From NCBI GenBank assembly GCA_016183365.1, contig JACPES010000003.1, positions 13,726 through 77,725 on the forward strand: 64,000 nucleotides of DNA. Reading direction: 5' to 3'. Position numbers and translations under genes: made by a program. The stretch is from Candidatus Collierbacteria bacterium (GTDB lineage Bacteria; Patescibacteriota; Microgenomatia; UBA1400; JACPES01). Shown here in pieces: positions 1 through 64,000 of this stretch. The notes under the pieces are model-generated. The model was not told the origin of the DNA and did no database searches. It saw only the letters and a list, made by a program, of their open reading frames with translations. Each line of letters opens with the position of its first letter. Positions within the stretch are counted from its first letter, which is position 1.

Positions 1-1149
1 TACCACCAATCCTTGGGCTTTACCAAATTCTTCTGCTTCCCATAACCCTGCAAATTCCCCGGTCTCTCGATTAAGAGCCGTCACCTTTTTATCTTTCCGA
101 CCCAGCACCCAAACTTTTTCTCCCTCCTGGGGAACTGAAAATAATATCGGGTCAGACATAAAACCGGTCAGAACCTGGCGAAAATATATTCTACTCCCGT
201 TTCTAAACCGGCTGATTCTACCGCCTTGATGCAGAACCCAAATATCTCCGTCTACGCCTGTAGCCACAGCATCTGACAGATCAAAATTTAACCCTGGTTT
301 AAACCACTGTCTGCGGCTGCCAAACTCCGGTTTATCGGAATTGTTCTCCCCGCCTTGATATTTTAGGACTTCGGAAACTGATTTATCCAGAACATATAGA
401 TTTCCTCCAAACCAGAACAGTATCGAATCGGCGCCCCACGGCCCGTCTTCTTTGACCGCCTCCGTGGGTTCTCCGCCGTTAAAAGGAAATTCAATAATCC
501 GATTTTCTATTATCCCAAACGCCGAATTGCGGCCCAAAGCCGCACTTTTTATTCCCTCAATTCCCCCGCCGATTACCTGTCCGCTTCTGTCCACGGGCGA
601 CACTGTCGCCAAAATATTATTTTCGTCATCAAAGACCAGCAGACTTTCATTATTGCCGGCCAGAGTTTTCGCCCTTATCTCTTCTGTTAATAAATTTGGG
701 TCTAAAAACTCGCTTAATTTGGCCTGGCGGACAAACCCCAATTCCGATTGGACACTATCTAATTTTTGTTGCAGGCTTTCCAACCGCTTAAGCAATTGTT
801 TATCTCCAATATTTTTCCGGGAATCCTCAACCGACCTTTTCAAATCCAGGCCCAACTCCATGGCCCGAGTTGAATCAACTTTAGCTAAACCGGCGATTTC
901 AGCCAAGACATAATCCGCCTTTTTTTCCAATTTGATTAAGGGCTGCTCTTTGATAAACGCCTGTTTTTTGACAAATCCAAATGTGACAATGAAGCCTAAC
1001 AGAAAAACCAGAACTATCGCCGTTGCCTGATGGGACTTATGCCTCGTTGTTTTTTCTTCTTCGTATACTAGCCTCCCCCCCTGTCCGCCGATTTCAGGCG
1101 GCTTTTTGTTGAGCTTAAATAAATTATCGAATCTAAATCCTTCTCTCAC
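1..1149 (-). CDS. Hypothetical membrane-anchored protein, C-terminus runs off the window start
   Basis: Hand translation of the minus strand gives a continuous frame from a GTG at 1149 (overlapping the TGA of the upstream ORF as GTGA) to position 1. It has a short cytoplasmic N-terminus, one TM helix (TAIVLVFLLGFIVTFGFV) and a long Gly/Asp-rich soluble part. It is not in the ORF track because it lacks a stop in the window; the plus-strand ORF 452..913 is its low-complexity shadow. Confidence 0.5.
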   Translation of the reverse strand, partial: MREGFRFDNLFKLNKKPPEIGGQGGRLVYEEEKTTRHKSHQATAIVLVFLLGFIVTFGFVKKQAFIKEQPLIKLEKKADYVLAEIAGLAKVDSTRAMELGLDLKRSVEDSRKNIGDKQLLKRLESLQQKLDSVQSELGFVRQAKLSEFLDPNLLTEEIRAKTLAGNNESLLVFDDENNILATVSPVDRSGQVIGGGIEGIKSAALGRNSAFGIIENRIIEFPFNGGEPTEAVKEDGPWGADSILFWFGGNLYVLDKSVSEVLKYQGGENNSDKPEFGSRRQWFKPGLNFDLSDAVATGVDGDIWVLHQGGRISRFRNGSRIYFRQVLTGFMSDPILFSVPQEGEKVWVLGRKDKKVTALNRETGEFAGLWEAEEFGKAQGLVV

Positions 1150-1406
1150 AAAACAGCCAGAGAAATTATAAAAATTCCGACCGCAAAAACCAATAACGCT
1201 AAGGCCACCAGCTTTAATCCTCCGGATATAGGCACGGTTAAAACCTGGCTCATCAACTGGACCTGCCTAACCACCACTAAAGAAAAAACTACAAACATTA
1301 AAAGTAGGGCCCATAAAAAAATTCTGACAATTGACAAGAGCCCAAAATCCACTAAATAATTCATATTATTGCTTTTATATCTTTCTAACCATTCTAACCA
1401 TCTCAA
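1146..1406 (-). CDS. Small membrane protein with two TM helices
   Basis: ORF-track protein with two hydrophobic helices. Its N-terminal 14 aa are encoded by a TTAACCA heptamer repeat, so the real start may be the internal Met (MNYLVDFG). Confidence 0.35.
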   Translation of the reverse strand: MRWLEWLERYKSNNMNYLVDFGLLSIVRIFLWALLLMFVVFSLVVVRQVQLMSQVLTVPISGGLKLVALALLVFAVGIFIISLAVL

Positions 1407-1421
1407 CCATTTTAACCATTA

Positions 1422-2021
1422 TTACCTTACCCTTCCCTCTATGGCCTCCTGTTCTTCTTGCGCTATCAACTCCGACAAAACCTTAACCACCTTTTCCGGA
1501 TTGGGAACTTTGTTAAAAACGAATTCCGGAATTTCAGCCGCGGTTTGAATCGAAACATCGCCAAAATTAAAAAACGCCCCCATGATGCCTTTTTGAAAAT
1601 AATTAACATCCTGAATTTTGTTTATTGCAGAAACTCCGACTTTTTTGAACAGCAGTCCATAAAAATCAACGTCTATCACCCGTTCGTCGGTGACAATATT
1701 GACCGAGAAAAACCACATCAAAAACCTCTCGAAAATAAAAGTTAAGATCAGGGCGTACCAAAACAGAGTTAAAATGAACAGGTAATTTTCCGGCAATAAA
1801 GAAATTACCGGTATATACGGCCAAACCAAAGGCGCAAACCCCATCGCCAAGGATATCAATATCCACCAAATGTTGGTCACAAAATGCGGCCGCAACAGTA
1901 ATATTATCCTTTCTTCTTCGTCCTGGGTTTCAAACTTGGTAGCTTTGGGGAAAACCGCCAAGGCGGAAAACAGGCCTCCGGAGCCATGATCTGTTAATAA
2001 CTGCTTAACTGACTCGAGCAT
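1422..2021 (-). CDS. Membrane protein with a bacterial PH (YdbS/YdbT-like, bPH_2) domain
   Basis: Two TM helices followed by a PH-like fold region (VNIVTDERVIDVDFYGLLFKKVGVSAINKIQDV). The architecture matches the YdbS/YdbT family; paralog-like to 22337..22960. Confidence 0.45.
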   Translation of the reverse strand: MLESVKQLLTDHGSGGLFSALAVFPKATKFETQDEEERIILLLRPHFVTNIWWILISLAMGFAPLVWPYIPVISLLPENYLFILTLFWYALILTFIFERFLMWFFSVNIVTDERVIDVDFYGLLFKKVGVSAINKIQDVNYFQKGIMGAFFNFGDVSIQTAAEIPEFVFNKVPNPEKVVKVLSELIAQEEQEAIEGRVR

Positions 2022-2167
2022 GTATTTATCTTATCACTATTTTATTTTTCGGACGAGCCCAGATTTTTCTTGACAGAAAAATCTGCAGGTACGCCCGAAC
2101 CCCGTACCGACGCTCTTCGCGAGCGCTCCCGCTCAGCGGGACGGCGCGAAGCAAGTCTGGTATGGGG

Positions 2168-3961
2168 CTACTTTTTTTCAATATTAAACAATCCGCTCTT
2201 TAAGGCGATTCTGCCCGGGGCCCGTAAATTGAAAGCTTTCTTAAATTCAGATCCGGCAATAGCCACTGATCCTTTATCAGTGTCAAATGTAACACTGGAA
2301 GTTATCCCGTTGTCGGAATAAGTTACCGAAATGCCGTTGACTTTCCCAAATCCCCCGCCGGCGCTTTCCGAGCGCGATTTTAACTCGCCGATAGAATATG
2401 GACTGCCGCCCCAGCAGGGTCCGGCAGGAGTAATCCTGTCGTCACCTTGACCGGATTTCACCAATACCGCCCAAGCGTTTAAAATATCGGCCATTTCCTC
2501 GGAAGTCAACCACGGATGCGACCGGCCGCAGCCATCGCCGGAGCGGCTTCGGTACCAGCCTTTGTAAAACCACGGACTGGCGGCGATTTTTTCATAAGCT
2601 TCTCCGGTCCAACCGCCCCGGCCGGATTTGGTGTCCCAAAACCCGGGGGTCGAATAACCATTGGAGCTATACGATTCCTGATATCCGCCGGAGGTCGAAG
2701 CGTACCAGGCGGAAAACGGCTGGCCGTTGGCAATTAAAACCCAGCCGCTGGTAGCATTGACGGCTTCTTCCCATTTACCGCCTTTATTGGCAGGCTTATA
2801 AACCTGGCACTGCTCGGTAGCGCAAATACTGCCGCTGCCATTGTTGGTATAAGCCAGAGCGTAAGATCGGGCGGCCACCGCCTGGGCTTTCAAAGCCTCC
2901 ATTCCGCCTTCGTCGCCCCAGCTTCCCGGCATTTCATAAATTCTTTTGGCATAGGTCTCTAAATCCACCGATCCGTATCCCCGAACATTAATATTTATGC
3001 CGGTGGAATAATCTTTTTTAATCTCAATTCCCCCGCCGTAATAAGCCTTTAAAATATCTTCGGCCGATTGGCCGTTTTTGGCCCGGCCAAAAGCCCCGTA
3101 CTGGCTCATCCCCTTAAAATGCGGGGCTCCGAATGAAAAAGCGGCGAAAGCCGGAGAAAATCCCGGATTATAATCCGGCCTAGAGGCGGGGTCGTCGGCC
3201 AGGGGCACATCGCCGACAGTAGTCTGAAAAGTTTCCGCTTTTTCGGTTAAAATCGCTTTTTGTCTGGCCGAAAGATCGGCAATTTTACCTGACAATTGGG
3301 CCTGATATTCCTTGGCTCCCTTAATTTCTTTTCTGAAAAAGGCCGCTTCCGTATCCAATTGGGTTTGAAGTTTGGCTAATTGGGTTTTTCTTTCCAGTTG
3401 CTTTTTTTGCTCAATTTCCAATCCTCTTGACTCTTCAGAGATACGGACGATAATTTCCCGGTCTTGGGCGGCGGCGGCCTGGCGGTAGCCCAATTCCCGG
3501 GTTAAATCCGCGGCAGACGAAGACCCCACCAACAATAAAAATGGGCTCATTGATTGTTGGCGTTTATATAAATTTCTGACCCTGATGGATAATAATTGAT
3601 ATTGAACCGCCATTTCAGTTTGTTTGGAATCCAATTCTTTGGCCAGACGTTTATTTTCCGCCACCGCCGCATTAATTCCTTTTTGGGCCGAAACAATTCT
3701 GGCGTCTAATTTTGATACTTCGGCTTCCAACGGGACTGTCGCCGATTCAGACAATTGCCGCAAATGGGATAAATCGTCAATCTGTGCCTGCAAATCGCCT
3801 AGCTCTGTCGCCGAGACGCCGCCATTATTGATAATAGATAAATAGACAAATAGACCCAAAAGTACACTTGCTGCGATTCGTGGTTTACATCCACGTAATC
3901 GTAGGGCGTGACTTCTGGGCGGGCAAATAGACAAATAGACAAATGCCAGAATTTTTCTCAC
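2168..3961 (-). CDS. SpoIID/LytB-domain protein with an N-terminal coiled coil
   Basis: Carries the motifs MSQYGAFGRA, EMPGSWG, EALKAQAVAARSYAL and CATEQCQVY typical of the SpoIID/LytB amidase-enhancer domain. A long Ala/Gln/Leu-rich coiled coil precedes it. The start is uncertain because two AGACAAATAGAC repeat copies and a hairpin lie at 3885-3915. Confidence 0.75.
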   Translation of the reverse strand: MRKILAFVYLSICPPRSHALRLRGCKPRIAASVLLGLFVYLSIINNGGVSATELGDLQAQIDDLSHLRQLSESATVPLEAEVSKLDARIVSAQKGINAAVAENKRLAKELDSKQTEMAVQYQLLSIRVRNLYKRQQSMSPFLLLVGSSSAADLTRELGYRQAAAAQDREIIVRISEESRGLEIEQKKQLERKTQLAKLQTQLDTEAAFFRKEIKGAKEYQAQLSGKIADLSARQKAILTEKAETFQTTVGDVPLADDPASRPDYNPGFSPAFAAFSFGAPHFKGMSQYGAFGRAKNGQSAEDILKAYYGGGIEIKKDYSTGININVRGYGSVDLETYAKRIYEMPGSWGDEGGMEALKAQAVAARSYALAYTNNGSGSICATEQCQVYKPANKGGKWEEAVNATSGWVLIANGQPFSAWYASTSGGYQESYSSNGYSTPGFWDTKSGRGGWTGEAYEKIAASPWFYKGWYRSRSGDGCGRSHPWLTSEEMADILNAWAVLVKSGQGDDRITPAGPCWGGSPYSIGELKSRSESAGGGFGKVNGISVTYSDNGITSSVTFDTDKGSVAIAGSEFKKAFNLRAPGRIALKSGLFNIEKK

Positions 3962-3992
3962 AAATTCAGTATATCAATGATTACAAGATACT

Positions 3993-4277
3993 ATGGTTAT
4001 TATTGAAAGTGGTATCATAAAGCTCATGAAAACTTATTCCTTTAGAACAATTATCGAACCGGATGATCCGTCGGGATATCATGGTTACGTTCCCAAGTTG
4101 AAAGGTGTTCATACCTGCGGAGAAACAATCGATGAAGTTCAACGAAATCTACGCCAGGCCATTAAATGTCATATTGAAGGACTGATGAAAGACGGTGAAC
4201 CAATGCCGACTGAAGAACGTTCAATCGAATCAATTCAAACTTTCTCTCGGCAGGATTTCACTCCAGTTTATGCCTAA
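3993..4277 (+). CDS. hicB: HicB-family antitoxin (UPF0150)
   Basis: The segment YSFRTIIEPDDPSGYHGYVPKLKGVHTCGETIDEVQRNLRQAIKCHIE is a typical HicB RNase-H-like fold signature. Its stop overlaps the ATG of a hicA-like ORF (ATGCCTAA). Confidence 0.8.
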   Translation: MVIIESGIIKLMKTYSFRTIIEPDDPSGYHGYVPKLKGVHTCGETIDEVQRNLRQAIKCHIEGLMKDGEPMPTEERSIESIQTFSRQDFTPVYA

Positions 4278-4496
4278 GTTGCCGGTTGTCAAGGCAAAAG
4301 TTTTGCTGAAAACCCTGCTTAAACTGGGATTTGAGAAGCACCATCAAGCAGGAACCATATCCAGCTGAAACACCCTGATGGGAGAAGGACGACGGTTCCA
4401 TATCATCCGTCCAAAGAAATCAGAAAAGGCACGCTTCGAGGCATTATCAGTGATATCGATTTGACGGTAGAGGAATTCATCCGAGCGCTAAAGTAA
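4270..4496 (+). pseudogene. hicA: HicA toxin disrupted by a frameshift
   Basis: Frame 0 reads MPKLPVVKAKVLLKTLLKLGFEKHHQAG and hits TGA at 4366. The +2 frame continues SRNHIQLKHPDGRRTTVPYHPSKEIRKGTLRGIISDIDLTVEEFIRALK to 4496. Together they form a complete HicA (GSH..HPDG...GTL) split around 4345. Confidence 0.65.
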
Positions 4497-4573
4497 AAAT
4501 CTGCTGGCAAACAAGGTGAAGTGTTAACCCCAAAAAACTTCCCCGGTGAAAGTCTGGTAAAATCGTAGAAGTT

Positions 4574-5371
4574 GTGAAATTTTTTCTGTGTCCCCTTAAT
4601 TTCAAAGTGAAACGCTTATTCAACTTTCAGAGATTAAAACAGTTGTTGGGCATTATGCTTATCTTGTTGGCTATTGTTTTTAGTCAGACTGTTTTAGTAG
4701 AAAAATTTGGTTTCAGTAACGTCGTTTACGCTCAAGTGCAATGCTGTACCTCACCGGCTCAAGTAACATTTGTTGGCGGAAATGTTTATTGTTCACTTCA
4801 TACCGGAACCGGCATTCCGACAAATTGCTCTGGATCAACCCCTAACTGTGATGTTGAAACTAACCAGTGTATTCCTATTCCCGACATTACTAATCCGCAA
4901 TGCTGTACCTCACCGGCTCAAGTAACATTTGTTGGCGGAAATGTTTATTGTTCACTTCATACCGGAACCGGCATTCCGACAAATTGCTCTGGGAACTGCG
5001 ACGTTCTAACTAACCGATGCATCAATTCTCTCCCCGGCGGCGGGCCGACGATCACCGTCTACGATCCGACGTGCAATTCTGGAACTGGATATTACGGTTA
5101 TTCCGGTGTTAAAAGTGCCTTGGGGTGTTTGCCGACTGATCCGCAAACGTTTATTAATACCGCCACCCCTTGGGCGGTGGGGATTGGAGCCGGAATTGCT
5201 TTTCTACTGGGGCTTTATGGAGCGCTGATGATTGTTATTTCCGCCGGCGACCCGGAAAAAATGCAGGCTGGCAAAGAAATTATTACCAGCGCGATTGCCG
5301 GACTATTATTAATAGTTTTTGCGGTTTTTATTTTAAGAATAATTGGGGTTGATGTATTAAAATTGTTTTAG
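4574..5371 (+). CDS. Secreted protein: duplicated Cys-rich module fused to a VirB2/TrbC-like pilin domain
   Basis: The signal peptide probably starts at MLILLAIVF. Two copies of QCCTSPAQVTFVGGNVYCSLHTGTGIPTNCSG are encoded by a 95-nt exact DNA repeat (4739-4833 and 4898-4992). The C-terminal pilin-like segment is TATPWAVGIGAGIAFLLGLYGALMIVISAGDPEKMQAGKEIITSAIAGLLLIVFAVFIL. Confidence 0.55.
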   Translation: MKFFLCPLNFKVKRLFNFQRLKQLLGIMLILLAIVFSQTVLVEKFGFSNVVYAQVQCCTSPAQVTFVGGNVYCSLHTGTGIPTNCSGSTPNCDVETNQCIPIPDITNPQCCTSPAQVTFVGGNVYCSLHTGTGIPTNCSGNCDVLTNRCINSLPGGGPTITVYDPTCNSGTGYYGYSGVKSALGCLPTDPQTFINTATPWAVGIGAGIAFLLGLYGALMIVISAGDPEKMQAGKEIITSAIAGLLLIVFAVFILRIIGVDVLKLF

Positions 5372-5388
5372 TCAAGAGTCATTAAATT

Positions 5389-5721
5389 ATGTTTATATCA
5401 CTAAGCGTGCTAGGTGTAGCTTTACCCGGAGGGGAAAGAGACCTTTTTTGGAGCGATCCGCTAGCGGGAAGGGGGAAGTTTGATGACATTGGAACGACTA
5501 TTACTTCTCTTCTCCCCTACCTTTTCATCATCGGCGGAATCGTGACGGGCGGAATGCTGATAATCGGCGGATTCGACATTTTAACTTCCATGGGCAGCGA
5601 AGAAAAACTAAAAAGCGGAGCGGAGAGAATCAAAAACGCCTTAATAGGGTTTTTATTGTTGTTCGCGGTTTATTGGCTGGCCCAAATCGCTCAAGTCCTT
5701 TTTAAAATACCTATTTTATAG
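5389..5721 (+). CDS. VirB2/TrbC-like pilin paralog 2
   Basis: Two hydrophobic helices separated by a GG..SMGSEEKLKSGAERIKNALIG loop, the same pattern as the other seven paralogs. Confidence 0.5.
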   Translation: MFISLSVLGVALPGGERDLFWSDPLAGRGKFDDIGTTITSLLPYLFIIGGIVTGGMLIIGGFDILTSMGSEEKLKSGAERIKNALIGFLLLFAVYWLAQIAQVLFKIPIL

Positions 5722-5761
5722 GGCCAAGGGACAAAGGCTAAGGGCTAAAGGCAGACAAAAA

Positions 5762-6121
5762 ATGCAAACAAAAAACAACCAGAGAACTGATTTACATGAA
5801 AGAATTTTTCGTTGGATAATTTCAGTTCTTAAACTATTAAAGACTGTCAATAAAGATGTCATCAGCATAGTAATAATTCAACAGTTGGCAAAATCATGTA
5901 CTTCTGTCGGAGCAAATGACCAGGAAGCAGTTACTTCTTCTAGCGACAAAGACTTTGTTTCTAAATATCAAATTGTAAAAAAGGAGCTTTCCGAAAGTAT
6001 TTATTGGCTAAGAATACTTAAAGAGATGTATCCTGACATTGACATTTCAAGCCAGTTAAACGAAAGCATTGAACTTCTTAGAATCATTAGTAAAATCATT
6101 CTCAACGTCAAGAATCGTTAA
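5762..6121 (+). CDS. Four-helix-bundle protein (23S rRNA intervening-sequence protein family)
   Basis: Signature SCTSVGANDQEAV.SSS.KDF..K..IVKKELSESIYWLRIL. The gene is flanked by the inverted repeats GGCTAAGGGCTAAAGG (5739-5754) and CCTTAGCCCTTAGCC (6173-6190). Confidence 0.6.
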   Translation: MQTKNNQRTDLHERIFRWIISVLKLLKTVNKDVISIVIIQQLAKSCTSVGANDQEAVTSSSDKDFVSKYQIVKKELSESIYWLRILKEMYPDIDISSQLNESIELLRIISKIILNVKNR

Positions 6122-6123
6122 GT

Positions 6124-6900
6124 TTGGTAAAATCTTTTCTAGAAATGAAAAAATCGTTTTCCCTTAGCCCTCATCCCTTAGCCCTTAGCCCTTTTCTCCC
6201 CCGGCACATCGCCATCATCATGGACGGCAACCGGAGATGGGCTAAAGCCCGCGGCCTGGCCGCCGTTATGGGCCATGACAAGGCGGCCCGCGACGTCATT
6301 GAGCCGATTGTTGATAGGGCGATCCAATTGGGAATAAAGTTTTTAACCTTTTGGGCTTTTTCCACCGAAAACTGGAAACGGGATAAAGCCGAAATCAGAG
6401 CATTAATGGGGATTTTCCGGGAAGGATTAGATAAATTGGGCGGTAAACTCAACGAAAAAGGCGTTCGTTTGAACGTCATTGGTGAAATGGAAAAATTCCC
6501 TGCAGATATCCAAGAAAAAACCAAGAAGTATATGGAGCTAAGCCGTGACAATATCCAAATCTCCGTCAGCTTCGCCCTGAACTATGGAGGAAGAGACGAA
6601 ATCCTGCGAGCCGTAAGACGGCTCTTCGAAAAAATTCGAAATTCGAAATTCGAAATTCGAAATTTAAACGAAGAAATGTTTGCGAAATTTCTTGACACCG
6701 CGGATATGCCGGACCCGGATTTGATCATTAGAACCGGCGGCGATCTGCGGTTATCCGGCTATTTTCCCTGGCAATCGGTATACTCGGAGTTATATTTCAC
6801 CAAAACCCTGTGGCCGGATTTCACCCCGAAGGAACTGGATAAAGCATTGGAAGATTACGAAAAACGAGAACGGCGATTCGGTGGCGGAGGGAGAAAATAA
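6124..6900 (+). CDS. uppS: Undecaprenyl diphosphate synthase
   Basis: Motif HIAIIMDGNRRWAKARGL and the usual UPP synthase core are present. The likely start is the ATG at 6145. The N-terminal extension is encoded by the CCCTTAGCC repeat, and an in-frame GAAATTC x4 repeat encodes KIRNSKFEIRNL. Confidence 0.85.
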   Translation: MVKSFLEMKKSFSLSPHPLALSPFLPRHIAIIMDGNRRWAKARGLAAVMGHDKAARDVIEPIVDRAIQLGIKFLTFWAFSTENWKRDKAEIRALMGIFREGLDKLGGKLNEKGVRLNVIGEMEKFPADIQEKTKKYMELSRDNIQISVSFALNYGGRDEILRAVRRLFEKIRNSKFEIRNLNEEMFAKFLDTADMPDPDLIIRTGGDLRLSGYFPWQSVYSELYFTKTLWPDFTPKELDKALEDYEKRERRFGGGGRK

Positions 6901-6902
6901 AA

Positions 6903-6985
6903 AAAATTGCTAAATTGTTATATTGTTAAATTGGAATACGCACCAATTAGTCCTGCAAAGCAGGATCTGGCTCTGCCAGACAATC
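6903..6985. repeat. About 80-nt hairpin repeat element, copy 1
   Basis: ATTGCTAAATTGTTATATTGTTAAATTGGAATACGCACCAATTAGTCCTGCAAAGCAGGATCTGGCTCTGCCAGACAATCCAGCAAT, containing a TCCTGC...GCAGGA stem-loop, followed by a CAATCTA heptamer array. Confidence 0.5.
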
Positions 6986-7030
6986 CAGCAATCCAACAAT
7001 CTAGCAATCTAGCAATCTGACAATCTAACA
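6981..7030. repeat. CAATCYA heptamer array running into the start codon of pilin gene 3
   Basis: CAATCCAGCAATCCAACAATCTAGCAATCTAGCAATCTGACAATCTAACAATG. Confidence 0.65.
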
Positions 7031-7360
7031 ATGTATTTATTCACAGTCAACATCGGCCAAGATTTAAAACTCCAGGACGATACTCCAATTGGCGACGTCA
7101 TCCAATTCCAAAGCGTCGGAGCCTTGATTTCCGCCTGGCTGCCAAATATTTATATTTTAGGCGGGATTATCGTCTTGATTCTAATCATTGTTTCCGGGTT
7201 TATGTGGATTACCAATGCCGGAAATATTAAAAAAATTGAAGAGTCTCAAAAGATCCTGACCTTTGCTATAATGGGTTTTATATTTTTGTTCGGGAGTTAT
7301 TGGATTATTCAAATAATTCAAGTCCTGACGGGAATACCGATATTGAATTCAAGTTTATGA
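7031..7360 (+). CDS. VirB2/TrbC-like pilin paralog 3
   Basis: Hydrophobic helix (ISAWLPNIYILGGIIVLILIIVSG), then FMWITNAGNIKKIEESQKILTFAIMGFIFLFGSYW. Confidence 0.5.
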   Translation: MYLFTVNIGQDLKLQDDTPIGDVIQFQSVGALISAWLPNIYILGGIIVLILIIVSGFMWITNAGNIKKIEESQKILTFAIMGFIFLFGSYWIIQIIQVLTGIPILNSSL

Positions 7361-7830
7361 AAATACTGAATGAAAAATACCGAATACTGAATAAAAAAAA
7401 GGGCGCATCTGACTTCCCTTATTCAGTATTCAGTATTCAGAATTCAGCATTCGTTTCTCTTGGCATCTTTGGCACCATTAAAAATCCTCTCGGCGATACT
7501 TTTGATAAAGCCGGAGGATACGCATCGGTTGAGGGCGGATTGGGGTTATTACTCACCAATCTCATCCGCTTAACTACCGTCGGCGCCGGCATTTGGTTTT
7601 TGGTCAATTTGATTACTGCCGGGGTGATGTATATCGGCTCCAACGGCGAAACCGAAAAAATCACTATAGCTTGGGCTAAAATTTGGCAATCGTTGATCGG
7701 CCTTTTGATAATCGTTAGTTCTTTGACCCTGGCAGCTATTATCAGTAAAGTATTTTTCGGTAGCTACTCCACCATTCTTAATCCGGTAATCTATGGTCCG
7801 GGCAATGCCGGAGGAGGAAAAATTCCATGA
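7357..7830 (+). CDS. VirB2/TrbC-like pilin paralog 4
   Basis: Starts at the ATG at 7357 (the ORF-track start at 7300 overlaps the previous gene). Core is GAGIWFLVNLITAGVMYIGSNGETEKITIAWAKIWQSLIGLLIIV. A TATTCAG heptamer repeat sits in the N-terminal region. Confidence 0.45.
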   Translation: MKILNEKYRILNKKKGASDFPYSVFSIQNSAFVSLGIFGTIKNPLGDTFDKAGGYASVEGGLGLLLTNLIRLTTVGAGIWFLVNLITAGVMYIGSNGETEKITIAWAKIWQSLIGLLIIVSSLTLAAIISKVFFGSYSTILNPVIYGPGNAGGGKIP

Positions 7831-8219
7831 CATTGACAGACATTAAGGCCGGCAATATTGGCGGTTTGCCTGACGGCTACCAGGCTATGCCGGCCTCCGA
7901 CGCTCCGGCCACTTTGGAAAAAATAATTTCCAACACAGTCGGATTTTTTACCGTGGTTGGAGGCTTGACATTTATCATTTATATCGTTTTAGCCGGCTTA
8001 ACCTGGATTACTGCCCGGGAAGAAGATGCCAGACTATCAAAAGCCAAACAAATGCTCACCAACGCCCTGATCGGGCTGGCCCTGATAGTTGTTTCTTGGG
8101 CCGTGGCCGGAATAATCGGGACTATTTTTGGATTTGACATTTTAAACCCGGGAAAATATATTGAAATGATATCGCCTGGCGGGAGCGGCGGCGATGAACG
8201 AGAAAAAAGATCATCATGA
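7827..8219 (+). CDS. VirB2/TrbC-like pilin paralog 5
   Basis: FFTVVGGLTFIIYIVLAGLTWITAREEDARLSKAKQMLTNALIGLALIVVSWAVAGII. It overlaps its neighbours by 4 nt, consistent with an operon. Confidence 0.5.
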   Translation: MTLTDIKAGNIGGLPDGYQAMPASDAPATLEKIISNTVGFFTVVGGLTFIIYIVLAGLTWITAREEDARLSKAKQMLTNALIGLALIVVSWAVAGIIGTIFGFDILNPGKYIEMISPGGSGGDEREKRSS

Positions 8220-8617
8220 AACGAATCTTTTATTTATCTATTTGCCTATTTGTCTATTTGTCTATTCTGTCTGCCTCTGCCTATGCCGCCGGCATCACCA
8301 ATCCGGCTCTTGCGGACGATCTGGGGAGGGGGGATCCGGCGAATGTTTTTGGCCGGTTCGTGGGAAGCTGGTGGGGATTGGCGTATGTCATCGGCGGATT
8401 GCTGTTTTTGCTTTACCTGGTGTGGGGCGGAGTGGAATGGATCATGGGCGGTGGCAATAAAGACCGGATCGAAAGCGCCAAAAATAAAATTTCCAACGGT
8501 ATTTTAGGGCTGACCCTGCTGGCTGCGTCGTTCGCGTTGGTAAAGGCAATTGGATTTGTGTTGGGAATTGATTTATTGGAAACTTTGACTTTTGATTTAT
8601 CCAGACTGGCGCCGTAA
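8216..8617 (+). CDS. VirB2/TrbC-like pilin paralog 6
   Basis: Signal peptide MKRIFYLSICLFVYLSILSASAYA. Core is WWGLAYVIGGLLFLLYLVWGGVEWIMGGGNKDRIESAKNKISNGILGLTLLAASFALV. The signal peptide is partly encoded by a TCTATTTG repeat. Confidence 0.5.
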   Translation: MKRIFYLSICLFVYLSILSASAYAAGITNPALADDLGRGDPANVFGRFVGSWWGLAYVIGGLLFLLYLVWGGVEWIMGGGNKDRIESAKNKISNGILGLTLLAASFALVKAIGFVLGIDLLETLTFDLSRLAP

Positions 8618-8669
8618 TCAATGTTTTGGTAAACTAACTGGAATGTGTTTGAAAAGGAGGTGAGAAATT

Positions 8670-9026
8670 ATGTCATTATTATCAACAGTGTTTGCGGCAG
8701 GAAGCGGAGATATTAATATCGGCCCCAAAGCAACGGCGGCCGGAGTGGACAAAGTAGGCACTATCGGTGATTTAATTGGCGCGGCCATTGGCTCGGCATT
8801 CTTAATCGCCTTCCTGCTGGTATTCGTAATGCTGGTTTTTGGCGGCGTCCAATGGATTACTTCCGGCGGAGACAAAGAAAATACCCAAAAAGCCAAAGAC
8901 CGGATAACTTCCGCTTTGGTGGGAATAGCGATCATCGGCGGAGCTTGGGCTTTAATGAGAGTTGTAGAATTTTTCTTCAACATCGATATCTTGGGTGGAT
9001 TCAAATTGCCGTCGGCGGCGCAATAA
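8670..9026 (+). CDS. VirB2/TrbC-like pilin paralog 7
   Basis: Preceded by an AAGGAGGTGAG ribosome-binding site. Core is GAAIGSAFLIAFLLVFVMLVFGGVQWITSGGDKENTQKAKDRITSALVGIAIIGGAWALM. Confidence 0.5.
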   Translation: MSLLSTVFAAGSGDINIGPKATAAGVDKVGTIGDLIGAAIGSAFLIAFLLVFVMLVFGGVQWITSGGDKENTQKAKDRITSALVGIAIIGGAWALMRVVEFFFNIDILGGFKLPSAAQ

Positions 9027-9043
9027 ACGCGATCCGAATAAGA

Positions 9044-9178
9044 TGATGTCTTGAAGGTGGAAGATGGAAGTCCTTGATCTTGAAACCTTGACGAATCACC
9101 ATCGAGGATTCAAGGTAGCAATCACATCAAGTTCAAAAACCTCAAGAGCATCCATCTTCAAAACATCTATTTCGTGGA
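9044..9178 (+). repeat. About 140-nt palindromic intergenic element, copy A (between pilin genes 7 and 8)
   Basis: Starts GATGTCTTGAAG...CTTGATCTTGAA.CCTTGAC and ends ...ATCAAGTTCAA.AA...CAAGAGCATCCATCTTCAAAACATC. The two ends are inverted repeats of each other. Confidence 0.6.
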
Positions 9179-9211
9179 TTAGTATCGCTTTTCTCTGCTA
9201 TACTTTCAGAT

Positions 9212-9547
9212 ATGAGAGTGTGGGCAGTCGGATTAGTCACCAATGATGCTCCGAATTCTTTGGCCGATATTGAAACGGTAATTAAGAATTTATTGGGATC
9301 GGCTGCCAGCCTGATTGGGTTGGCTATTTTTGTGATGCTGGTGGTCGGAGCCTTTCAATACATTACTTCCGGAGCGGACCAAAAAGCTGTGGAAAAATCC
9401 CGACAAGTATTCACTTTTGCCTTGATGGGCGGAGCCGCGATCATAATTTTATGGCTGGTATTTGTTTTCCTGAAAGAATTCACCGGCATTGACTTACTGA
9501 AGTTTAATATTTGTATATTTCAAGATGAATTCTGCAAATTGCCGTGA
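9212..9547 (+). CDS. VirB2/TrbC-like pilin paralog 8
   Basis: ASLIGLAIFVMLVVGAFQYITSGADQKAVEKSRQVFTFALMGGAAIIILWLVFVF. Confidence 0.45.
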   Translation: MRVWAVGLVTNDAPNSLADIETVIKNLLGSAASLIGLAIFVMLVVGAFQYITSGADQKAVEKSRQVFTFALMGGAAIIILWLVFVFLKEFTGIDLLKFNICIFQDEFCKLP

Positions 9548-12408
9548 AAAAATTTACTATTTTGCCAATATTCATGCTTCTGCTCTTGAGTATAAGTTTA
9601 CAACCCACTCCGGCCGACGCTTTGGAAACCTGCGTTCCCCAGCAGATAAATCCCAACGAACCCCATGAATTCCGACCCAATCCCGGGCAAATCTGCACTC
9701 CCGAGATTCCGCAAGCAGCCCGCTTAACCTGCGGCACTGATCTGGTAGCCCAAAAAACCGTCAACGCGGCTCGGGGCGGGACTGGCTGCTCGCCGGCAAA
9801 TCCGACCGTCGGACAAACAGTTACCTGCACTAGGGATCTTAGTGTTGATGTGCCGATTTCCATCGGGCTGGCGGGATTGGAATTACCAATCGCCGGCGTG
9901 GCCAGCAACACCCAAGTCAGCGATACTTTAAACCCCGCCCAAAAAATGAGCCAGTACACCAGTTGGTATCTTCAAGGAGTCAAAGAGGATGGCACCAATG
10001 CCAAAGCCCTGGCCGACTACATGAACGGCATCATCAATAGCACCGGTGGCATCGGTAACCTGAAGCTCCTGTCGCCGGTTTTTAATATCCCCAGCTTCCA
10101 AACGCCCGGTCTGTTTGCCGCCATAGAAGCAGCCGGGGCAAAATTCAGTGAGCTGGATGCTTTCGCCGGCAACACCTACACCTTGGAAGGCCGCAAAGCT
10201 TATGACTGGTACGCCGATTTCCTGAAGGGAAAGGCGGATCAGTACGGCAAAAAAGTGATCTTCACCGAATTCGGTGATTTCGCCACCATCAACACCCAGC
10301 CAGACAACCGCCCGGATGTGGTCGCGACAATGAAGCAAGAGTTTGACCGGACGATGAGTGATGGCAATATTGAATCGGCGTTATATTTCAACGCGCTGGG
10401 AGATAATCCCGGCTTCGGTGGTTTTCGCCTGTCGCCGGATGAGCTGCGGGCGATTACTCAAGGCGCGCCTCGCCGAGCCGGGATTAACTCGGCCTCGCCG
10501 GTAAATGGCGGCGGCGGTTTTGCCACGCGCGTCGCCGACCTTGGTCTGGGTTGGACGCTGGAAATTGCCTACAACCCCAGCGATAAAGACGCTGTCGTCA
10601 GCGCGTTTAACACCGCAATTGCCCGCGGCCTGACACCGATCCTGCGAATCTGCGCCGGCGATGCCTGCGAATTCAGCGATCCGGCCGTCTATGCCCAATT
10701 CCTGCGCGACATTGCTCCCCGGATCAATGGCACCTTTTGGGCGATTGCCGGGCCGAACGAACCGGATATCGAAACTTGGGTAAGTGGAACTTCGAGCGTT
10801 CAGACCGACCAGTTCAGCTTCTTGGGTCCGATCAAAAAACTGGTTTCCGATACCGTCATCGACCAGAAAAAAACCGATCTGATCAATGCCGCAGTCGCCG
10901 GAACCGCGTATAACCAAATTATCGGCTACGTGTACCACAACGCCGTCATTCCTCGGCTGGAAGCAAAGAATTTGCTGCAGCAAAACCCCCGCCAGACTGA
11001 TATCCAGCGGATCCGCCTCACCGATATGGCCAATCATCTTAATCCGGCCTACATCGAAGGGGATCAAGAAGCCCTAAAGTGGTATATCCTCTGGCGCGAC
11101 ATGCCGTTTAGTCAAACCGTGGATCTGCCGGGTGAAATTTTCGCCACCACGTCGCTAGCCGATGCCAACGTCAAAAACGCCAGATTAACAATCACCTCGA
11201 CACTGGCGGACTTCCGGGTGGCCTTCCCCCATTTGGTGGAAGACGACCAAATGAGCCAATTGCTGCAAGCGGTGTTTCGGCCGCTGGGAGTGGCTGAAAC
11301 CAGCGGTTTTTCCGAACCGAATGCGGTGGATTATTCCACCGTCAATCGAGCCACACCGTTTAATACCAACTATTGCGATCTGCGGGAAACTTATAGCAAT
11401 CGCGGCGACAGCCTGGAAACCACCCGAACGATTACCGGCAACTTTAGCTTCACCAAAACCGTTACATATTCTTATACTCATGGAGAAAAAGACGCCAACG
11501 GCAAGCTCCTGACCACGATTGATGTAGATGTGTCGGGGCCGGTGTCGGTTTTCGCCCGCAATCCGCTGTCCATCGACAATATCTACGATCGATTAGTTGG
11601 CGGCCCATCAGCAATTTTTAAAGCCATTTTCCCCAACCCCGATCAAACCCTCGGTGGGATCAAGGACCTGCCGGCGGCAGCGCCGATCTCCATGAATTGC
11701 GGCTCCGGCTGCACGGTGAAACCCGGTAATCAAGAAGGGCGTAAAGCCGAGGTTTTCTTCGCCCACTGGGGCAGCGTGCTGACTTACTTCCACGACAAGC
11801 TCCAAAAAGCCCTTGACCCGCTGGGACGCACTAGCGCAGGTCCGAATCCGCCAGGCGGCGGAGGCTTATCTTGCACTATGCCGATTACTTCCTGCGGCCC
11901 GGTCAATTGGAACCTCGGTCTCTTTGACACTTATTTCAACGCTTACAATTCGGATAACAATAGCTCCTGGAGTCTGATCAAAGAACCATGGGCGCAGCAG
12001 CTGATCGGCCAAACCGCCGGCTGGAGCTGTCCGCAGTTTGTCAGTACCTTGTGGCTTGAGGAATCCGGTGGATCGGCAATCGGGCAGTATGATTTGGGTT
12101 GCATTTATCACCTCGATGGACACAGGGCACTAACCAGTGATCATCGCGGCGGGCCGGCTGATTTTCCCACCTACACCGCCTTTAAAAATCACTATGAACC
12201 CATCCTCAAAGATCAGCTCGCTTGTCTGCGCTCGTATATCGAACCGATCGGTGAAGATTTTCAAACCTTCATGTGTCAGTACAGCGGAGAGACCGATGCC
12301 GATCCGACTAAGCCATTCCGCCAATGCGATACCTTTACTAACAATCCCAATTTCCCCGTCAACATGTGTAAAATCGGCGGCGAAGTGGGAATTGCCACCC
12401 CAAACTAG
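9544..12408 (+). CDS. Large secreted protein (954 aa) with glycoside-hydrolase-like motifs and a Cys-rich C-terminal domain
   Basis: Signal peptide MKKFTILPIFMLLLLSISLQPTPADA. Motifs VIFTEFGDF and WAIAGPNEPD resemble TIM-barrel hydrolase catalytic motifs. Gly/Ala-rich codon use raises local GC. Confidence 0.45.
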   Translation: MKKFTILPIFMLLLLSISLQPTPADALETCVPQQINPNEPHEFRPNPGQICTPEIPQAARLTCGTDLVAQKTVNAARGGTGCSPANPTVGQTVTCTRDLSVDVPISIGLAGLELPIAGVASNTQVSDTLNPAQKMSQYTSWYLQGVKEDGTNAKALADYMNGIINSTGGIGNLKLLSPVFNIPSFQTPGLFAAIEAAGAKFSELDAFAGNTYTLEGRKAYDWYADFLKGKADQYGKKVIFTEFGDFATINTQPDNRPDVVATMKQEFDRTMSDGNIESALYFNALGDNPGFGGFRLSPDELRAITQGAPRRAGINSASPVNGGGGFATRVADLGLGWTLEIAYNPSDKDAVVSAFNTAIARGLTPILRICAGDACEFSDPAVYAQFLRDIAPRINGTFWAIAGPNEPDIETWVSGTSSVQTDQFSFLGPIKKLVSDTVIDQKKTDLINAAVAGTAYNQIIGYVYHNAVIPRLEAKNLLQQNPRQTDIQRIRLTDMANHLNPAYIEGDQEALKWYILWRDMPFSQTVDLPGEIFATTSLADANVKNARLTITSTLADFRVAFPHLVEDDQMSQLLQAVFRPLGVAETSGFSEPNAVDYSTVNRATPFNTNYCDLRETYSNRGDSLETTRTITGNFSFTKTVTYSYTHGEKDANGKLLTTIDVDVSGPVSVFARNPLSIDNIYDRLVGGPSAIFKAIFPNPDQTLGGIKDLPAAAPISMNCGSGCTVKPGNQEGRKAEVFFAHWGSVLTYFHDKLQKALDPLGRTSAGPNPPGGGGLSCTMPITSCGPVNWNLGLFDTYFNAYNSDNNSSWSLIKEPWAQQLIGQTAGWSCPQFVSTLWLEESGGSAIGQYDLGCIYHLDGHRALTSDHRGGPADFPTYTAFKNHYEPILKDQLACLRSYIEPIGEDFQTFMCQYSGETDADPTKPFRQCDTFTNNPNFPVNMCKIGGEVGIATPN

Positions 12409-12411
12409 TAA

Positions 12412-13992
12412 TTGATGGACAAATTTTGTGATATGCTATTTGTAATGAAGCGCGTCTGCCGCCGGCTGACAACTATCTTAACTATCTTAACGATTCTGGC
12501 CCTGCTGCGGCCAGTCTTCGCCCAGGACATCAAGGAAAATCCCTATTGGCGCCAGAGCACCACTTCCCAAGTCCAGGAGGTTGAGGTGGGGCCGGAAAAC
12601 GAAGTCACCGCTCCCCGCTACACCTATTTCCAAACCAATACTACTTTTAACGCCATCAGCGCCGGAATTCTCGATCCCACCGGCCAAAATCAATCGGCAG
12701 CTGTGCCGCTATTGGGCCGGTCCATTGCCTTGCTTACCGGCCGGCCGCCGGTCCAAACCCATGAATATCTGGCGTATATGGCAAGCAAGGCTGGGTTTAT
12801 TGACCAGGCTTACGCCCAGTCAAGAGGCGGGTTTGAGGTCTTACAGCCGATTCAAAAATTATGGATTGCCACCCGAAACATAGCCTACTTGATCACTTCC
12901 CTAACTTTAGTAGTAATTGGATTTATGATCATGCTGCGGAAAAAAATCGACGCCCAGACAATTGTCGGGGTCGAACAGGCTTTGCCGAATTTGGTCATCA
13001 CCCTGCTTTTAATTACCTTTAGCTACGCCATTGCCGGATTTGTGATTGATATGATTTATTTCGTGTCGTTTTTTGGAATTAAATTGCTAGCCCTGAATAA
13101 CATTTTTGCTCCAGGAGACTACGGCAGTGCCGCCATTGAAACCATCAGAACTAAATCCATCTTCTCTATCGGCATCCGGGATCTATTCCGGATTGGCGGC
13201 ACCAGCGCCGGCTCGGCCGAAACCGCCGCGGACGCCGTCGGCAATTTAATCGCGGAATTATTGGGCGAGGGCAAACTGTTCGCGGCTACGCAAATAATTT
13301 CCCAGCCGATCGCTTACGTCATTTTCGCCGTCGCGATTTTGTTCGCGGTTTTTAAGCTGTTCTTTAGCCTTTTGATGGCGTATATCCAAATAATTTTATT
13401 GGCCATATTGGGGCCGCTGCAACTGATGCTCAACGCCTTGCCGGGGAGTGACGCATTTTCTAAATGGTTTAGAAATCTTTTGGCTAACGCCATGGCTTTT
13501 CCGGCTGCCATTATGATGCTGGTCTTCGCCGCCGCTCTGATGGGCCAAACCGGCGAACATTTTAGGATTGCCGACGACATTGGTTTTACCGATAGCGTAA
13601 GCGGGGTTAAATGGATCCCGCCCTTGGTTTTCGGAAGCGGGGCCGGAGCCACCAATCCCGTCGACGCGGTCATCGCCCTGATCGGAATCGGGATCCTGCT
13701 GATGACACCCAAGGTCGTGGATATGGTCAAAGAAGCCATCCAAGCCCCCGAATTCAAGTACGGCTCCGCCATCGGCGAAGCGGTTGGGTTTGGGTGGTCA
13801 CCAATTAAACGTGGTTGGGGAGCGGGAACCGACATAGCAAGACAAGAAAGACAATTCAGAGAACAAGCCAGAATTTGGGGCAAAGAAGATTTATCACCAT
13901 ATCAACCGCCAACAGGACAACAACCTACTCGCTGGACAGATTTGAGGGGTCGCCTCGGTGCATTTGGACGCCGATTTACGGGTTTGCAATAA
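12412..13992 (+). CDS. Polytopic membrane protein, VirB6/TrbL-like
   Basis: Signal peptide followed by at least six TM helices (e.g. LITSLTLVVIGFMIML and LVITLLLITFSYAIAGFVIDMIYFVSFFGI). It sits directly downstream of the pilin array. Confidence 0.4.
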   Translation: MMDKFCDMLFVMKRVCRRLTTILTILTILALLRPVFAQDIKENPYWRQSTTSQVQEVEVGPENEVTAPRYTYFQTNTTFNAISAGILDPTGQNQSAAVPLLGRSIALLTGRPPVQTHEYLAYMASKAGFIDQAYAQSRGGFEVLQPIQKLWIATRNIAYLITSLTLVVIGFMIMLRKKIDAQTIVGVEQALPNLVITLLLITFSYAIAGFVIDMIYFVSFFGIKLLALNNIFAPGDYGSAAIETIRTKSIFSIGIRDLFRIGGTSAGSAETAADAVGNLIAELLGEGKLFAATQIISQPIAYVIFAVAILFAVFKLFFSLLMAYIQIILLAILGPLQLMLNALPGSDAFSKWFRNLLANAMAFPAAIMMLVFAAALMGQTGEHFRIADDIGFTDSVSGVKWIPPLVFGSGAGATNPVDAVIALIGIGILLMTPKVVDMVKEAIQAPEFKYGSAIGEAVGFGWSPIKRGWGAGTDIARQERQFREQARIWGKEDLSPYQPPTGQQPTRWTDLRGRLGAFGRRFTGLQ

Positions 13993-14047
13993 ATTAACTC
14001 ATCCCCCTCCACGACACCAGCAAACGATTTTTTATTCTCGTTTTGTA

Positions 14048-16420
14048 TTAAATAGCTCTCGTAACTTTATGATAGTTTAAACTATTCGGTCCAAAATACT
14101 GCGGCGGGGCCAAACACAAGGAATGATCCGCACCCGCTCCGATTAATCCTTTCTTGGCCAACTTTTCTAGGTTCATTTGCAATACACCTTTTTGGTCACC
14201 ATTGATCAATCCCTCGTTTTCCATAAACTCATACAATTGAGACAAATGGTATAAACCAAATGGAATACGCCCAGCAAGCCAATGCATCGAAAATCTGTTA
14301 TGCCCATTCTGAGTGATAGCCTCATGAGTTTTTACCATCTTATCGACACGATTTCTTTCATCCCCTAATAAATTGGGGTTCTGTTTCATCTCGCTCAATG
14401 ATCGTCCAGCTTCACGGTATAATTCCGCAGTCGTAGCTGTATAAAATAAAGGTCTGCCGCTAGGACCAACTAAAAACCTTTCGGATTCATCTTCAACCCA
14501 CCAACATCCAATTTCTTTTAATGCTTTCTCAAATTCTTGAAGTTCAGCAACTTGTATATTTGCGGAAGCATCTGTAAACCAATCTTTAACCAGACGGTCG
14601 TAAGTAATTCCATCGGGAGCTACCTTTAACCCATTGCTCTTTACGAACTGCTTATAATCAAACATCAGGAAACGGCTTTCTTGATCATCTAATTTCCCAA
14701 CACAGTGCATCCGAGTAAGCCCCTTAAGCCAAAAATAAGTAAATGGAAGCGCCTGCTGATCCTCTGTGAAAGCAAAAAATTTACCTTGGTTATAACTATC
14801 TGCCAGGACCTTGGTTGCGGCTTTGGAAATTTCGATCGCCCTAACTCCCATAAGAAGCACTTGTTCTGGATTACTTTTATAACTCCTTTCACCCTTTGTC
14901 AGTTGTCCACCCCTCGCTTCTATAACTTTATTAACCATCTGTATCACCTCAGCAGTATCCAATACCTTCCCCGCGTAACGAACCCAATTATCAAAATCCC
15001 TTGATCCGATTTTAGACCAGTCAAATATTGCGATTCCTTTCTGGGATGCAAATTTAATCATGTTACGGAATCCTTCCTCGCCATTGTTTTGGCCAACCGG
15101 TAAACCAGAAACATTTCCTAAAATCTTATCCAAGAGGAGGAGGTGATAGATATTCAATTGTTCCTCGAGGGGCAATGTCGCAAAGTTCGCCTTTACGTGC
15201 TGTAATTCATTTGAAATTTGCGCATGCATCTGTACGAAATTAACTCCATTAAAAAGCGTTGAATGACGTTCGGCTCTCGTCTCCCACAGCTCCACCGGCC
15301 TCATATGATCGACTGGAATAAACGCGTATTCCGACACCGTATCCTCCATCTCAGCAGTTGTCATTCGACCGCGTCGCGCCTGTATTGTTGCCGCTAACGC
15401 AATATCAGATTCTCCTTCGCGTGGGCGATAAAGAAAAATATCTTTCAGCGCTTCAATTCGTCTTCTTGCCAAATTTACCTCCGCTGACGGTGCTCCTGGC
15501 GACGCTTCAAATAGACCCCAAAAATAAGATAGGGCATCTTTAGCGTATTTCGACACACCTCCTGGATAAATTGGCGTCAGGTTCGCTTCGGGCGCAATCT
15601 GCGCATCAATCATTCCATACTCTATAAAATAGCGAGCTCCAGGCATTTTCCTGGCATGAAATTCTCGGTGGCTGCCTTTCACTGTTTGCGTGTATTCAAG
15701 GACATCGTTAGTAATATGCAAGAACGCTTCGGCTCCATAAGCAATTGGCGCTAGAAAATCTTCCAACTGTCCTGTCGACTCAATCGGATATCCATTATAT
15801 GTCTGGTACTCTCCCCAACGGACGTTCAAAGACTCACGAGGAATTTCTAATTGATCTTCAACTAACTCATCAATGAGGTGTTTATACTTCGAGGCATGAC
15901 GACCAGGCGTATCGGCTTCTCGAAGCTGACGCGCCATTTCCGGCCTATAAGCCACTCTCCCCATTACATCAGCTAGTGAGAAATCAAGCGGGCGGTTGGC
16001 AAATTCTCCTTCAAGTCGAACCTTCATATCTTTTACGCCGACATAAGGAATAGCCGCAATATTATCGGGAGGAATAGGACTAACCATACCACGAATTTGT
16101 TCAAAATTCGTATATCCTTCAACATCCGAAATCGCCGCGACGTGAGCAACCAATCCGAGAAGAGATCCTATCCCAAGGGTACCAACGTGTTCTCCCCAAT
16201 CAATAGAACCAATGTCATTCGACGTAACCTGCGACCGGAGGAGTTGAAAACTTTGAGGATGTTTAGCAAGTGCTTTCATTAAGTGCCCTCGCATAAACTG
16301 CCCTCGTTCCCGAGGCGAAAGCGTCCTTGCATAATCCATAATTTCAGGAAGTTGATAATATCGGCCAACTCCAAACAACATCTGTTGAAGTAGCCCCATC
16401 ATATCTTCAGGACCTGGCAT
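14048..16420 (-). CDS. Hypothetical cytoplasmic protein (790 aa), last gene of a 4-gene operon
   Basis: Long intact ORF with no signal peptide or TM segment and no domain I can recognise. It lies 4 nt from the upstream gene. Confidence 0.5.
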   Translation of the reverse strand: MPGPEDMMGLLQQMLFGVGRYYQLPEIMDYARTLSPRERGQFMRGHLMKALAKHPQSFQLLRSQVTSNDIGSIDWGEHVGTLGIGSLLGLVAHVAAISDVEGYTNFEQIRGMVSPIPPDNIAAIPYVGVKDMKVRLEGEFANRPLDFSLADVMGRVAYRPEMARQLREADTPGRHASKYKHLIDELVEDQLEIPRESLNVRWGEYQTYNGYPIESTGQLEDFLAPIAYGAEAFLHITNDVLEYTQTVKGSHREFHARKMPGARYFIEYGMIDAQIAPEANLTPIYPGGVSKYAKDALSYFWGLFEASPGAPSAEVNLARRRIEALKDIFLYRPREGESDIALAATIQARRGRMTTAEMEDTVSEYAFIPVDHMRPVELWETRAERHSTLFNGVNFVQMHAQISNELQHVKANFATLPLEEQLNIYHLLLLDKILGNVSGLPVGQNNGEEGFRNMIKFASQKGIAIFDWSKIGSRDFDNWVRYAGKVLDTAEVIQMVNKVIEARGGQLTKGERSYKSNPEQVLLMGVRAIEISKAATKVLADSYNQGKFFAFTEDQQALPFTYFWLKGLTRMHCVGKLDDQESRFLMFDYKQFVKSNGLKVAPDGITYDRLVKDWFTDASANIQVAELQEFEKALKEIGCWWVEDESERFLVGPSGRPLFYTATTAELYREAGRSLSEMKQNPNLLGDERNRVDKMVKTHEAITQNGHNRFSMHWLAGRIPFGLYHLSQLYEFMENEGLINGDQKGVLQMNLEKLAKKGLIGAGADHSLCLAPPQYFGPNSLNYHKVTRAI

Positions 16421-16424
16421 AGCG

Positions 16425-17474
16425 TTATCCTCCGTTCCTTCCCAACATAGACTTTAAAACACGCAAAAGTATGCCAATGTCAGCTCCGGGAGGAATCAAT
16501 CCGATGTCAGGCGAAAAACCCAAAGCGTCATCTCTTCTGAGTCTTTCGTATAGATTGATTAATGATCCGTTCTGTTTTTCTAAATCATTTGGAAATTGAC
16601 CAACTAGTGTCTGTCTCAACTCAACAAGGAAATTAGCAGCAATCTGTTCACCTGTATTCTGTCGATCTGAACTAAGTTTTAGTACATTCTCTATCGCAAA
16701 TTGATGTTGAACCTCTTCACCTAAACGTAGTAATATAACACGCAGCTCGCTCCTATTTCCATTCCATGCCGATAAATTCCCAGAAAGTCGTCTGGGGTTA
16801 GCGTCAATTTCTTTTATCATGCTCTGTAGAGTGAGAAGTGTTCTGTTTTTATCTATTCCAAGATTTCGTTGAAGGCCAGCTAGCCACTGTTGCTGTTCTG
16901 ACGGAAGCCCTATACGCCAATCAGCCGGTTGAATAGCCGCCTGCGGTTCGGGCGGCGACGTCGCCGGACGGCGGGCCTCGCGGATAATTTCCTCAATCGG
17001 CCGCCTGTCGCCCCCGGCTTGAGCCGCCCTAATCGCTTCGTAAATTTTCCGATATTCTTCAAAAGTACAAAGTGGCTTCCCGCCAACCGTTATCTGTTCT
17101 CCGTCACCCAAATCCTTCTGCCGCTGGCTCTCGATATATTGACCTATCTTATCAAGATTTACCTGCCCCGCCATCCCCGCAAAATATTTCTCCACCGGAT
17201 CGACCCCCCCCCCTCCCCCCATCTCCTCCGGATTTGATTCGTCCACCTTTCCCGCCGCCCGCAATTGTTCCAGCGGAGTCGTCGCCGGCCCAAACATTTG
17301 TTCGACATCGGCAGGCCCCAAATCCCTCACTTCGCCAACTCCCGCGTTCGCCTCGTGATTAGTTCCAAGCTGCGGAGCTGTACCTTCCGCCAGTCCGGCC
17401 GGAAACTGTCCTACCGGTAGCCCCTCCGGTCTTTGTCCTGGTGATAATTGTTCTGTGTTCATCTGATCAGGCAT
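16425..17474 (-). CDS. Hypothetical protein (349 aa)
   Basis: Intact ORF with a Gly/Pro-rich N-terminal region; tightly linked to its neighbours. Confidence 0.45.
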   Translation of the reverse strand: MPDQMNTEQLSPGQRPEGLPVGQFPAGLAEGTAPQLGTNHEANAGVGEVRDLGPADVEQMFGPATTPLEQLRAAGKVDESNPEEMGGGGGVDPVEKYFAGMAGQVNLDKIGQYIESQRQKDLGDGEQITVGGKPLCTFEEYRKIYEAIRAAQAGGDRRPIEEIIREARRPATSPPEPQAAIQPADWRIGLPSEQQQWLAGLQRNLGIDKNRTLLTLQSMIKEIDANPRRLSGNLSAWNGNRSELRVILLRLGEEVQHQFAIENVLKLSSDRQNTGEQIAANFLVELRQTLVGQFPNDLEKQNGSLINLYERLRRDDALGFSPDIGLIPPGADIGILLRVLKSMLGRNGG

Positions 17475-17519
17475 TGAGAAGATTATAGCAATGTGAAGAG
17501 ATAGCTACAAACAGAAAAA

Positions 17520-18095
17520 TTACATCCCGTGATCCCTCGGCTCATAAACGGGATTAAAACATCTATGTCTACCCTGCGCAATCTGTTCAGCCAAGCGATT
17601 TTCGATCTTCTCAAGCAATGCCGGATCTTTCACCAAGAACAAATCACTTTTACTATTAACAATCACCGATGCTGCTTCTACCCAAATCTTATTCGGATTA
17701 TCAATTTCTAATTCAACTCCAAGTTTAGTTGTTGTTTCTCCTTCTCCCCTGTCTTTTTCCACAAAAAACCCAACTGTTTCGGCATGATACATTCCACCCT
17801 CTTTATTTTTAAGATCGTAACAATCTACAATCCCCTTTCGTATATGCAATTCGACTGCCGGATCAACCTCCTTAAGAACGCCCAAAACATCTACTAAAAC
17901 TCTTTGGACGCCGGTGGCCTCAAGGGCTTTTTTCCCTTTCTCAAATCTAACCTTTTCCAAGGCCTCTTGTTGTCGTGTTTTTTCTTGATACTCAATGAGC
18001 AATTTGCGCTGCTCCTCCTCCTGCAGCCGTAACTCCGCCGCCTTTTCAGCTTCAGCCCGCTGAATAATTTGTTGGACTTTCTCTTTAATACTCAT
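17520..18095 (-). CDS. Hypothetical protein (191 aa) with an N-terminal coiled coil
   Basis: N-terminus is rich in E, K and Q (AEAEKAAELRLQEEEQRKLLIEYQEKTRQQEALEK). Confidence 0.45.
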   Translation of the reverse strand: MSIKEKVQQIIQRAEAEKAAELRLQEEEQRKLLIEYQEKTRQQEALEKVRFEKGKKALEATGVQRVLVDVLGVLKEVDPAVELHIRKGIVDCYDLKNKEGGMYHAETVGFFVEKDRGEGETTTKLGVELEIDNPNKIWVEAASVIVNSKSDLFLVKDPALLEKIENRLAEQIAQGRHRCFNPVYEPRDHGM

Positions 18096-18129
18096 ATATA
18101 AAATAAAATTTCGGATTGTAAATACCGTC

Positions 18130-19245
18130 TTATCTTTCCATTCCAGCTAAAATGTCCACCATTGCCCTCTTAACATTTGTCTCGTTAGGCTGAGCGATTA
18201 GCTTTCCTCCAAGATTTGCTTCAACCGTTACATAGAGACCTAATTTACCATCAGTTTTCATCGTACTAAAACGAATGGCAAAAGTATCCCGGGAAGACTC
18301 TGGTAGATAAAATTCATCTCCTTCTTTGGCCGGATAAGAAAATCCAAAACATTTCTCTGCTAAATACTTAAAACACCTTTTTTGTGTAATCTCAATTGCG
18401 ATTTCATCTCTAAGACTAATGACGTTTTCAGGTGGGGTGTTGACAATAATATGCTGAGATAGTTCTTTCCCTGTATCTAAGAACGACATCGGCTGGCCAC
18501 AAAACGCCGTAATAGACAAGGTTGGCACCCCCTTGTTAACTCCTATGGCCTTTGCGGCTAAACGGTAAGGTGGCTTACTATCCATATCTTCGATAAAAAA
18601 ACCTTTCCCTGCAAATCTATTCGAACCATCGCTTGTTAGATAATTAGTCGACTCCGATATTAATTGCGGAACGTGTAATCTCTCTAAGGAATCAACTGAT
18701 TCTCTGCACATGGGCGAGTCTGCGCTAATTTTTTTTAATTTATTACTAATTATCTCCGGGCGTAACTGCGCCAAGGCTTCTTCTTGTTCTTTTTTCTTCT
18801 TCGCTTCAGCTTCACCCTCTCGCGTACTTCTCAATGCTTGCACCTCATCTATTAGAGATATTAGAGATGGCTCCGTTCCTATGCCAGCGAGGGGGATGGT
18901 CACCTCAGGTATTACTTGTTGTTTGCGTACGCGGATTTCTTCTAGTCTAGCCCTATAATCAGCAAGTAAAATATCTGCTCCTTGAACTTTCACCGTCTTA
19001 ACGCCGCGTTGTGTTTGCTCATCAGCCCACTGAAGAAATTTATTTGTTTGATCTGCTCCCGCCGTTTCGACTTTACCAAAGTAATCAGCAAATGGATCAT
19101 CTCCGCCGCCCATCGCTTTCGGATTAAAACCAATCTCGACGCCCGCAGCGGTAAGTCTAGCGAGCGCTTCAATTCCGGCAGCAGAACCGGAGCCAAGGTA
19201 GGGAAGATTTTCTTCTAATCTTTTCACTTTATACGAGTATATCAA
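18130..19245 (-). CDS. Hypothetical protein (371 aa), first gene of the operon
   Basis: Starts at a TTG at 19245. Its 5' region (19248-19294) is near-identical to 20716-20762. Confidence 0.45.
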   Translation of the reverse strand: MIYSYKVKRLEENLPYLGSGSAAGIEALARLTAAGVEIGFNPKAMGGGDDPFADYFGKVETAGADQTNKFLQWADEQTQRGVKTVKVQGADILLADYRARLEEIRVRKQQVIPEVTIPLAGIGTEPSLISLIDEVQALRSTREGEAEAKKKKEQEEALAQLRPEIISNKLKKISADSPMCRESVDSLERLHVPQLISESTNYLTSDGSNRFAGKGFFIEDMDSKPPYRLAAKAIGVNKGVPTLSITAFCGQPMSFLDTGKELSQHIIVNTPPENVISLRDEIAIEITQKRCFKYLAEKCFGFSYPAKEGDEFYLPESSRDTFAIRFSTMKTDGKLGLYVTVEANLGGKLIAQPNETNVKRAMVDILAGMER

Positions 19246-19247
19246 AC

Positions 19248-19294
19248 GAAGTCAAGTTTTGAAGTCCAAAAGCATTTTCGCCGTCCCGCCTCCG
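19248..19294. repeat. 47-nt shared 5' leader repeat, copy 1 (start of gene 18130..19245)
   Basis: TATATCAAACGAAGTCAAGTTTTGAAGTCCAAAAGCATTTTCGCCG matches 20716-20762 with 2-3 mismatches. On the coding (minus) strand it reads ...GCTTTTGGACTTCAAAACTTGACTTCGTTTGATATA and includes the TTG start. Confidence 0.6.
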
Positions 19295-19503
19295 ACCGAC
19301 TTCCCAAAAACGGCAATCTCCCCGCCCCGATCTCGGTCGCCTGCCTCCCTTCCGACAGCATCCCCGGTGTTGCTCCTTGTTCTATCTTTGACATATTATC
19401 CATAGGGCAGAAAAATCTTGACAACAATTATATCTTATGGTACATTATCCTTGTTCGTGACCCGCAAGGGTTGTGCGGATAAGACTTAAGCCGCAAGCGA
19501 GTT

Positions 19504-19731
19504 TTATTTCTTCAATCGCAGAAAATCCTCCACCGTCAATCTTGCTCTCTTAATTTGAGATCTAAGCAATCCCGGGGCTAATTCTTTATGATCTGGAATC
19601 GATAAAATCGGAAAACCCGGAGTCGGATGTTCTAAAATGATGTGACTCCCTGCCTGGCGCGCTCGACAATAACCTACTTTCTCAAAACGTTTGACCGCTT
19701 CTCTGCCGGAAATATTGCTTAATTGACCCAT
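19504..19731 (-). CDS. hicA: HicA-family toxin, intact
   Basis: QAGSHIILEHPTPGFPILSIPDHKELAPGLLRSQIKRARLTVEDF matches the HicA/YcfA family. Its start lies 4 nt after the hicB stop. Confidence 0.8.
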   Translation of the reverse strand: MGQLSNISGREAVKRFEKVGYCRARQAGSHIILEHPTPGFPILSIPDHKELAPGLLRSQIKRARLTVEDFLRLKK

Positions 19732-19734
19732 GCA

Positions 19735-19962
19735 TCAAATGGCGACTTGAATTCTGGTAAAACCGAGGTCTCCCACCGGAAACGTTTTTTCTGATTTTTT
19801 CTCCAGAACCTTCATGTAACCGTTAACCGCCTCTTTAATATTCTTAATCGCCTCCCGCTTGGTTTTCCCTTGAGACATGCAGCCGGGAAGACTGGGTATA
19901 TCAATTACGTATCCACCATATTCCAAATCATATTCAATATAAGCCTGAAATGATTTTTTCAT
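19735..19962 (-). CDS. hicB: HicB-family antitoxin
   Basis: YVIDIPSLPGCMSQGKTKREAIKNIKEAVNGYM is a UPF0150/HicB signature. Confidence 0.8.
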   Translation of the reverse strand: MKKSFQAYIEYDLEYGGYVIDIPSLPGCMSQGKTKREAIKNIKEAVNGYMKVLEKKSEKTFPVGDLGFTRIQVAI

Positions 19963-20039
19963 GGTTTAATCATATCATAATTTCAACCTTCATCTTCTGC
20001 CCCCGAATTCTCTTCCGCCCCCAACGCCGCTTGGCTGCC

Positions 20040-20105
20040 TACTGATAAAAGTTCTGATGATTTCATTTCTCCGTCAGGCATTAGGGAGATTATAGCAACG
20101 ATAGT
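20040..20105 (+). repeat. About 65-nt element upstream of a hicB gene, copy 1
   Basis: CTGATAAAAGTTCTGATGATTTCATTTCTCCGTCAGGCATTAGGGAGATTATAGCAACGATAGTC, compared with 21553-21618. The AGATTATAGCAA motif also occurs at 17481. Confidence 0.45.
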
Positions 20106-20274
20106 CTATTCCACGCAAAATCAATTTGAATTATGCTTTCAGGAACCAAATAGTGTCGTTAGCTCCTATAAAGATTACTTAAGTGGATTCTGGTAGTGGT
20201 GCCGTCAGTTCGTTTTCGTCGAGCTAGACGAAGAACTTCACGTCGGCAACGGCAAATTTATTACTTTCGTATTC

Positions 20275-20733
20275 CTATATAGCCGCATCAGTCCATTGGT
20301 TTTCTCTGATTACCTTTAACACTCTTTGGGGTCCACCTCTAGCCTTTACCCACTTTTCGATAGAGCCCTTAGTCCTCTCTGCTCTTTCTATTTCCTCCCA
20401 AGAGAGAGGAAGAGGAGCAACAAATGGTTCGTCGCCTGCGCCCATGTCGATTAATTCCTCTTGCTTGAAGTTACAAGTCGTTGGAATATATTGTTTCCAA
20501 CTAATTTTAACTGGAGGGGAAATTGCCTCGCGTAACCGAGACAACATCCATGTTGCTGTCTCGTCAGATACTCTTCCTGCCTTAACTTCTCCGTCTAAGT
20601 ATAAGAGGAATATTTTTGCAGGTAAACGAGAATTGGAATCAGGTTGCCAAATCTGATTTCCAAAAGAATCTAATGGATTAAATGTTTCACCTAGTGGCAT
20701 AGATATTACTATAACTATATCAAACGAAGTCAA
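20275..20733 (-). CDS. Hypothetical protein (152 aa)
   Basis: Starts at a TTG at 20733. It shares its 47-nt 5' leader and first codons with gene 18130..19245. Confidence 0.4.
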   Translation of the reverse strand: MTSFDIVIVISMPLGETFNPLDSFGNQIWQPDSNSRLPAKIFLLYLDGEVKAGRVSDETATWMLSRLREAISPPVKISWKQYIPTTCNFKQEELIDMGAGDEPFVAPLPLSWEEIERAERTKGSIEKWVKARGGPQRVLKVIRENQWTDAAI

Positions 20734-20762
20734 GTTTTGGGGTCCAAAAGCATTTTCGCCGC
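20716..20762. repeat. 47-nt shared 5' leader repeat, copy 2 (start of gene 20275..20733)
   Basis: TATATCAAACGAAGTCAAGTTTTGGGGTCCAAAAGCATTTTCGCCG. Confidence 0.6.
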
Positions 20763-20926
20763 CTCGCCGGCAACCGACAGCGGTTACAAAATGTTTCCAC
20801 CGCGCCCCTCGCGCCCTGCCCGCTCGCCCGCATTCAGCTCTGCTGATTGAGGCGTCGCCGCCAACGCCGCCATTCCTTGTCCCGGTTGCAGTTCTTTCAT
20901 ATCATTTTCACTCATAGGCAGCTCAT

Positions 20927-20955
20927 TGACAATTTTAACCTCTCGTGTTATATTA
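20927..20955 (+). promoter_or_regulatory. Sigma70-like promoter motif (TTGACA, 17-nt spacer, TATATT)
   Basis: TTGACA at 20927-20932, a 17-nt spacer, then TATATT at 20950-20955. Confidence 0.3.
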
Positions 20956-20966
20956 TATCCAATCAC

Positions 20967-20998
20967 GCCCCGCCGAAAGGCGGGGGCATTTTTTTTAT
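20967..20998 (+). terminator. Rho-independent terminator hairpin
   Basis: GCCCCGCCGAAAGGCGGGGGC followed by ATTTTTTTTAT. It overlaps the 3' end of the NYN gene on the opposite strand. Confidence 0.5.
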
Positions 20999-21540
20999 CC
21001 GGTTAATTTAACTCCTGACTGTTTCTCAAGTTTCTCGATAGAAATCTTATAAATTCCCCTGTTCATTCGATAAATCTCTCGTCCTAAATGTCCGTGCATG
21101 TAAACCACAATTACTTGCTTCTGTTTACCAATCAGCAGTTTATACAACGGCTCAAAGTCCCCATCTCCGGTAAAGAAAATAAATCCCTCAACCCCGTCTG
21201 CTAAATCCTTATGAACGTCAATACACGTCTCCATGTCAAAATCGCACTTGCGAAATTTGAATTTCCTTTTGGTAGTTTCGTCAAAAACCGTAATATATTT
21301 CACCGGTTTCGTCGTCACTTGAAAACTAATATTTTTCGCTTGGCGGATAAACGCTTTTGACTTCGGATGTTTATCTGTGCCAAAATAGAGATTAATTTTC
21401 CCGATTTGGGAATAAGTTTTCAAGTGAGCAAACAGCTTTTCCGGATCAACTTCCCGTTTTAAAGATTTACTCCACCCGTGGATATTCGCCCAATCAAGAT
21501 AGACAACTCAATTCCCTCGAAGTTTTAAAGCTTTAATCAT
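20995..21540 (-). pseudogene. NYN-domain protein with an in-frame TGA after codon 10
   Basis: Translation gives MIKALKLRGN-TGA-VVYLDWANIHGWSKSLKREVDPEKLFAHLKTYSQIGKINLYFG...GDGDFEPL, an NYN/LabA-type domain. The TGA at 21508-21510 is in frame. The ORF-track call begins only at the internal TTG at 21423. Confidence 0.45.
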
Positions 21541-21552
21541 ATCTTAATTCCC

Positions 21553-21618
21553 GCTGATAAAGTTCTGCTGATTTCATTTCTCCGTCGGGCAATTAAACAG
21601 ATTATAGCAATTAGCGTG
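21553..21618 (+). repeat. About 65-nt element upstream of a hicB gene, copy 2
   Basis: CTGATAAAGTTCTGCTGATTTCATTTCTCCGTCGGGCAATTAAACAGATTATAGCAATTAGCGTGC. It ends 14 nt before the hicB ATG at 21632. Confidence 0.45.
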
Positions 21619-21631
21619 CTATAGTAAACAC

Positions 21632-21889
21632 ATGAAGAAAACTGTTAAAGAACTTCAATTCAAGGTCATCATCGAACAAGACGCAGACAGCTGGTATGTG
21701 GCTTCGGTTCCGGAATTGGAGGGTTGCTACACCCAAGGGAAAACCGTCGAACAAGTTAGAGAGAGAATCAAAGAAGTTATCAAGCTGGTTTTAGAAACAG
21801 ATAAAACCGCGGTTAAAGCAAAACTTCAACATCCGATCTCAATACCGAGTTTTCTGGGAATTGAAGACGTCTCCGTTCAATATGCCTAA
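21632..21889 (+). CDS. hicB: HicB-family antitoxin
   Basis: KVIIEQDADSWYVASVPELEGCYTQGKTVEQVRERIKEVIKLVLE. Its stop overlaps the hicA ATG (ATGCCTAA). Confidence 0.75.
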   Translation: MKKTVKELQFKVIIEQDADSWYVASVPELEGCYTQGKTVEQVRERIKEVIKLVLETDKTAVKAKLQHPISIPSFLGIEDVSVQYA

Positions 21890-22105
21890 GCTTAGCCAAT
21901 CAGGGGCAAAGATTTAATTAAAATTTTAGAAAAACAGGGGTTTGTCCAGATTCGCCAACGCGGCAGTCACGCTAGGCTTGTCCATTCAGATGGCAGAAAG
22001 ACTAGCGTACCAATCCATTCTGGAGAAAAAGTCCATCTGGGATTATTGAGGAAAATTCTGCGCGACGCCGGCTTTTCTCCCGAAGAATTCAATCGGCTTC
22101 AATAA
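21882..22105 (+). pseudogene. hicA: HicA toxin disrupted by a frameshift
   Basis: Frame 0 reads MPKLSQSGAKI and stops at 21915. The +2 frame from 21896 reads PIRGKDLIKILEKQGFVQIRQRGSHARLVHSDGRKTSVPIHSGEKVHLGLLRKILRDAGFSPEEFNRLQ, a full HicA. The break is a single-base indel near 21893-21898. Confidence 0.65.
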
Positions 22106-22336
22106 ATAAATTGAATCCTACTGCCCGTCAGATAAAACCACAAACACCCGCCGTCTTCAATTACTTCAATTATTTAAATAATTGAAGTCCCAACCAATTT
22201 ATATAAAACAACTATCATTAACCGGAAATTTCTTAATCCATCAATCATGTAAATTGACTAAGCTATAGCTTAGTCAATTTACAACATAACCTTCAAACCT
22301 GGTAGCCTTTTTAACCTTTAACCTGTTAGCCTGTTC

Positions 22337-22960
22337 TTAATATCTCTTCCCTTTTTTCTTCGGTACGAAGGGCAAAAGAGATTCGATATCTTTGGGCTGT
22401 TTTTTGTAAAGGAACAGAATTTTTTCAATGTAATTCCCCAAATCGCGGTAAAAATAGGCATTTTGGATTTCGACGTCGTCATCGGTAACCAGCCTTTCGG
22501 TCTTTGACACTTCCGGTGTCGCAATCGTAGTTTTGGCATGAACTACCACCGAACCGATCATCAGTTGCTTCCAAATCATGTTCGGAGCGTAGGTTTTGAC
22601 CTTGACCGCTTCCTCCCAATTCAGGCTCCGAATGTTCGTGGCAAACGGAGTTGAAACTTCAAACTTCACTACTCGCCGATCCGTGATATAAGCAATGTTT
22701 TTGAGTCTTGCGTTCCCGACCACCCAAAAGCCAATTGCCGTGATCGCCCCGGCAATGATTCCGCCGCCAACGCCAAATTGGCCCGCGTATTTTTGCATCA
22801 ATCCCTGCCCGCCGATTATCACTGCGATAAAAAACACGATCGCGGCTCCGGCCAGAAATTTTCCGAACAGAATCGTTTGCGACAGCCAATGCGACCGAAC
22901 AACGTACAAAATCCGTTCATCTGTTTGCTGGCCGTAGAAACTCGAATCAGTATTCAACAT
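22337..22960 (-). CDS. Membrane protein with a bacterial PH (YdbS/YdbT-like) domain
   Basis: Two TM helices (FLAGAAIVFFIAVIIGG and GIIAGAITAIGFWVVG) followed by a PH-like segment (YITDRRVVKFEVSTPFATNIRSLNWEEAVKVK). Confidence 0.45.
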   Translation of the reverse strand: MLNTDSSFYGQQTDERILYVVRSHWLSQTILFGKFLAGAAIVFFIAVIIGGQGLMQKYAGQFGVGGGIIAGAITAIGFWVVGNARLKNIAYITDRRVVKFEVSTPFATNIRSLNWEEAVKVKTYAPNMIWKQLMIGSVVVHAKTTIATPEVSKTERLVTDDDVEIQNAYFYRDLGNYIEKILFLYKKQPKDIESLLPFVPKKKGKRY

Positions 22961-22974
22961 AAGTATATGATAAC

Positions 22975-23060
22975 AAAAGGTTAAAAGGCTAACAGGCTAA
23001 AAGGTTAAAAAGGTTAACGGGTTAGAAAGGTTAGAAAAATTAAAAAGTTGAAAAGGCTGA
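22975..23060. repeat. Degenerate AAAGGTT/AAAGGCT tandem array (left flank of the four-helix-bundle gene)
   Basis: GGTTAAAAGGCTAACAGGCTAAAAGGTTAAAAAGGTTAACGGGTTAGAAAGGTTAGAAAAATTAAAAAGTTGAAAAGGCTGAAAA. The reverse complement of this array recurs at 23462-23570, 22290-22335 and 37093-37140. Confidence 0.6.
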
Positions 23061-23458
23061 AAATACAACAAACCATGCAAACCAATAAAGGATATTTTAG
23101 TATTGAGGACACCGGCACGTATAAATTAGCGCATAAAGCTGGAGCAATTGTATGGAACGAAGTCCAAAAATGGTCATGGTTGGCCAAACGAACCTTAGGG
23201 GCTCAATGGATTAATTCAACTGATTCCGTTTCTGCAAATTTAGTAGAAGGTTTCGGAAGATTCCATAAAAAGGATCGCGTTAAGTTCTACTATAACGCCA
23301 AAGGATCAGCATTAGAAAGCCTCGAATGGGCGCGAAAAGCAATAGAAAGAAAGTTAATCGACGAATCAAAGGCAAAAGAAATTATTGCAATCCTAGAACA
23401 GCTTCCTCGAGAGATAAATTTTCAGATAAAATATTCTATGGAGAAATTAAAGAAGTAA
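23048..23458 (+). CDS. Four-helix-bundle protein (23S rRNA intervening-sequence protein family)
   Basis: Signature WINSTDSVSANLVEGFGRFHKKDRVKFYYNAKGSALESLEWARKAIERKLI. Flanked by inverted arrays of AAAGGTT-type repeats (22975-23060 and 23462-23570). Confidence 0.65.
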   Translation: MKRLKIQQTMQTNKGYFSIEDTGTYKLAHKAGAIVWNEVQKWSWLAKRTLGAQWINSTDSVSANLVEGFGRFHKKDRVKFYYNAKGSALESLEWARKAIERKLIDESKAKEIIAILEQLPREINFQIKYSMEKLKK

Positions 23459-23559
23459 TTTTATTTTTTGAGCCTTTTCAACCTTTCTATCCTTCTAACT
23501 TTTCGGTTTTCTTTTTTAACCTTTTTGGCCTTTCCAGCCTTTTTAACCTTCTGACCTTT

Positions 23560-23862
23560 TTATCCTGCCTTCAAATACCCGTCCGCAAAGGCTTCCTGTG
23601 CCCGTTGCACGAGTTGGTCAATTGTCATTCCCGTCCTCTCCGCGAACAGCTCTTCCATCCGCTTTTTGGCCTGCTCCTCATCACCAATCGCTTCCACTTC
23701 TTTCATATCCTCTTCCGTCAAACTCGTCATTAAAGCCGCGTACACGTCCAAGGCCGACAATTTCGCCACCCCGGACAACAACTGCCCGACCTCTTCGTCG
23801 GTCTTTCCCTCGGTTTTAAGTTTGGCAAGCCAATCAGAAAAGACTGTTGTTGGTTGATTCAT
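23560..23862 (-). CDS. Small acidic helical protein (100 aa)
   Basis: Intact ORF, last gene of a 3-gene operon that overlaps the upstream gene by 4 nt. Confidence 0.4.
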   Translation of the reverse strand: MNQPTTVFSDWLAKLKTEGKTDEEVGQLLSGVAKLSALDVYAALMTSLTEEDMKEVEAIGDEEQAKKRMEELFAERTGMTIDQLVQRAQEAFADGYLKAG

Positions 23863-25166
23863 TTTATTACCGGCCCAATGACATTATTAAGCAAATTACT
23901 AGCAGCTTCAAGATCTCCCATATTCGCAGCCCGAATCGCTTGAGCTTCCGGACTATTAAAACCTCTCAAGGCTTCAACCGCTGCTCGTCCACCTTCAGTA
24001 TAAGTCGCTCCGCTGCCAGTCACCACTTTATCAATATTATCGAAAATCGGCCGCAGAGCGTCAGCTGCTGCTTTAATTGCTCCTTGGTTGAGATTATTAA
24101 CCTTATCTCCAATAGCCCTGAAAAGAACATTTGTTACTTCTCCGCGATGCGGGACATTTCCAATCATTTGATAAATCGCTTCTGAAATCGTGTGTTTTGG
24201 CATATTGGCCGCCAATTCCGCCACCGTCGGCCCCTGTTGCAGGGCTGCTATCCTCGCCACCTCGGCGGTTTGGGCAGCAGCTTGAGCCGCAGCTCCCTGG
24301 GCAGCTTCTGCCATTTCTCTCGCCTGTGGAGAAAGAACTACCGGCGACTGTGGCAAATTCGCGTCCGAAACCCTGTGATAATAATCTCCAATTTCGTTAC
24401 CGCCGTGGACAGGCATCGCAGGTGTCGGACCGCCGGGACCCTCTCCCGAACCACCACCTATCACTGCCGGCTGGGCGGCGGCATGTGCCTGAAACAAGCG
24501 GTCTAACCCTTCAGCGCCAACAATCCCAATCCCGGCCGAAGCGGATATTTGGGCAATTAACAATCCCGTTCCCCTTCTGGCCGCTGCTTCACGCGCCAAA
24601 CCGGCAAAGCGGGGATGAATCCTCTCGGCTTGTGATAATACCTCAAGAAATCCTTCTGCCAAAAACCCGCCGATCATTCCGCCGCCAACAAATAATTTCA
24701 GCGCCTGATGCAACTGCGGAACAGTTTCCCACAAGATTCCGGAAAATATCGCTGGTCCGAGCATCAGCGCTCCCTCTTTGGCCGCATTTTTCCAATCCAC
24801 ATCTCTTAACCAACCTACCAATCTATTTTGAATTCTTTCTTCAACTTCCTCTTCTGATTCACCGGCCGGAGAAATTATCACTTCTCCCATCGCCTCTTCC
24901 GCCGTCGGTTCGTCTAAAACCGGTTTTTCCTGAAGTTGCACGGACGGAAAAACTTCTTCTGCTCCGGCCGGCTCAAAAGTTAAACTATTCAAGCTCGCCA
25001 AAACCCCGCTTATATCCCATGCTCTGAAACTGTTCATTTCATCCGCGGACAAATCCGCAACCGACAGCCTTCTCGACTCTGCTGTCGGAACAAAATCCAA
25101 ACCTGCTCTTGCTTCCTGAAGACTTAATCCATCAAGTTGGGCCAACGCTTCCGGAGATAGGCTCAT
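23859..25166 (-). CDS. Ala/Gly-rich hypothetical protein (435 aa)
   Basis: Low-complexity A/G/E-rich protein with no signal peptide. Overlaps both neighbours by 4 nt. Confidence 0.4.
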   Translation of the reverse strand: MSLSPEALAQLDGLSLQEARAGLDFVPTAESRRLSVADLSADEMNSFRAWDISGVLASLNSLTFEPAGAEEVFPSVQLQEKPVLDEPTAEEAMGEVIISPAGESEEEVEERIQNRLVGWLRDVDWKNAAKEGALMLGPAIFSGILWETVPQLHQALKLFVGGGMIGGFLAEGFLEVLSQAERIHPRFAGLAREAAARRGTGLLIAQISASAGIGIVGAEGLDRLFQAHAAAQPAVIGGGSGEGPGGPTPAMPVHGGNEIGDYYHRVSDANLPQSPVVLSPQAREMAEAAQGAAAQAAAQTAEVARIAALQQGPTVAELAANMPKHTISEAIYQMIGNVPHRGEVTNVLFRAIGDKVNNLNQGAIKAAADALRPIFDNIDKVVTGSGATYTEGGRAAVEALRGFNSPEAQAIRAANMGDLEAASNLLNNVIGPVIK

Positions 25167-27043
25167 TTTCCTCCACCAGTGGCAGACTGGACCTCGGTAA
25201 TTACCGCTCCAATCGTCTTATCAGTAAAATTCATCCCCAATTCAAGCAGGAGTTCTAATAACCCCAAAAGTCCCGCCTGTTCCAACTTTTTCTTCTTCTC
25301 TCCCGTCGGCGCTCCGGTCACTCCCGTCTCATCCATTCTGCTTCTCACCGCTATTTCCGTTAATTTCCGCCCGCCCGGAGTTCCCAAGGCTCCGGCAAAA
25401 AATCCTTTGACAACTTCTTTAGCCGCTTCACCCTCTTCCATAAATTCCATCGCCGACCCGATCGCCTGATTGTATGCTTCCGCCAACCTGACTTTTTGTT
25501 CTCCTTCGGTACCACTGGTATCATTTCTCGCTTTATCCAACTCCGCCAGCGCTCCGGCAAATCCTTGTTTTCTTCTTTCAAATTTCTGCTTTGACATCTC
25601 CTCGGCTGCTTTCGGCATCGGTTCGAAGGAGGTATGAACCAACTCTTCACGTAGCACCTCTCCGGGCCTAAGCCCTCCGCCGCCGATGTAAGAGACGCCA
25701 TCAATAACTGCTTGGTTAGCCGGAACAACAGCCCCCTCTTCATCTTCAAAAGCCGGGGACAGAGGCAAATCTGCCGGAAATTCATCGACTGAAGACGGGA
25801 CAGGAGTTTCCGTAGTAACTGGCACAGGTGGCTCTTCAGCCACTTCGATAACAGGCAATTCTGGTGCGGCAATCACTTCCGGAGTTGCTTCCGCTTCAGG
25901 CGGCTCTGACATCTCCGCCGGCGCGCCTTCCTCTGACAGAACCGACGTCTCCGCCACTGTCACCGCTTCTGGGCTAGAGGTTTTAGCTTCATCAGCCAAC
26001 CGAAGTTGCGCTAGCTCCCACTGTGTTAATAATGTTCCCTCCGCTTGTTTCCGTCTAATTTGTGCCACTGGATCTTCCGGCGCCATTGGCGGTTCTCCGA
26101 TTTCCCCTATTTCATCCTGTGGCTTTTCTGGCACTAACGCCGAGAATGTTTCAAGCTCCTGTCTTAATCGCTTTAGTTTGGCGTATTCCTCGTCACCGAT
26201 AGACTCTGCGGTCTTAATCGTCGCTATTTCCACAGCGGTCAACAACAATCCAGACTTCTGTTTTTCCTGCAAGTCACGAACTGCGGTTTTGGAATGTATT
26301 TTTGCCAGTAGGCCGGATATATCTTGTTTCAATTCTTGCAGCCGCGTTTCAACCAAAGTTCTATCTTGACCTTCCATTTGCGCTATTTCCACAGCGGTCA
26401 ACAATTTCCCGGCCGCCTTACGATCAAACACATCTTTAACAGCCGCCATTGATTTCATCTCTGAAACCACTTGCTGAACTGATTCAACGAGATCTGCGGG
26501 TTGTGCGGCGGCTTCGGCAGCTACCGACACCAGTTCAGCTGCTGGTTCAAGACCTGGAGCAGCCGGAGCTTCCCCGACTGCCTCGGGAACTGACTCAACC
26601 GGAACGGAAATTTGCGGTTCGACTTCAGCTCTCGCTTCGGAAGAAGGCGCCGGGGCTTCTGCTACCGTTAACGCTGGCGGAGCTTCTGGAGCTGGAATCG
26701 GCGCTGGCGCCTCCGTTTCTGGCAAAGGCACTTCGAAAGTCGGCGCAACTACCGCTTCTCCCTGTCCGCCCTGCAGCCAATCCGGAAATTCATCGATTAA
26801 GGTCGGGACTGCGGTTGCTACCGCCGGCGCCGGAACTTCTATCACCGCTGGTTCAGGCCTTCGCGCCAAACCAGGCGCATCTGCCGGGATCAGTTCTACT
26901 GCTTCCGGCAGAAGGGACACACCTGCAGGTTGCGGAACGGCCGTTGGAGTTTCTGTCGGCTTTTTCAGTCTCAAATTAAGAGTCCTTTTTAGAGAATCTA
27001 ATAATCCAACTACACTTGGTTTTGCTTCTGGAGAATCGGACAT
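25163..27043 (-). CDS. Pro/Ala/Glu-rich repeat protein (626 aa)
   Basis: Contains internal peptide repeats (LLTAVEIAQM, LLTAVEIATI, LLTQWELAQL) and DNA repeats (GCTATTTCCACAGCGGTCAACAA at about 26220 and 26385). No signal peptide. Confidence 0.4.
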   Translation of the reverse strand: MSDSPEAKPSVVGLLDSLKRTLNLRLKKPTETPTAVPQPAGVSLLPEAVELIPADAPGLARRPEPAVIEVPAPAVATAVPTLIDEFPDWLQGGQGEAVVAPTFEVPLPETEAPAPIPAPEAPPALTVAEAPAPSSEARAEVEPQISVPVESVPEAVGEAPAAPGLEPAAELVSVAAEAAAQPADLVESVQQVVSEMKSMAAVKDVFDRKAAGKLLTAVEIAQMEGQDRTLVETRLQELKQDISGLLAKIHSKTAVRDLQEKQKSGLLLTAVEIATIKTAESIGDEEYAKLKRLRQELETFSALVPEKPQDEIGEIGEPPMAPEDPVAQIRRKQAEGTLLTQWELAQLRLADEAKTSSPEAVTVAETSVLSEEGAPAEMSEPPEAEATPEVIAAPELPVIEVAEEPPVPVTTETPVPSSVDEFPADLPLSPAFEDEEGAVVPANQAVIDGVSYIGGGGLRPGEVLREELVHTSFEPMPKAAEEMSKQKFERRKQGFAGALAELDKARNDTSGTEGEQKVRLAEAYNQAIGSAMEFMEEGEAAKEVVKGFFAGALGTPGGRKLTEIAVRSRMDETGVTGAPTGEKKKKLEQAGLLGLLELLLELGMNFTDKTIGAVITEVQSATGGGK

Positions 27044-27173
27044 TAATTTGAATTAGATCACGCGGACAACTCGTGTGTCAACCCCTGAATAAACCCCAAA
27101 TAGTATATCATAATCTCCTTACGGTACTCGTTGCCTCGGAACGATTTTTATGTCGCCGCCTCTAACCATTTGT

Positions 27174-27537
27174 TCAAACCTCTCTTTTGTTTGTTTTGCT
27201 CGCCTCATCTGGTCCGCCACTATCCTCCGTCAGAACATAGAAAACCTTCGGCGCAGTCCCTACTTTAATTAAAATTCCAGCAGTAACCAATTTCTTTAGC
27301 TGTCGATGAATGGCAATACTCCCTATCCTTAGAAACTCTACCAAGTCGATGACTCTAGCCCGACTGTTCGCTTGGATAAAAATGTATGGCCGTCCCGCCT
27401 TTAAAAACGATTTGGTGATTTTTGGAATATTCATAAAGCCGGCTCAAGAAAAGCAATTGCAGGTATTCGCGGACCACTGTCGCGTCATTGGTCTTATATT
27501 GGCGGGAAAAAGGTGTTAATTGGGCCAGGGAAATCAT
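27174..27537 (-). pseudogene. AbiEii-like nucleotidyltransferase toxin, frameshifted and truncated
   Basis: One frame gives the N-terminus ...LYEYSKNHQIVFKGGTAIHFYPSEQSG then a stop. A second frame continues SRARVIDLVEF... (RxSxDIDL-like). The total is far shorter than a full AbiEii. It is adjacent to the abiEi-like gene. Confidence 0.4.
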
Positions 27538-28100
27538 ATTGCAAGGTTGGGATACATTTTGGCGTAATTTAGCAACTTTTTCTTATCGATTAAGGACCAG
27601 TCCAATTCATCTTTGGAAAAAGATTTTAAGCCTTTGGAGGCCAAATATGCCTGATCAAGAACGGCTTTTTCCGGGTCAGCGATTAAGAAACCCTCCTGTT
27701 TTTTGTCATAGCCCCAGAATAAATCTTTTTTGAGATGAGAATATGAATATATCTGGTTTTTTAGATTGTATTTAGCGGTTTTTAGAGATGTAACGCTGGT
27801 AACTCCAACCGCAAATTGGGATAAAATGCCGTAGTAGGAAAGAGCTGATTCAAAAGAAATATAAGAAGGCCGGTAATAATAATTGGCAATTAAAAATTGA
27901 TGCGCCGGTTTCTGGGCAAGAATGTAACAATTTTTTCCCATCTTCTCTAGGATGCCGTTTTTCAGCAATTTGGAAATGACAGAAAACGCCGACCTTTCTT
28001 TAGATATTTTTAATATATCAGCCAGTGATTCGCTGGAAAAAACGGTAATCGGAGAAATAAACAGGGTTTGGGTGGCTCGGGCTAAATTATACGTTTCCAT
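27534..28100 (-). CDS. AbiEi-family antitoxin / transcriptional regulator
   Basis: Has the conserved PSYISFESALSYYGILSQ...VTSVTSLKTAKY block typical of AbiEi-type antitoxins. A perfect 9-bp inverted repeat lies in its promoter region. Confidence 0.5.
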   Translation of the reverse strand: METYNLARATQTLFISPITVFSSESLADILKISKERSAFSVISKLLKNGILEKMGKNCYILAQKPAHQFLIANYYYRPSYISFESALSYYGILSQFAVGVTSVTSLKTAKYNLKNQIYSYSHLKKDLFWGYDKKQEGFLIADPEKAVLDQAYLASKGLKSFSKDELDWSLIDKKKLLNYAKMYPNLAI

Positions 28101-28126
28101 TTACTGCATATTATGTGCAGTAAAAT
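28098..28126. promoter_or_regulatory. Perfect inverted repeat TTTACTGCA-N7-TGCAGTAAA, candidate AbiEi operator
   Basis: Palindrome seen in the sequence, overlapping the abiEi start codon. AbiEi antitoxins are known autoregulators that bind inverted repeats. Confidence 0.4.
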
Positions 28127-28165
28127 AGAACGTGTCAGCAGTAATTTTAATGCTAAGATAATCGT

Positions 28166-31100
28166 ATGGTAACCACTACCCGCGATCAAATTGCCGTCGC
28201 CGCCATCCAAGACATTCTCCGCCGTGAAGATTATCAGCCCGAACTCTTAAAAGACATGGCCAAAGCCTTGGCCAAGGCCAGGAATGTTCTGCCGCCGCCG
28301 GATGCCATCATCGTCCGGAACAAAGTTTATTCCTTAAAAACCATCGAGGAACGCCTGGTTCAATTTATCCACTATCTGCCGCCGGATAATCGTCCGGAAA
28401 TTACCGATACATCCTTCTATGACGAAAATTTCTTGAATCAATTAATTTCTATTATTGACGAAGTCTCGGGATTCGCTCCATCCCCTAAGGCAAAAGTTTC
28501 CATGGACGCGGTAGTCCCTGCTAATCTCCAAGAATTGCTCGAGGCCCAAGCCAAAGCCACCGCCGAAAAAAAACAAGCCCTCGGCCGGCCGTCGCAACTT
28601 ACGCAACAAATCAAACAAGCCCAGGAAATCGGCATCCGCAGCCAGCTTTTAAGGGTCGCCGTTTCCCGGCGCTTGTACTTGACACTGTTGGAATCTTCAT
28701 ACATCAAAGACTTGCAAGTTATCTATGGCAAAGAAACAGTCAATCAATTTTTAACGCAAAGAATTGACTTAGCCGTCAATCAGTCCATCACTGCCTTGGC
28801 GATGAACCAGCTGGGATTATCCGATCCCGCCAATGCCGCCGCCTATTTCACCTCTCAATTGGAAAAAAATCTCAAAACCGATCGCAACCTGGCAGTGGCT
28901 TTGGCCAAAACCCCCAAAATCAGCCGGAAAAACGCCTTGGTTGACGCTAAAAATTTAGCCGGGGATGCGGTTGCCGAAATCCAACCCGCCGCCGAAGCAT
29001 TTAGGGCCGAACAGGATTCCTCTCCGATTTATCGCGCCACAGCCCAAGAAATTGCCCAAGGCGAGATTGAGGCCGCCCTGGCAAAATCCGGACAACAACT
29101 TTCCAAAAAACAAGCTAGCCGTCTGGCTGATACCTTGGCTAAATACTCCGATCACTCGGACAAACAATTGCTGATTCTAAAACGGATTCTCCCCGGAATT
29201 TCACCGGAAACAGGACAGGAAATGATTGGTCGTCTTCAACCGGCTATTTCGGCTTTAGCCAGAAGCTCCGACCATCCGTCTATCGCCGAGACTATAAATG
29301 AAGCCTCGTTGATTAATTTGGCCCGGACTAATCCGGCCCTTTTCCCTTTTAGATTAATGGCGGCCATCCGCGGCAATCGGCTGTCTGACGGAGAAACCGT
29401 CGCCTTAACTGTCAGACTCTCGCAACAATTAAGGGTTTCTCTTGATTATGTCGCTCTAAGATTATCAGGGATCAATGCCAAAGATTTGCAAGGCCATCTT
29501 GTTTCTTTAACCAAAGGCCTGCCAGTATTAGGACTTTTGCCTACTCGGCCACCCATAAATCCCAATAGTCCCATTTTCAGACGCTTGAATGACGCCTTGC
29601 CCGGAGTTAGTCAGATAGATAGGGCCAAAGAAGAATTTCAATTCAATCCGATTGCTTCCGGCCTTAATCTGCGGAGCAACTGGTACTCAATAACTCACTT
29701 TTTTAATGTCGGTAAAGCTATTCGCTACAACCTGGGCCGCTTGCCATCAATCAATAGAATGGCTTCTTCCGCTCAAACCGTATTCTCCGGGTTAAGGATC
29801 CGGTCAGGAATCGCCAATTCTGCTTTCAGTTTCTTTACCTCGGTTTCCGGAGGCATTGGCAAACTTAGGTCGGCCGCCGCCTACCCTTTCCGGGCCGTAG
29901 GCTCTGTAATCTCCGCCGGCTGGAGTAAGGCCAAATCCTGGGCCGGAATCCAAGTTAAAGCCGGTCTGGCTAAGGCCGGAGCCTGGCTGGCCAAAAAAGG
30001 CGTCACTGCCGCTGCCACTAAATTAGGTCTGATAGCGGTAGGCAAGGGAGCGGCCGCGCTTTTGGCTCAAGCCGTCCCCATCGCCGGCCAGATCTTCGCC
30101 GCCGCCCTAATCGGCGGCGACATCCTCAAATTCCTCTGGAATAACCGCAAAGAAATCGGGGCTGGCTTGGCGGGGATGTTTTTCCTGGGACAAATGATTT
30201 TGGCAAAAATTCTGGGATTCCTTGGCGCTGCCGCGTGGACCTTGGGCGGGGGGATTCTTGGAGGAGTTATCGGATTCGCGATCGGCGGACCGATTGGAGC
30301 CGTCGTCGGAACTCTGGTCGGCGGCACAATCGGCTATTTGATTTCTTCCGGCGCCCTCGGTTCCGCTCTTGCCGGCGTCGCCGGGTGGCTGGGCTCGATC
30401 GCCGTCGGAATTGGCTCATTCATCGCTACGATTACTTCACCCGCCGCTCTTGCCGGCGTCGCCGGCACGGTGGCCACCGTCAGCGTCGTCGGCGCCATCG
30501 GCGGCGGGGCTTTTCTGGCAATCCAAAACCAGCATGCCCAAACCGCCGCCCTCTATGTCCAAACCGCTGCTCCAGACAGTTTCGGCCGCGGCCGGGGGGC
30601 GGATATTCCCGCTTGCTGGCCGACGTCAGGAACCATCGCCCAAGGGCCATATAACGACCGGCCGATTGTTTGCCAAAGCGGTGGCAAGGTGGTAACTTGT
30701 TCTCATGCCGCTTACAATTCCAACGCCGTCGACATTGCCAAGAGCCCTGTCGGCGAGCCGGTTTACGCCAGCCACGACGGTGTCGCCACCGCTTTCGCCT
30801 TCAGCCCGGTGGCCGAATTTGGCAATTACGTGATCGTCCAGTCTTCTCCTAAAGGTTTCCTGACTATCTATGCCCACCTCCTAGAATTCGACTTACCCAC
30901 CGGAGTTCCCACTCAAATCACCGGCGGCACGCGAATCGGCCTCATGGGTACCAGCGGTAACAGCACCGGACCACATCTGCACTATGAGCTAAATAATGAC
31001 GGACACATCGATACAATTGTGCCACAATACAATCTTTACGATACCGTCGCCTACGACCCGGTTTGCATCGGCCAGTCATCATCCTCGATCAGTGGCTGGA

Positions 31101-31768
31101 TTTCTCGGGTGTCCGGCGCCAACAACGTCATCGCCACCACTAACACCGAATACGACGCCACCGGCGGCGAGGGGATAAACGCCTGCACTTGGCTGGAAAA
31201 ACACGGTGAAGCGTCGGTGGCTGTCAACGCCAATTTCTTCGAAGCCCAAAGCACCAAGAAAATTCCTCGCGGTCCGGCGTCATACCGGCTGGATCCGATT
31301 CCCCATTCGCTGGATCCCCGCTACAGTTTTTGGAGCATTTATGCCAGTGGCTCGAACTTCACGCTTGGACCGGCAGACATTGCTACCCGGCCGCATCAGT
31401 TTGCCGTCTCCGGTTCGCCATTACTAATTCGCGGCAACACAGCGATGCCAATCCCCGATACCTCTGATGGTCCGCAGCATTTTGTCTGGCACACCAAAGA
31501 TACCCGACTAGCGATGGGCTTCACTGGCGCGTCAGCCGTGATCGTCGTTCTGGATAATGCTACGGTCAAGGACATGCAAAAATTCCTACTGTCACAGAAT
31601 ATCCAGAACGCCATCAATCTCGACGGCGGCTCGTCGGCGACGCTGTGCGAGCGAACCGGCTCGGGCGTCATATCCATCATCAGCACCGGCCGAAAGTCGG
31701 CCAACAGCATTGGCTTTATCGGCGGGACGATCGAAAAAATTACCGGCGGACTGGCTCCGGGACCCTAG
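28166..31768 (+). CDS. 1200-aa cell-wall hydrolase: cytoplasmic N-domain, glycine-zipper TM cluster, M23 peptidase and phosphodiester-glycosidase domains
   Basis: M23 motifs HDGVATAF...GTSGNSTGPHLHYE. C-terminal NAGPA-like NLDGGSSATL. The central Gly-rich region has multiple predicted TM helices (GAGLAGMFFLGQMILAKILGFLGAAAW...). It sits at the start of the second T4SS block, in the position a PrgK/VirB1 analogue would occupy. Confidence 0.65.
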   Translation: MVTTTRDQIAVAAIQDILRREDYQPELLKDMAKALAKARNVLPPPDAIIVRNKVYSLKTIEERLVQFIHYLPPDNRPEITDTSFYDENFLNQLISIIDEVSGFAPSPKAKVSMDAVVPANLQELLEAQAKATAEKKQALGRPSQLTQQIKQAQEIGIRSQLLRVAVSRRLYLTLLESSYIKDLQVIYGKETVNQFLTQRIDLAVNQSITALAMNQLGLSDPANAAAYFTSQLEKNLKTDRNLAVALAKTPKISRKNALVDAKNLAGDAVAEIQPAAEAFRAEQDSSPIYRATAQEIAQGEIEAALAKSGQQLSKKQASRLADTLAKYSDHSDKQLLILKRILPGISPETGQEMIGRLQPAISALARSSDHPSIAETINEASLINLARTNPALFPFRLMAAIRGNRLSDGETVALTVRLSQQLRVSLDYVALRLSGINAKDLQGHLVSLTKGLPVLGLLPTRPPINPNSPIFRRLNDALPGVSQIDRAKEEFQFNPIASGLNLRSNWYSITHFFNVGKAIRYNLGRLPSINRMASSAQTVFSGLRIRSGIANSAFSFFTSVSGGIGKLRSAAAYPFRAVGSVISAGWSKAKSWAGIQVKAGLAKAGAWLAKKGVTAAATKLGLIAVGKGAAALLAQAVPIAGQIFAAALIGGDILKFLWNNRKEIGAGLAGMFFLGQMILAKILGFLGAAAWTLGGGILGGVIGFAIGGPIGAVVGTLVGGTIGYLISSGALGSALAGVAGWLGSIAVGIGSFIATITSPAALAGVAGTVATVSVVGAIGGGAFLAIQNQHAQTAALYVQTAAPDSFGRGRGADIPACWPTSGTIAQGPYNDRPIVCQSGGKVVTCSHAAYNSNAVDIAKSPVGEPVYASHDGVATAFAFSPVAEFGNYVIVQSSPKGFLTIYAHLLEFDLPTGVPTQITGGTRIGLMGTSGNSTGPHLHYELNNDGHIDTIVPQYNLYDTVAYDPVCIGQSSSSISGWISRVSGANNVIATTNTEYDATGGEGINACTWLEKHGEASVAVNANFFEAQSTKKIPRGPASYRLDPIPHSLDPRYSFWSIYASGSNFTLGPADIATRPHQFAVSGSPLLIRGNTAMPIPDTSDGPQHFVWHTKDTRLAMGFTGASAVIVVLDNATVKDMQKFLLSQNIQNAINLDGGSSATLCERTGSGVISIISTGRKSANSIGFIGGTIEKITGGLAPGP

Positions 31769-31786
31769 TTTTGGAAATTCGTTACA

Positions 31787-32785
31787 ATGACAGCAGTGAA
31801 AAACAAATTAAACCAACTATTACGACTGCTGCAGACCCACTGGCTGCTTACTGTCCTGGGCCTGGTTATCATCTTAATACCCATAATTATTTTGATCCGC
31901 GGGCAAAGACCGCCCCGGGTGACTGTGCCGCCGCCAGAAATTACCGGTCAGGTTCCGAATAAAGCCGTCCGCAGCATCACCTACACTGGCCAACAGTTAA
32001 TCCTGCCAAAGACAATGGTTGTTTACCGTAACACTGCCAGTGAACTATCGCTGATGAACCTAGTCAAACGGATCGCTACCAGCCGAAATTTACCTCCCTC
32101 CCCCAACAGTTCCACCCTGTGGGTGTCTGGCGAAACCGGCGAGTATGTCCATTTGGATCAAGCCCACGGCGTGGTCACTTACGGCCAAAATTTACCACCG
32201 GAAGATGCGCCCGCTCCCCAGACAGACCGCGCTCGCCAGCTGGCCCAGCAGTGGGTAAAAGACACGCTATCGCTGACGGTCCGCCCGGATGAGAAAAATA
32301 TCAAGTATTTTGCCGTTTCCGGCTCACAACTGGTGCCGGTCGATCCCGGCAGCGCAGAGGTGATCGAGATCCCGTTGAATTTAACGATTGGCCAATACCC
32401 GGTGATGATTGGCAATGCGGCTATTCCAGTTGCCACCGTCAGCGTCGGCCGCAATCACACAATCAATCGAGCCATCCTCAAACCATTTGCCCTGACTCCG
32501 ATGTCCGCTAGCGAACTACCAACAATTGATTTATCCACCATCGTCAAAAACCTGACGGATAAAGCCGAGATTATTAGCATTATGCCGGAAGCGCCAATTG
32601 ATACCAACGCTCATCCGCCCACGGAAATTACCCTAACCGAAGTCCAAATCCAATATCGTCTCGATCCCAATACCAATCTCATCTACCCTTATGTCGCTTT
32701 TACCGGCACCGCCAAACTCCAGGGTGAATCTGTCACGGCCGACGTAAACGTGATTTCTCCCGTCGTTAACACCGCTGCCCCCTAA
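31787..32785 (+). CDS. Bitopic membrane protein, possible VirB8/TcpC/PrgL analogue
   Basis: N-terminal TM helix (LLTVLGLVIILIPIIILI) followed by a ~300-aa extracytoplasmic domain. The size and position match a VirB8-like component, but no motif confirms it. Confidence 0.3.
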   Translation: MTAVKNKLNQLLRLLQTHWLLTVLGLVIILIPIIILIRGQRPPRVTVPPPEITGQVPNKAVRSITYTGQQLILPKTMVVYRNTASELSLMNLVKRIATSRNLPPSPNSSTLWVSGETGEYVHLDQAHGVVTYGQNLPPEDAPAPQTDRARQLAQQWVKDTLSLTVRPDEKNIKYFAVSGSQLVPVDPGSAEVIEIPLNLTIGQYPVMIGNAAIPVATVSVGRNHTINRAILKPFALTPMSASELPTIDLSTIVKNLTDKAEIISIMPEAPIDTNAHPPTEITLTEVQIQYRLDPNTNLIYPYVAFTGTAKLQGESVTADVNVISPVVNTAAP

Positions 32786-32844
32786 CAACCGCGCGACCGA
32801 CAACATGATCCTCAAACAATTCCTCGAACTGGCAGACGGAATTT

Positions 32845-34035
32845 TTGGGAAGTTTCGCAAGCTTCCGTCTCTCCTTGTTACCCCTCTTCCACCAGTATAA
32901 AATTAACCCTATGATTGAACACCCTATTCCTCAAAATGTCACCAGCTACCAGTTCCGCCTCATCGGCGATATGACTTTAAAACAATTCATCGAATTGGCC
33001 GGAGGAGTAGTGGCCGGCTGGCTGATTTGGAGCCTTGATCTGCCAGCAATTATCCGGTGGCCCATGGTAATCATGGCGGTAATTTTGGGGTTTGGATTGG
33101 CGTTTATGCCCCTGGAAGATCGGCCGCTGGATCAATGGTTTATCGCCTTTTTCCGGGCCATTTACCGGCCAACCATTTTTGTCTGGAAAAAAGCTGTCCG
33201 CGATGATATTTTAAGCTTTCAGGCTAGCCCGGCAGAATCAAAATCCGTTTTAGAATCTGCGGTTAAAATGCCCACGGCCAAGCTTGAGTCTTTGTTGGCC
33301 GGCTATAAGATAAATGAGGCAGTAGAAGCCGATCCATTACTGGATGCTTGGGAAAAACGCTTGGCAGCCGTTCCGCAATTATTTTCCGAAGTCACGGTGC
33401 CTAAAAAACTAGCCGACGTAACCGTCTTTCCTCAAGTCAGGGCGGTAGATTTAAGCTATCACGTTTCGGATTTAACCCCAGTCCTCCATCCATTAACTCC
33501 ACCAGAGGATCCGGATGCCATTCTGCGGGGGGAAATTACTTTACCGGCCCACCGTCTCCGAGTCCCGCAGAATTTACCGATAGCCATTGGCGATGCCCCG
33601 GCTAAACCTGCACTTCTCGTCAAACGCGGAGATTCTTTAAGTCAAATAGGGACATCTGAAATCAAACTCCCGTCTTTTAATACGGCCGTTGTCAAGTCCA
33701 GAACCGGAGCCGTTTCGGCAACAGTAATGCAATCCTTAATCTTGCCATCCAGCCCATCTATTCCTAATGTCCTGACCGGAATTGTGGTAACTTCAGACGG
33801 ACAAATCGCTGACAATGCCATTGTTGAAATCCGGCGCCTGACCGATCATCTACCGGTTAGAGCCGTTAAATCCAATAAACTCGGACATTTTGCCATTGCC
33901 ACTCCTTTAGAAAATGGAAGTTATGAAATCCTGACGGACAAAGACGGTCTGGCCTTTGGTATACTCAAAATTGACGTCGGGGGCTTGATTATGCCGCCGA
34001 TTGAAATTAGAGCAAAAAAAGAAAAGATGTCTTGA
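32845..34035 (+). CDS. PrgI/VirB3-like membrane protein with a C-terminal beta-sandwich extension
   Basis: N-terminus YQFRLIGDMTLKQFIELAGGVVAGWLIW...PMVIMAVILGFGLAFMPLEDRPLDQWFIAFFRAIYRP matches the PrgI-family layout. It lies upstream of VirB4, as prgI does before prgJ. Confidence 0.5.
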   Translation: MGSFASFRLSLLPLFHQYKINPMIEHPIPQNVTSYQFRLIGDMTLKQFIELAGGVVAGWLIWSLDLPAIIRWPMVIMAVILGFGLAFMPLEDRPLDQWFIAFFRAIYRPTIFVWKKAVRDDILSFQASPAESKSVLESAVKMPTAKLESLLAGYKINEAVEADPLLDAWEKRLAAVPQLFSEVTVPKKLADVTVFPQVRAVDLSYHVSDLTPVLHPLTPPEDPDAILRGEITLPAHRLRVPQNLPIAIGDAPAKPALLVKRGDSLSQIGTSEIKLPSFNTAVVKSRTGAVSATVMQSLILPSSPSIPNVLTGIVVTSDGQIADNAIVEIRRLTDHLPVRAVKSNKLGHFAIATPLENGSYEILTDKDGLAFGILKIDVGGLIMPPIEIRAKKEKMS

Positions 34036-34168
34036 AGATAGAAAATAGATATTCTTGATCTTGAATTCTTGACAGCTTGACTATCTGATCAAGGAATCAA
34101 AAAATCAATCCGCCAGCCGGCGGATCAAGTTCAAGAATTTCAAGAATATCCATCTTCAAAATATCTTA
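34026..34168 (+). repeat. About 140-nt palindromic intergenic element, copy B (between the prgI-like gene and ORF 34178)
   Basis: Shares the GATGTCTTGAAG start, the CTTGATCTTGAA(TT)CTTGAC block and the ATCAAGTTCAAGAA...TATCCATCTTCAAAATATC end with copy A. Its centre is CCGCCAGCCGGCGG. Confidence 0.6.
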
Positions 34169-34177
34169 AATTAACAA

Positions 34178-34870
34178 TTGCCTATGCCTGTCCAACCTAT
34201 AATTTCTACCACCCAGGATCATTTACCCGTCCACGACATCCAGGAAAATCTGGTAGTTTTAAAAAACGGCTCGGCGGCCATGGTAATCGAAACCTCGGCG
34301 GTTAATTTCGGCTTGTTATCTCAAGGAGAACAAGACGCGATTATTTACGCTTACGCCGCTCTATTAAATTCTCTCAATTTCCCGATTCAAATTTTAATCC
34401 GCTCCGAAAGAAAAGATATCAGCGCCTATCTAGGATTATTGGCCGCGGCGGCAAAAAAACAAATGTCTCCCACTAAACGGGCTTGGATTGAATCTTACCG
34501 CCATTTTGTGGCCGAAACCGTCCAGCGCCGCAACGTCTTAGACAAAAAATTTTATATTATTTTACCCTTTTTGTCATTAGAACTGGGCTCTGCCAAATCT
34601 TTGGGGCTAGCCGTAACCAGCCAAAATCGGCTGCCGGCGCCGTTGACAGAAATTGTCAAAAAGGCTTTGGTGGCCCTGGGGCCGAAGCGCGACCACGTTA
34701 TCAGGCAATTGGAAAGAATCGGTTTAACCGCCAGGCAATTAATCAATAAAGAACTTTTGTCTCTTTTATACCGCACTTATAACCCCGGATACGCCGCCCC
34801 GGAAATCGATGCCGTCAACTTAACCGCTCCCCTGGTGGAGCCGATTATCAAAGATAACAAAATATTATGA
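34178..34870 (+). CDS. Hypothetical protein resembling a VirB4 N-terminal domain
   Basis: TTQDHLPVHDIQENLVVLKNGSAAMVIETSAVNFGLLSQGEQDAIIYAYAALLNSLNFPIQILI parallels the N-terminus of the adjacent VirB4 (TTIQDILAPDAIEVDFTHLKIGNRLVRTLFVAGYP). It overlaps the virB4 start by 4 nt. Confidence 0.35.
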   Translation: MPMPVQPIISTTQDHLPVHDIQENLVVLKNGSAAMVIETSAVNFGLLSQGEQDAIIYAYAALLNSLNFPIQILIRSERKDISAYLGLLAAAAKKQMSPTKRAWIESYRHFVAETVQRRNVLDKKFYIILPFLSLELGSAKSLGLAVTSQNRLPAPLTEIVKKALVALGPKRDHVIRQLERIGLTARQLINKELLSLLYRTYNPGYAAPEIDAVNLTAPLVEPIIKDNKIL

Positions 34871-37092
34871 AGATTCCTTTAATCACCAATATTTTTAAGA
34901 CTAAAAAACCGGAGAATCCAAAAAATCAAGATATTTCGCCGGCAATGCAGTTTGCCCAGGGAATTACCACTATTCAGGATATCTTGGCCCCGGATGCAAT
35001 TGAGGTTGACTTTACCCACCTTAAAATCGGCAACCGGCTGGTCCGAACCCTATTTGTGGCCGGTTATCCGCGTTTTGTGGCCGCCAACTGGCTGTCTCCT
35101 TTGATAAACTTTGACCACTCTTTGGACGTTTCCATGTTTGTTTATCCGGTTGAAGGCAAGGGCGTTTTGGAAAATCTGCGGCGGAAAATCACCGAAATGG
35201 AAGCCGAGATTAATTCCGACCTGCAGCGCGGCCGGCTGGCCAATATTGATACTCAAGTCAAGCTGGAAGACGCCAAAGGGCTGCAGGAACAGTTGGCCAA
35301 GGGGTCTGAACGTTTTTATCAATTTAGCCTGTACGTGACCATCGGATCAGACACCGAAGAAGAACTGAATCAGATCTCCAAACAAATTCAATCCACATTA
35401 GGGTCTCTTTTGATCATTGCCAAACCGGCGTCTTTCGTCATGGAACAAGCCTTTAAAACCACTCAACCGCTGGGTCAGGATTTTTTAAATATTACCCGGA
35501 ATATGGATACCACTTCTCTGGCAACCACTTTTCCGTTTACTTCCAGCGAACTCTCGGCCAATGAGGGAATTTTATACGGAATCAACGAGCATAATGATAG
35601 TTTGGTGGTATTTGACCGCTTTTCCAGAGAGAACGCGAATATGGTCGTATTTGCAAAATCGGGCGCGGGAAAGTCGTTTTTCGTCAAACTTGAAGCCCTG
35701 CGGTCGTTAATGTTTGACACCGAAGTTATCGTCATCGATCCGGAGGACGAATATCACCGGATGGCCGACGCCGTCAACGGCCAATATATTGATTTTAGTT
35801 TTTCATCCAAGGTTAAAATAAATCCTTTTGACCTTCCCTCTTACGCCCGCGGAGAATCCGGACAGGCAGGAGAAAACGAACTATCGCAAAAATTGCTTTC
35901 GCTTCACGCCCTAATGAAAATAATGCTTGGGAGCATGGACGCCACCCAAGAGGCCATCTTAGATCGAGCCTTAATCGCCGCCTATAAAGCCAAAGGCATC
36001 AGCCCCAATCCGGAATCGTTTAATAACGAACCCCCTCTTTTGGAGGATTTATATAAATCTTTGATTGGAATGGAGGCCCCGGGAGCCGAGAACTTGGCCG
36101 CCAGATTGGAAAAATTTGTCAAAGGCAGTTTCCGCGGACTGGTGGACCAAAAAACCAATGTCAACTTGACCAGCGACTTTATCGTCTTTGGAATCAAGAA
36201 TCTGGAAGACGCGCTCCGGCCGGTGGCCATGTTTATGATTCTGGATTTTATTTGGACCAAAGTAAAATCCCAACTTAAGCGCCGGCTATTAATAGTAGAC
36301 GAGGCTTGGTATTTGATGAAAAACCAGGATTCAGCCCTGTTTTTATACTCTATGGCCAAACGAGCCCGTAAATATTATTTGGGGTTGACTACCATTACTC
36401 AAGACGTCGAGGACTTCTTGCATTCTGACTACGGTAAGGCTATCGTCACCAATTCCAGCATTCAAGTCCTGATGAAGCAGTCGGCGGCGGCGGTTGACTC
36501 TCTCCAAGAAGCCTTTTATCTATCCGCCGGGGAGAAACAACTCTTAATGGCTTCAGAAATTGGCGAAGGGTTGTTTTTTGCCGGCCAAAACCATGTGGCC
36601 ATTAAGGTTGTCGCCAGCCCGGAAGAACACAAATTAATCACCAGCAAGCCGCAGGAAATATTAGAAATGGCAAAGCAACGGGGACAACCCGAGGAGAGCG
36701 CCAACCCCGTAATTGCGACACCACAACGTCCCGATTTGATCGGGGGGAGTGGCGAGCATACTACTGGGGTTCCGGAGAGCAATTACTGGAAACCTCCAAA
36801 ACCGGCCGGACAGGAGTCTTTGGCTCTAAATGAAATCGAAGTGGACGTAATTAAAGATCAGAATACTCTAAAAACTCAGATTGCCGGAGAATCGGAAAAT
36901 AAGAGAGTCGGGCTATCGGATAATCGAATTTCCAGGAAGCCGGCAACTCCCGAGCCTCCGAATCTCCGGCAATCTGGCCATCCGAGTGTTCCGAGTATTC
37001 AGAAAACTCCGCTAGCCCCAAATGCCGCCGTCCAACCATCCATCGAATTTACTTCGATATTTGAAACTCAGCCGAAAAAAACAACAGAATAG
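34867..37092 (+). CDS. virB4: VirB4/TrbE/PrgJ-family T4SS ATPase
   Basis: Walker A VFAKSGAGKSFFV, Walker B RRLLIVDEAWYLM, and the TTITQDVEDF motif. The N-terminal domain pattern is typical of Gram-positive VirB4. It has a C-terminal Pro-rich tail. Confidence 0.8.
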   Translation: MKIPLITNIFKTKKPENPKNQDISPAMQFAQGITTIQDILAPDAIEVDFTHLKIGNRLVRTLFVAGYPRFVAANWLSPLINFDHSLDVSMFVYPVEGKGVLENLRRKITEMEAEINSDLQRGRLANIDTQVKLEDAKGLQEQLAKGSERFYQFSLYVTIGSDTEEELNQISKQIQSTLGSLLIIAKPASFVMEQAFKTTQPLGQDFLNITRNMDTTSLATTFPFTSSELSANEGILYGINEHNDSLVVFDRFSRENANMVVFAKSGAGKSFFVKLEALRSLMFDTEVIVIDPEDEYHRMADAVNGQYIDFSFSSKVKINPFDLPSYARGESGQAGENELSQKLLSLHALMKIMLGSMDATQEAILDRALIAAYKAKGISPNPESFNNEPPLLEDLYKSLIGMEAPGAENLAARLEKFVKGSFRGLVDQKTNVNLTSDFIVFGIKNLEDALRPVAMFMILDFIWTKVKSQLKRRLLIVDEAWYLMKNQDSALFLYSMAKRARKYYLGLTTITQDVEDFLHSDYGKAIVTNSSIQVLMKQSAAAVDSLQEAFYLSAGEKQLLMASEIGEGLFFAGQNHVAIKVVASPEEHKLITSKPQEILEMAKQRGQPEESANPVIATPQRPDLIGGSGEHTTGVPESNYWKPPKPAGQESLALNEIEVDVIKDQNTLKTQIAGESENKRVGLSDNRISRKPATPEPPNLRQSGHPSVPSIQKTPLAPNAAVQPSIEFTSIFETQPKKTTE

Positions 37093-37188
37093 AAGGTTAA
37101 AAGGATTAAAAAGGTTGAAAGGTTACAAGGCTGGAAGGTGAGTTTTTTTCAACCTGCCAACTTTTAGCCTGCCGACCTGGATTTCTCG

Positions 37189-38271
37189 TTATTTCTGGAC
37201 GCGGACCGGCATAATCACATGAAGATAATTTTTCGACTTAAATACTCCCGGCTTTAGAGAATCCACCATACTAAAATTTATGGTTTCTTCATCCGTCGAC
37301 CCTAAATAATCTAATAAATAGCGGCCGTTAAAAGCCATTTCCCCCTCGCCCTTTCCTTCGACCTCCAAGATTGTCTCGTTCTCGCCTATTTGAGGAGAAT
37401 TGGCCGACACTTTTAATTTACCATTTTTAATCTTCCACTTAATTATATTGGCCGCGCTTCTGGCGAAAATAGCCGCCACTTTAACCGCCCGCTCCAATTC
37501 TGATCGATTAACGGAGATTGATAAATCAAATGTTTGGGGAACAATTTTTTCCGTCGGCGGAAAATCTCCAGCTATTGTCCGTCCGGACAGCCACCCTTTA
37601 TCTCCGATAATCCCGACTTCCCCGGATTGGCCAAGATTCAAACTAATCTTTTCGACATCCGAAAATTTATCGGCCTCTGACAAAAACCGGGCCGGGATAA
37701 TTATTGTTTTTTCTACCCGGCCGCGGGCCGGGACAGTGGCGAGGCTAAGCCTATAACCATCTGTAGCCATCATTTTCATTTCCTCGCTTTCCGCTGTCGT
37801 CAATTTTATTCCGGTCAAAACCGGCCGGGAATCGTCTTTGGCTGTGGCGAAAACCGTTCTTTTTAAAAGAAATGATAACTCTTCAGGCTTCATCTCCAGA
37901 TCTGATCCGACAGGCGGCTCGATTTTAGGAAATTCTTCTCCGGAAATCCCCACCAATCGGGCTTTAAATGAACCGGATTTGATTAATAACGAATCCTTTT
38001 CAGATGATAGATCGACTTTCCCGGCTATCAATTGGGAAATCAAAGCCGAGAACTCTTTAGCCGGAATTGAAATTTCTCCTTCTTCCTCAATTTTTCCTCC
38101 TACTGTTAATCCCATTGAAATTGACAGGTCTGTGGCTAAAAAAACTATTTTTCCTTTTTCTGCTTTTAATAAAATATTAGACAGAATCGGCAACTGCGGT
38201 TTTGACGACACAATTTTAGAGATAGTCAAGGCCGCTTTAGTTAAATTTTCCTGCAAAATTGATATTTTCAT
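37189..38271 (-). CDS. dnaN: DNA polymerase III beta sliding clamp
   Basis: MKISILQENLTKAALTISKIVSSKPQLPILSNILLKAEKGKIVFLATDLSIS is a typical DnaN N-terminus. It lies directly downstream of dnaA. Confidence 0.9.
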   Translation of the reverse strand: MKISILQENLTKAALTISKIVSSKPQLPILSNILLKAEKGKIVFLATDLSISMGLTVGGKIEEEGEISIPAKEFSALISQLIAGKVDLSSEKDSLLIKSGSFKARLVGISGEEFPKIEPPVGSDLEMKPEELSFLLKRTVFATAKDDSRPVLTGIKLTTAESEEMKMMATDGYRLSLATVPARGRVEKTIIIPARFLSEADKFSDVEKISLNLGQSGEVGIIGDKGWLSGRTIAGDFPPTEKIVPQTFDLSISVNRSELERAVKVAAIFARSAANIIKWKIKNGKLKVSANSPQIGENETILEVEGKGEGEMAFNGRYLLDYLGSTDEETINFSMVDSLKPGVFKSKNYLHVIMPVRVQK

Positions 38272-38503
38272 TGTTTCGTTTTGTCTCTATATTAATTAGT
38301 CCTAGTATATAGGAATGTGGATTTGTCGAGAACTATTAAAAAACCCCTTTTCTCTGGCATTTTTTCTTATAAACCTTTGTTTATAAGAAAAGTGGACAAA
38401 TTGTTAACTCTCCAATTGCCCTGGGAATTATCAACAACCCTAAAAAGTTTTTCGCGACTAATTCACCAGTTATCCACAGAGTTATCCACGGATTGTGGAC
38501 AAC
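38272..38503. promoter_or_regulatory. Candidate oriC: DnaA-box cluster and AT-rich region between dnaA and dnaN
   Basis: TTATCCACA (38471), TTATCCACG (38484), TTGTGGACA (38493), AGTGGACAA (38390), TGTGGATTT (38305). There is also the palindrome CTTATAAACCTTTGTTTATAAG and A/T tracts. Confidence 0.6.
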
Positions 38504-39931
38504 CTAGGCTATTCTCTTTCTGACTTCAGCTAAAGCCCCCCTCAAATGGGCGTTGGTGGCTAGCTCGGCTGTTATTTTATCCGTGGCGTGAATAACAGTG
38601 GAATGGTCTCTGCCTCCAAAAATCCGGCCAATGGAGACCAATGGTAACTGGGCTTCGGTTTTTAAAATATACATGGCTAAATGGCGCGGAATAACCAAAT
38701 CTTTTTGACGACGGCCCCCCTTTATCTCTGCGGACCTGATCCCGAAAACCTCGCAAACAGCGGAGATAACACTGTTGGGAGAAATTTTAGTCAACGGCTG
38801 ATTTTGATTACTGCTTTCAGATGTATTTGCCTTGAACGATTTAATTACTTTCTCGGCAACCTCAATTGTAATTTTATTCCCATGGATTTGGGTTTCCGCC
38901 AATAGTCGTTTTAAGACACCTTCCAAAAAGCGGGTGCTTTCGATATTTCCGGCGATTAATTGAGCCACGTCCATGGGGATGTCTATCCCCCAAGCTTTAG
39001 CCTTAATTAAGACGATGGCAGCGCGTAATTCAAAACTAGGCTGTTGGATATCAATGGTTAAGCCACCCTCAAAACGGCTTTTTAATCTGGCTTCCAACCC
39101 CAAGATTTCGCTGGGGAACTGGTCGCTGGTTAGGACAATTTGTCCGCCCTCCTGATGGATGGCGTTGAAAGTATGGAAAAATTCTTCCTGGACCTTGTCT
39201 TTGCCCCCGATAAATTGGATGTCATCAAGCATCAGGGCTTTGACGGATCGGTATCTTTTACGGAATTCGGCCGTGGTTTTATATTGAATGGCCTCGATAA
39301 TTTCATTGGTAAATTGTTCAGCGCTGCGGTAAATGACTTTGGTTTGAGGGTCGGCTTCCAAAATCCGATGGCCGATCCCCTGCATCAAATGGGTTTTGCC
39401 CACTCCCACTCCGCCAAACAAAAATAACAGGTGGTAGGCTTGACCCGGATTGCGGCTAACGGCTTGAGCGGCGGCATAGGCCATTTCGTTGGTGGAACTA
39501 ACGGCGAATTGTTCAAACGTAAAATCCGGCCTTAAATGGGCGGCTTGAGTACTGCGGTGATAGGCGGCCCGGGAATCATCGGCCGCCGAAAAAAGCGGCC
39601 CGTATGAAGATAACGGTAAAGTCTGTTTGGAGTCCGGGGCGGCCAAAGTAAACTGCAGCTCGCAGCTTTTATGAGTAACTCTTTCAAAAGCATCTTTAAT
39701 CTGTTGGCTGCAGTTGGTTTTAATCCATTGTTGGTGGAAAGATGACGAGGCTGCTAGCAGGGCGGAAATTTTTTCTTCGTCTTCTTCTACTTTTTCTAAT
39801 TTGGTCTGGGAAATAAAGGAGCTGAAGGTTCCGGCAGACAGCTCCACCCTTAAATCTTCCTGAACAGTTTTCCACAGCTCAATCGTATTCATATCTAGGG
39901 CAAATTTATAAAGTTTTCCACACTTAGTCAA
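38504..39931 (-). CDS. dnaA: Chromosomal replication initiator DnaA
   Basis: AAA+ Walker A LFLFGGVGVGKTHL, Walker B ALMLDDIQF, and a C-terminal DNA-binding domain (VIPRHLAMYIL). Confidence 0.92.
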   Translation of the reverse strand: MTKCGKLYKFALDMNTIELWKTVQEDLRVELSAGTFSSFISQTKLEKVEEDEEKISALLAASSSFHQQWIKTNCSQQIKDAFERVTHKSCELQFTLAAPDSKQTLPLSSYGPLFSAADDSRAAYHRSTQAAHLRPDFTFEQFAVSSTNEMAYAAAQAVSRNPGQAYHLLFLFGGVGVGKTHLMQGIGHRILEADPQTKVIYRSAEQFTNEIIEAIQYKTTAEFRKRYRSVKALMLDDIQFIGGKDKVQEEFFHTFNAIHQEGGQIVLTSDQFPSEILGLEARLKSRFEGGLTIDIQQPSFELRAAIVLIKAKAWGIDIPMDVAQLIAGNIESTRFLEGVLKRLLAETQIHGNKITIEVAEKVIKSFKANTSESSNQNQPLTKISPNSVISAVCEVFGIRSAEIKGGRRQKDLVIPRHLAMYILKTEAQLPLVSIGRIFGGRDHSTVIHATDKITAELATNAHLRGALAEVRKRIA

Positions 39932-39948
39932 GAAGAAAAAAAGACGAA

Positions 39949-39977
39949 GGGCTTGTTAAGTCAATAAAGACCAAGTA
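39949..39977 (+). promoter_or_regulatory. Sigma70-like promoter for rpmH (TTGTTA, 17-nt spacer, TAGAAT); mRNA probably leaderless
   Basis: The -10 element ends 4-10 nt before the rpmH ATGs at 39981 and 39987. Confidence 0.4.
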
Positions 39978-39980
39978 GAA

Positions 39981-40151
39981 TATGTTCATGGCGAAAACGA
40001 AAAGAACTTATCAGCCTTCCAAAGTCCACCGGGCCCGGACGCACGGATTCAGAAAAAGAAGCTCGACTAAAAGCGGAAAGAACATTTTACGCGACCGTCG
40101 CCGAAAAGGCCGGAAAAAAATGGCGGTAAAAGTGTGGAAAAAGGCTCATTG
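39981..40151 (+). CDS. rpmH: 50S ribosomal protein L34
   Basis: Hand translation: (MF)[54 protein letters not shown]. It is missing from the ORF track because it is under 60 aa. Confidence 0.85.
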
Positions 40152-40160
40152 AAAGAAGGA

Positions 40161-40240
40161 ATGGCTACAATGGCTACAATGACTACAATGGTTTGATACT
40201 TTTAACCATTTTAACCATTTAACCATTTTAACCATTTAGT
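40161..40240. repeat. Heptamer tandem-repeat arrays (GGCTACAAT x3, then TTTTAACCA x4)
   Basis: Direct tandem repeats seen in the sequence between rpmH and rnpA. The same TTAACCATT motif recurs at 1383-1425 and 48858-48900. Confidence 0.7.
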
Positions 40241-40243
40241 CGT

Positions 40244-40575
40244 TTGCTCCCTAAACGTTTCAGACTCTCCAAACAAGAATTTAAACAGGTAATGGACGAT
40301 GGCCAAATGGCGTCGGGAAGGCTGATGGGGATAATAATAGGGACAAGGGACAAGGGACAAGGGAATTGCCAAAAGCGGGAATTATTGTCAGCAAGAAATT
40401 GTCGAATAAAGCCGTGGTCAGAAATAAATTAAAACGGCGGTTGCGGGCGGCGCTGCAGGCTGTTTTGCCGGAAATTCATTCAGAACCGCACTTGGTAGTA
40501 CTGCCCAATCGTCGCGCCCTCAACACTTCTGTCGGGGAATTGGAATCCGAGCTTCGTTCTATCCTAACAATTTAA
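40244..40575 (+). pseudogene. rnpA: RNase P protein component, reading frame broken at a GGGACAA heptamer repeat
   Basis: Frame 0 reads MLPKRFRLSKQEFKQVM...IIIGTRDKGQGN and stops at 40432. The +2 frame from the TTG at 40366 reads LPKAGIIVSKKLSNKAVVRNKLKRRLRAALQ..., the RnpA core. The junction is the GGGACAA x3.6 repeat at 40340-40365, and removing two units restores one ORF. Confidence 0.6.
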
Positions 40576-40601
40576 CAATTCAGCAATGTACCAATGAAAT
40601 A

Positions 40602-40817
40602 ATGAAACGCTTATTTATTTTCGCCATTAACTTTTATCAACGCCTGAAGCGTTTTTTAGGCCTGTCTTCAGTTTGCCGTTTTACACCGTCTTGTTCCGAA
40701 TACGCTAAACAAGCCATAGACCGCCATGGTATCATCAGGGGATCGTCGCTGGGGTTTAAACGAATCTTTCGTTGTCATCCGTGGTCAAAAGGAGGATTAG
40801 ACTCAGTGCCGAAATAA
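40602..40817 (+). CDS. yidD: Membrane protein insertion efficiency factor YidD
   Basis: FYQRLKRFLGLSSVCRFTPSCSEYAKQAIDRHGIIRGSSLGFKRIFRCHPWSKGGLD. Confidence 0.85.
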   Translation: MKRLFIFAINFYQRLKRFLGLSSVCRFTPSCSEYAKQAIDRHGIIRGSSLGFKRIFRCHPWSKGGLDSVPK

Positions 40818-40819
40818 AA

Positions 40820-40955
40820 AAATTTCCAATTTACAATTTACAATTTTCAATCAAATCTCAATTAACCAATTTTCAATTTTTAATTAAATGCTTGTGTCAT
40901 TTAAAATTCATTCTTTGAAAATTCATTGTAAATTGAAAATTGAGAATTGAAAATT
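40820..40955. repeat. AT-rich tandem-repeat array (CAATTT/CAATTTA/GAAAATT units) upstream of yidC
   Basis: TCCAATTTACAATTTACAATTTTCAATC...AATTGAAAATTGAGAATTGAAAATTAG. The left and right halves are inverted copies. Confidence 0.6.
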
Positions 40956-41744
40956 AGTCAAGCCATGTTCAACACTTATCTCTATCAACCAATCTTGCAG
41001 TCTTTGATCTTTTTCTATCACCTGTTGGGAGATTCCTTCGGGTGGGCGATTATCGGAATGACTTTTGTGATCCGGTTGCTTTCGGCCCCATTAACAATTC
41101 CGGCCATGCGGGTCCAACAGAAACTGCAGAAACTCCACCCCGAATTGGAAAAACTTAAAAAGACACATACTGATAAGAAGGAACTGCAAAAAGCCCAACT
41201 GGAACTTTACCGCCAACATGGAGTTAATCCCGGCGCCGGGTGTCTGCCGCAAATCGTTCAGATAGTTATTTTGATCGCCCTTTATCAAGTATTTATGAAA
41301 TTTTTAAATGGCGGAATGGTTGATGGTCAGGCCGTAAATATGAACTTTTGGTGGCTAGATTTATCCAAACCGGATAAATATTATATTTTGCCCTTCTTGG
41401 CCGGAACCACCCAGCTGGTTTTTTCCATGATGCTAAAGCCGGGAACGGAACACCATGAAGAAAGCAGAAAGATTGTTGAAAGAAAAGAAGAGTCCCGCGG
41501 AACGGGATCCGGCTCCGCCGGAAAAACAGAAATGGATATGGCCACTGAAATCCAAAACCAAATGTTGTTTATGATGCCGCTGATGACAACCATAATCTCG
41601 TTAAAATTCCCCTCCGGCCTGGCCCTATATTGGGTAATGACCACTGTTTTTTCCATAATCCAGCAATGGATAATGACCGGTCCCGGAGGCTTAAGATATT
41701 TTTTCAAAAAAGCCCTTGATATAATTGGCATATGGAAGAAATAA
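40947..41744 (+). CDS. yidC: YidC/Oxa1-family membrane protein insertase
   Basis: Core segments IRLLSAPLTIPAMRVQQKLQKLHPELEKLKK and GCLPQIVQIVILIALYQVF, in the conserved rnpA-yidD-yidC-jag order. Confidence 0.85.
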   Translation: MKISQAMFNTYLYQPILQSLIFFYHLLGDSFGWAIIGMTFVIRLLSAPLTIPAMRVQQKLQKLHPELEKLKKTHTDKKELQKAQLELYRQHGVNPGAGCLPQIVQIVILIALYQVFMKFLNGGMVDGQAVNMNFWWLDLSKPDKYYILPFLAGTTQLVFSMMLKPGTEHHEESRKIVERKEESRGTGSGSAGKTEMDMATEIQNQMLFMMPLMTTIISLKFPSGLALYWVMTTVFSIIQQWIMTGPGGLRYFFKKALDIIGIWKK

Positions 41745-42211
41745 ATAAAAAAATAAAAAAAGTTTTGGAAGAATTGTTGAAACTGATGGGAATTGCAGAT
41801 TTTTCGGTGGAAGTCAGTCAACTAGATGAAAACGTAATGGCTGCGGTAACGGTTCCCCAGGAAGAATCCGGAATTCTAATCGGCTATCACGGCGAGACGC
41901 AAGCGGCCTTACAGTATTTAACCGGTCAAATTGTTAATAAGGGTCAGGAAAAATGGGATAGGATTATAGTTAATATAAACGGTTATCGCGATCAGCGCGA
42001 GGCCCAATTGAAACAAATGGCCAACAATGCGGCGGACAGGGCCCTATCTTCAGGCAATGAAATTGAGATGCCCTTTTTAACTCCGGCCGAGAGAAGAATT
42101 ATTCACCTGGAATTATCTACCCGCCCCGATATTTCTTCTTATTCCGAAGGCGAGGGCCGAGATAGAAGATTGGTTATCGCTCCTAAAACCGCCGATCAGG
42201 ACAAAGCCTAA
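41732..42211 (+). CDS. jag: Jag/KhpB-like RNA-binding protein (KH plus R3H)
   Basis: GYHGETQAALQYL and ERRIIHLELS (R3H) motifs. Located downstream of yidC. Confidence 0.7.
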   Translation: MEEINKKIKKVLEELLKLMGIADFSVEVSQLDENVMAAVTVPQEESGILIGYHGETQAALQYLTGQIVNKGQEKWDRIIVNINGYRDQREAQLKQMANNAADRALSSGNEIEMPFLTPAERRIIHLELSTRPDISSYSEGEGRDRRLVIAPKTADQDKA

Positions 42212-43285
42212 ATAAATTCCCAAGATTATTCTATTCTGTTGTGATGTTACCCAATAGTGGTCAAGAAGTGAGGTGGAGAAAACCGTTATTAGTCCGGGAA
42301 GAAGTGTCGGGGTTCTTTTCAAGACAGGATAAATTTTCAGCAATCCGATAAGTAAAATTGCGAATCCGAATATTCCGGTTTCGGCTAGAATAAGGAGAAA
42401 AACATTATGTGGAGGTTGGATGCTCCAAAAGCCCGGCGGAAAATAATTTGGAAGTTCTGTTAGTAATTTCCCCGGCCCGATTCCAAAAATCGGGAAATCG
42501 GAAAAAACCTTTAATGCGACCCGATTAAGAATGACGCGTCCGCTGGAACCCGATTCGGAAAAGGATATTATAGACTGGATGTAGGGTTTGTTAGCTAAAA
42601 CAAAATAAGACATAGACCCAATGAAAATTGCCAAAAGAGCGTTTCTGGAAAAGGTAAGCAAAATTCCTCCAATTGCCATCAGTCGCTGGGGCTTATTTTT
42701 CCATAGAATAAACGCCGCCAGTAACAGCCAGCCAGCCAAAGCATTTGGATGGGAAAAGGTTGCATAGGGTCGCAAAAATCTCTGACCAAAAAGATCAATC
42801 GTGGCGATATTAGGGGTAGCCAGAGAAAAAGTTCTTTCGCCGAATATCCACCACCAGCCGGTAGATTTTTTAATTGAGAATTGGACAACTTCTAATATCA
42901 GAGAAAATATCAAAGGGAAAAATAAACATTTTTTTATGCCTCGAATGATGCCAAAATTCCTGCCGTTGATATAAATAATCCAAGCCAGCGCCGGTATTTG
43001 AAGATATCTTAAAGACCAATAGACGGAGGGAATATTTCCTTTTCCTGAAAAAAGTGATAATCCCAAAAAAATCGTAATTAATATTTTTGGGAATAAAGCT
43101 TGACGGAATTTAATGAAAGAAATAATTAGTACCCCTATAAATATTAAGTCGGTTAAATAAATAGTAGGAGACAGATAGTCAACTTTTATTCCATTAACCA
43201 AACTCCACGCCGGCCAAAAATGAAATCCCAGCTGGGCGGGAGACAACAGTACCAAAAGTATTATCAGCCAGTAGTTGATTTTCAT
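42113..43285 (-). CDS. Polytopic membrane protein, O-antigen ligase (Wzy_C/WaaL)-like
   Basis: At least 10 TM helices and the motif QPPHNVFLLILAETGIFGF (H-N...E-G signature). Confidence 0.45.
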   Translation of the reverse strand: MKINYWLIILLVLLSPAQLGFHFWPAWSLVNGIKVDYLSPTIYLTDLIFIGVLIISFIKFRQALFPKILITIFLGLSLFSGKGNIPSVYWSLRYLQIPALAWIIYINGRNFGIIRGIKKCLFFPLIFSLILEVVQFSIKKSTGWWWIFGERTFSLATPNIATIDLFGQRFLRPYATFSHPNALAGWLLLAAFILWKNKPQRLMAIGGILLTFSRNALLAIFIGSMSYFVLANKPYIQSIISFSESGSSGRVILNRVALKVFSDFPIFGIGPGKLLTELPNYFPPGFWSIQPPHNVFLLILAETGIFGFAILLIGLLKIYPVLKRTPTLLPGLITVFSTSLLDHYWVTSQQNRIILGIYLGFVLIGGFRSDNQSSISALAFGIRRNIGAGR

Positions 43286-43308
43286 AAGTAAATGTACAAT
43301 ATCACCAA

Positions 43309-43752
43309 ATGAAATTAGTTATTCATGCCGACGGAGGCTCCAGGGGAAATCCGGGCCCGGCCGCCTATGGCGTCATCATCGTCGATGAAACCGGGAAACA
43401 AATAGCCATATTAGGGAAATCCATTGGGGTTAGCACCAACAATCAGGCCGAGTATAAGGGAGTAATTGTCGCGTTGGAACTAGTTAAACAATTGATATTG
43501 GCAGGGAAAAAATTTTCCTCGCTGGAATTTTATTTGGATTCTGATTTAATCGTCAATCAACTGTCCGGGAAATATAAAATCAAGTCGCCCGTGTTGGCGA
43601 TGCTGGCGATAAAAGCCAAAAACTTAGAAAAAGAAATTTCTGTCTCCACGGTTTATAATTATATTCCCCGAGAGCAAAATAAATTGGCAGATAAAATTGT
43701 TAATCAGGTTCTTGACTTAAAAATGCCGGTATATGAAATAGATTTAGCCTGA
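43309..43752 (+). CDS. rnhA: Ribonuclease H-family protein
   Basis: IHADGGSRGNPGPAAYGVII...TNNQAEYKGVIVALE are RNase HI catalytic motifs. Confidence 0.7.
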   Translation: MKLVIHADGGSRGNPGPAAYGVIIVDETGKQIAILGKSIGVSTNNQAEYKGVIVALELVKQLILAGKKFSSLEFYLDSDLIVNQLSGKYKIKSPVLAMLAIKAKNLEKEISVSTVYNYIPREQNKLADKIVNQVLDLKMPVYEIDLA

Positions 43753-43906
43753 TCCCAGTCAATCTATTGAAATTTCAATTGACCAAAATATGACCGAATG
43801 GGTACTTTCGCCAGCGAAAGTACCTACTTTCGTTCCCCAAGTTGACCTGAATAACCAAAAATAACTTGGCACTAATGACATCGCAGTATTTTTTTGGTAA
43901 AGTAAT

Positions 43907-44755
43907 ATGAAAGACATGAAAAATTATTTGGTAGAAGTCGAAACAGTTAATAGCGAGATTAGGTCTGTGCTGATCGGAGGTGGATATATCGCTCAAAAGT
44001 TAGCATTTATTTTGCATAACAGAGGGTTGTCATGCGCGATTATTTCCAGCCCGAAAGACTTAGACTTATCAGCCTCGCCGGAATTTATTTTTTTATTTAT
44101 GGATGGATTGGAATTGGTGCCGGAAATGATTTTAAATTTTGTGGAGTCAGTCAGGACAAAATTAATTATAGTTACCGCTGACGGTGCTCCCGCGGAAGAT
44201 GTGGTTCGACAATGTTTGTCCAAAGATATTGATTTTTGTTCAGCCTCAATTTACAACCTCTATGGAGGCGGAGAATTTGGCGGAATTTTGGACGCTATTT
44301 TTTCTGAAGTTAAAGATGGCAAACTTTATACTTTTAAAAATGATCAAATTATTGTAACCCCACTTTATATTGACGACGCCGTGGAAGGTCTTTGCCGGAT
44401 AGCGTTTTCTACCCAAACTTTTAAAAAAAACTTTTTGTTAACCGGAATAGAAGAAGTTCCGTTGGTGGGCTTTGTAAACAGAATCGCGGCAGAAGCAGGC
44501 AGAATCTTTGGATTTATATTAAAGTCTGAAGAACACCGTCAAGCATATCCGGACATCGTTGTCCGCCATGAAAAAATCTTACAAAGAGATGAATCATGTT
44601 TATTGCTTAACTGGCAGCCGGAAGTCGGTTTATCTGAGGGGATTAAGACGGCCTTAGAATTATTAAAGTCCATAAATAATAACTTGAGAGGCCAGATTGC
44701 AGAGGTTGCAAAGGAGCAACCGGAAGTTAAAAAAAAAACGACTTTAAGCCTATAA
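43907..44755 (+). CDS. NAD-dependent epimerase/dehydratase-like protein (divergent)
   Basis: Weak Rossmann-like segments and TPLYIDDAVEGL. Confidence 0.3.
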   Translation: MKDMKNYLVEVETVNSEIRSVLIGGGYIAQKLAFILHNRGLSCAIISSPKDLDLSASPEFIFLFMDGLELVPEMILNFVESVRTKLIIVTADGAPAEDVVRQCLSKDIDFCSASIYNLYGGGEFGGILDAIFSEVKDGKLYTFKNDQIIVTPLYIDDAVEGLCRIAFSTQTFKKNFLLTGIEEVPLVGFVNRIAAEAGRIFGFILKSEEHRQAYPDIVVRHEKILQRDESCLLLNWQPEVGLSEGIKTALELLKSINNNLRGQIAEVAKEQPEVKKKTTLSL

Positions 44756-44799
44756 AATCTTCATCTAAGCCGCGACTTAAATTTACAAAAAAAATTCTT

Positions 44800-46458
44800 G
44801 TGTTAATAATTCTATTGCCAAGCGTTGTCTTTTTGCCATTGTTGGCATTATTTAGCTTAAAGGTTTTGGCGAATAAAATAATGGAATCAAAGCCTTCAGA
44901 TTCTGGGTTAGGAATGATGGCAGAATTATCACAGGCAGGAATAACTTTAACCAGGGTTTATTCTTCAATTTTGCCGGAAGACATGGGAACATTTTTCAGA
45001 ACGGCTGAAAAAAAATACTCATCCCGACTTTTAATTTATGGTCTAAAAAATCAAACCGAAATGGCTATTAGTCAGGTCATAAACGGGGGATCTGGAACGC
45101 CTGAAGCATTTTCATCAATGGAACAAAAGGCAAATGATTTATTAAAGCAACTAGACCCCGGGGATAGTTCCAGAAAACCAATCGCTTTCGGAAGAGAATT
45201 GTTACCTTTGGCCAAATGGGCAATGGGCTTTGACCGAAAAAAAACATTTTTATTAGTTTTACAAAATTCTATGGAACAAAGGCCAACCGGAGGGTTAATC
45301 GAAGGATTGGGAGTGGCGGTTTTGGAAAAAGGCCGACTGCTGGATTTGACATGGTCTAGACCGGACGATGTTGAGGTAGCTTTAACCGGGACGGAGGACT
45401 CACCCCAGCCGATCAAAACCATGTTGGCAGAATCCAGGTTATTATTCCGCGATGCCAATTGGTCAATCGACGGCCCGAGCGCCGCGGTTCAATTAAAAAA
45501 AATGTATGAAAGGGCTACCGGCCGCGGAGCGGATGGAGTAATATTCTTTTCCACCAAAGGATTTGAAGATATTATTTCTGAAGTTGGAAAAGTGCCAATC
45601 GGGCCTAATCTAGAAATAACCGCCGAAAACTTAAAAGAAAAATCTGCCTTCGCCGGACCGGAATTTACTCTCCAAATCGCCGGAGCGATGTTTGAAACCT
45701 TTAAAGCCGTGCCTTTTCCGGTAATCCAAGGGATTATCAAGGCTTTACAAAACGAGAATATTCTGGTTGTTCCTTTCGCAGCGGATTCGGCCAGACTGGC
45801 GGCCCAACAGGGAATTGACGGCGGGGTAAGAAAACTTTTATGCCCGGCTCAATTATATTCGTCAAAATGTTCCCAAAATTTTATTTATTTAGTTGACGCG
45901 AATTTGGGAGCCAAGAGATCAGATTATTTTCTTAAAAAAGGCCGTCGGGCCTTGGTGACTTTAGCCCCTGATTCTCCGCCGGCTGTAACTTTGGAATTAG
46001 CTTATGCCAATACCTCGACAGTCGGCGGTTCGTCTACGGCTTATCGCGGATATACCCGGGCAGTTATTCCGCTAGAGAGCGTGATTCAGTCTGTTATTGA
46101 GGTGAAAAACGGTCAGGCGGTCCAAATCATGCCAGATAATTATATCGAATTTGGCCAACATATCATTGGTTTTCCTGTTGAAATAATGCCGGGAGAGGCC
46201 TTGTTGATAAAAATAAATTATATTTCGACGAATAAAATTCCAATCGAAAGAGGAATCGGAGCGTACGTCTTGAACCTTAAAAAACAGGCGGGGGATTCCG
46301 TGGAAACCGAAGTCCAGATTAAATTGGGGAATGGCATGACTCCTTTATCGGTTTATCCCCGGGCCGGAATTTCGGATAGCAGCCTGATTTTTAGGCTGAC
46401 TATGGAAAAGTCCGATTCGGCGGCAGTCGAGTTCGCCCTAAACGATTTATTTCGCTAG
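44800..46458 (+). CDS. Secreted/membrane-anchored protein, DUF4012-like
   Basis: N-terminal hydrophobic anchor and an MEQRPTGGLIEGLGVAVLEKG motif resembling E.RxTGG of DUF4012 proteins. Confidence 0.35.
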   Translation: MLIILLPSVVFLPLLALFSLKVLANKIMESKPSDSGLGMMAELSQAGITLTRVYSSILPEDMGTFFRTAEKKYSSRLLIYGLKNQTEMAISQVINGGSGTPEAFSSMEQKANDLLKQLDPGDSSRKPIAFGRELLPLAKWAMGFDRKKTFLLVLQNSMEQRPTGGLIEGLGVAVLEKGRLLDLTWSRPDDVEVALTGTEDSPQPIKTMLAESRLLFRDANWSIDGPSAAVQLKKMYERATGRGADGVIFFSTKGFEDIISEVGKVPIGPNLEITAENLKEKSAFAGPEFTLQIAGAMFETFKAVPFPVIQGIIKALQNENILVVPFAADSARLAAQQGIDGGVRKLLCPAQLYSSKCSQNFIYLVDANLGAKRSDYFLKKGRRALVTLAPDSPPAVTLELAYANTSTVGGSSTAYRGYTRAVIPLESVIQSVIEVKNGQAVQIMPDNYIEFGQHIIGFPVEIMPGEALLIKINYISTNKIPIERGIGAYVLNLKKQAGDSVETEVQIKLGNGMTPLSVYPRAGISDSSLIFRLTMEKSDSAAVEFALNDLFR

Positions 46459-46467
46459 ATCAAGGCG

Positions 46468-46476
46468 TGTTATAAT
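46468..46476 (+). promoter_or_regulatory. Extended -10 element TGTTATAAT upstream of rplY
   Basis: TGnTATAAT motif located 13 nt before the rplY GTG start. Confidence 0.35.
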
Positions 46477-46488
46477 CTTAATCTATTT

Positions 46489-47214
46489 GTGAGTTCTCAA
46501 AAGTTATTATTAACCAGCGCTAAAAGAAAGATAGTCGGCCGCAAAGTAAAGTCTTTAAGAAAGGAAGGTCAGGTTCCCGCTAACGTTTTTGGGAAAAAGA
46601 TTAAATCATTGGCTGTTTCAGTTAAATCTATTGACTTCCGGAAAATTTTCTCAAAGGCGGGAGCCACAGGGATAATTTATTTAGAAGTAACCGGCGAAAA
46701 AGAACTAAGGCCGGTTTTAGTATCAACCATTCAAAAACACCCTCTGAACGGGAGTTTATTGCATATTGATTTCAGGCAGGTGGATTTAGCCGAAAAAGTG
46801 AAGGCCGAAGTTCCGATTAGAATAATCGGGGAGTCTTTGGCCGTTAAAGACAAAAACGGAGTTTTGGTTTTAGTTTTATCGCAGGTAATGGTGGAGGCTT
46901 TGCCGGCCGATTTGCCGGAAAGCTTAGACATTAGTATTCAAAGCTTGGTTGAGATCGGTCAAAGCGTTCATATCAAAGACATTAAGGTCGACAAAGCAAA
47001 GGTTAAAATTGAAGCCGGAGAAGATGAAACAGTGGTTATTATTCAAGAACCCAGAGCGGAAGAAGTTGAAGTGAAACCGGTAGTCGAGGTTGCCGCAATT
47101 GAAGGGGAGGAAGCTGCTAAGACCGAAGGAGAGAAGTTGCCGGCAGATGAAAAAAATCTTCAGCCGGGGACCTCCGCCAAGTCAACCGCCAAGCCTGCCG
47201 ATAAACAAAAATAA
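46489..47214 (+). CDS. rplY: 50S ribosomal protein L25 / general stress protein Ctc
   Basis: KRKIVGRKVKSLRKEGQVPANVFGKKIKSLAVSV is an L25 N-domain, followed by a Ctc-type acidic C-terminal extension. GTG start. Confidence 0.8.
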   Translation: MSSQKLLLTSAKRKIVGRKVKSLRKEGQVPANVFGKKIKSLAVSVKSIDFRKIFSKAGATGIIYLEVTGEKELRPVLVSTIQKHPLNGSLLHIDFRQVDLAEKVKAEVPIRIIGESLAVKDKNGVLVLVLSQVMVEALPADLPESLDISIQSLVEIGQSVHIKDIKVDKAKVKIEAGEDETVVIIQEPRAEEVEVKPVVEVAAIEGEEAAKTEGEKLPADEKNLQPGTSAKSTAKPADKQK

Positions 47215-47657
47215 TGTCCGACTGTATATTTTGTCTGATCGTTTCCGGCCAGATTCCATGCCACAAGGTTTTCGAAAATGAACATTTTTTGGGGTTTCTG
47301 GATATTTCGCCGGTGGTTGAAGGTCATGCTTTGGTCATTCCAAAAAAACACTTCAGGTGGGTTCATGAAGTTGAGGAATTCGGAGAGTTTTGGGAGGCAG
47401 CTCAAAAAGTAGGCCAAGCTCAAATTAATGGATTAAAAGCGGCCACTGTAGTATTTGCCACTGCCGGTTTCCAGGTTCCCCACGCTCATATTCACGTTAT
47501 GCCTTGTCTCGCAGTGGCCCGTAAGGGCGAAGGCGGACCCATGCCGCTGAAACAAAAAGGCGAGTACCTTCCGGGCGTCGAGTCAGCCAAGAGAATTAAT
47601 ATGTCTCCGTCCCAACTTCAAGAAGTGGCCGCCAAACTTCGGAATTCGGTAAAATAA
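47214..47657 (+). CDS. HIT-family (histidine triad) protein
   Basis: CIFCLIVSGQIPCHKVFENEHFLGFLDISPVVEGHALVIPKKH and the HAHIHVMP triad. Confidence 0.8.
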   Translation: MSDCIFCLIVSGQIPCHKVFENEHFLGFLDISPVVEGHALVIPKKHFRWVHEVEEFGEFWEAAQKVGQAQINGLKAATVVFATAGFQVPHAHIHVMPCLAVARKGEGGPMPLKQKGEYLPGVESAKRINMSPSQLQEVAAKLRNSVK

Positions 47658-47675
47658 TCTCCGGAAGATTGCTAA

Positions 47676-47756
47676 ATTGTCCTGCGGAGCAAGATCCTGC
47701 TTTGCAGGACTAAATGCCTCCACAATTTAACAATCTAACAATTTAACAATCTAACA
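47676..47756. repeat. Partial third copy of the hairpin element plus a CAATCTA/CAATTTA heptamer array
   Basis: GATTGCTAAATTGTCCTGCGGAGCAAGATCCTGCTTTGCAGGACTAAATG then CAATTTAACAATCTAACAATTTAACAATCTAACAATG, which runs into the tsaC-tsaE start codon. Confidence 0.4.
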
Positions 47757-48857
47757 ATGAAAATCCTTAACCTGAAAGAAACCTCTAAACATGACGCTAC
47801 CGCTCAATCAGTTAAAATTCTCCGAGCTGAGGGCCTTGTCATCTACCCCACCGAAACCGTTTACGGCGCCGGAGTTGATGCTACCAATCCGGCGGCGGTA
47901 AAAAAACTGGGCGAATATAAATCTAGGCCATTCGGCAAACCTTTTTCAATTGCCGTAGCCGATTGGAAAATGGCGGAAAAATATGTGGTTTTGAATGAAA
48001 CCGCCAAAAAACTTTACCGGCAATTTTTGCCCGGTCCGTTAACAATAATATCTAAACTAAAAACACTTAATTCTTCTAACCCTTCTAACCATTTTCTTTC
48101 TCCCGGCGTCGCCTCTGAAGCCGGAACACTGGGGATTAGGATTTCATCGTATCCGCTGGTTGCGAAAATTGTCAGGTCGTTGGGCAGGCCAATTACCGCC
48201 ACATCCGCCAACGAGGCTTACAAAAAAAGGCCATATCAGATATCAGATATTTTATTTAATATTTCAGACAGGAAGAAACAGCTGATAGATTTAATTATTG
48301 ATGCCGGAGAATTGCCGAGAAATGAACCGTCAACAGTTATAGACACCACTTTGGACGATCAGACAGTTCTGCGTCAGGGAGATATTCAATTAAAAGATAA
48401 AATCCACATTTTGTCCAGGACTCCGGAAAATACTCAAAATCTGGCCAAAGAACTATGGCAAAAATATGAGGGGTTCGTTGGAAAACGAGCGATTATTTTT
48501 GCTCTCGAAGGCCAACTCGGAGCAGGCAAAACCGAATTTACCAAAGGCCTGGCCCGGGCAATGGGGATAAAAAAGGAAATTACCTCGCCAACATTCAATT
48601 TGGTGAATCATTATTCTTTACTCTTTACTCCCTACTCCTTACTCCATATTGACGCTTGGCGTCTTGAATCATCATCAGAACTTGGATCATTGGACTTTTC
48701 TAAAACAATATCCGATAAGTCGGTGATAGCGGTAGAATGGGCCGATCGGGTAACAAACGTCATTCGCCGCTATCAGGAAGAAGCTGTCATCATCTGGGTC
48801 AAAATTAAATACGGAAAGTCCAAAAACGACCGTTTAATCAGCTGGGGAATTTTTTAG
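47757..48857 (+). CDS. Fusion of threonylcarbamoyl-AMP synthase (TsaC/YrdC domain) with the tRNA t6A ATPase TsaE
   Basis: N-half: LVIYPTETVYGAGVDA, SANEAYKKRP, PSTVIDTT (YrdC). C-half: EGQLGAGKTEFTKGLARAMGI, SPTFNLVNHY, HIDAWRL (TsaE). Two heptamer repeats are embedded in frame (LNSSNPSNHF and SLLFTPYSLLH). Confidence 0.7.
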   Translation: MKILNLKETSKHDATAQSVKILRAEGLVIYPTETVYGAGVDATNPAAVKKLGEYKSRPFGKPFSIAVADWKMAEKYVVLNETAKKLYRQFLPGPLTIISKLKTLNSSNPSNHFLSPGVASEAGTLGIRISSYPLVAKIVRSLGRPITATSANEAYKKRPYQISDILFNISDRKKQLIDLIIDAGELPRNEPSTVIDTTLDDQTVLRQGDIQLKDKIHILSRTPENTQNLAKELWQKYEGFVGKRAIIFALEGQLGAGKTEFTKGLARAMGIKKEITSPTFNLVNHYSLLFTPYSLLHIDAWRLESSSELGSLDFSKTISDKSVIAVEWADRVTNVIRRYQEEAVIIWVKIKYGKSKNDRLISWGIF

Positions 48858-48903
48858 CCCTTTAACCATTCTAACCATTTAAATAATTTTAACCATTTAT
48901 CTT

Positions 48904-50004
48904 ATGACAATTCTTTCTATCGACACCAGTTGCGACGAAACAGCTGTCGCGGTTACAGACGGAAACAGGGTTTTAAGCAATATTATCTGGTCCCAGGCCT
49001 TGCTCCATTCTAAATGGGGTGGCGTTGTTCCGTCTCTTGCCAAGCGCGCCCACCAAGAACGTCTTCCTTGGGTTGTCTCCAAAGCGGTTCACGATTCACG
49101 GTTAACGATTAACGAAATTGATGCCATTGCGGCAACGATTGGGCCGGGATTGGCGATTGCGCTGGAGGTGGGAATTGCCAAGGCAAAAGAATTGGCCCTG
49201 AAGTGGCATAAGCCATTAATTCCGGTGAATCACCTCGAGGGCCATATCTTAAGCCCGTTAGCCTGGTCAACAATCAGCAATCAGCAATTAACAATTAACA
49301 ATTTAAACTTTCCCTTCGCGGCCCTCGTAGTTTCCGGCGGTCACACAGAGCTTGTTTTAGTTAAAAAGATAGGCGAATATCAAATTTTAGTCCGAACAAT
49401 AGATGATGCTTTGGGAGAGGCTTTGGATAAAGCCGCCAGGATGTTAGGATTGGGGTATCCGGGAGGCGCGGTGTTGGAAAAATTGGCCAAAACCGGAAAT
49501 CCTTCAACCTATAAACTGCCATTGCCATTATTAGGCCGGGAAAACCAAGGTAAATTCAGTTATTCAGGATTAAAAACCGCTTTTTATCGGTTAACAAACG
49601 AAAAAAGTTTAACGAAGCAAGAAATTTACGATCTAGCCGCCAGTTTTCAAAACACTTCTTTTGAGCATTTGATAAGAATTGTTAAAAAGTCGGTTTTGTC
49701 ATTGCGAGCCACGCTACAGACGGGACGTGGCAATCCAGAAATTACTGATTTTCTAGTCGGCGGCGGCGTCGCCTCCAACATCGAACTTCGCAAAAGGCTG
49801 CGGAATCTTGGAAAAAAATTCGGACTGAAAATTCATTTTCCCTATTCCAAAAAACTCTGTACCGACAATGCCGCCATGATTGGTCTGGCAGGGCAATGGG
49901 CCTTTGCGAGAGGCGAACTGAAACGAACAAAAGAAGAAATAGAATCAATTGACAGAATTCCCGGACTGGATTTTTCTTTAGGCCTACCTCTTTCTCGCGC
50001 ATAA
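48904..50004 (+). CDS. tsaD: tRNA N6-adenosine threonylcarbamoyltransferase TsaD (Kae1/Gcp)
   Basis: ILSIDTSCDETAVAV, HLEGHIL and VSGGHTELV motifs. An in-frame CAATTAA-type repeat encodes STISNQQLTINNLNF. Confidence 0.85.
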   Translation: MTILSIDTSCDETAVAVTDGNRVLSNIIWSQALLHSKWGGVVPSLAKRAHQERLPWVVSKAVHDSRLTINEIDAIAATIGPGLAIALEVGIAKAKELALKWHKPLIPVNHLEGHILSPLAWSTISNQQLTINNLNFPFAALVVSGGHTELVLVKKIGEYQILVRTIDDALGEALDKAARMLGLGYPGGAVLEKLAKTGNPSTYKLPLPLLGRENQGKFSYSGLKTAFYRLTNEKSLTKQEIYDLAASFQNTSFEHLIRIVKKSVLSLRATLQTGRGNPEITDFLVGGGVASNIELRKRLRNLGKKFGLKIHFPYSKKLCTDNAAMIGLAGQWAFARGELKRTKEEIESIDRIPGLDFSLGLPLSRA

Positions 50005-50032
50005 CTCAAGCAAAGTTGACAAGCATGGTATA

Positions 50033-50536
50033 GTGGACGAGAAAATGGATCAACGACAGCGCGAGCAACTTCTTGCCCAAATCCCAACCACAAGTCTCCG
50101 ATCAGAGGCTTTCGAAAAACTTGGAGACGACGCGTCAGTCGCGTTGATGTTTGAGTACCAGTACCAGCTGGAACAGATCCGAGCAAATGCAGAGACGCAA
50201 GTTCCCGTGAGGCGCATCTATGCCCGCGCAGCATTGATCGGCGCGCTTGCTGGGGCAGGTCTTGGGGGCTTGGCATTCCTTTCAGGCAGGGAAGACGTTG
50301 CCAACTCTTCGTTTGAGGCGATCCAAGGCGGAATTGTGTTTCTTGCTGGAGGTGCAGCTTTTGGAGGGATCATGGGTCTAGCTCTTGGTGGTTGCACATC
50401 TGTTGAGCAAGCCAAAAGAATATTTATCCGGCAAGGGGAAAAGTCGGTCCTAGCGGAACACCGGACGTTTCTTGAAAAACGACTTACTGATGATCAGGTA
50501 ACAGATCTGTTTCTCCAAAGTGCCGCAGAAGAATAA
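50033..50536 (+). CDS. Hypothetical membrane protein (167 aa)
   Basis: Two Gly/Ala-rich TM helices (ALIGALAGAGLGGLAFL and GGIVFLAGGAAFGGIMGLALGG). Confidence 0.35.
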   Translation: MDEKMDQRQREQLLAQIPTTSLRSEAFEKLGDDASVALMFEYQYQLEQIRANAETQVPVRRIYARAALIGALAGAGLGGLAFLSGREDVANSSFEAIQGGIVFLAGGAAFGGIMGLALGGCTSVEQAKRIFIRQGEKSVLAEHRTFLEKRLTDDQVTDLFLQSAAEE

Positions 50537-50622
50537 AAATTTTTCCCCTTGACAACATACAACATATAATAAGCGCATGATCAGAACCCAAGGTTTATAT
50601 TCAGGAGGACTTACATAGGGAT

Positions 50623-50832
50623 ATGGCTCTTTTGATGAGACGAGAGAAGATGAATTTTTCTCAACTAATTAGAGAAGGAGTGGAAACGGTAATAAGAAAG
50701 AAAAAGATAAAGAAGAACAAAAAATGGGGAGAGGGATTTATTGGGGCGGTAAAAGGCGGACCCAAGAATTTGTCTTCTAGGATTGATTATTACTTATATG
50801 GAAAGGGTAACCCCAAATGGGCAGGAAAATAG
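50623..50832 (+). CDS. Small basic protein, possible RHH-type antitoxin
   Basis: MNFSQLIREGVETVI resembles RHH antitoxin helices. An AGGAGG ribosome-binding site lies upstream. A PIN-toxin N-terminal fragment follows. Confidence 0.25.
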   Translation: MALLMRREKMNFSQLIREGVETVIRKKKIKKNKKWGEGFIGAVKGGPKNLSSRIDYYLYGKGNPKWAGK

Positions 50833-50900
50833 CCTTGGATTCAAATGTGTTGGTAGCGTTGTATAAGTTTGACGACTCAACCCAATTCTTAATTAGATAA
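50817..50900 (+). pseudogene. Remnant of a PIN-domain (VapC-like) toxin, N-terminal 27 aa only
   Basis: MGRKIALDSNVLVALYKFDDSTQFLIR then a stop. The IALDSNVL block is the canonical start of the first PIN strand. Its ATG overlaps the upstream stop. Confidence 0.35.
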
Positions 50901-51245
50901 GGAAATACCCAGGCTGCCGGCAATTTTTATCAAGATCTCATTGTTGGGATCCAGGTATCTAGCCCGATTTAAAGCTTCTTTGGCGGCGTCATCGTTTCCC
51001 AGCTCTGATTGAGAAATAGCCAGGCGATACAAAAGATCGCGATAATCCGGATATTGGATGGATAATTCCACTAATTTTTCCAATTTGGCTTCTTTATCGC
51101 GGCGGATTTCCCATAATTTGTTAACCCTTTTTTCTTCCAGAACAGTAATTGCGGAAGCCAGCCAAACGACAATTAACAAAACCGAAATGACAACTTCCAG
51201 CCTCCTGACTTTCACAGAATAAATTAAATTTCCCCATCGTTTCAT
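50889..51245 (-). CDS. Membrane-anchored TPR-like protein
   Basis: N-terminal TM helix (VVISVLLIVVWLASAITVL) and a C-terminal TPR-like segment (AKEALNRARYLDPNN). Confidence 0.3.
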   Translation of the reverse strand: MKRWGNLIYSVKVRRLEVVISVLLIVVWLASAITVLEEKRVNKLWEIRRDKEAKLEKLVELSIQYPDYRDLLYRLAISQSELGNDDAAKEALNRARYLDPNNEILIKIAGSLGISLSN

Positions 51246-51300
51246 ATTTACTCCTTCCGTTTGAAATATGTTAAATGATTTGAATCATTTAACCTTTGTT

Positions 51301-53520
51301 TTATTTCGGCCATTTGGATGCAATTAGCATCTGCTTCGGATATTTTCTGAAATCTTTTATCTCTTCCCAAATCGCTTCGGTCACGAAGGGGACAAACGGA
51401 TGTAGTAATTTTAAAAAAGTGATTAATCCATGAAAAATTGCCTTATCGCTAAGTTTACCGGTCTTATTTTTCTCTATTGCTTCATCGCAAAACCAATGCC
51501 AAAATTCGTTATACACCGTCTCCGCCGCCAGTCCCAGTCGGTAATTTTCTAAATTTTTGGTAACGCTGCCAATTACGGCATTAAGTTTATCGAGAAATTC
51601 CTGATCTCTGCTCTCTGATCTCTGTTCTCTGCTCATCACATATCGCGCAGCATTCCAAATTTTATTCGAGAAATTTCTCATCCCTCGCACCTTATCTTCC
51701 GAGAGGGGAATGGCGCTCCCCGGCGCTACGCCGTAGAGCAATGTCATTCGCAACGCATCCGCGCCGTATTTATCCACCAGCTCAATCGGATTAATTACGT
51801 TCCCTTTTGACTTGCTCATCTTTACCCCCTTAGCATCGGTCACCATTGACCACAGATAAACATCCCTAAACGGCACCTCTTTCTTCAAATAAAGCGAAAA
51901 TATGATCATCCGGGAAATCCAAAATGGCAGAATATCTGACAGCGTGCCGATCACGTCAGTGGGGAAGCGAGTTTTAAATTCATTTTGTTTAAGCGTCACC
52001 AACGGCCATTGTCCTGAAGAAAACCAAGTGTCAAAAGTGTCGGTTTCTTGAAGATAGTCCTCGCCCGGGGCGGAAACCGAAACAGTATATTTTATTCCAA
52101 CAGCTGCCCGCAACTCCTGTAAGCCGTTTTTAACTTCAACCAACGAATAATCTTTCAGCAATTCGCCAATTTTCCCCCTGATTAACTTTTTATTCTTATC
52201 AATGAATTTTACTTCAATATCGCCATTTTGTTTTTTGTTTTTTGTTTTTTGTTTTTTACCGATCTGGTACCACACCGGAATCCTGATTCCCCAGCAAATC
52301 TGCCGGCTAATTGGCCAGTCGTGCATCATCGTCAGCCAGGTCAGTATCTGCTTTTTAAATCTCGTCGGGTAAAACTTGATTTTATTTTCCCGCACTGCTT
52401 CCACCACCGGTTTTTTCAGCGACTCGACTTTGATAAACCAATTGGGAATTACCGTTGGCTCCAGAACCCGCTTGCACTTGTAACACAATCCGACCGAGTG
52501 TTTATAATTTTCATCTATTTTGACCATCAGCCCAGCCGCTTGAAGATCATCAGCTACCTTTTTTCTGGCTTCGGCGACTCGCAAACCTTGATAAATGCCG
52601 CATTTTTCATTGAGTTTCCCGTCCGGCCCAATCACTTGTTTGATTTCCAGCCCGTGACGCAGCCCCATTTGAAAATCATTTGGGTCATGAGCCGGCGTCA
52701 CCTTAACCACGCCGGTGCCGAATCTTGGATCTACCGTTTCATCGGCAATTACTTTTACTTTGAATTTTCCGATTAAGCCCTCAACTGTAATTTCCTGCCC
52801 AATATATTTTTTATATCGTTTATCTCTTGGATGAACCGCGACAGCCGTATCCCCAAATTTAGTCTCCGGTCTCACCGTCGCCAGGATAAATGGGCCGTAT
52901 TTAATGTAATAGAGCGGATCAACTCTTTCTTCGTGTACTACTTCCAATTCTGCCAGCGAAGTTCCGCAACGAGTACAGAAATTAACGATATAACTGTCTT
53001 TATAAATTAATCTTTCTTTCTCCATCCGGATAAAAGTTTCCCAAACCTGTTTCAAAACATGGTCATCTAAAGTAAAAACGCTCCGGCTCCAATCGGCGGA
53101 AAATCCCAGACGCTTAAATTGCTCATAGATCATCCCTGAATTGTCTTTAACGAATTGAAAAATATTTTGGTAAAGCGTTTGCCGGTCAAAATCCAGCCGC
53201 GACTTTCCTTGTTTTGCCAAATTTTTCTCGTACACAAATTGGGTCTCAAATCCGGCGTGGTCCATCCCCGGCAGCCAGACGGTCGAGTACCCCTGCATTC
53301 TTTTCCAGCGGATTAACACGTCGTCAACCGTATACATGGCGTGTCCGGCGTGAAGCGAGGCATTTGCGTTTGGCGGCGGCATCAAAATCGTAAAATTGCC
53401 CCTCTTGTCCTTCTGATCCTTCTCTCCGAATTCCGCCTTAAACGCCCCGCTCTCCTCCCATTTGCGGTAAATTTCTTTCTCAAACTTCTCCGGCTGATAA
53501 ACTTTATCCATAGCCATCAA
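51301..53520 (-). CDS. valS: Valine--tRNA ligase (compact, no C-terminal coiled coil)
   Basis: PPPNANASLHAGHAM (HIGH region), WLPGMDHAGFETQ and KMSKSKGNVI. The overall collinearity is with ValRS. An in-frame GTTTTTT repeat encodes KQKTKNKKQNG. Confidence 0.7.
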   Translation of the reverse strand: MMAMDKVYQPEKFEKEIYRKWEESGAFKAEFGEKDQKDKRGNFTILMPPPNANASLHAGHAMYTVDDVLIRWKRMQGYSTVWLPGMDHAGFETQFVYEKNLAKQGKSRLDFDRQTLYQNIFQFVKDNSGMIYEQFKRLGFSADWSRSVFTLDDHVLKQVWETFIRMEKERLIYKDSYIVNFCTRCGTSLAELEVVHEERVDPLYYIKYGPFILATVRPETKFGDTAVAVHPRDKRYKKYIGQEITVEGLIGKFKVKVIADETVDPRFGTGVVKVTPAHDPNDFQMGLRHGLEIKQVIGPDGKLNEKCGIYQGLRVAEARKKVADDLQAAGLMVKIDENYKHSVGLCYKCKRVLEPTVIPNWFIKVESLKKPVVEAVRENKIKFYPTRFKKQILTWLTMMHDWPISRQICWGIRIPVWYQIGKKQKTKNKKQNGDIEVKFIDKNKKLIRGKIGELLKDYSLVEVKNGLQELRAAVGIKYTVSVSAPGEDYLQETDTFDTWFSSGQWPLVTLKQNEFKTRFPTDVIGTLSDILPFWISRMIIFSLYLKKEVPFRDVYLWSMVTDAKGVKMSKSKGNVINPIELVDKYGADALRMTLLYGVAPGSAIPLSEDKVRGMRNFSNKIWNAARYVMSREQRSESRDQEFLDKLNAVIGSVTKNLENYRLGLAAETVYNEFWHWFCDEAIEKNKTGKLSDKAIFHGLITFLKLLHPFVPFVTEAIWEEIKDFRKYPKQMLIASKWPK

Positions 53521-53525
53521 TTGTA

Positions 53526-53912
53526 TCAGAGCTTTCCCGCGGAGTGTTTCTTCAGCCAGGCGGCAATTTCGTCGACTGAAAGATTTTCATTGGCGACCTT
53601 AAGCATCCATTTAACGGCTTGATTTGTATTTGCAGAGATAAACACTCCATTTGCCAAAAGAAATGCTATTGTTCCGGAAAAAGCCGTTCTTTTATTTCCA
53701 TCGACAAAAGGATGATTTTTAACGATAGATTGAATAAAAGCTCCTGCCTTCATGAGAGTATCAGGATAAAGATCTTCTCCGCCAAACGTCGCGAACGGCC
53801 TCCCCACCGCCGACTCCAACATCCCCATATCGCGAGCACCGGAAGAGCCGCCGTATTTTTGAATCATCCGTTCATGGAGAATTAAAACCTGACGTACAGT
53901 AAAGACTTTCAC
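53526..53912 (-). CDS. doc: Doc (death-on-curing) Fic-family toxin
   Basis: Fic motif HPFVDGNKRTAF, about 128 aa. Overlaps the upstream antitoxin by 4 nt. Confidence 0.8.
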   Translation of the reverse strand: MKVFTVRQVLILHERMIQKYGGSSGARDMGMLESAVGRPFATFGGEDLYPDTLMKAGAFIQSIVKNHPFVDGNKRTAFSGTIAFLLANGVFISANTNQAVKWMLKVANENLSVDEIAAWLKKHSAGKL

Positions 53913-54172
53913 GGAAGCTTAGCCAATTTCTCTAGGGTTTCTCCATAGATTGACTCAATGCGGATAATCAGCCTAGAAAATTCTTCATCGGATATTCTCT
54001 GGTAATCAGTTGTATTTCCCTTCGACGTAGCATATTTTATTTCCCCGTTTACTGACTGAGAAAACGCTACCCCGCCGGCTTTGAGACGATGGCGCTTCAC
54101 AAAATCTTTTGGCAGCGTTACTGCCAAAGAATTTCCCACTTGAATAATTTTATGAGCAACTGGCGTAATCAT
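53909..54172 (-). CDS. AbrB/MazE/SpoVT-type antitoxin paired with Doc
   Basis: IQVGNSLAVTLPKDFVKRHRLKAG is a swapped-hairpin AbrB-type DNA-binding domain. Confidence 0.65.
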   Translation of the reverse strand: MITPVAHKIIQVGNSLAVTLPKDFVKRHRLKAGGVAFSQSVNGEIKYATSKGNTTDYQRISDEEFSRLIIRIESIYGETLEKLAKLP

Positions 54173-54202
54173 GATTTAATTATAACCCGTTATAACATCC
54201 TG

Positions 54203-55517
54203 TCAAGAACCGCCGGTACCGCGCAAGTATACCGCTTGCCAGGGGCGGTAATTTGAAGAAAATGTTTGATGAATCAAAGTTTCTCCATTGCGTTCGACGT
54301 GATAATCGAATTTTACTTTTGCTCCCCAGGCTTTCCAATCGACTTGTTTTACTGTTCCGGCCGGGAGAGTCGGGTCATCCTGATATATATCTTCCGGCGG
54401 CGGGATCTGATCGATAATTATTGGTTTAGTAGTTTTAGCTATCCGGCCGTCGTTGGTTCCCCAAAGTTCAATAATCAAAGTAGAGGCCTGATTATCCGCT
54501 TTAGCCTGGATCAAAATATAGGCAGGAGTGTCGTTTTTAAACTTAAAATCTACCGTCGGGGAAAACACTGTGGCGTCAAACCCCGGGGGAGAATTCTGTT
54601 CGTAGTATCCCACCCGGTAGCTATGAGCCCGTCTTTCCACTATCGGCAATCCGGCCGCTAAAACTGCCCGGAATAGAGTGGTGGAATCCTGGCAAACTCC
54701 GCCGCCGTCTCCCAAGACTGTACGGCCTTCCTTAATTACATATGCCTCCAGAAAACCGGTTTCGCGGCTGATGTCGCCGACGGTATCATTAAATGAAAAA
54801 ATAGCCCCAGGCGGGATCAAGGTGCCGTCAATTTTAGTAGCTGTTAGGGCGACGTTGTGTTGTCTGCCCGGAATTGAGCCTTTATAAGTTGAAATTCCCC
54901 GGCCCAATAAAGAGTTTATCCCCAAATTGTCGGCGGTCATTTTGCCGCTAGGAATAGAGGGTTCGATTATAGAAACCGGAATTTCCACGGTCTGATAATC
55001 TTCTCCGCCGAAAACCGCGGTCAGGATTCTTCCTTTCAGCAATTCTTCATCCACTTGTTTGCCGGGTGATCCGGTCTGAAATTCAACCACTTTGTCTCCC
55101 GCGAGTTTAAATTTTGGTTCGACTACCGGAATATTTATTTTGGTAGCTGTGGAAGCAATAAAATCTTGAAGCAGAGCAGTATCATAATTAATTACAGGAT
55201 CAACAGAAATAGTATGATTGTAGGCGGCATATTTAATCATTAAATCATTGATAAAATTCCCGCTTCGACCGACGAACAAAAGTTTTTTTCTGCTTTCCGG
55301 CCAGTCTATATTCACATTGATGTTTTCGGGGGAAAATGTCAATTCGCCGACGGCAATCTGTTTGTTGCGGATTGTGGAAAAGGCCGGAGATAACTTAACC
55401 CCGGGATATGGCCTGTTCTTAAATGCTGTTTCAAAAGCGATAAAGATAGTTGGCGGCAACAGAATTATAAATGTCACCGCGAAACCGACAATTATTTTCC
55501 AATAAGGTTTCAACATG
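54203..55517 (-). CDS. VanW-family protein
   Basis: VanW core GGGVCQDSTTLFRAVLAAGLPIVERRAHSYRVGYY. The likely start is MLKPYWKII (the ORF-track N-terminus overlaps the divergent gene). Confidence 0.75.
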
Positions 55518-56918
55518 GTATATTTTACCTGTATGCCAAAACTACCGGATCCAACCTTAGGGATTAACCCTGTGGCCAGTGTACCAGTGGTTAGTGTTTC
55601 AGATGCCAAAAAGCCCAGCTTAGGGATTTTAGTTGCAATCGCAGCGGCAATAATTTTGGGGCTGGCAGGATTTTTACTTCCCAAGCTTTTTATTTTACCG
55701 CGTTTATCAAAACAAGCCGTAACTTTAACCTATTGGGGTTTATGGGAACCGGCCGAAGTTATGGCCCCGGTTATCGCCAAATATGAATCTGCTCATTTAG
55801 GTGTAAAAATTAACTATCAGATGCAGTCTAAAACCGACTATCGGGAAAGGCTTCAGTCGGTTTTGGCCAGAAAAGAAGGTCCGGACATTATGAGAATTCA
55901 TCAGTCATGGATGCCGATGTTTGCTTCCGAACTGGAGCCGGCTCCGGCGGACATCTTGTCATTAGATGAATTTGATAAGTCATTTTATAAAGACGCGCTG
56001 GCCGATATTACCCCCGGCGGCAAAGTTCTGGCGGTGCCGCTGATGACGGAAAGTTTGGGATTGTTTGTCAACAACGAAATTTTGGCGGCCACCGACTCCG
56101 GCGTGCCGGCCACTTGGGACGATCTGCGGAAAACGGCTTTTGCTTTAACCAAATGGGATGAACAGGGCAGGATTGTTCGGTCTGGAATGGCCATGGGAAC
56201 GACCAATAACATTTCCAGTTGGCCGGATATTTTGGCTCTGCTGATGCTGCAAAACAGCGTTGATTTGGTTAAACCGAACGCCACAATTGACGCTCGGGGC
56301 CGGAATTTAGGGGCTGACGCTTTGAAGTTTTATACCATTTTTGCTACTAAAGATAGAATTTGGGATAAAACTTTGCCCCCTGACATAGTGGCTTTTGCGA
56401 CCGGAAAAGTAGCCATGATGATTGGTCCTTCCTGGCAAGTTCACCAAATTGTGACTCTTAACCCCAAATTGGATTTTTCGATTCATCCGGTGCCGCAGTT
56501 AACCAGCCAGCGCCGGATATCCTGGTCATCGGCTTGGGTGGAGGGGGTATCTAAAAACTCAAAATATAAAAAGCAATCTTGGGAGTTTTTAAAATATTTA
56601 TCCTCTCAAGAATCTTTGCAGATGATGTATACCGAAGCGGCTAAGATCCGGCCTTTCGGAGAAATTTATCCCCGCCGCGATATGGCTCAATCATTATCCG
56701 GCGCTAAGTACGTCGAACCATTTGTTAAACAGGCGGAGTTTGGAAAATCTTGGTATATGGCTTCTCAAACCCAAGATAATGGGATCAATGACGAAATAAT
56801 TGCCTATTATGAAGACGCCATTAACGGAATAGTGGAAAAACAAATGACGCCGGAAATAGTGATTGAAACCGTGGCCCAAGGAGTAAAGCAGGTGTTGACA
56901 AAGTTCGGAGTGAAATAA
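55516..56918 (+). CDS. ABC transporter extracellular solute-binding protein (family 1)
   Basis: Signal/anchor followed by a type-1 SBP fold (TLTYWGLWEPAE..., ALPFTY-type pattern). Its start overlaps the VanW start as CATG. Confidence 0.65.
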
Positions 56919-56930
56919 ATAGCGATCCGA

Positions 56931-57878
56931 ATGACACGAATCGGAAGAAAAATCTTCTCTACCCTGCTATATCATTCTATTTTTGACTATCCTTTAACTA
57001 TTGATGAAATACACCACTATTTAATTTCCGAGAAAATTGTGCCGTTGTCAACGTTAAAAGAGGAAATTGGTGTTTTGCTAAAAGTTGGGAAAATTTTGTC
57101 AGGCGGCGAATTCTTTATTTCATCATCTATCATCCATTATCCATTATCCATCATTGTCCTCCGCCGCCACCGGAAGGATATAAGCCAAAAGAAACTGATG
57201 ATTGCGAAACGGGCATCAAGGGTCATTTCAATAATTCCGTGGGTCAAAATGATAGCCATTACCGGAGCTTTGGCGATGGAAAACGTCGACGAGAAAGACG
57301 ATATTGACCTTATGATTATTACCTCAAAAAATCGCCTATGGATTGTCCGCCCATTGGTTCTCTTGTTTGTCTCTCTTTTCTTCAAACGCCGTCATCCTTT
57401 GTCCAACGCTACAACTAACCACCAATCCGGCGGAGCCGGATCCCGCTCCGCGGGACAACTAATAACCCATAACAATGAAATTTGTGTAAATTTGTGGCTT
57501 GATGAATCTGCTCTGGTTATTCCCGAAGGCCAACGAAATCTTTACACTGCCCATGAATTGGCCCAAATGAAGCCGATTGTCAACAAAGAAAAAACATATG
57601 AAAAAATGCTTATTCGGAATAAATGGGGAGAAAAATTCTTAGCAAATTTTTGGTCAACAATTCAGCAATTTAACAATTTAACAATTAACAATCAGCAATT
57701 TGCTACTAACAACCCGTTGAACTTACTGAATCTATTTCTCTTTTGCCTCCAATTTACTTATATGAAAGCAAAGATGACCAACGAACGCGTCTCGCTTCAT
57801 GCCGCTTTCTTTCATCCGGGGAACAGGGCTGATACAATTCTTACCGCATATGACCGTCTTCGTCACCGGGATTTTTGA
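56931..57878 (+). CDS. Nucleotidyltransferase-fold (Pol-beta superfamily) protein
   Basis: ITGALAMENVDEKDDIDLMIIT is a GS...D.D-type NTase motif. Two heptamer repeats are in frame (SSSIIHYPLSII and QQFNNLTINNQQF). Confidence 0.4.
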   Translation: MTRIGRKIFSTLLYHSIFDYPLTIDEIHHYLISEKIVPLSTLKEEIGVLLKVGKILSGGEFFISSSIIHYPLSIIVLRRHRKDISQKKLMIAKRASRVISIIPWVKMIAITGALAMENVDEKDDIDLMIITSKNRLWIVRPLVLLFVSLFFKRRHPLSNATTNHQSGGAGSRSAGQLITHNNEICVNLWLDESALVIPEGQRNLYTAHELAQMKPIVNKEKTYEKMLIRNKWGEKFLANFWSTIQQFNNLTINNQQFATNNPLNLLNLFLFCLQFTYMKAKMTNERVSLHAAFFHPGNRADTILTAYDRLRHRDF

Positions 57879-58269
57879 TTTGTTGCACATCGAGCATCTG
57901 AATTTTTTGCGCGCCGCTAAGAAATTGGGAGGCAAACTGGTGGTGGGGATTGAATCTGATGCCAGAACAAAACAGTTGAAGGGGTCAAATCGGCCAATCA
58001 TGAATCAGGCTGAAAGAAAACAAATGCTGGAAGCCTTGGATTGCGTCGACGAAGTCATAGTTTTGCCCGATAAATTTAACTCCGATCAAGAATATGAGAA
58101 AATACTTTTGTCGGTTGGGGCGGATACTTACGCAGTATCGGAAAACAGTCCCTTTATGGAAAATAAAAAAAGAATTTGTCAGAGAGCCGGAGTTACGATT
58201 AAGGTTGTTAATCGGTATAATCCTGAATATTCGACTACTAAATTGATTGAAAAATTGTCATATTGTTAA
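57846..58269 (+). CDS. Cytidylyltransferase-like (HxGH) nucleotidyltransferase
   Basis: VFVTGIFDLLHIEHLNFL is an HxGH motif, as in RibL/TagD-like enzymes. The likely start is MTVFVTG; the ORF-track start at 57799 overlaps the previous gene. Confidence 0.55.
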
Positions 58270-58340
58270 ATTGTTAATTGAAATACACGCCAATTAGTCC
58301 TGCGAAGCATGATCTGGCCCCGCCAGACAATCTAGCAAAT
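58258..58340. repeat. About 80-nt hairpin repeat element, copy 2
   Basis: TATTGTTAAATTGTTAATTGAAATACACGCCAATTAGTCCTGCGAAGCATGATCTGGCCCCGCCAGACAATCTAGCAAAT, about 85% identical to copy 1. It lies immediately before the start of the YidC-like gene. Confidence 0.5.
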
Positions 58341-59106
58341 GATTATGAATTTATTCACCCAGATTTTCTACCAGCCATTTATAAATCTTTTGGTCGTGAT
58401 TTATTACGGCCTGCGGTTTATTTTGGGCTCAAATGCCGATATGGGCATGGCGGTAATATTGTTTACAGTGGCTATCAGAATAATCTTATTGCCGTTGACT
58501 ATTTCCGGAGATCGGACAGAAGCCGAAAGGTATAAATTGTCCGGAGAGGTTGACGAGCTTAAAAAAAGGTTTTCCGCCGATCCGGTGGCCCGCGATGCTC
58601 ACGTCAAGAATTTATTGAGATCAAACCGGAAAATTGTATTTTTATCTGGTCTTAATCTTGTCATCCAAACCATTGTAGCTTTAATGCTATGGCGGATATT
58701 TGCCAAAGGTTTATTGGGGGCCGACTTTCACTTTTTATATGATTTTGTCCCCCAGCCAAAAGAAACGCTTAATTTAACCTTTATGGGTCAGTATGATTTA
58801 ACCAAGCCAAATCCTACTCTCAACGTCTTGCAGTCAATCCTGATTTTTATTTTTGAAATTGAGGCTAGCTTATTTTCATTGTTTCCTATCACCAGGAAAG
58901 AAATAATCCTGGCCCAGCTTACCCTGCCGATAGGCTCATATATTATTTTTTCCCAACTTCCGGCCGGGAAAAAGTTGTTCATTATTACCACCTTGATTTT
59001 TAGCATTGGCTACACTACTTTTAGCCAGATAAAATATTGGTGGTATAGGTTGGAAAAAACAATGAACAGAAAACCTGCCTCGCCGGCAGGCGGGCAAGAA
59101 GCATGA
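58339..59106 (+). CDS. YidC/Oxa1-like membrane insertase paralog
   Basis: MAVILFTVAIRIILLPLTISGDRTEAERYKLSGEVDELKKRF...SNRKIVFLSGLNLVIQTIVALMLWRIF parallels the YidC core. Confidence 0.5.
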   Translation: MIMNLFTQIFYQPFINLLVVIYYGLRFILGSNADMGMAVILFTVAIRIILLPLTISGDRTEAERYKLSGEVDELKKRFSADPVARDAHVKNLLRSNRKIVFLSGLNLVIQTIVALMLWRIFAKGLLGADFHFLYDFVPQPKETLNLTFMGQYDLTKPNPTLNVLQSILIFIFEIEASLFSLFPITRKEIILAQLTLPIGSYIIFSQLPAGKKLFIITTLIFSIGYTTFSQIKYWWYRLEKTMNRKPASPAGGQEA

Positions 59107-59201
59107 AACAATGACAAGTTAGGAAACAATGAGGCTCCCGACTTGTAATTTGCCCTGGTTGTTAATTAGAGAGTACAATATACAACAATATTTCTTAATT
59201 T

Positions 59202-59759
59202 ATGTTTGATAGATTAGTGGTTTCATTCTTTGTCGACGAAGTGGTCGGCGGTTTTTTTATTTCTGTCCCCCCCGGCCATATTGCCTGCGTTTATGACCGT
59301 GGCCGTGGAGTTTTGCCGCACATTTGGGGTCCGGGACTCCATTTAAAAATTCCTTTTTGGCAGGTGGCCAAACTGTTTAACGCCCAGATTTTGGAATATA
59401 CGATTATTGATAATGCGGATTTATCGAATAAAGAAGCCCTAGGAGATAGGCCGATTCACGCCACTACCAAAGATGGAATCAGCTTAATAATTACCGGCTC
59501 GATCCTGTTTAAGATTGACAAAAATAATGCCCCGGAATTATGGGAAAGCATCGGCGAAAATTTTGTTTCCAAAGTTGTCAGACCGGTTAGCCGCAGTAAA
59601 ATCGCCTCGGTTGTCAGCACTTTATCCTTAGAGCGGTTGCAAAATGATCGGCCTTTGATCGAAAAACAGTTGAAAGAAGAGTTTAATACCGAGTTTCAGA
59701 ACAAGGGGTTGATTTGCGAAGGGGTGCTGTTGTCCGAAATCCAAAAATCCTCCTCTTGA
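59202..59759 (+). CDS. SPFH/band-7-domain protein
   Basis: HIACVYDRGRGVLPHIWGPGLHLKIPFWQVAKLFNAQILEYTI is an SPFH N-terminal pattern. Confidence 0.55.
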   Translation: MFDRLVVSFFVDEVVGGFFISVPPGHIACVYDRGRGVLPHIWGPGLHLKIPFWQVAKLFNAQILEYTIIDNADLSNKEALGDRPIHATTKDGISLIITGSILFKIDKNNAPELWESIGENFVSKVVRPVSRSKIASVVSTLSLERLQNDRPLIEKQLKEEFNTEFQNKGLICEGVLLSEIQKSSS

Positions 59760-59830
59760 CAGATTTTCCAATCTGTTTTATATTACCCCTCTAGTACTTT
59801 GGTTAAAAGAATGATAAGATATACATATCT

Positions 59831-60142
59831 ATGGCAATGGCAAAATTAATTGACCCCAAATCCCTTAAACCCCTACCGGGATATATTCTAGTTGAACCGG
59901 TAAAGGCCGACAAGAAAACCATTTCCGGAATTTATTTACCCGACTCTCACGACGAAAAACCCCAACAGGGGGTGGTTTTGGCTGTAGGCGGAGATTGGGA
60001 GACCGAGCATGGCGCCAAAATAGCCTGTCCGGTTAAAAAGGGAGACCACGTGATATATAAAAAATGGGGCGGAAATGACGTTAAGATCGGTGAAGTAGAA
60101 TACCAGTTCCTTAAATTTGAGGATGTGTTAGCAATAATTTAA
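59831..60142 (+). CDS. groES: Co-chaperonin GroES
   Basis: IKPLPGYILVEPVKADKKTISGIYLPDS, about 100 aa, immediately upstream of groEL. Confidence 0.9.
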   Translation: MAMAKLIDPKSLKPLPGYILVEPVKADKKTISGIYLPDSHDEKPQQGVVLAVGGDWETEHGAKIACPVKKGDHVIYKKWGGNDVKIGEVEYQFLKFEDVLAII

Positions 60143-60215
60143 AATTTCAGATTTCAGAATTCATATTTTCTGAAAAAATCTGCAATCTGAAATATAAAAT
60201 CTGAAATAATTCAAT

Positions 60216-61835
60216 ATGGCAAAACAATTACTTTTTTCTGATCAGGCTCGGAATAAACTCATTTCTGGAGTTAATCAGCTGGCCAAAGCGGTTATCACTA
60301 CTTTGGGACCTCGGGGCCGTAATGTCGCTTTGGATAAAAAATGGGGGGCTCCGGCCGTGGTCCACGACGGAGTTTCAGTTGCCAAAGAAATAGAACTGAA
60401 AGATCCTTTTGAAAATATGGGAGCCCAGTTGGTGAAGGAAGCAGCCAGCAAAACCAATGACGTGGCCGGCGACGGAACCACCACGGCTACGGTTTTGGCT
60501 CAAACTATCGTTTCCGCCGGTATGAAAAATATTACCGCCGGGGCTAACCCTATGCTGATTAAACACGGCATTGACAAGTCGGTTGAGGCGTTAGTAACCG
60601 AATTAAAACGGATAGCCAAAGACGTTAAGCCCGAAGATTGGGAATCGGTGGCGACTATTTCTGCCGGCGACCAGAAAATCGGGAAAAAGATTGCCGAGGC
60701 CCTGAAATTGGTCGGACGTGATGGGTTGGTAGAAGTGGAAGAGGGCAAAGGTTTTGAAATCGAGATTGACCATAAAGAGGGGATGGCCTTTGATAAAGGC
60801 TACGCTTCTCCATATTTTTCCACTAACGCCGACACCATGGAATCGGAAATCAGCGATGCCTATATTTTAATTACAGATCAAAAAGTCAGCTCTATCTCCG
60901 ACCTTTTACCATTCTTGGAGAAATTCGTCAAAGTTAGCAAGAATTTGGTAATCGTAGCCGACGAAGTCGAAGGCGAAGCCTTGGCGACCTTGGTGGTCAA
61001 CAAAATGCGCGGTTCATTTAATGTTTTGGCAGTTAAAGCTCCGGGATTTGGCGACAGGCGCAAGGCCATGCTGGAAGATATCGCGATTTTAACCGGCGGG
61101 TCGTTTATTTCTGAAGATGCTGGCCGGAAATTGGATTCGGTAACCGTGGAAGATTTGGGCCGGGCCGATAGGGTGATAGCCGATAAGGATAATACCAGAA
61201 TTATCGGCGGCGGTGGAGCAAAGGCCGCAATTCAAGCCCGAATTCAATCGATTAGATCAGAGATGGACAGGACTACCAGCGACTTTGATAAAGAGAAATT
61301 GCAGGAGAGATTGGCCAAGCTGTCCGGCGGAGTGGCGGTAATCAGTGTCGGGGCGGCAACGGAAGTTGAGCTTAAAGAGCTCCAGGAAAGAGTCAAAGAC
61401 GCGGTAGAAGCGACAAAAGCGGCGATAGAAGAGGGAATTGTGCCGGGCGGAGGGGTAGCCTTGCTAAGATCGGCCAAAGTTTTGGATAAATTGACCGTCA
61501 GCGGGAATGACGAAAAAGTCGGAGTCGACATTATGCGCGACGTTTGCCAGCAACCCTTAAGATGGTTGGCAACGAACTCTGGCATGGACGCAGGTTGGGT
61601 GGTGCGGAAAGTTGCCGACTCGGCTGTCGCGGATTACGGTTTTGACGCCCTGACTCTTGATTTCGGTTCGATGCTCAAGAAAGGGATTATCGATCCGGTC
61701 AAAGTTACCAGAACCGCTTTGCAAAACGCGGCTTCGGTGGGATCGATGATTTTGACCACGGAGGCCTTGGTTACAGATATTGAGAAAAAAGACGATAAAT
61801 CATCTACTCCGGACATGTCCGGGATGGACATGTAA
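60216..61835 (+). CDS. groEL: Chaperonin GroEL
   Basis: [15 protein letters not shown] and [10 protein letters not shown], 539 aa, with a C-terminal GM-rich tail (MSGMDM). Confidence 0.95.
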
Positions 61836-61861
61836 TTTAAATCTTAACCCCGGCTTTAAGC

Positions 61862-62330
61862 TTGGCCGATTTATTCCGCAGGGCAAAAGTAATAGAACGC
61901 AGGCCGTTTGCTAAAGAAGCCGACGGGCGAAAGATTACGGTTCTCATGGACGGCAAAGATATTTCCTGGGCGATCCGGACTCATGAAATCGATGATTTAG
62001 TGGCTAAATTTGGCGAACACAAAGAGATTATCCAGGCGGTACACGAAAAAGAACGGAAACTGGCCAGCAGGCAGGATGTGGTGATTGAAGACCGGGAGAT
62101 TGGGACGGCGGTTTCAAGAGTATGAAGCGCGGGGGAATAACGTGCCGCATAGCGAAATTGTCAGGGCGTTGAAGGAGCGGGATGAGCTGAATATGCGGCG
62201 GGCGTACGCGCCGCTAAGGAAGGCGGAAGATGCGATGGTGATTGATACTAGTAATAGAACTATCGAAGAGGTAGTGGAGATGATCATTAAGATGGTACCA
62301 AAAGAATTTCCATCTTCAAGAAATCTGTAG
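61862..62330 (+). pseudogene. cmk: Cytidylate kinase remnant: P-loop missing, internal deletion and frameshift
   Basis: ORF1 covers only the middle of Cmk (ITVLMDGKDISWAIRTHEI...VIEDREIGTAV). ORF2 in another frame covers the C-terminus (YEARGNNVPHSEIVRALKERDELNMRRAYAPLRKAEDAMVIDTS). There is no N-terminal GxxGxGKS and about 20 aa are missing at the junction. Confidence 0.5.
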
Positions 62331-62343
62331 ACAAATAGATTAA

Positions 62344-62910
62344 TTACAGCTCTGGCAGAATCTGTTTTGGATTAAGGTATCCGGAATCATTTCTAACCTC
62401 AAAATGTAGATGCGGGCCGGTGGTCCAACCGGTCATACCGACGGTTCCCAAAACAGTTTCTTTGGTGACTGAATCGCCGACATTAACGTTAATCGTGTCC
62501 AGGTGGGCGTAAAGCGTCTGTAATTGGCCGGCATGTTCCACTACTACTTTGTTGCCATACCCAAACCTTTTGCGTTCGATTTCGACCACTTTACCTGTCG
62601 CTGCCGCTAAAATCGAAGTGCCGCGTTTGGCCCTGATATCTACTCCGGGGTGTTGATTACGGAATCCTTGGGAAAATCCGTTATCTTCAGCCACAGGAAT
62701 CCTAAAGGTGGTTTCAGTAATAACCTTGATCGCATTCGGGGTTAATGTGGCTATGTCGACGGTTTCGACCGGAACCTGTCCGCCGACTGGCCCCATTAAA
62801 TTGACCAGAATTATCGATAAAGCTAGATTCCCTCCGACTATTAACTTAATCTTTCGATTTTCAAAGATAGGTCGTAGCCGACGGGATAAAAAGTGACTTT
62901 TCCATAACAT
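62344..62910 (-). CDS. M23-family metallopeptidase, membrane-anchored
   Basis: HPGVDIRAKRGTSILAAATGKVV and GMTGWTTGPHLHFEV. Confidence 0.8.
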   Translation of the reverse strand: MLWKSHFLSRRLRPIFENRKIKLIVGGNLALSIILVNLMGPVGGQVPVETVDIATLTPNAIKVITETTFRIPVAEDNGFSQGFRNQHPGVDIRAKRGTSILAAATGKVVEIERKRFGYGNKVVVEHAGQLQTLYAHLDTINVNVGDSVTKETVLGTVGMTGWTTGPHLHFEVRNDSGYLNPKQILPEL

Positions 62911-63000
62911 AATTAGGCTTAATTTAGGCCCTATTAATAATTAACCTACGCTTGGTGGCGTAGGCTAATAGATACGTGTATGATATACCAAAAGGCCGAA

Positions 63001-64000
63001 AATGTCAAGAAAACCCGAAGGAGCTGGTTGGTTGAGAATGATAAGAGAGGTGGATGTCATGCATAAAAATGTGCTGGTCCGGTTGGATTTGGATGTGCCG
63101 TTAGAAAAACCAAAAATCAAAAATCAAAAATCAAAAATAACGGATGAGTCAAGACTAATAAATTCTTTGCAAACGATTCAGTATTTGGTTGATAGACAGG
63201 CAAAAATAACCATAATTGGACATTTGGGAAGGCCTCATGGCAAGAGGGTAGAAAGGTTAAGCTTACAGCCGGTAACTGACTGGTTTGAGATTAAGTTCCC
63301 CGGAGCGGGGATTAAGGTGGAAGAGAATTTGCGGTTTGATCCGAGAGAAGAAGCAAACTCCCCTACTTTTGCCCAAAATATTGTGCGACGTTTATCTCCG
63401 GACGTTTATGTCTTTGATGCTTTCGGATCTTACCGGCCCCACGCTTCGGTGATTTCAGTGCCTAAATTGGTGCCTACAGTGGCAATTGGATTTAGATTCG
63501 CGGCCGAAATATCGCATTTATCTAAAGTCCTGGAAAATCCGAAGAAACCGGTAATATTTATCATAGGCGGAGTCAAAGCTGATACTAAGATAAGCCTAAT
63601 TCCGAAGCTGGCGGAACGGGCCGATGAGGTGTTGGCAGGAGGGTTACTGGTAAGAAGAGTACAAGAAAGTATAAAAAAGTACAAGAAAGCCCAAGAAGGC
63701 TACGATTCTAAATTGCAAATTGCCGAATTGAGACCGGATGGGCTGGATATTACGGAAGAATCGGCCAGAATGTTTGCCGATAAAATTTTGTCAGCCGGAA
63801 CTGTGGTCTGGAATGGGCCGATGGGCAAGTTCGAGGACGGCAAACATTCAGTTGGGACAGAGATTATTGCTAGGGCGGTGAATGAAACCAAAGCTTATAC
63901 CGTGGTTGGCGGCGGAGACACAGAGACAGCCTTGACGGAGCTTGGATTGGAAAACGGGATCGATTGGATCTCCAGTGGCGGCGGGGCGATGCTTTATTAT
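63001..64000 (+). CDS. pgk: Phosphoglycerate kinase, 3' end beyond the window
   Basis: VLVRLDLDVPL, RFDPREEAN and the C-terminal AYTVVGGGDTETALTELG...ISSGGGAMLYY segment. An in-frame AAAAATC x4 repeat encodes KIKNQKSKI. The likely start is the internal MIREVD. Confidence 0.85.

Follow-up and report, generated by a model that had tools for sequence, protein, structure and literature searches.

Are the eight small proteins encoded at positions 4574-9547 of this window, on the + strand, subunits of a pilus, and does the whole set vary or only one part of one member? The window, the whole 64,000-nucleotide stretch that was analysed, comes from a Candidatus Collierbacteria MAG (Microgenomatia, Patescibacteria).

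The array and its surroundings

The eight ORFs are homologous two-helix membrane hairpins of the Pfam family PF18895 (T4SS_pilin). All are present at the coordinates that a sequence-only reading had given. An HMM made only from outside sequences (98 homologues not from the window, each cut to its last 85 aa) recovered exactly these eight among 718 stop-to-stop ORFs of the window, with E values from 6.6e-42 to 3e-6 and no ninth match up to E=10. Judged by sequence, their homology is well beyond chance. The PF18895 gathering score is exceeded by pilins 1, 2, 5, 6 and 7, with 3, 4 and 8 under it, and the family is matched by 42 of 43 aligned relatives. Each protein has two TM-like helices with a short polar loop between them, roughly S.G[DN].EK...AK. 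This shared layout had been described earlier and holds for all eight, but the motif given with it is loose, because only two columns are invariant in the alignment of the paralogues. A signal-peptide-like N-terminal segment was found only in pilins 1 and 6.

The array had also been called tandem, which is not strictly the case, since an IVP-family gene and uppS part pilin 2 from pilin 3; this interruption is kept in related genomes. The gene junctions in the array are short or overlapping, and all genes lie on a single strand. They belong to an operon-like run that spans 4574 to 13992 and has a large secreted protein and then a polytopic membrane protein at its 3' end. The features are as follows.

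4574..5371 (+): pilin 1, long 'headed' pilin, 265 aa from a GTG start at 4574; PF18895 42.1 bits, residues 190-256
4574..4732 (+): long signal peptide of pilin 1, basic n-region KVKR..R.K, hydrophobic core LLGIMLILLAIVF
4738..4833 (+): exact 96-nt direct repeat, copy 1, coding for the first 32 aa (4 Cys) of module 1
4739..4873 (+): Cys module 1, 45 aa, 6 Cys, QCC...C...C..STPNC.....C
4874-4897 (+): linker PIPDITNP, 8 aa, directly after Cys module 1
4897..4992 (+): exact 96-nt direct repeat, copy 2, coding for the first 32 aa of module 2
4898..5023 (+): Cys module 2, 42 aa, 6 Cys
5041..5371 (+): stalk and two-helix PF18895 domain of pilin 1, nearly invariant Cys pair C...GCLPTDPQ
5389..5721 (+): pilin 2, 110 aa; PF18895 37.8 bits, no signal peptide
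5762-6121 (+): PF05635 IVP-family four-helix protein, non-pilin; flanking inverted repeats 5720-5752 / 6161-6196
6124-6900 (+): uppS, non-pilin, between pilin 2 and pilin 3
7031..7360 (+): pilin 3, 109 aa; PF18895 13.7 bits (below the Pfam cut-off), family-specific HMM E 7e-11
7357..7830 (+): pilin 4, 157 aa from ATG 7357; family-specific HMM E 3e-6
7827..8219 (+): pilin 5, 130 aa; PF18895 32.1 bits, strong Shine-Dalgarno sequence
8216..8617 (+): pilin 6, 133 aa; PF18895 31.7 bits, signal peptide present
8670..9026 (+): pilin 7, 118 aa; PF18895 37.9 bits, strong Shine-Dalgarno sequence
9212..9547 (+): pilin 8, 111 aa; PF18895 23.4 bits, family-specific HMM E 2.6e-8
9544..12408 (+): secreted protein, 954 aa; 4-nt start/stop overlap with pilin 8
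12412..13992 (+): polytopic membrane protein, 526 aa; candidate divergent VirB6/TrbL
28166..37092 (+): T4SS core cluster, adjoining dnaN/dnaA
28166-31768 (+): M23+NAGPA wall hydrolase, core cluster
between the wall hydrolase and the PrgI/VirB3-family gene (+): 332-aa ORF, core cluster
32845-34035 (+): PrgI/VirB3-family protein, core cluster
34178-34870 (+): TrsD-like protein, core cluster
34867-37092 (+): VirB4-like ATPase, core cluster

For pilin 1, the NCBI start is GTG 4607 (254 aa, MBI2309518.1), and ATG 4655 is also possible. The listed TTG start of pilin 4 at 7300 would overlap pilin 3, and the 5' end of this gene carries AATACTGAAT-type repeats.

The core cluster holds monoderm-type T4SS genes (PrgI, TrsD, VirB4) and the wall hydrolase. 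From the array, the distance is about 19 kb to the start of this cluster, about 23 kb to PrgI and about 25 kb to virB4. The stop of pilin 8 overlaps the start of the gene for the 954-aa secreted protein, which suggests translational coupling. This protein gave no family match; it is syntenic in L015 and fast-evolving (38% identity), and its relatives are modular, some with SGNH hydrolase domains. The 526-aa membrane protein is a weak candidate for a divergent VirB6/TrbL. Two of its homologues carry the UniRef names TrbL/VirB6, and within its family PF04610 is matched weakly by 2 of 41 members and TrbL_5 by 1 of 41.

Fold, topology and the pilin assignment

We consider that the locus is probably a VirB2-like pilin array of a chromosomal monoderm-type (MPF-FATA-like) T4SS, in which pilin 1 is specialised with an exposed Cys-rich head. 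The T4SS pilin assignment made in the sequence-only reading is supported by the name of the family itself, by weak TrbC/VirB2 (PF04956) matches of pilins 5 (21.9 bits, E 2e-4) and 6, both sub-threshold, and by the T4SS in the region. The TrbC gathering score is reached by none of the eight. An hhalign comparison with eight authentic VirB2/TrbC sequences gave a colinear alignment of 59 columns with P=0.0039 vs 0.45 for reversed decoys, at a probability of only 8.6%.

AF2 predicts a two-helix hairpin with pLDDT 84-89 (helices 29-64 and 69-103 in pilin 7); the model of the pilin 1 head is unreliable (pLDDT 42-54). Fold searches showed a generic helical hairpin without a significant match among solved pilins, and thus the structure speaks neither for nor against the pilin label. 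The family profile did not find VirB2 or TraA among PDB sequences. The topology would be N-out and C-out with the loop in the cytoplasm, and in pilin 1 this arrangement would be forced by the signal peptide and the disulfide-rich N-terminal domain.

The same generic hairpin, together with the missing PDB match, would also suit membrane-resident two-TM components or anchors of the T4SS translocon, with no pilus subunits among the eight and pilin 1 as an anchored surface receptor. The long cleavable leader typical of VirB2/TraA is absent in 6/8, and these six proteins, having no signal peptide, could insert via YidC (two copies in the window). Monoderm T4SSs are normally without a pilus (PMC12102498); no pilus has been reported, and reviews treat it as a possibility only. 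Some natural fusions contain as many as seven hairpins (14 TM), which would suit a membrane-resident complex no less than a fibre. However, the weak colinear similarity to authentic VirB2 is above decoy level and is accompanied by the TrbC matches, an N-out/C-out hairpin with a short loop is the exact membrane form of VirB2, and similarity to the small membrane protein PrgF of pCF10 stays at noise level (P 0.13 vs 0.025 for the decoy). We regard a purely membrane-resident role as rather unlikely.

The variable head of pilin 1

Pilin 1 consists of a signal peptide, two Cys modules, a stalk and the PF18895 hairpin. Signal peptidase I is predicted to cleave between VYA and QV, and the homologues have A-x-A-type cleavage sites at the equivalent place. 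The conserved C-terminal stalk-plus-hairpin would anchor or polymerise the protein, and the head of small six-Cys modules would be exposed outside the cell. About 47 homologues with unalignable heads share the C-terminal 108 aa at 70-98% identity. At the DNA level, homology to related strains begins again at 5041, the exact head/stalk boundary. These results bear out the earlier proposal of a surface-directed variable Cys-rich region in the first protein. In strains with flanks 92-98% identical, the head has been swapped wholesale, and the exchange takes in the signal peptide and the toxin-antitoxin genes upstream; the 109 C-terminal codons show 4 synonymous and 2 non-synonymous changes. Hypervariability is limited to the head of pilin 1. 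The headed architecture is widespread: 7235 representatives match, at least 60 aa lie ahead of the C-terminal hairpin in 135 of the 145 top single-domain matches, and the heads have a median of 9 Cys. The head may serve the T4SS apparatus as a surface for contact with the host cell or for specificity toward it, and its turnover would track host or phage pressure.

The exact direct repeat in the head measures 96 nt (4738-4833 / 4897-4992) with a period of 159; it is missing from the output of TRF on the window. It had been given as 95 identical nucleotides (4739-4833 / 4898-4992), of which the exactness and the period stand and the length and starts do not. Structurally, the unit that repeats comprises a 45-aa six-Cys module and the 8-aa linker, and is not the 32-aa Cys-rich module first proposed. 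Past the identical block, identity falls at once from 96/96 to 22/30 (73%) with a 9-nt indel; these are the last 10 codons of the modules, and module 2 is without 3 codons. With divergence at that level, 96 nt would be free of differences with a probability of 1e-13. The description as freshly duplicated is wrong as stated, because identity over the following 30 nt is only 73%. The 96-nt block looks like the homogenised part of an older repeat, in which gene conversion would keep it identical as the rest of the unit diverged.

Copy number was followed in contigs of independent k=31 assemblies of the identical strain, and this evidence describes assembly-graph behaviour, with reads uncounted. 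In SRR12113425, -426 and -428 the contigs run across the region with a single module: 159 nt (one repeat period) are absent, and the remaining sequence is 100% identical. Contigs from SRR12113424, -383, -384, -385, -419 and -431 break off at 4767 and begin again at 4963, positions that correspond to the k-1 = 30 nt edges of the repeat, with a branch at both repeat borders. At contig level, the 96-nt repeats go with one-module and two-module alleles of the identical strain in different samples, which supports the earlier suggestion of a recombinationally active duplication. Homologous recombination between the repeats would delete one unit. It is improbable that two modules were always present and that the k=31 assemblies collapsed the repeat. 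An exact 96-nt repeat, being longer than k, does make a loop that graph simplification can remove, and the evidence comes from contigs and none of it from reads. However, the same pipeline retains the branch in at least six other samples, where the contigs break at precisely the two edges of the repeat; collapse is therefore not systematic. Loss of the 63-nt unique arm in some samples would need its absence there or a coverage much lower than that of the flanks, which, from the way de Bruijn graphs are cleaned, would itself be heterogeneity; the read-through contigs are 1.4-2.9 kb, and a chance coverage gap in that arm is unlikely in several samples.

Age of the paralogues and known systems

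Pairwise identity among the eight paralogues is 20-39%, from which a diversification of surface pilins had been deduced. That deduction fails: related genomes carry a 1:1 orthologue of every paralogue, with the gene order kept and aa identities of 54-90%, on a par with UppS (74-76%). The eight are therefore old and not diversifying. Each would have a fixed, non-redundant place in a heteromeric assembly, like minor pilins/pseudopilins, and the paralogues would be non-interchangeable, hence no antigenic variants of one another. Natural fusions of 2-7 pilin domains per chain (P0361, P0270), including a head with three domains, argue for co-assembly. That the eight are instead interchangeable alternative major subunits of an antigenic or host-range variation system, as low paralogue identity and a published analogy with Bartonella and Anaplasma virB2 copies might suggest, is very improbable given that they are individually kept in order as well as UppS, that overlapping gene junctions suggest co-expression, that fused multi-pilin proteins exist, and that the window holds no silent copies of the pilin 1 head.

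VirB2-like pilin arrays have been published, 441 of them in Patescibacteria (Quinonero-Coronel et al. 2025), and a pilin array is essential in Southlakia (PMC10633639; PMC12857230). Named examples are the SEML1_0006-0019 cluster of Southlakia epibionticum ML1 and the 'Sec secreted array' of N. lyticus TM7x. The present array shares with them the PF18895 family, abundance in Microgenomatia and a FATA-like T4SS near dnaA in the genome, but it lies about 19 kb outside the core cluster (about 25 kb from virB4). The open-access literature searched makes no mention of a headed pilin with a hypervariable Cys-rich ectodomain, of 1:1 orthology of array members or of within-population module copy-number variation.

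Like VirB2/TrbC/TraA of diderm T4SSs (PF04956), the present proteins are small, with two hydrophobic helices, a short loop and an N-out/C-out arrangement; they are encoded with VirB3, VirB4 and VirB6-type genes and show weak colinear profile similarity. Unlike them, all miss the PF04956 cut-off, most have no long leader, the organism is monoderm, and the loop is about 7 residues longer with its conserved S.G[DN].EK..AK motif. We know of no canonical VirB2 with an N-terminal ectodomain of 100-300 aa.

The amplified trwL (virB2) and trwJ (virB5) copies of Bartonella Trw and the virB2 paralogues of Anaplasma have been proposed to widen host-surface recognition (PMC12102498). They have in common with the present locus that several divergent T4SS pilin paralogues occur in a bacterium that depends on a host. 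There the copies are thought to be variant surface subunits, whereas here the short paralogues are conserved and variability is concentrated in one head.

The minor pilins and pseudopilins of type IV pili and T2SS form a fixed, divergent set with one polymerisation domain, each conserved, encoded together, and one member carries a bulky extra domain. The present set resembles them, as a functional analogy only, in being a fixed, conserved group of paralogues with one bulky extra domain. Fold and machinery are unrelated, and the conserved domain is C-terminal here and N-terminal in type IV pilins. In surface proteins of variable repeat number, such as the streptococcal alpha C/Rib and M proteins, whole extracellular modules can be deleted or multiplied in frame within a population by way of identical direct repeats inside the gene. 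Pilin 1 likewise has identical intragenic repeats and whole extracellular modules, but with only two units, identity over 96/159 nt, and a pilin-type hairpin as anchor instead of LPXTG.

Membership and layout of the array

Eight small open reading frames lie on the + strand between positions 4574 and 9547. We call them pilins 1–8, in gene order. Pilin 1 is NCBI MBI2309518.1 (HYU89_01345) on a 588 kb contig of a Candidatus Collierbacteria MAG. Hydropathy shows in each protein two TM-like hydrophobic helices and a short polar loop, which fits the layout of PF18895 (T4SS_pilin; about 70 residues). Pilins 1 (42.1 bits), 2 (37.8), 5 (32.1), 6 (31.7) and 7 (37.9) pass the gathering score of this family, 26.6 bits; pilins 3 (13.7), 4 (15.7) and 8 (23.4) are under it. 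We trained an HMM on the C-terminal 85 residues of 98 homologues, all from other genomes, and ran it against the window's 718 stop-to-stop ORFs. It recovered precisely the eight pilins, at E values of 6.6e-42 to 3e-6, with no further match up to E=10 among these ORFs. Pilins 3, 4 and 8 were picked up at E 7e-11, 3e-6 and 3e-8, respectively. The membership of the eight in PF18895 is solid.

Features of the locus and its surroundings
4574–9547, + strand: the eight pilin ORFs
5762–6121: IVP-family gene (PF05635)
6124–6900: uppS
9544–12408: 954-aa secreted protein
12412–13992: 526-aa polytopic membrane protein
28166–37092: monoderm-type T4SS cluster, including the next three genes
32845–34035: PrgI/VirB3-family protein
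34178–34870: TrsD-like protein
34867–37092: VirB4-like ATPase (TraG P-loop, 104.6 bits)
37189–38271: dnaN
38504–39931: dnaA

The sequence-only reading described eight tandem pilin-like paralogs. The eight homologous ORFs stand, and the strict tandem order does not, as the adjacent IVP gene and uppS split pilin 2 from pilin 3. Overall, its observations were borne out with corrections, and its interpretation is supported in part. The pilin genes form an operon-like run with short or overlapping junctions. The run goes on into the 954-aa secreted protein, with a 4-nt overlap between its start and the pilin 8 stop, and is closed by the 526-aa polytopic protein. Scans for promoters and terminators gave no excess over the shuffle expectation. 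The start of pilin 4 is most likely the ATG at 7357. Simple repeats of the AATACTGAAT type at 7362–7451, directly past the pilin 3 stop, form a hairpin with a 33-nt arm at the 5' end of the pilin 4 ORF.

Inverted repeats made of GGGCTAAGGG-like units, imperfect in sequence, flank the IVP ORF (5720–5752 and 6161–6196). RNA folding pairs these repeats into a long-range stem around the whole ORF (z = -2.2), and the 3' arm overlaps the 5' end of uppS, called from the TTG at 6124. The stem is like an rRNA intervening-sequence hairpin, but it sits in an mRNA here.

The T4SS cluster adjoins dnaN/dnaA and contains an M23+NAGPA wall hydrolase besides the three proteins listed. A VirB4-like protein thus stands with PrgI and TrsD partners near dnaA, as expected of a genome with a patescibacterial VirB2-like pilin array, where a place near dnaA is frequent. 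The polytopic protein has 287 homologues, in which no Pfam domain was found beyond weak PF04610/TrbL_5 matches in a few members; UniRef names two of its relatives TrbL/VirB6. These weak similarities suggest that it may be a VirB6 candidate, perhaps the "missing" divergent VirB6 of Microgenomatia. Relatives of the 954-aa protein are modular, with the C-terminal third in common and SGNH/GDSL hydrolase domains in some. The 954-aa protein and its syntenic orthologue share just 38% identity, which suggests a second fast-evolving exposed component. The stretch from the pilin operon to the T4SS core holds runs of large family-less ORFs at 14048–19245 and 23859–27043 (- strand); among their products are Pro/Ala/Glu-rich proteins from a segment with elevated GC (~52%). 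NCBIfam and Pfam gave no match for the large ORFs at 9544–12408, 14048–19245 and 23859–27043.

None of the eight pilins reached the gathering score of PF04956 (VirB2/TrbC), 27.9 bits. Pilin 5 was best with 21.9 bits (E 2e-4), pilin 6 scored 15.2 bits, and the other six had no match. Authentic VirB2 controls scored 60–75 bits, and a PF04956 match of any strength was present in only 2 of 43 relatives. In hhalign, eight authentic plasmid VirB2/TrbC proteins aligned over 59 colinear columns at P=0.0039, with a probability of just 8.6%; reversed decoys gave P=0.45. The family profile found nothing significant among PDB sequences. The generic hairpin fold matched no solved pilin significantly, and it speaks neither for nor against the pilin label. 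AF2 predicted a confident helical hairpin for pilin 7 (helices 29–64 and 69–103) and helices 163–195 and 200–234 for pilin 1.

VirB2 typically has a long cleavable N-terminal leader. Only pilins 1 and 6 have a signal-peptide-like segment, and a leader of the VirB2 type is missing in six of the eight. The starts of pilins 5 and 7, both leaderless, are supported by strong Shine–Dalgarno sequences. Two YidC/60KD_IMP insertase genes (40947–41744 and 58339–59106) are found within this one 64-kb window of a reduced genome, and they are relevant to the leaderless insertion of short hairpins. The link from PF18895 to genuine VirB2 is a weak one. The label "pilin" is based on the family name, a weak colinear similarity, the topology and the T4SS context, and the filament is hypothetical. 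Homology to the small two-TM protein PrgF of the pCF10 T4SS was rejected. Its hhalign P value was 0.13, and the reversed decoy did better at 0.025; PrgF itself has weak matches to Maff2 and DUF4134 only and none to PF18895. The plasmid relatives of PrgF are too uniform for a deep profile.

Conserved paralogues and the exchangeable head of pilin 1

The paralogues share 20–39% pairwise identity (mean 30%), and the sequence-only reading took this divergence as diversification of surface subunits. Two related contigs from other genomes, L005 and L015, contradict that view. Both carry the locus in the same gene order: SpoIID, variable toxin–antitoxin genes, the long pilin, pilin 2, IVP, UppS and six pilins. 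The large secreted and polytopic proteins come next in L015, the sole related contig reaching that far. Every window pilin has a 1:1 orthologue with 54–90% amino acid identity, comparable to UppS (74–76%), and the low identity among paralogues therefore points to ancient specialisation rather than ongoing diversification. Fusions of two to seven PF18895 domains in single chains occur in the homologous proteins P0361, P0270, P0272, P0276 and P0305; P0361 has a signal peptide and seven domains, and P0270 a head and three domains. Such chains, too, suggest that the paralogues work side by side.

Pilin 1 begins with a long signal peptide, followed by two modules of six Cys each (45 and 42 aa), a stalk in which a Cys pair is nearly invariant, and finally the C-terminal hairpin. 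We refer to the variable Cys-rich N-terminal region as the head; its AF2 pLDDT (42–54) was too low for a fold search. The C-terminal 108 aa are 70–98% identical in about 47 of 99 homologues. The heads of these proteins range from 38 to 339 aa, contain up to 31 Cys and are unalignable. With the C-terminal domain as query, an exhaustive phmmer search returned 7,235 cluster representatives. At least 60 residues precede an extreme C-terminal hairpin in 135 of the 145 best single-domain matches, and the heads of the headed ones have a median of 9 Cys.

The boundary of the exchange is visible against L004, an aquifer contig carrying the same locus. SpoIID, pilin 1 from 5041 on, pilin 2 and UppS are 92–96% identical in DNA, and 3978–5040, which spans the toxin–antitoxin genes, the signal peptide and the head, does not align. 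In the conserved part of pilin 1, 6 of 109 codons differ, four of them synonymously. Neither blastn nor tblastn found silent head cassettes elsewhere in the window. A second mosaic block lies at 5619–6204. The last part of pilin 2 there has 23 mismatches to L004 in about 100 nt, most of them synonymous, and no alignment to L004 was obtained for the IVP region; the block indicates that the locus contains several recombination tracts.

Different toxin–antitoxin modules occupy the interval from SpoIID to the long pilin, a hot spot for them (window 3962–4573; L004 426–969; L005 6483–7940; L015 8624–9875). The window has HicB and a short HicA-like ORF there, and the relatives have PhdYeFM/YafQ, MNT/HepT or HigBA-like pairs. 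The toxin–antitoxin modules and the pilin head are replaced together.

The internal repeat and module number

A direct repeat had been reported as 95 identical nucleotides. It is real, and its exact length is 96 nt (4738–4833 and 4897–4992; period 159). Tandem Repeats Finder returned nothing for 4400–5500, the repeat being only partly identical. Of each module, only the first 32 codons fall within the identical block. Directly past it, the copies differ at 8 of 30 aligned bases and by a 9-nt indel. The chance of 96 straight identical bases at that divergence is 1e-13, which, with the diverged remainder, argues against the freshly duplicated module proposed from the sequence. The pattern looks like an older two-module repeat with a homogenised 5' part, and gene conversion would explain the homogenisation. 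Internal repeats were present in the heads of 3 of 96 homologues, none of them exact, so a perfect repeat is unusual in the family. A diversity-generating retroelement target would need a template and a variable repeat that differ at adenines, with a reverse transcriptase (RT) close by. This reading was rejected, as the two copies are 100% identical and share one gene and one frame. Scanning the window ORFs of at least 100 aa, all but a few (among these 17520–18095, 53526–53912 and 62344–62910), turned up no RT domain and no RT partner for the IVP/Avd-superfamily gene.

Independent Logan assemblies of this strain agree with the window at every aligned base (100%) and fall into two classes. In the first class, contigs from the sequencing runs SRR12113425, -426 and -428, and one more contig, read through with a single module, encoding the 185-aa protein P0001. 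The second class is branched: left contigs stop at 4767 and right contigs start at 4963 in SRR12113424, -384, -385 and -431, and right contigs are also present in -383 and -419. Both positions are exactly 30 nt inside the outer edges of the repeat pair. A k=31 graph branches in this way when the loop is present, and this contig evidence thus argues that the two-module allele is real. On these contigs, module number, or at least allele frequency, varies from sample to sample. The simplest mechanism would be recombination between the two 96-nt copies that deletes one unit.

Partner contact and comparison with published arrays

In the mechanism that we propose, the eight hairpins would co-assemble into one heteromeric T4SS-associated structure, either a pilus or a membrane platform. 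The pilin 1 head, disulfide-stabilised and exposed, would confer contact specificity. Strains would swap this head at the head/stalk boundary, and its internal repeat would let it change size within populations. A bolder reading makes headed PF18895 pilins the host-specificity determinant of the patescibacterial T4SS. Here the conserved hairpin would plug a cassette-like, disulfide-rich head into a heteromeric filament or platform of fixed short paralogues, and the head would come first in the assembly, at the tip. The conserved pilin domain would act as the homology arm for head exchange between strains, and repeat-mediated gain or loss of modules would tune heads within populations. We offer this bolder reading tentatively and consider it rather doubtful as a whole. 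If it is true, the pilin 1 gene alone could reveal which partners uncultivated Microgenomatia can have.

Few systems have been shown to be essential to the epibiotic life of Patescibacteria, and the T4SS with its pilin array belongs to them. The locus offers a concrete and widespread candidate for contact specificity, a conserved hairpin bearing a hypervariable disulfide-rich ectodomain, which is swapped between near-identical strains and whose module number varies within one aquifer population. By the same locus, the remaining pilins of the array would be fixed structural parts, not antigenic variants, and pilin arrays should be read differently.

Quinonero-Coronel et al. (2025) searched 3,035 Patescibacteria genomes with profiles including PF18895 and PF04956; pilin arrays were commonest in Microgenomatia and Saccharimonadia, and the T4SS was often close to dnaA (PMC12102498). 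In Southlakia, epibiotic growth requires predicted pilin subunits (Wang et al. 2023, PMC10633639). A 2025 review stressed the pilus as a mere possibility (PMC12857230). With eight genes and two non-pilin genes inside, the window array falls within the patescibacterial VirB2-like array definition of Quinonero-Coronel et al. and, as such, is of an already known kind. We found no description of the headed pilin architecture in the searchable literature. What is new here is the headed, cassette-like pilin and the within-population variation of its modules, which merit follow-up.

Follow-up and report, generated by a model that had tools for sequence, protein, structure and literature searches.

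The two small genes referred to here as IVP1 and IVP2 raise the question of why a four-helix-bundle protein gene, of a family known from insertions in rRNA genes, is found between ordinary protein-coding genes with an array of short repeats on either side. S23p/IVS-encoded four-helix-bundle proteins were described in 1993, and their structures have been solved since 2006. We examined both loci in the window (the whole 64-kb stretch of DNA analyzed here, from an ultra-small CPR bacterium) and compared them with about 100 other genomes.

Both proteins were confirmed to belong to the family to which the initial annotation had assigned them. The Pfam PF05635 scores were 43.3 bits for IVP1 and 59.7 bits for IVP2 (cut-off 33.8), and the TIGR02436 scores were 62.2 and 62.6 bits, respectively (cut-off 24); the IVP2 subfamily differs from that of IVP1. 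The AF2 model of the IVP1 monomer (pLDDT 92.5) has helices at residues 4-28, 33-57, 62-89, and 96-118. Its top Foldseek matches were 2rld (TM about 0.8), 2gsc, and Avd (4dwl/8ub7), and phmmer also matched IVP1 to 2rld (E=3e-10). According to their PDB entries, 2gsc, 2rld, and Avd are homopentamers. The NCBIfam Avd equivalog cut-off (80 bits) was not reached, and NF033474 was matched weakly by a related cassette protein. A phmmer search against all six-frame ORFs revealed no IVP copies in the window beyond these two. IVP2 had been given a start at 23048; the TTG there falls within the left array. The ATG at 23075 is most likely the start, and the resulting protein of 127 aa compares with homologues of 125-128 aa.

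The features are collected in Table 1. Each gene had been described as flanked by inverted short-repeat arrays, and this was verified for both genes by aligning the two arms. Around IVP1, TRF detected period-7 arrays at 5720-5752 (x4.7) and 6161-6193 (x4.7). The left arm starts on the stop codon of the pilin gene 5389-5721, and the segments 5720-5756 and 6156-6192 are 76% complementary over 37 nt, rising to 86% in a 22-nt core. Around IVP2, arrays of period 8 (22975-23056, x9.8) and period 9 (23513-23566, x6.1) were detected; these arms are 74-80% complementary over 44-53 nt, and the right one ends where the stop codon of gene 23560-23862, on the minus strand, is located. In the RNA folds of both cassettes, the arms are paired and enclose the whole gene (z-scores of -2.2 and -4.8 for cassettes 1 and 2, respectively). 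The term 'terminal inverted repeats', which had been applied to them, does not suit these arms in its classical sense: they are arrays composed from a small vocabulary of units. Because the unit order in one arm is an imperfect mirror of that in the other, we regard the arms as vocabulary arrays rather than as a strictly selected helix.

Table 1. Positions of the two cassettes and of related arrays and hairpins in the window
Feature	Position	Strand	Description
Cassette 1 left arm	5720..5756	+	Upstream, purine-rich; heptamers GGGCCAA/GGGACAA/AGGCTAA/GGGCTAA
IVP1	5762..6121	+	Four-helix-bundle protein gene (PF05635/TIGR02436), 119 aa
uppS	6145..6900	+	Undecaprenyl-diphosphate synthase; start ATG 6145
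Cassette 1 right arm	6156..6196	+	Pyrimidine-rich; CCCTTAG units
ORF-less hairpin	7362..7451	+	Units AATACTGA / TCAGTATT
Third array	22292..22335	+	TTTAACC/TGTTAGCC units; complementary to cassette 2 left arm
Cassette 2 left arm	22969..23063	+	8-9-nt units AAAGGTTA/AAAGGCTA
IVP2	23075..23458	+	Four-helix-bundle protein gene, 127 aa from the most likely start, ATG 23075
Cassette 2 right arm	23461..23566	+	Units TAACCTTT/AGCCTTTT
ORF-less hairpin, IVP2-type vocabulary	37093..37180	+	AAGGTTAA ... CAACCT/AGCCT; between convergent genes
ORF-less adjacent opposed arrays	40160..40238	+	AATGGCTAC / TTTTAACCA; rpmH-rnpA spacer
ORF-less array hairpin	40828..40955	+	yidD-yidC spacer; 57-nt arms
Inverted arrays around cytidylyltransferase-like gene 57799-58269	57656..58277	+	AACAATTT (57656-57700), AAATTGTT (58252-58277)
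ORF-less array hairpin	60128..60223	+	ATTTCAG / AAATCTG units; upstream of groEL

One explanation of this arrangement is that the arrays are generic, slippage-born, STRR-like intergenic repeats, between which two genes lie by chance without forming any cassette. The abundance of repeats in the window is in line with this: TRF detected about 80 short tandem arrays, and at least four strong ORF-less array hairpins are present, as compared with 0 in the shuffled sequence. Moreover, arrays also bracket two genes of the window that are not IVP genes, which counts against the specificity of the cassettes. One is the cytidylyltransferase-like gene in Table 1. The other is the minus-strand 207-aa gene 22337-22960 (flank score 28), which lies between the third array and the cassette 2 left arm, complementary to each other at 82-86% over 28 nt.

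To evaluate specificity, flank complementarity was measured by a strict local-alignment score; RNA duplex energies were dropped as a statistic because they discriminate poorly, every purine-rich arm being able to pair with every pyrimidine-rich one. The genome scan used the narrower alignment A2, A1 being too diverse, and its 80 loci represent the IVP1 subfamily only. In the 74 CPR loci, the median score was 16.5 for the IVP genes and 7.0 for 183 other genes of the same loci, and 92% of the IVP genes exceeded the 95th percentile of these controls (a score of 10; Mann-Whitney p=1.6e-31), with clear arms being absent in about 8% of the CPR copies. IVP1 and IVP2 themselves scored 15.0 and 23.5, respectively. 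The polarity of the arms relative to the gene was also found to be fixed: the purine-rich arm lies upstream in 85 of 91 cases (68/74, 9/9, and 8/8), as compared with 115 of 207 for other genes.

The comparison further revealed that the repeat vocabulary tracks the gene lineage and not the host genome. Among pairs whose upstream contexts, 300 nt beyond the arm, are unrelated, arm 7-mer sharing rose from 0.07 to 0.33 with rising protein identity (rho 0.38). Paralogues of one genome differ in vocabulary, and both arms of each cassette share one. Relatives at both of the window's loci carry arrays too, and the opposed units co-vary at orthologous sites, as in GGGCTAA/TTAGCCC and GGGAAGA/TCTTCCC, or AAAGGTTA/TAACCTTT against AATGGCTA/TAGCCATT. 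Chance bracketing by generic repeats is difficult to reconcile with the high proportion of IVP genes above the control level, with arms that follow the protein lineage through unrelated contexts, with the fixed polarity, and with a site, described below, at which the gene and the arrays are both missing. We regard that reading as largely refuted here and as exceedingly improbable. Each of the two features is instead probably a foldback cassette, in which an IVP gene and its complementary arrays form one heritable unit that is gained, lost, and replaced.

How such a unit comes and goes can be followed at the uppS site. Empty sites, which were found by protein search and look-up of contigs, exist in close relatives: in L187 and L189, the spacer is 27 nt long and contains neither gene nor arrays. 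In L188, the site contains an IVP that is 54% identical and has AATACTGA arms, and the UppS proteins of the occupied L188 and the empty L189 are 93.9% identical. Further repeat vocabularies occupy the site in L190, L191, and L192, and the distant CPR genome L100 carries an IVP of another subfamily there. At least five vocabularies were found at this one site. A metagenome scan with UppS gave mostly distant UppS (<=57% identity) and was useful only for L093-L100. Of the 248 locus pairs with genes at least 70% identical, 215 share no homology in the 1.2 kb of context on either flank, and in one case of 100%-identical IVPs the adjoining gene is only 68% identical. The empty sites and these pairs in unrelated contexts support the earlier proposal of a mobile or formerly mobile unit.

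The same site provided information on the UppS N-terminus, the extension of which had been attributed to the right-hand repeat. This attribution proved correct. The start codon of uppS and the N-terminal ~17 residues come from the right end of cassette 1, the right arm lying within the UppS frame and coding for residues about 5-17 (SLSPHPLALSPF). About 6 residues precede HVAIIMDG at empty sites, as compared with 17-27 arm-encoded residues at occupied sites, and the right arm is the source of the N-terminus in all occupied cases with a start codon visible upstream of the arm. In addition, units 2 and 5 of the right arm (CCCTCAT and CCCTTTT) avoid an in-frame TAG in uppS; the off-consensus units are exactly the two that would otherwise put TAG into this frame.

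Mobility of this kind could be that of a classical cut-and-paste DNA transposon, with the arrays as multi-site TIRs like those at Tn7/Mu ends and IVP as the transposase or a DNA-binding subunit. Inverted multi-site ends, several copies per genome at unrelated sites, the existence of empty and occupied sites, and an arm vocabulary that co-varies with the protein would all be accounted for. However, insertion at the uppS site is not clean, since at the occupied site the spacer has been replaced along with the first codons of uppS, and no target-site duplication is visible on comparison of the occupied and empty junctions, where the fuzzy array ends could hide a short one. The only ORF in each cassette encodes a four-helix bundle of 119-127 aa, and neither a transposase nor a recombinase is present; a bundle of about 120 aa has no nuclease or recombinase fold, and the structures closest to it are those of the S23p pentamers and of Avd. 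The fixed polarity, together with the orientation of the IVP genes (31 along with both neighbours and 4 against both), points to a strand-specific, transcription-linked role. A DNA transposon is thus distinctly improbable, and we know of no transposase for foldback cassettes. As for orientation, IVP2 is antisense to the neighbour genes on either side and falls into the rare class opposed to both, an observation that counts against our preferred explanation.

Within the window's subclade, both IVP proteins are under purifying selection, with dN/dS values of 0.05-0.18 (0.14-0.18 for IVP1 and 0.05-0.08 for IVP2), and both cassettes appear to be old residents that were vertically inherited there. 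Strong selection on the protein, the conserved synteny of both copies within the subclade, and a separate arm vocabulary for each protein lineage would also be expected of a domesticated regulatory module, in which IVP binds the flanking arrays as operators or RNA sites and controls itself and its neighbours, the patchy distribution being ordinary gene turnover. The homologue Avd indeed binds nucleic acid in the DGR ribonucleoprotein (the 8ub7 match). Nevertheless, the neighbours vary in function between sites and are unrelated to each other (uppS, cas genes, nrd genes, and PRPP synthase), near-identical IVPs occur in different contexts, and different cassettes replace one another at one site; we therefore consider this explanation unlikely.

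Apart from the two cassettes, several ORF-less hairpins in the window draw on vocabularies that are used by cassettes. The hairpin at 7362-7451 has the vocabulary of the IVP cassette in the relative L188, and its orthologue is present in L188 and not in L187 or L189. The vocabulary at 40160-40238 is also that of the arms flanking the IVP2 orthologue in L010. The inverted arrays at 57656-58277, which bracket a gene, have a unit closely similar to one in the right arm of an IVP2-subfamily cassette in the relative L192 (TTAACAATT / TTAGCAATT). The IVP2 vocabulary is enriched in the window outside its own cassette (321 vs 180±18), and no such enrichment was found for the IVP1 vocabulary. The ORF-less hairpins of shared vocabulary look like miniature relatives of the cassettes. 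The idea that a cassette lands close to its own vocabulary was abandoned, as this vocabulary was not enriched within 2.5 kb (p=0.62), a result that also counts against our preferred explanation.

We also looked for signs of RNA-level action and for mobility enzymes. In the wobble test of the arms, which was meant to tell RNA pairing from DNA symmetry and showed no strand-specific signal, 134 sense-compatible and 107 antisense-compatible transitions were counted (p=0.09), and transversions were equally common. Pairing as sense RNA only, which L001 and L005 had suggested, was dropped because this G·U asymmetry is not significant. Promoter and terminator scans around both cassettes gave nothing convincing, and no rnc (RNase III) gene is located within the 64-kb window. 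A Pfam scan of 36 ORFs of the window, comprising 30 large ones together with the cassette genes and the genes next to them, revealed no reverse transcriptase domain, and neither a template repeat nor a variable repeat was found in the window. These results bear on the possibility of an RNA-mediated retro-element, for which IVP would be the Avd-like cofactor of a reverse transcriptase encoded elsewhere, the foldback transcript being copied and its cDNA integrated into intergenic hairpins. IVP does belong to the Avd superfamily (PMC10053308), co-orientation with host transcription and strand-specific polarity would be natural for such an element, and the stem would bring the ends of the transcript together. 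Given these negative results for the window, and with neither poly-A nor any other retroelement hallmark, this reading is speculative and, in our estimation, very improbable.

We thus return to the foldback cassette. On this reading, it consists of an Avd-like IVP gene, a purine-rich array of 7-9-nt units upstream, and an array of complementary units downstream, and it fills the intergenic spacer between the stop codon of the gene before it and the start codon of the gene after it. The arms are probably co-transcribed with the IVP gene, given gaps of only about 13 nt and 18 nt and the strong co-orientation with the flanking genes. On pairing, the arms may loop out the IVP gene and bring the flanking genes back together; the insertion would therefore be tolerable. 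The long imperfect duplex could be an RNase III substrate, by analogy with rRNA IVSs, and the IVP pentamer may bind the repeat units of its own cassette. The ORF-less hairpins of shared vocabularies may be miniature derivatives or landing sites. The mode of movement, and the action of the arms as RNA or as DNA, are matters of inference.

Among known systems, the cassette is best read, by analogy, as a non-rRNA counterpart of the ORF-bearing 23S rRNA IVS. RNase III cleaves the terminal inverted repeats of IVSs that carry an S23p ORF (PMC4990558), and IVSs are regarded as selfish and horizontally acquired (PMC4990558, PMC11270868). With the rRNA IVSs of Leptospira, Coxiella, and Xanthomonas and the CPR rRNA insertions, the cassettes share a protein of the S23p / PF05635 family, encoded by the sole ORF, and complementary ends on both sides of it, which fold into a long enclosing stem. 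They differ in that they sit in spacers between protein-coding genes and not in an rRNA helix, that their arms are tandem arrays of 7-9-nt units whereas the IVS has a simple 28-bp inverted repeat, and that one arm is translatable as part of a neighbour gene. Although the initial annotation stated that the family usually occurs inside 23S rRNA, 0 of the 80 sampled IVP1-subfamily loci lie within rRNA genes, and Rfam detected no rRNA anywhere in the window or at these loci.

STRR/heptamer arrays were described in 1990, and the STRR name was coined for cyanobacteria; the present host is a CPR bacterium. The STRRs and the inverted GGGAATC heptamer pairs of Xanthomonas resemble the cassette arms in being 7-nt intergenic tandem arrays, often inverted, that form hairpins between co-transcribed genes. 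The ORF-less hairpins of the window look alike, with TRF array periods of 7, 8, and 9. In contrast, the cassette arrays bracket a four-helix-bundle gene, occur in both CPR and cyanobacteria, and consist of lineage-specific 7-9-nt units. For STRR hairpins between cyanobacterial genes, transcript stabilization or translational coupling has been proposed (PMC2670836, PMC4692102). Avd of diversity-generating retroelements shares the fold and superfamily (Foldseek 4dwl and 8ub7), whereas the IVP gene stands alone between its arrays, with no reverse transcriptase, template, or variable repeat nearby. MITEs and the eukaryotic foldback (FB) transposons, in which short tandem repeats make up the long inverted termini, are comparable in their tandem-unit inverted ends, in having copies with and without an ORF, and in their dispersal over unrelated sites. 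The cassettes differ from them in the bacterial host, the four-helix bundle encoded by the internal gene, and the absence of a visible target-site duplication.

Outside CPR, inverted heptamer (STRR-like) arrays flank the IVP gene in 8 of 14 copies from cyanobacterial plasmids, and cyanobacterial cassettes were found inside the gene pairs cas6-cas4, cmr2-cmr3, and nrdB-nrdA; in some cyanobacterial and Gemmatimonadota copies (L178 and L185), the arrays are direct and not inverted. A wider generalization is possible, although we hold it to be doubtful: Avd-like four-helix-bundle proteins could be the sequence-specific part of widespread, hitherto unrecognized foldback mobile cassettes that seed and spread 7-9-nt tandem arrays (STRR/heptamer repeats) in cyanobacteria, Xanthomonas, Bacteroidota, and CPR, each lineage recognizing its own unit. 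The rRNA IVSs would then be copies that landed in rRNA hairpins, and the ORF-less hairpins would be non-autonomous derivatives. In the literature searched, outside which most subscription journals lay, we found no report joining four-helix-bundle/S23p genes with tandem-repeat arrays and no paper using 'helix bundle' together with the STRR name; two papers on the repeats (PMC4692102, PMC4679880) do not mention four-helix-bundle genes.

If the foldback-cassette reading is correct, the role of the S23p/IVS protein and the origin and purpose of STRR/heptamer arrays would become one testable problem, in which the cassette itself provides both a protein and, in the repeat units on its flanks, a candidate nucleic-acid ligand for it. 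The same architecture occurs in hosts that can be cultivated (Nostoc, Synechococcus PCC 7002, and Xanthomonas), for some of which RNase III mutants are available (PMC5829567). The cassettes would also explain three recurrent annotation artefacts: ORFs over-extended into arrays, odd N-termini, and contig breaks at cassette spacers. A gene-plus-array layout known from insertions in rRNA genes is thus found here between ordinary genes. For the organism, it illustrates how a streamlined CPR genome can tolerate an insertion between genes that are essential and co-transcribed, and such an insertion can give the downstream gene a new start codon and a new N-terminus.

The window belongs to a Candidatus Collierbacteria (CPR/Microgenomates) genome. 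Its two four-helix-bundle (S23p/Avd-like) proteins, IVP1 and IVP2, both pass the curated thresholds of PF05635 (Pfam) and TIGR02436 (NCBIfam), and an NCBI protein annotated as 'four helix bundle protein' was found to be 100% identical to IVP1. The family proposed for the second gene in the initial annotation (23048..23458) was thus verified, whereas the proposed start was not: the TTG at 23048 falls within the repeat array. IVP1 and IVP2 have diverged so far that phmmer retrieves neither with the other, and no third copy was found by phmmer in the window. The AlphaFold model of IVP1 (pLDDT 92.5) consists of four helices, and its structural matches are the pentameric S23p-family structures 2rld and 2gsc and also Avd of diversity-generating retroelements. 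A weak phmmer match of IVP1 residues ~42-99 to histone H2B among PDB sequences (window 5762-6118; E 6e-4 to 0.06) is probably helical or compositional.

Each gene, together with the tandem-repeat arrays on its two sides (the arms), is referred to as a cassette. Flank-complementarity, the score obtained by locally aligning the 120 nt upstream with the reverse-complemented 120 nt downstream, was 15.0 for IVP1 and 23.5 for IVP2, as compared with a 95th percentile of 10 for 183 control genes. Because both scores exceed this percentile, the inverted arrays that had been noticed around the two genes are real and non-random. In the RNA minimum-energy folds of both cassettes, the arms are paired and the gene lies in the loop (z of -2.2 for cassette 1 and -4.8 for cassette 2). 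In L007 (2821-3000), a locus syntenic with cassette 2, a PIN/MazE toxin-antitoxin pair takes the place of the window's 207-aa membrane-protein gene, of which a 5' remnant alone is left, adjoining the cassette's left arm.

Coordinates of the cassettes, arrays and neighbouring features in the window
Feature	Position	Description
Cassette 1 left array	5720-5752	period 7, GGGCCAA/GGGACAA/AGGCTAA/GGGCTAA
IVP1 gene	5762-6121	119 aa
Cassette 1 right array	6161-6193	CCCTTAG units, complement of left array
uppS	6145-6900	reading frame includes cassette 1 right array
Perfect heptamer array in uppS coding region	6632-6664	AAATTCG x4.7, 100% matches, encodes ..EKIRNSKFEIRN..
207-aa membrane-protein gene	22337-22960	complementary arrays on either side (22292-22335, 22983-23027)
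Cassette 2 left array	22975-23056	8-9-nt units AAAGGTTA/AAAGGCTA
IVP2 gene	23075-23458	127 aa
Cassette 2 right array	23461-23566	units complementary to left array
Array hairpin	7362-7451	AATACTGA/TCAGTATT units
Repeated ORF-less element, copies	6895-7040, 58240-58345, 47655-47765	directly upstream of gene starts 7031, 58339, 47757
Chromosomal origin-type region	37189-41744	dnaN, dnaA minus strand; rpmH-rnpA-yidD-yidC plus strand
Arrays/array hairpins in rpmH operon spacers	40160-40238, 40339-40364, 40565-40595, 40821-40955	
Fused Sua5/YrdC-TsaE gene, then tsaD	47757-50004	
Short arrays in/between Sua5/YrdC-TsaE and tsaD	48073-48090, 48618-48645, 48861-48898, 49091-49115, 49269-49303	
CPR-typical type-IV-secretion-like gene set	4574-8617, 32845-37092	several T4SS_pilin/TrbC-like small genes, PrgI-family protein, TraG/VirB4-like ATPase

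When genomes were scanned with an alignment of the IVP1 subfamily, 80 loci were recovered from many CPR genomes; both flanks were available for 74 of them. At these 74 loci, the median flank-complementarity was 16.5 for the IVP genes and 7.0 for the other genes, and the IVP genes above the 95th and 99th percentiles of the control accounted for 92% and 81%, respectively (p=1.6e-31). The inverted-array layout is general for the IVP family and specific to it. The arms lie close to the gene: at the CPR loci, the median gap is 13 nt between left arm and ATG and 18 nt between stop codon and right arm. The family had been described as usually found within 23S rRNA intervening sequences (IVSs); not one of these 80 loci lies within an rRNA gene, so that the family name is misleading for these copies. 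We also read 14 copies of another IVP subfamily on cyanobacterial or Gemmatimonadota plasmids: inverted heptamer arrays are clear in 8 of them (e.g. GTAGGGA/TCCCTAC, GGGAACA/TGTTCCC and GGGGAAAA/CCCTTTTC), 2 or 3 have direct arrays, 3 are truncated by insertion sequences, and several are intra-operonic (cas6/cas4, cmr2/cmr3 and nrdB/nrdA gene pairs). On the cyanobacterial plasmids of L178, L180 and L184, the IVP gene and its heptamer arrays lie within CRISPR-Cas operons (cas6/cas4 and cas10/cmr2-cmr3), and the L178 arrays are direct, not inverted (AAAAGCT x14 and AAAAGCC x10).

Two side observations concern the scanned loci. In L024 (2843-2990), ~130 nt of strongly palindromic sequence (tacgagtttcgca...tgcgaaactcgtga) follow the stop codon of an otherwise typical cassette and precede its right arm, which they displace; this insert is probably a miniature element in its own right. 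The records of L020, L022, L026 and ~25 more loci are titled 'uncultured Gammaproteobacteria bacterium' despite typical CPR-type cassettes and neighbours; these contigs are binchicken / SRP co-assembly MAGs, one cassette contig is titled Methanosarcinales, and such titles seem to be taxonomic placeholders or errors.

The arms have a fixed polarity. The purine-rich arm is upstream on the IVP sense strand at 68 of the 74 CPR loci, in the window and its orthologues (9/9) and at the cyanobacterial loci (8/8), while this bias is absent for other genes (115/207). A symmetric DNA inverted repeat predicts no fixed gene orientation, and the polarity therefore points to a strand-specific role; a wobble test did not tell RNA-level from DNA-level constraint. 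Where the two neighbours run in the same direction, the IVP gene shares their direction 31 times and runs against it 4 times (two-sided binomial p ~3e-6), and the other neighbours are convergent in 23 cases and divergent in 12. IVP2 of the window, opposed to both neighbours, belongs to a rare class.

The gene and its arms are one unit. Sharing of arm 7-mers climbs from 0.07 to 0.33 with protein relatedness, also where the genomic contexts are unrelated (rho 0.38). When the IVPs of two loci are at least 70% identical (248 pairs), homology within 1.2 kb is absent from both sides in 215 pairs, and some IVPs are much closer than their neighbours (e.g. 100% vs 68%). Divergent paralogues of one genome differ in their set of repeat units (the vocabulary), while both arms of each cassette share one. 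In a well-sampled group, the left end reads (AATAACCC / AATAAACA / AATACTACC)n, AATCAAT and ATG, and the right end reads stop codon, ATTGATT and (TGTTTATT / GGGTTATT / GGTAGTATT)n, the array stopping 0-6 nt short of the next gene's ATG or overlapping it; unit order and number vary, and the arms are not a perfect mirror.

Syntenic orthologues were found in L001, L005, L006 and L191 for cassette 1 and in L007, L009 and L010 for cassette 2, with IVP identities of 67-89%, similar to those of the neighbouring genes. Arms are present in every one, and the units of both arms co-vary: GGGCTAA/TTAGCCC of cassette 1 is GGGAAGA/TCTTCCC in L006, and AAAGGTTA/TAACCTTT of cassette 2 is AATGGCTA/TAGCCATT in L010. 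The dN/dS values of the IVPs are 0.05-0.18. Within the subclade, both window cassettes appear to be vertically inherited, stably resident and functional.

The suggestion of a mobile or formerly mobile unit is supported by comparing empty and occupied uppS sites, taken from close UppS homologues with or without an IVP. L187 and L189, whose UppS is 78% identical to that of the window within the same SpoIID-pilin-pilin-UppS synteny, are empty: they have only a 27-nt pilin-uppS spacer, neither gene nor arrays, and a short UppS N-terminus (MPKTPQHVAIIMDG). The UppS of L188 is 93.9% identical to that of L189, yet its junction is occupied by a divergent IVP that shares 54.5% identity with IVP1 and has AATACTGA/TCAGTATT arms. 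CGTCCTT units are fused to uppS in L190, and a gene of the IVP2 subfamily, with AAATTGTTA-type units, is present in L192. In L100, from a distant CPR genome, yet another IVP subfamily with GGAAAGC/GCTTTCC arms lies between a diphosphomevalonate-decarboxylase-like gene and uppS; relatives L094, L097 and L098 are empty at that site, and in L096 an ORF-less array hairpin is all that is present. Because the short N-terminus at the empty sites resembles that at distant empty sites, emptiness is probably the ancestral state; the uppS junction has therefore taken up cassettes more than once. No target-site duplication is visible between occupied and empty uppS junctions; replacement, not duplication, is seen for the spacer and the initial codons of uppS. 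Cassettes may move by recombination between cognate arrays, through a trans-acting enzyme or via an RNA intermediate.

As had been noticed for the window, the right arm encodes the UppS N-terminus, and this holds for the window and its orthologues, L188 and L100, namely all cases with a start codon visible upstream of the arm. The arm-encoded part comprises 17-27 residues before HVAIIMDG. The L190 contig begins inside the arm, leaving the start codon out of view, and the called uppS start of L192 (GTG) comes after the array. The two off-consensus heptamers of the window, CCCTCAT and CCCTTTT, are exactly those that would otherwise place TAG in the uppS frame.

Arrays also occur apart from IVP genes. 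The window contains at least 4 strong short-loop array hairpins, as compared with none in shuffled sequence, and many further arrays, including those in every spacer of the rpmH-rnpA-yidD-yidC operon. The hairpin that shares its units with the L188 cassette has an orthologue in L188 and is absent in L187 and L189 (2-nt spacer); the window's AAATTGTT-type arrays match the L192 cassette, and its AATGGCTA/TTAACCAT arrays match the L010 cassette. Elsewhere in the window, the IVP2 vocabulary is enriched (321 vs 180±18) and the IVP1 vocabulary is not. A repeated ORF-less element was also seen, consisting of a AAATTGTT-type array, a ~55-nt conserved core (..CCAATTAGTCCTGCAAAGCAGGATCTGGCTCTGCCAGACAATC..) with a small hairpin, and a ACAATCTA-type array; the core is ~85% alike in two copies, and the third is partial. 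Most large ORFs neighbouring the type-IV-secretion-like set (9544-19245, 23859-27043) have no Pfam match.

With the anatomy and evolutionary behaviour of the cassette demonstrated, a mechanism can be proposed. The arms would be co-transcribed with the IVP gene, because neither gap leaves room for a promoter or terminator and the gene has a strong tendency to point the same way as its neighbours. Pairing of the arms would loop out the gene and bring the stop codon of the upstream gene back next to the start codon of the downstream one; a streamlined genome could thereby tolerate the insertion even within operons. By analogy with rRNA IVSs, in which the long duplex is an RNase III substrate (PMC4990558), the long imperfect duplex could be cleaved likewise. 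That vocabularies are lineage-specific suggests binding of the Avd-like pentamer to its own repeat units. The cassette would work in the same way as an ORF-bearing rRNA IVS, but it lacks the defining feature of IVSs, residence in rRNA; its arms are arrays like the cyanobacterial short tandem heptamer arrays (STRRs), and no retroelement accompanies its protein, a homologue of Avd. The ORF-less hairpins of the window resemble cyanobacterial STRR hairpins and Xanthomonas inverted heptamer pairs (PMC2670836, PMC4692102). No description of a link between four-helix-bundle genes and tandem-repeat arrays was found in the literature searched, the coverage of which was incomplete. The cassette ties together two old orphan features, and it is directly testable in cultivable cyanobacteria.

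Follow-up and report, generated by a model that had tools for sequence, protein, structure and literature searches.

A 30-nt double-hairpin element within palindromic octamer arrays of a Candidatus Collierbacteria genome

In the 64-kb stretch of Candidatus Collierbacteria DNA analysed here (the window), the sequence found between uppS, with its stop codon at 6900, and a small pilin-like gene, with its ATG at 7031, recurs at other sites, which raises the question of whether it is a chance duplication, an RNA gene or terminator, a regulatory leader or a piece of mobile DNA. The reading preferred here, held with slightly better than even confidence, is that each copy is a palindromic composite of about 90 nt whose core, a 30-nt double-hairpin element (DHE), acts as a small, probably mobile selfish repeat landing in octamer arrays, the arms of the composite possibly serving as promoters.

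Composite copies and their parts

A blastn comparison of positions 6900-6995 with the window returned a second copy at 58250-58338 on the plus strand (86% identity to copy 1 over 90 nt, E 1.5e-21), which bears out the similarity between 6903-6985 and 58258-58340 reported by the first-pass annotation, and a third on the minus strand at 47750-47667 (81% over 88 nt, E 2e-16), so that the stretch 47676-47725, formerly taken for a shorter relative, belongs to a full-length inverted copy. The E-values for copies 2 and 3 establish the family as real, with three full-length members in the window of about 90 nt each, two direct and one inverted. Copy 2 is flanked by a cytidylyltransferase-like gene and a YidC-like gene, and copy 3 by a HIT-family gene and a tsaC-tsaE fusion (both settings assigned with Pfam). 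Copy 1 is identical across seven independently assembled samples, which rules out an assembly artefact. The UppS protein encoded beside it matches an NCBI protein assigned to Candidatus Collierbacteria at 100% identity. No further composite was found in the approximately 2 kb beyond the window that were reached through protein look-ups, and the whole composite is present in no other locus compared, the arms alone or the core alone being found elsewhere.

The arrays beside the hairpins had been described as heptameric and as mere neighbours of the repeat. Their period according to TRF is 8, with ACAATCTA repeated 6.6 times at 6980-7032 and 4.6 times at 47722-47758, and the upstream array AAATTGTT (6904-6933 and 58252-58277) is the reverse complement of the downstream array; the arrays are the inverted arms of the repeat itself, and because arm A is reverse-complementary to arm B, each copy forms a long imperfect palindrome composed of arm A, a spacer, a GC-rich core and arm B. 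In copy 1, arm A (6906..6933, plus strand) is the octamer array ATTGCTAAATTGTTATATTGTTAAATTG, with a TRF period of 8 and a repeat family shared with copy 2, and a motif scan located three extended -10 motifs in tandem within it, TGCTAAATT, TGTTATATT and TGTTAAATT, at 6908, 6916 and 6924, respectively. It is followed by a spacer (6934..6950, plus strand; GAATACGCACCAATTAG), which the alignment shows to be common to copy 2 and the last part of which is an extra array unit, CAATTAG, then by the DHE (6951..6980; TCCTGCAAAGCAGGA plus TCTGGCTCTGCCAGA) and by arm B (6981..7033, plus strand), in which the 6.6 units detected by TRF run into the pilin-like ATG at 7031.

Copy 2 begins with an arm A (58246..58279, plus strand) in which TGTTAAATT stands at 58264 and which overlaps the final codons and stop of the cytidylyltransferase-like gene; the spacer of copy 2, recognised by blastn (58280..58297, plus strand; GAAATACACGCCAATTAG), leads into the DHE (58298..58327; TCCTGCGAAGCATGA plus TCTGGCCCCGCCAGA), and a remnant of arm B, CAATCTAGCAA (58328..58338, plus strand), stands directly 5' of the ATGs of the YidC-like gene at 58339 and 58345. 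The inverted copy 3 comprises arm B (47667..47679, minus strand), seen as GATTGCTAAATTG, in which TGCTAAATT faces tsaC-tsaE, the DHE (47680..47709; TCCTGCGGAGCAAGA plus TCCTGCTTTGCAGGA), identified both by census and by covariance model, and the spacer with arm A (47710..47759, minus strand), seen by TRF as (ACAATYTA) x 4.6 running into the tsaC-tsaE ATG at 47757. The arrays of copies 1 and 3 do, as had been stated, run into start codons. Two solo arrays of the ACAATTTA family were also detected by TRF and blastn on the plus strand, one, without a DHE, at 40565..40595 (the end of rnpA and the leader of yidD) and the other at 57656..57700, in frame within ORF 56931-57878.

The double-hairpin element within and beyond the window

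The DHE is 30 nt long and consists of two inverted 15-nt units, each of the form TC-(4 bp)-N3-(4 bp)-GA, which abut at GATC. In copy 1, the hairpins are TCCTGC-AAA-GCAGGA (6951-6965) and TCTGGC-TCT-GCCAGA (6966-6980), with both stems paired at 6/6 positions and covariance-model scores of 50.7 bits on the plus strand and 48.7 bits on the minus strand. The stem-loop TCCTGC-N3-GCAGGA that had been assigned to both direct copies is thus present in copy 1, whereas copy 2 (42.4 bits) has one mismatch in this stem (TCCTGC-GAA-GCATGA, 58298-58312), and the second, adjacent hairpin (58313-58327 in copy 2, 47695-47709 in copy 3) had been overlooked. A census of two adjacent hairpins with 6-bp stems, 3-nt loops and at least 11/12 pairs counted five DHEs in the window, of which three are intergenic and the other two lie in frame within ORFs, compared with approximately 0.3 per 193 kb of Markov-shuffled sequence (approximately 0.1 expected). 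All five score 34-51 bits on both strands in a covariance model whose training set included the window DHEs, and the next best match reaches 15 bits. As single-stranded DNA, the copy 1 DHE is predicted to form two hairpins on either strand.

Structure was assessed in an alignment of 77 distinct elements, in which the two-hairpin model pairs 98.4% of cells as against 23-47% in slid controls, a percentage that arises partly by construction since most elements were found by pattern and then filtered for paired stems. Pair-type switching and loop complementarity are free of this effect. The variable stem columns switch jointly, columns 9/17 being CG in 36, GC in 26 and UA in 9 elements and columns 24/32 being CG in 37 and GC in 33, and changes on both sides of a pair occupy 125 cells, compared with 41 +/- 4 in shuffles. 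Loop bases of one half are complementary to those of the other at 152/231 positions (93 +/- 8 in shuffles), and the same stem is found in both halves of 31/77 elements (16 by chance), which together indicate that the DHE is a hairpin plus an inverted copy of itself. A single long hairpin of 13 bp was also considered as the conserved structure and rejected, with 17-32/77 cells unpaired at the variable stem positions; as half-to-half pairing is lost at these positions, the conserved structure is that of two small hairpins. Single DHE copies are still able to fold as one long hairpin.

It follows from the inverted doublet that every DNA strand carries one purine-type (GNA) loop and one TNC loop. 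Doublets were found throughout, triplets nowhere, and true singlets in the window number two. The heptamer GCGNAGC is present on at least one strand in 64/77 DHEs and on both strands in 38/77, and tips of this type are carried in the window by copy 2 (GCGAAGC), copy 3 (GCGGAGC) and the copy at 57426 (GCGGAGC), while the loops of copy 1 (AAA and TCT) are not of the GNA type and copy 1 has no GCGNAGC. Mini-hairpin DNA of the sequence d(GCGNAGC) melts at approximately 76 degrees C, is nuclease-resistant and is reportedly not bound by SSB (PMC13037366). Template-switch correction of quasi-palindromes could account for the perfect DHE stems without any need for selection or recent copying.

The two coding copies lie in YidC (41493..41522; TCCCGCGGAACGGGA plus TCCGGCTCCGCCGGA; found by census and covariance model), where the DHE is in frame and encodes SRGTGSGSAG, and in ORF 56931-57878 (57426..57455; TCCGGCGGAGCCGGA plus TCCCGCTCCGCGGGA), where it is in frame and encodes SGGAGSRSAG; apart from one base, the latter is the reverse complement of the former. 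Stop-free spans of at least 600 nt contain approximately 57% of 74 DHEs, compared with 75% of random positions, which indicates that the DHE is enriched in intergenic DNA and far from restricted to it. Within genes, the reading frame TCC-NGC is favoured (22/45). The length of the element is divisible by three, and no stop codon occurs in any of the six frames in 56/77 DHEs, compared with 31% of composition-matched shuffles. Survival in genes may therefore be due to the 30-nt size, the usual freedom from stops in any frame and the Ser/Gly/Ala linker that would be encoded.

Further copies were also found outside the window, where a scan for the pattern TCYNGCNNNGCNNGATCYNGCNNNGCNRGAC across one genome per GTDB species returned at least 120 loci. 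Among the matches listed, 64 low-GC loci (mean G+C approximately 47%) have both stems paired, and a further 56 loci have a G+C of at least 60% (mean approximately 70% where stems are unpaired); these GC-rich loci are mostly one conserved actinobacterial coding sequence with unpaired "stems". By record label, 47/64 of the low-GC loci among the matches listed belong to the candidate phyla radiation (CPR), and the labels listed include Microgenomates, Collier-, Roizman-, Gottesman-, Levy-, Uhr-, Kerfeld-, Moran-, Doudna-, Wildermuth- and Jorgensenbacteria, Paceibacterota, Saccharibacteria and Spechtbacterales. The other labels among the 64 loci are "uncultured Gammaproteobacteria" (10, an automatic label), Lentisphaerota (3) and others (4). 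The elements lie in intergenic DNA, in frame within ORFs and in broken copies of tRNA-Cys, and in eight loci (L034, L039, L064, L087, L089, L111, L117, and L121) the same short tandem array is found on both sides of the DHE. The same pattern scan of IMG/VR gave three matches, none with complementary stems, which indicates that the DHE is not phage-borne at that stringency. Full-text literature searches aimed at Patescibacteria or the candidate phyla radiation yielded no description of such a repeat.

A chance or purely local duplication without wider meaning would agree with the restriction of the composite to three copies, as it is absent from the other loci compared. This explanation is ruled out, with a residual probability that is practically negligible, by blastn E-values of about 1e-21 and 2e-16 within 64 kb, by the recurrence of the core in 64 other low-GC loci among the matches listed, and by the covariation of its stems.

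Empty sites in relatives and the route of insertion

Relatives were represented by 17 loci from a metagenome scan with the YidC protein and by others obtained through protein look-ups. At the site of copy 3, L128 (approximately 74% nucleotide identity there) aligns across the entire leader, with arm B kept as GATTGCTAAATTG to the left of the site and (ACAATYTA)n-ATG following to its right, and has 15 nt of further array units in place of the 30-nt DHE of the window; its array before the tsaC-tsaE ATG is orthologous and counts 3.6 units. Since L128 shares the arms and lacks the DHE, the arms of copy 3 are old and the DHE is new, having been gained since the L128 split, with no visible target duplication relative to L128 and with the junction ATTG^CTAA. 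At the site of copy 2, the flanking genes overlap or are 3 nt apart in L152 (90% amino acid identity) and in L150 and L151 (81-82%), and the whole unit (58258-58345, approximately 88 extra nt) is absent from all three. At the site of copy 1, L153, whose UppS is 90% identical, shares the downstream array that leads into the ATG; upstream it has (ATATCCTG)x3, and arm A, spacer and DHE are absent.

The coding copies also differ among relatives. The in-frame DHE of YidC is absent from 16/16 relatives, at a site that is not perfectly clean in them (+30/-9 nt), and at the 57426 site L150 and L151 have a different GC-rich insert of 42 nt, possibly a decayed DHE. The DHE load is five in the 64 kb of the window, compared with a single one in 187 kb from relatives chosen independently of the pattern. 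The samples available gave no sign of transposition, of excision products or of polymorphism within the population (copy 1 being identical in seven and copy 3 in two). The DHE is, in sum, a small dispersed repeat, mainly of Patescibacteria, that is present or absent between close relatives; it lies within a pre-existing inverted octamer-array leader of tsaC-tsaE, and the unit now occupies two further intergenic sites that are empty in relatives. The simplest history is that a DHE entered the tsaC leader and that arms, spacer and DHE together, as one palindromic unit, later spread by copying to the two other intergenic sites. Two rather rare stem types, TCCTGC and TCTGGC, are common to copies 1-3, unlike the TCCGGC and TCCCGC of the two coding DHEs, which fits copying within the genome.

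The small non-coding RNA genes proposed by the first-pass annotation, or intrinsic terminators or 3' RNA-stability hairpins of the upstream genes, would place GC-rich hairpins shortly after stop codons, as is the case in copies 1 and 3, and would be expected to fold well, as this region does (z -4.9 to -5.9). The folding that had been suggested as a check gave -38.5 kcal/mol with a z of -4.9 for the whole copy 1 unit; the strength of the whole-region fold stems from the inverted arrays. No match to Rfam 15 was obtained in the whole window at gathering score, and at copy 1 a search at E<=1 gave only sub-threshold matches to eukaryotic miRNA precursors; a tRNA/tmRNA scan of the whole window was equally empty. 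The core scores almost equally on both strands, and at two of its positions, in frame within YidC and within a second ORF, a terminator would do harm. Immediately after the hairpins stand CAATCC, CAATCT or CTAAAT, that is, CAA or CTA, with no T-run on either strand, and a terminator scan of 6500-7500 found none. At copy 3, moreover, the 30-nt DHE is all that has been added since the L128 split. Both options thus lack support and are very unlikely. TIGR arrays were considered as well, since they are known from CPR. These consist of two alternating 8-12-nt repeats with 9-nt spacers, in 5-15 repeats adjoining a Nop-domain gene (PMC12045711), and the possibility was rejected because the DHE has only two 15-nt units, the variable positions of which pair mutually, and the octamer arrays have no spacers.

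With regard to the preferred reading of a selfish repeat, its route of insertion can be outlined from the flanking bases. Among 72 elements, T is the favoured base at position -2 (53/72) and also at -3, while the C that follows the element tends to be succeeded by A at +2 and +3, giving a consensus of TTN before and CAA after the TC...GA element. At the empty sites of copies 2 and 3 no target duplication is visible, although the arrays blur the boundaries. The DHE would insert as selfish DNA at T-rich^CAA/CTA sites without visible target duplication, the junction ATTG^CTAA being found in 3/3 array copies, and its likely intermediate would be single-stranded hairpin DNA, for which most copies offer a very stable d(GCGNAGC), with one such loop per strand. 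We infer this mechanism from the sequence. A more far-reaching proposal, offered tentatively and with clearly less confidence than the preferred reading, is that the DHE is an actively mobile mini-element spread across the superphylum and among the smallest of mobile DNAs, on which a putative conserved Patescibacteria enzyme would act as single-stranded mini-hairpin DNA at TTG^CAA-like sites, and which would keep supplying proteins with Ser/Gly/Ala linkers, disrupting copies of tRNA genes and, together with octamer arrays, assembling portable promoter cassettes in these reduced genomes.

A related explanation is that the DHE is an element of the REP/REPIN type, in which inverted doublets are moved in trans through single-stranded DNA by a RAYT, an IS200/IS605-like Y1 HUH transposase. 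The DHE resembles such elements as a short GC-rich imperfect palindrome with five copies in 64 kb, built as an inverted doublet without triplets; its doublets far outnumber true singlets, and inverted doublets are likewise the predominant unit of REPINs (PMC3116915). Copy number differs sharply among close relatives, no target duplication is visible at copy 3, the hairpin cores are highly stable when single-stranded, and a single-stranded hairpin intermediate is plausible. REPs are, however, defined by a conserved GTAG or CGTC tetranucleotide tag at one end (PMC3733652), and no such tag is present at the foot of the DHE hairpins, the flanks of which are TTN...CAA. The DHE is also not extragenic, with 2/5 window copies in frame in ORFs and approximately 57% of all DHEs in long ORFs, it has no spacer between units, and its total of 30 nt is far below the doublet segments of 71-110 nt modelled in the distribution simulation (PMC3116915); it occurs, moreover, in Patescibacteria. 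A REP/REPIN origin is therefore improbable. The suggestion of a REP- or MITE-like repeat made before the present analysis comes close to what is found, a dispersed palindromic repeat present or absent between close relatives.

Leader role and kinship with known repeats

A promoter role of the arms is suggested by the position of a motif. Intergenic DNA contains 49 occurrences of the extended -10 motif TGnTAnnnT, compared with 18 expected, and at a distance of 5-12 nt upstream of the first ATG in long ORFs the motif occurs 10 times, compared with 0.73 per equal-sized bin elsewhere, which points to many leaderless or near-leaderless mRNAs. A Shine-Dalgarno-like motif, even a loose one, precedes 10/56 called genes in the window and relatives. 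This position test was used in place of a sigma-70 two-hexamer scan, which found no plus-strand promoter at copy 1 at its threshold. The arm units TTGCTAAATT, TTGTTATATT and TTGTTAAATT match TGnTAnnnT and face inward from whichever arm is upstream, and arm B in the putative 5' UTR of copy 1 is predicted to be unpaired up to the ATG. If transcription started approximately 7 nt past the last motif, the hairpin pair would come first in the RNA, followed by an unpaired CA-rich tract up to the ATG. As the arms are tandem, inward-facing extended -10 motifs, each composite could bring with it a promoter, two hairpins at the 5' end and a CA-rich leader free of structure. It is plausible that the composite is a portable promoter and leader, working either way round, for a gene without a Shine-Dalgarno sequence, the promoter activity of the arms being suggested by motif position. 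The arm motifs also point in the antisense direction, so that the opposite arm would drive antisense transcription. Many other arrays of this genome are not promoter-like.

These features could also be read as those of a selected cis-regulatory cassette, in which tandem extended -10 promoters in the upstream arm, two hairpins near the 5' end that help to stabilise or process the mRNA and an unstructured CA-rich leader replacing the Shine-Dalgarno sequence would all be functional, the DHE included, so that nothing in it would be selfish. The positional evidence for TGnTAnnnT and its presence in the arms agree with this, as do the location of 3/3 composites between a stop and the next start codon, the lack of homology among the downstream genes (pilin-like, YidC-like and TsaC-TsaE), the leader predicted to be unpaired up to the ATG and the conservation of the pre-ATG array position in L128 and L153. 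The DHE itself, however, is dispensable, since L128 has the same leader without it; it is nearly strand-symmetric, 2/5 of the window DHEs and approximately half of those elsewhere lie within ORFs, and at the copy 2 site the genes of relatives abut without any cassette. The cassette is accordingly regarded as rather unlikely.

The composite and its DHE are rated as belonging with small palindromic dispersed repeats. Rickettsia palindromic elements (RPEs) are selfish elements of approximately 100-150 nt, restricted to Rickettsia, that lie in frame in protein genes of a host-dependent bacterium with a reduced genome and are translated as an extra peptide; the DHE is also palindromic and in frame within protein-coding genes, but it is 30 nt long and occurs across a superphylum. 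Cyanobacterial SDRs, which Elhai et al. are said to have described in 2008 (Genome Research), are reportedly hairpin-forming repeats of tens of nucleotides within the heptamer STRR arrays of Nostoc, and the families SDR1-8 reportedly measure 21-27 nt and occur in Nostocales. The DHEs of copies 1-3 similarly lie within short-period arrays, a likeness drawn by description only, and they differ in phylum, in length (30 nt), in the GATC-centred double hairpin, in the octamer rather than heptamer arrays and in the common in-frame insertion into genes. Putative mobile promoters, reportedly described by Matus-Garcia et al. in 2012, are said to be homologous upstream regions before unrelated genes; the approximately 90-nt upstream region with -10 motifs before three unrelated genes is similar to these, but the composite is palindromic, with tandem octamers and an inserted mini-element, and its promoter role is predicted from motifs. 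A further likeness, to MITEs, is given by the terminal inverted repeats, arm A being the reverse complement of arm B. The tip of the DHE hairpins can also be compared with mini-hairpin DNA, the identical heptamer being found there on at least one strand in 64/77 elements; natural examples of d(GCGNAGC) are single sites in the single-strand origins of phages and plasmids (PMC13037366), whereas in the DHE the motif belongs to a repeated 30-nt palindrome. The DHE is unusual in that it is so small, has a double mini-hairpin centred on GATC, is tolerated within coding sequence and occurs across a superphylum.

Several practical consequences arise for work on these genomes. Octamer arrays break short-read assemblies, and some contigs begin at the array inside uppS. 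In-frame DHE inserts inflate apparent protein divergence, and programs that look for motifs, CRISPRs or terminators could be misled by a 30-nt palindrome centred on GGATCC or GATC. The combination of extended -10 boxes 6-11 nt upstream of start codons and few Shine-Dalgarno sites offers a testable model of gene expression for an uncultured lineage. Patescibacteria have tiny genomes that are usually called streamlined, and a repeat that spreads there, is tolerated in essential genes (YidC) and varies in load among close relatives would represent an overlooked source of genome and protein change.

Double hairpins at shared genic sites, in broken tRNA copies and in MAGs labelled as other phyla

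The double hairpin, a 30-nt core of two adjacent 15-nt hairpins joined at GATC, occurs at a matching position within orthologous genes of three Patescibacteria genomes (loci L029 at about 955, L092 at about 6398, and L100 at about 2869), where it lies between the common flanks ttcctc^...^ctttttNccaaagaaaaacca. The stems differ among the three genomes, each being internally compensated, and the shared site therefore represents either an old insertion with subsequent compensatory change or one site that was hit repeatedly. At the counterpart of the in-frame double hairpin at 57426-57455 in the window, the relatives L150 (about 4620-4665) and L151 (about 9010-9055) carry an insert of another kind, 42 nt long, GC-rich and hairpin-like (CGCCTGCAGACGCCTGGAGCGTCAGCGACTGGCGGGCAGG); the site could be a hot spot of insertion, or the insert a decayed element.

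A partial copy of tRNA-Cys(GCA) adjoins the intact gene in three CPR MAGs, with the double hairpin located precisely within the anticodon of the partial copy (GGGTCTG^...^CAAAAC; L021, 3244-3312; L091, 3437-3505 and 3510-3720; L043, minus strand, about 5190-5250). The hairpin sequence is near-identical in L091 and L043, with both stems and loops differing in L021, and the gap between the partial and intact tRNA-Cys in L091 is filled by a small GIY-YIG ORF (Pfam E 2.7e-14). Further afield, a subfamily with the loops CTT/AGG is found inside GGATATT arrays in MAGs labelled Lentisphaerota (L087, 165; L111, 2543; L117, 6435), and ten additional double-hairpin loci carry a Gammaproteobacteria label; the element may extend beyond Patescibacteria, or these labels may be wrong.

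Tandem arrays within and around genes

Arrays with a period of 7-9 account for about 80 TRF rows across the whole window, in both genic and intergenic positions. Conserved genes contain in-frame, translated arrays of period 7-8, namely uppS (6161-6193 and 6632-6664), rnpA (40339-40364), tsaD (49269-49303), and ORF 56931-57878 (57121-57154 and 57656-57700), and UppS has 258 aa in the window versus 226-237 aa in several relatives. Tandem arrays also break up assemblies; a number of contigs assembled from short reads of this organism (L142-L148) begin within uppS, at its (AAATTCG)n array (window about 6636), about 395 nt upstream of the pilin-like gene.

A small gene of the 23S_rRNA_IVP family (23048-23458; Pfam E 3.7e-16) is bracketed by arrays that are inverted relative to each other, (AAAGGTTA)n and (TAACCTTT)n, at 22975-23056 and 23470-23566. 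Genes of this family adjoin uppS or pilin genes in the relatives L154 and L155, again with arrays alongside, and the gene together with its arrays looks like a moving cassette.

A long hairpin, a direct repeat and extended -10 boxes in the window

A long imperfect GC-rich hairpin at 2060-2175, between genes 1422-2021 and 2168-3961, has a single TCCCGC-TCA-GCGGGA unit at its tip. TTGACA lies before this hairpin and a T-run after it, and it matches no Rfam family; it may represent either a terminator or a small RNA. The perfect 96-nt direct repeat in ORF 4574-5371 (4738-4833 and 4897-4992, spacing 159 nt) is a recent internal duplication.

Throughout the window, TGnTAnnnT extended -10 boxes end 6-11 nt 5' of start codons (for example at 2028, 3968, 9196, 17482, 21617, 22967, and 28151), and Shine-Dalgarno motifs are scarce. 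The proximity of these boxes to start codons and the rarity of Shine-Dalgarno motifs suggest that leaderless mRNAs are widespread in this Collierbacteria genome.
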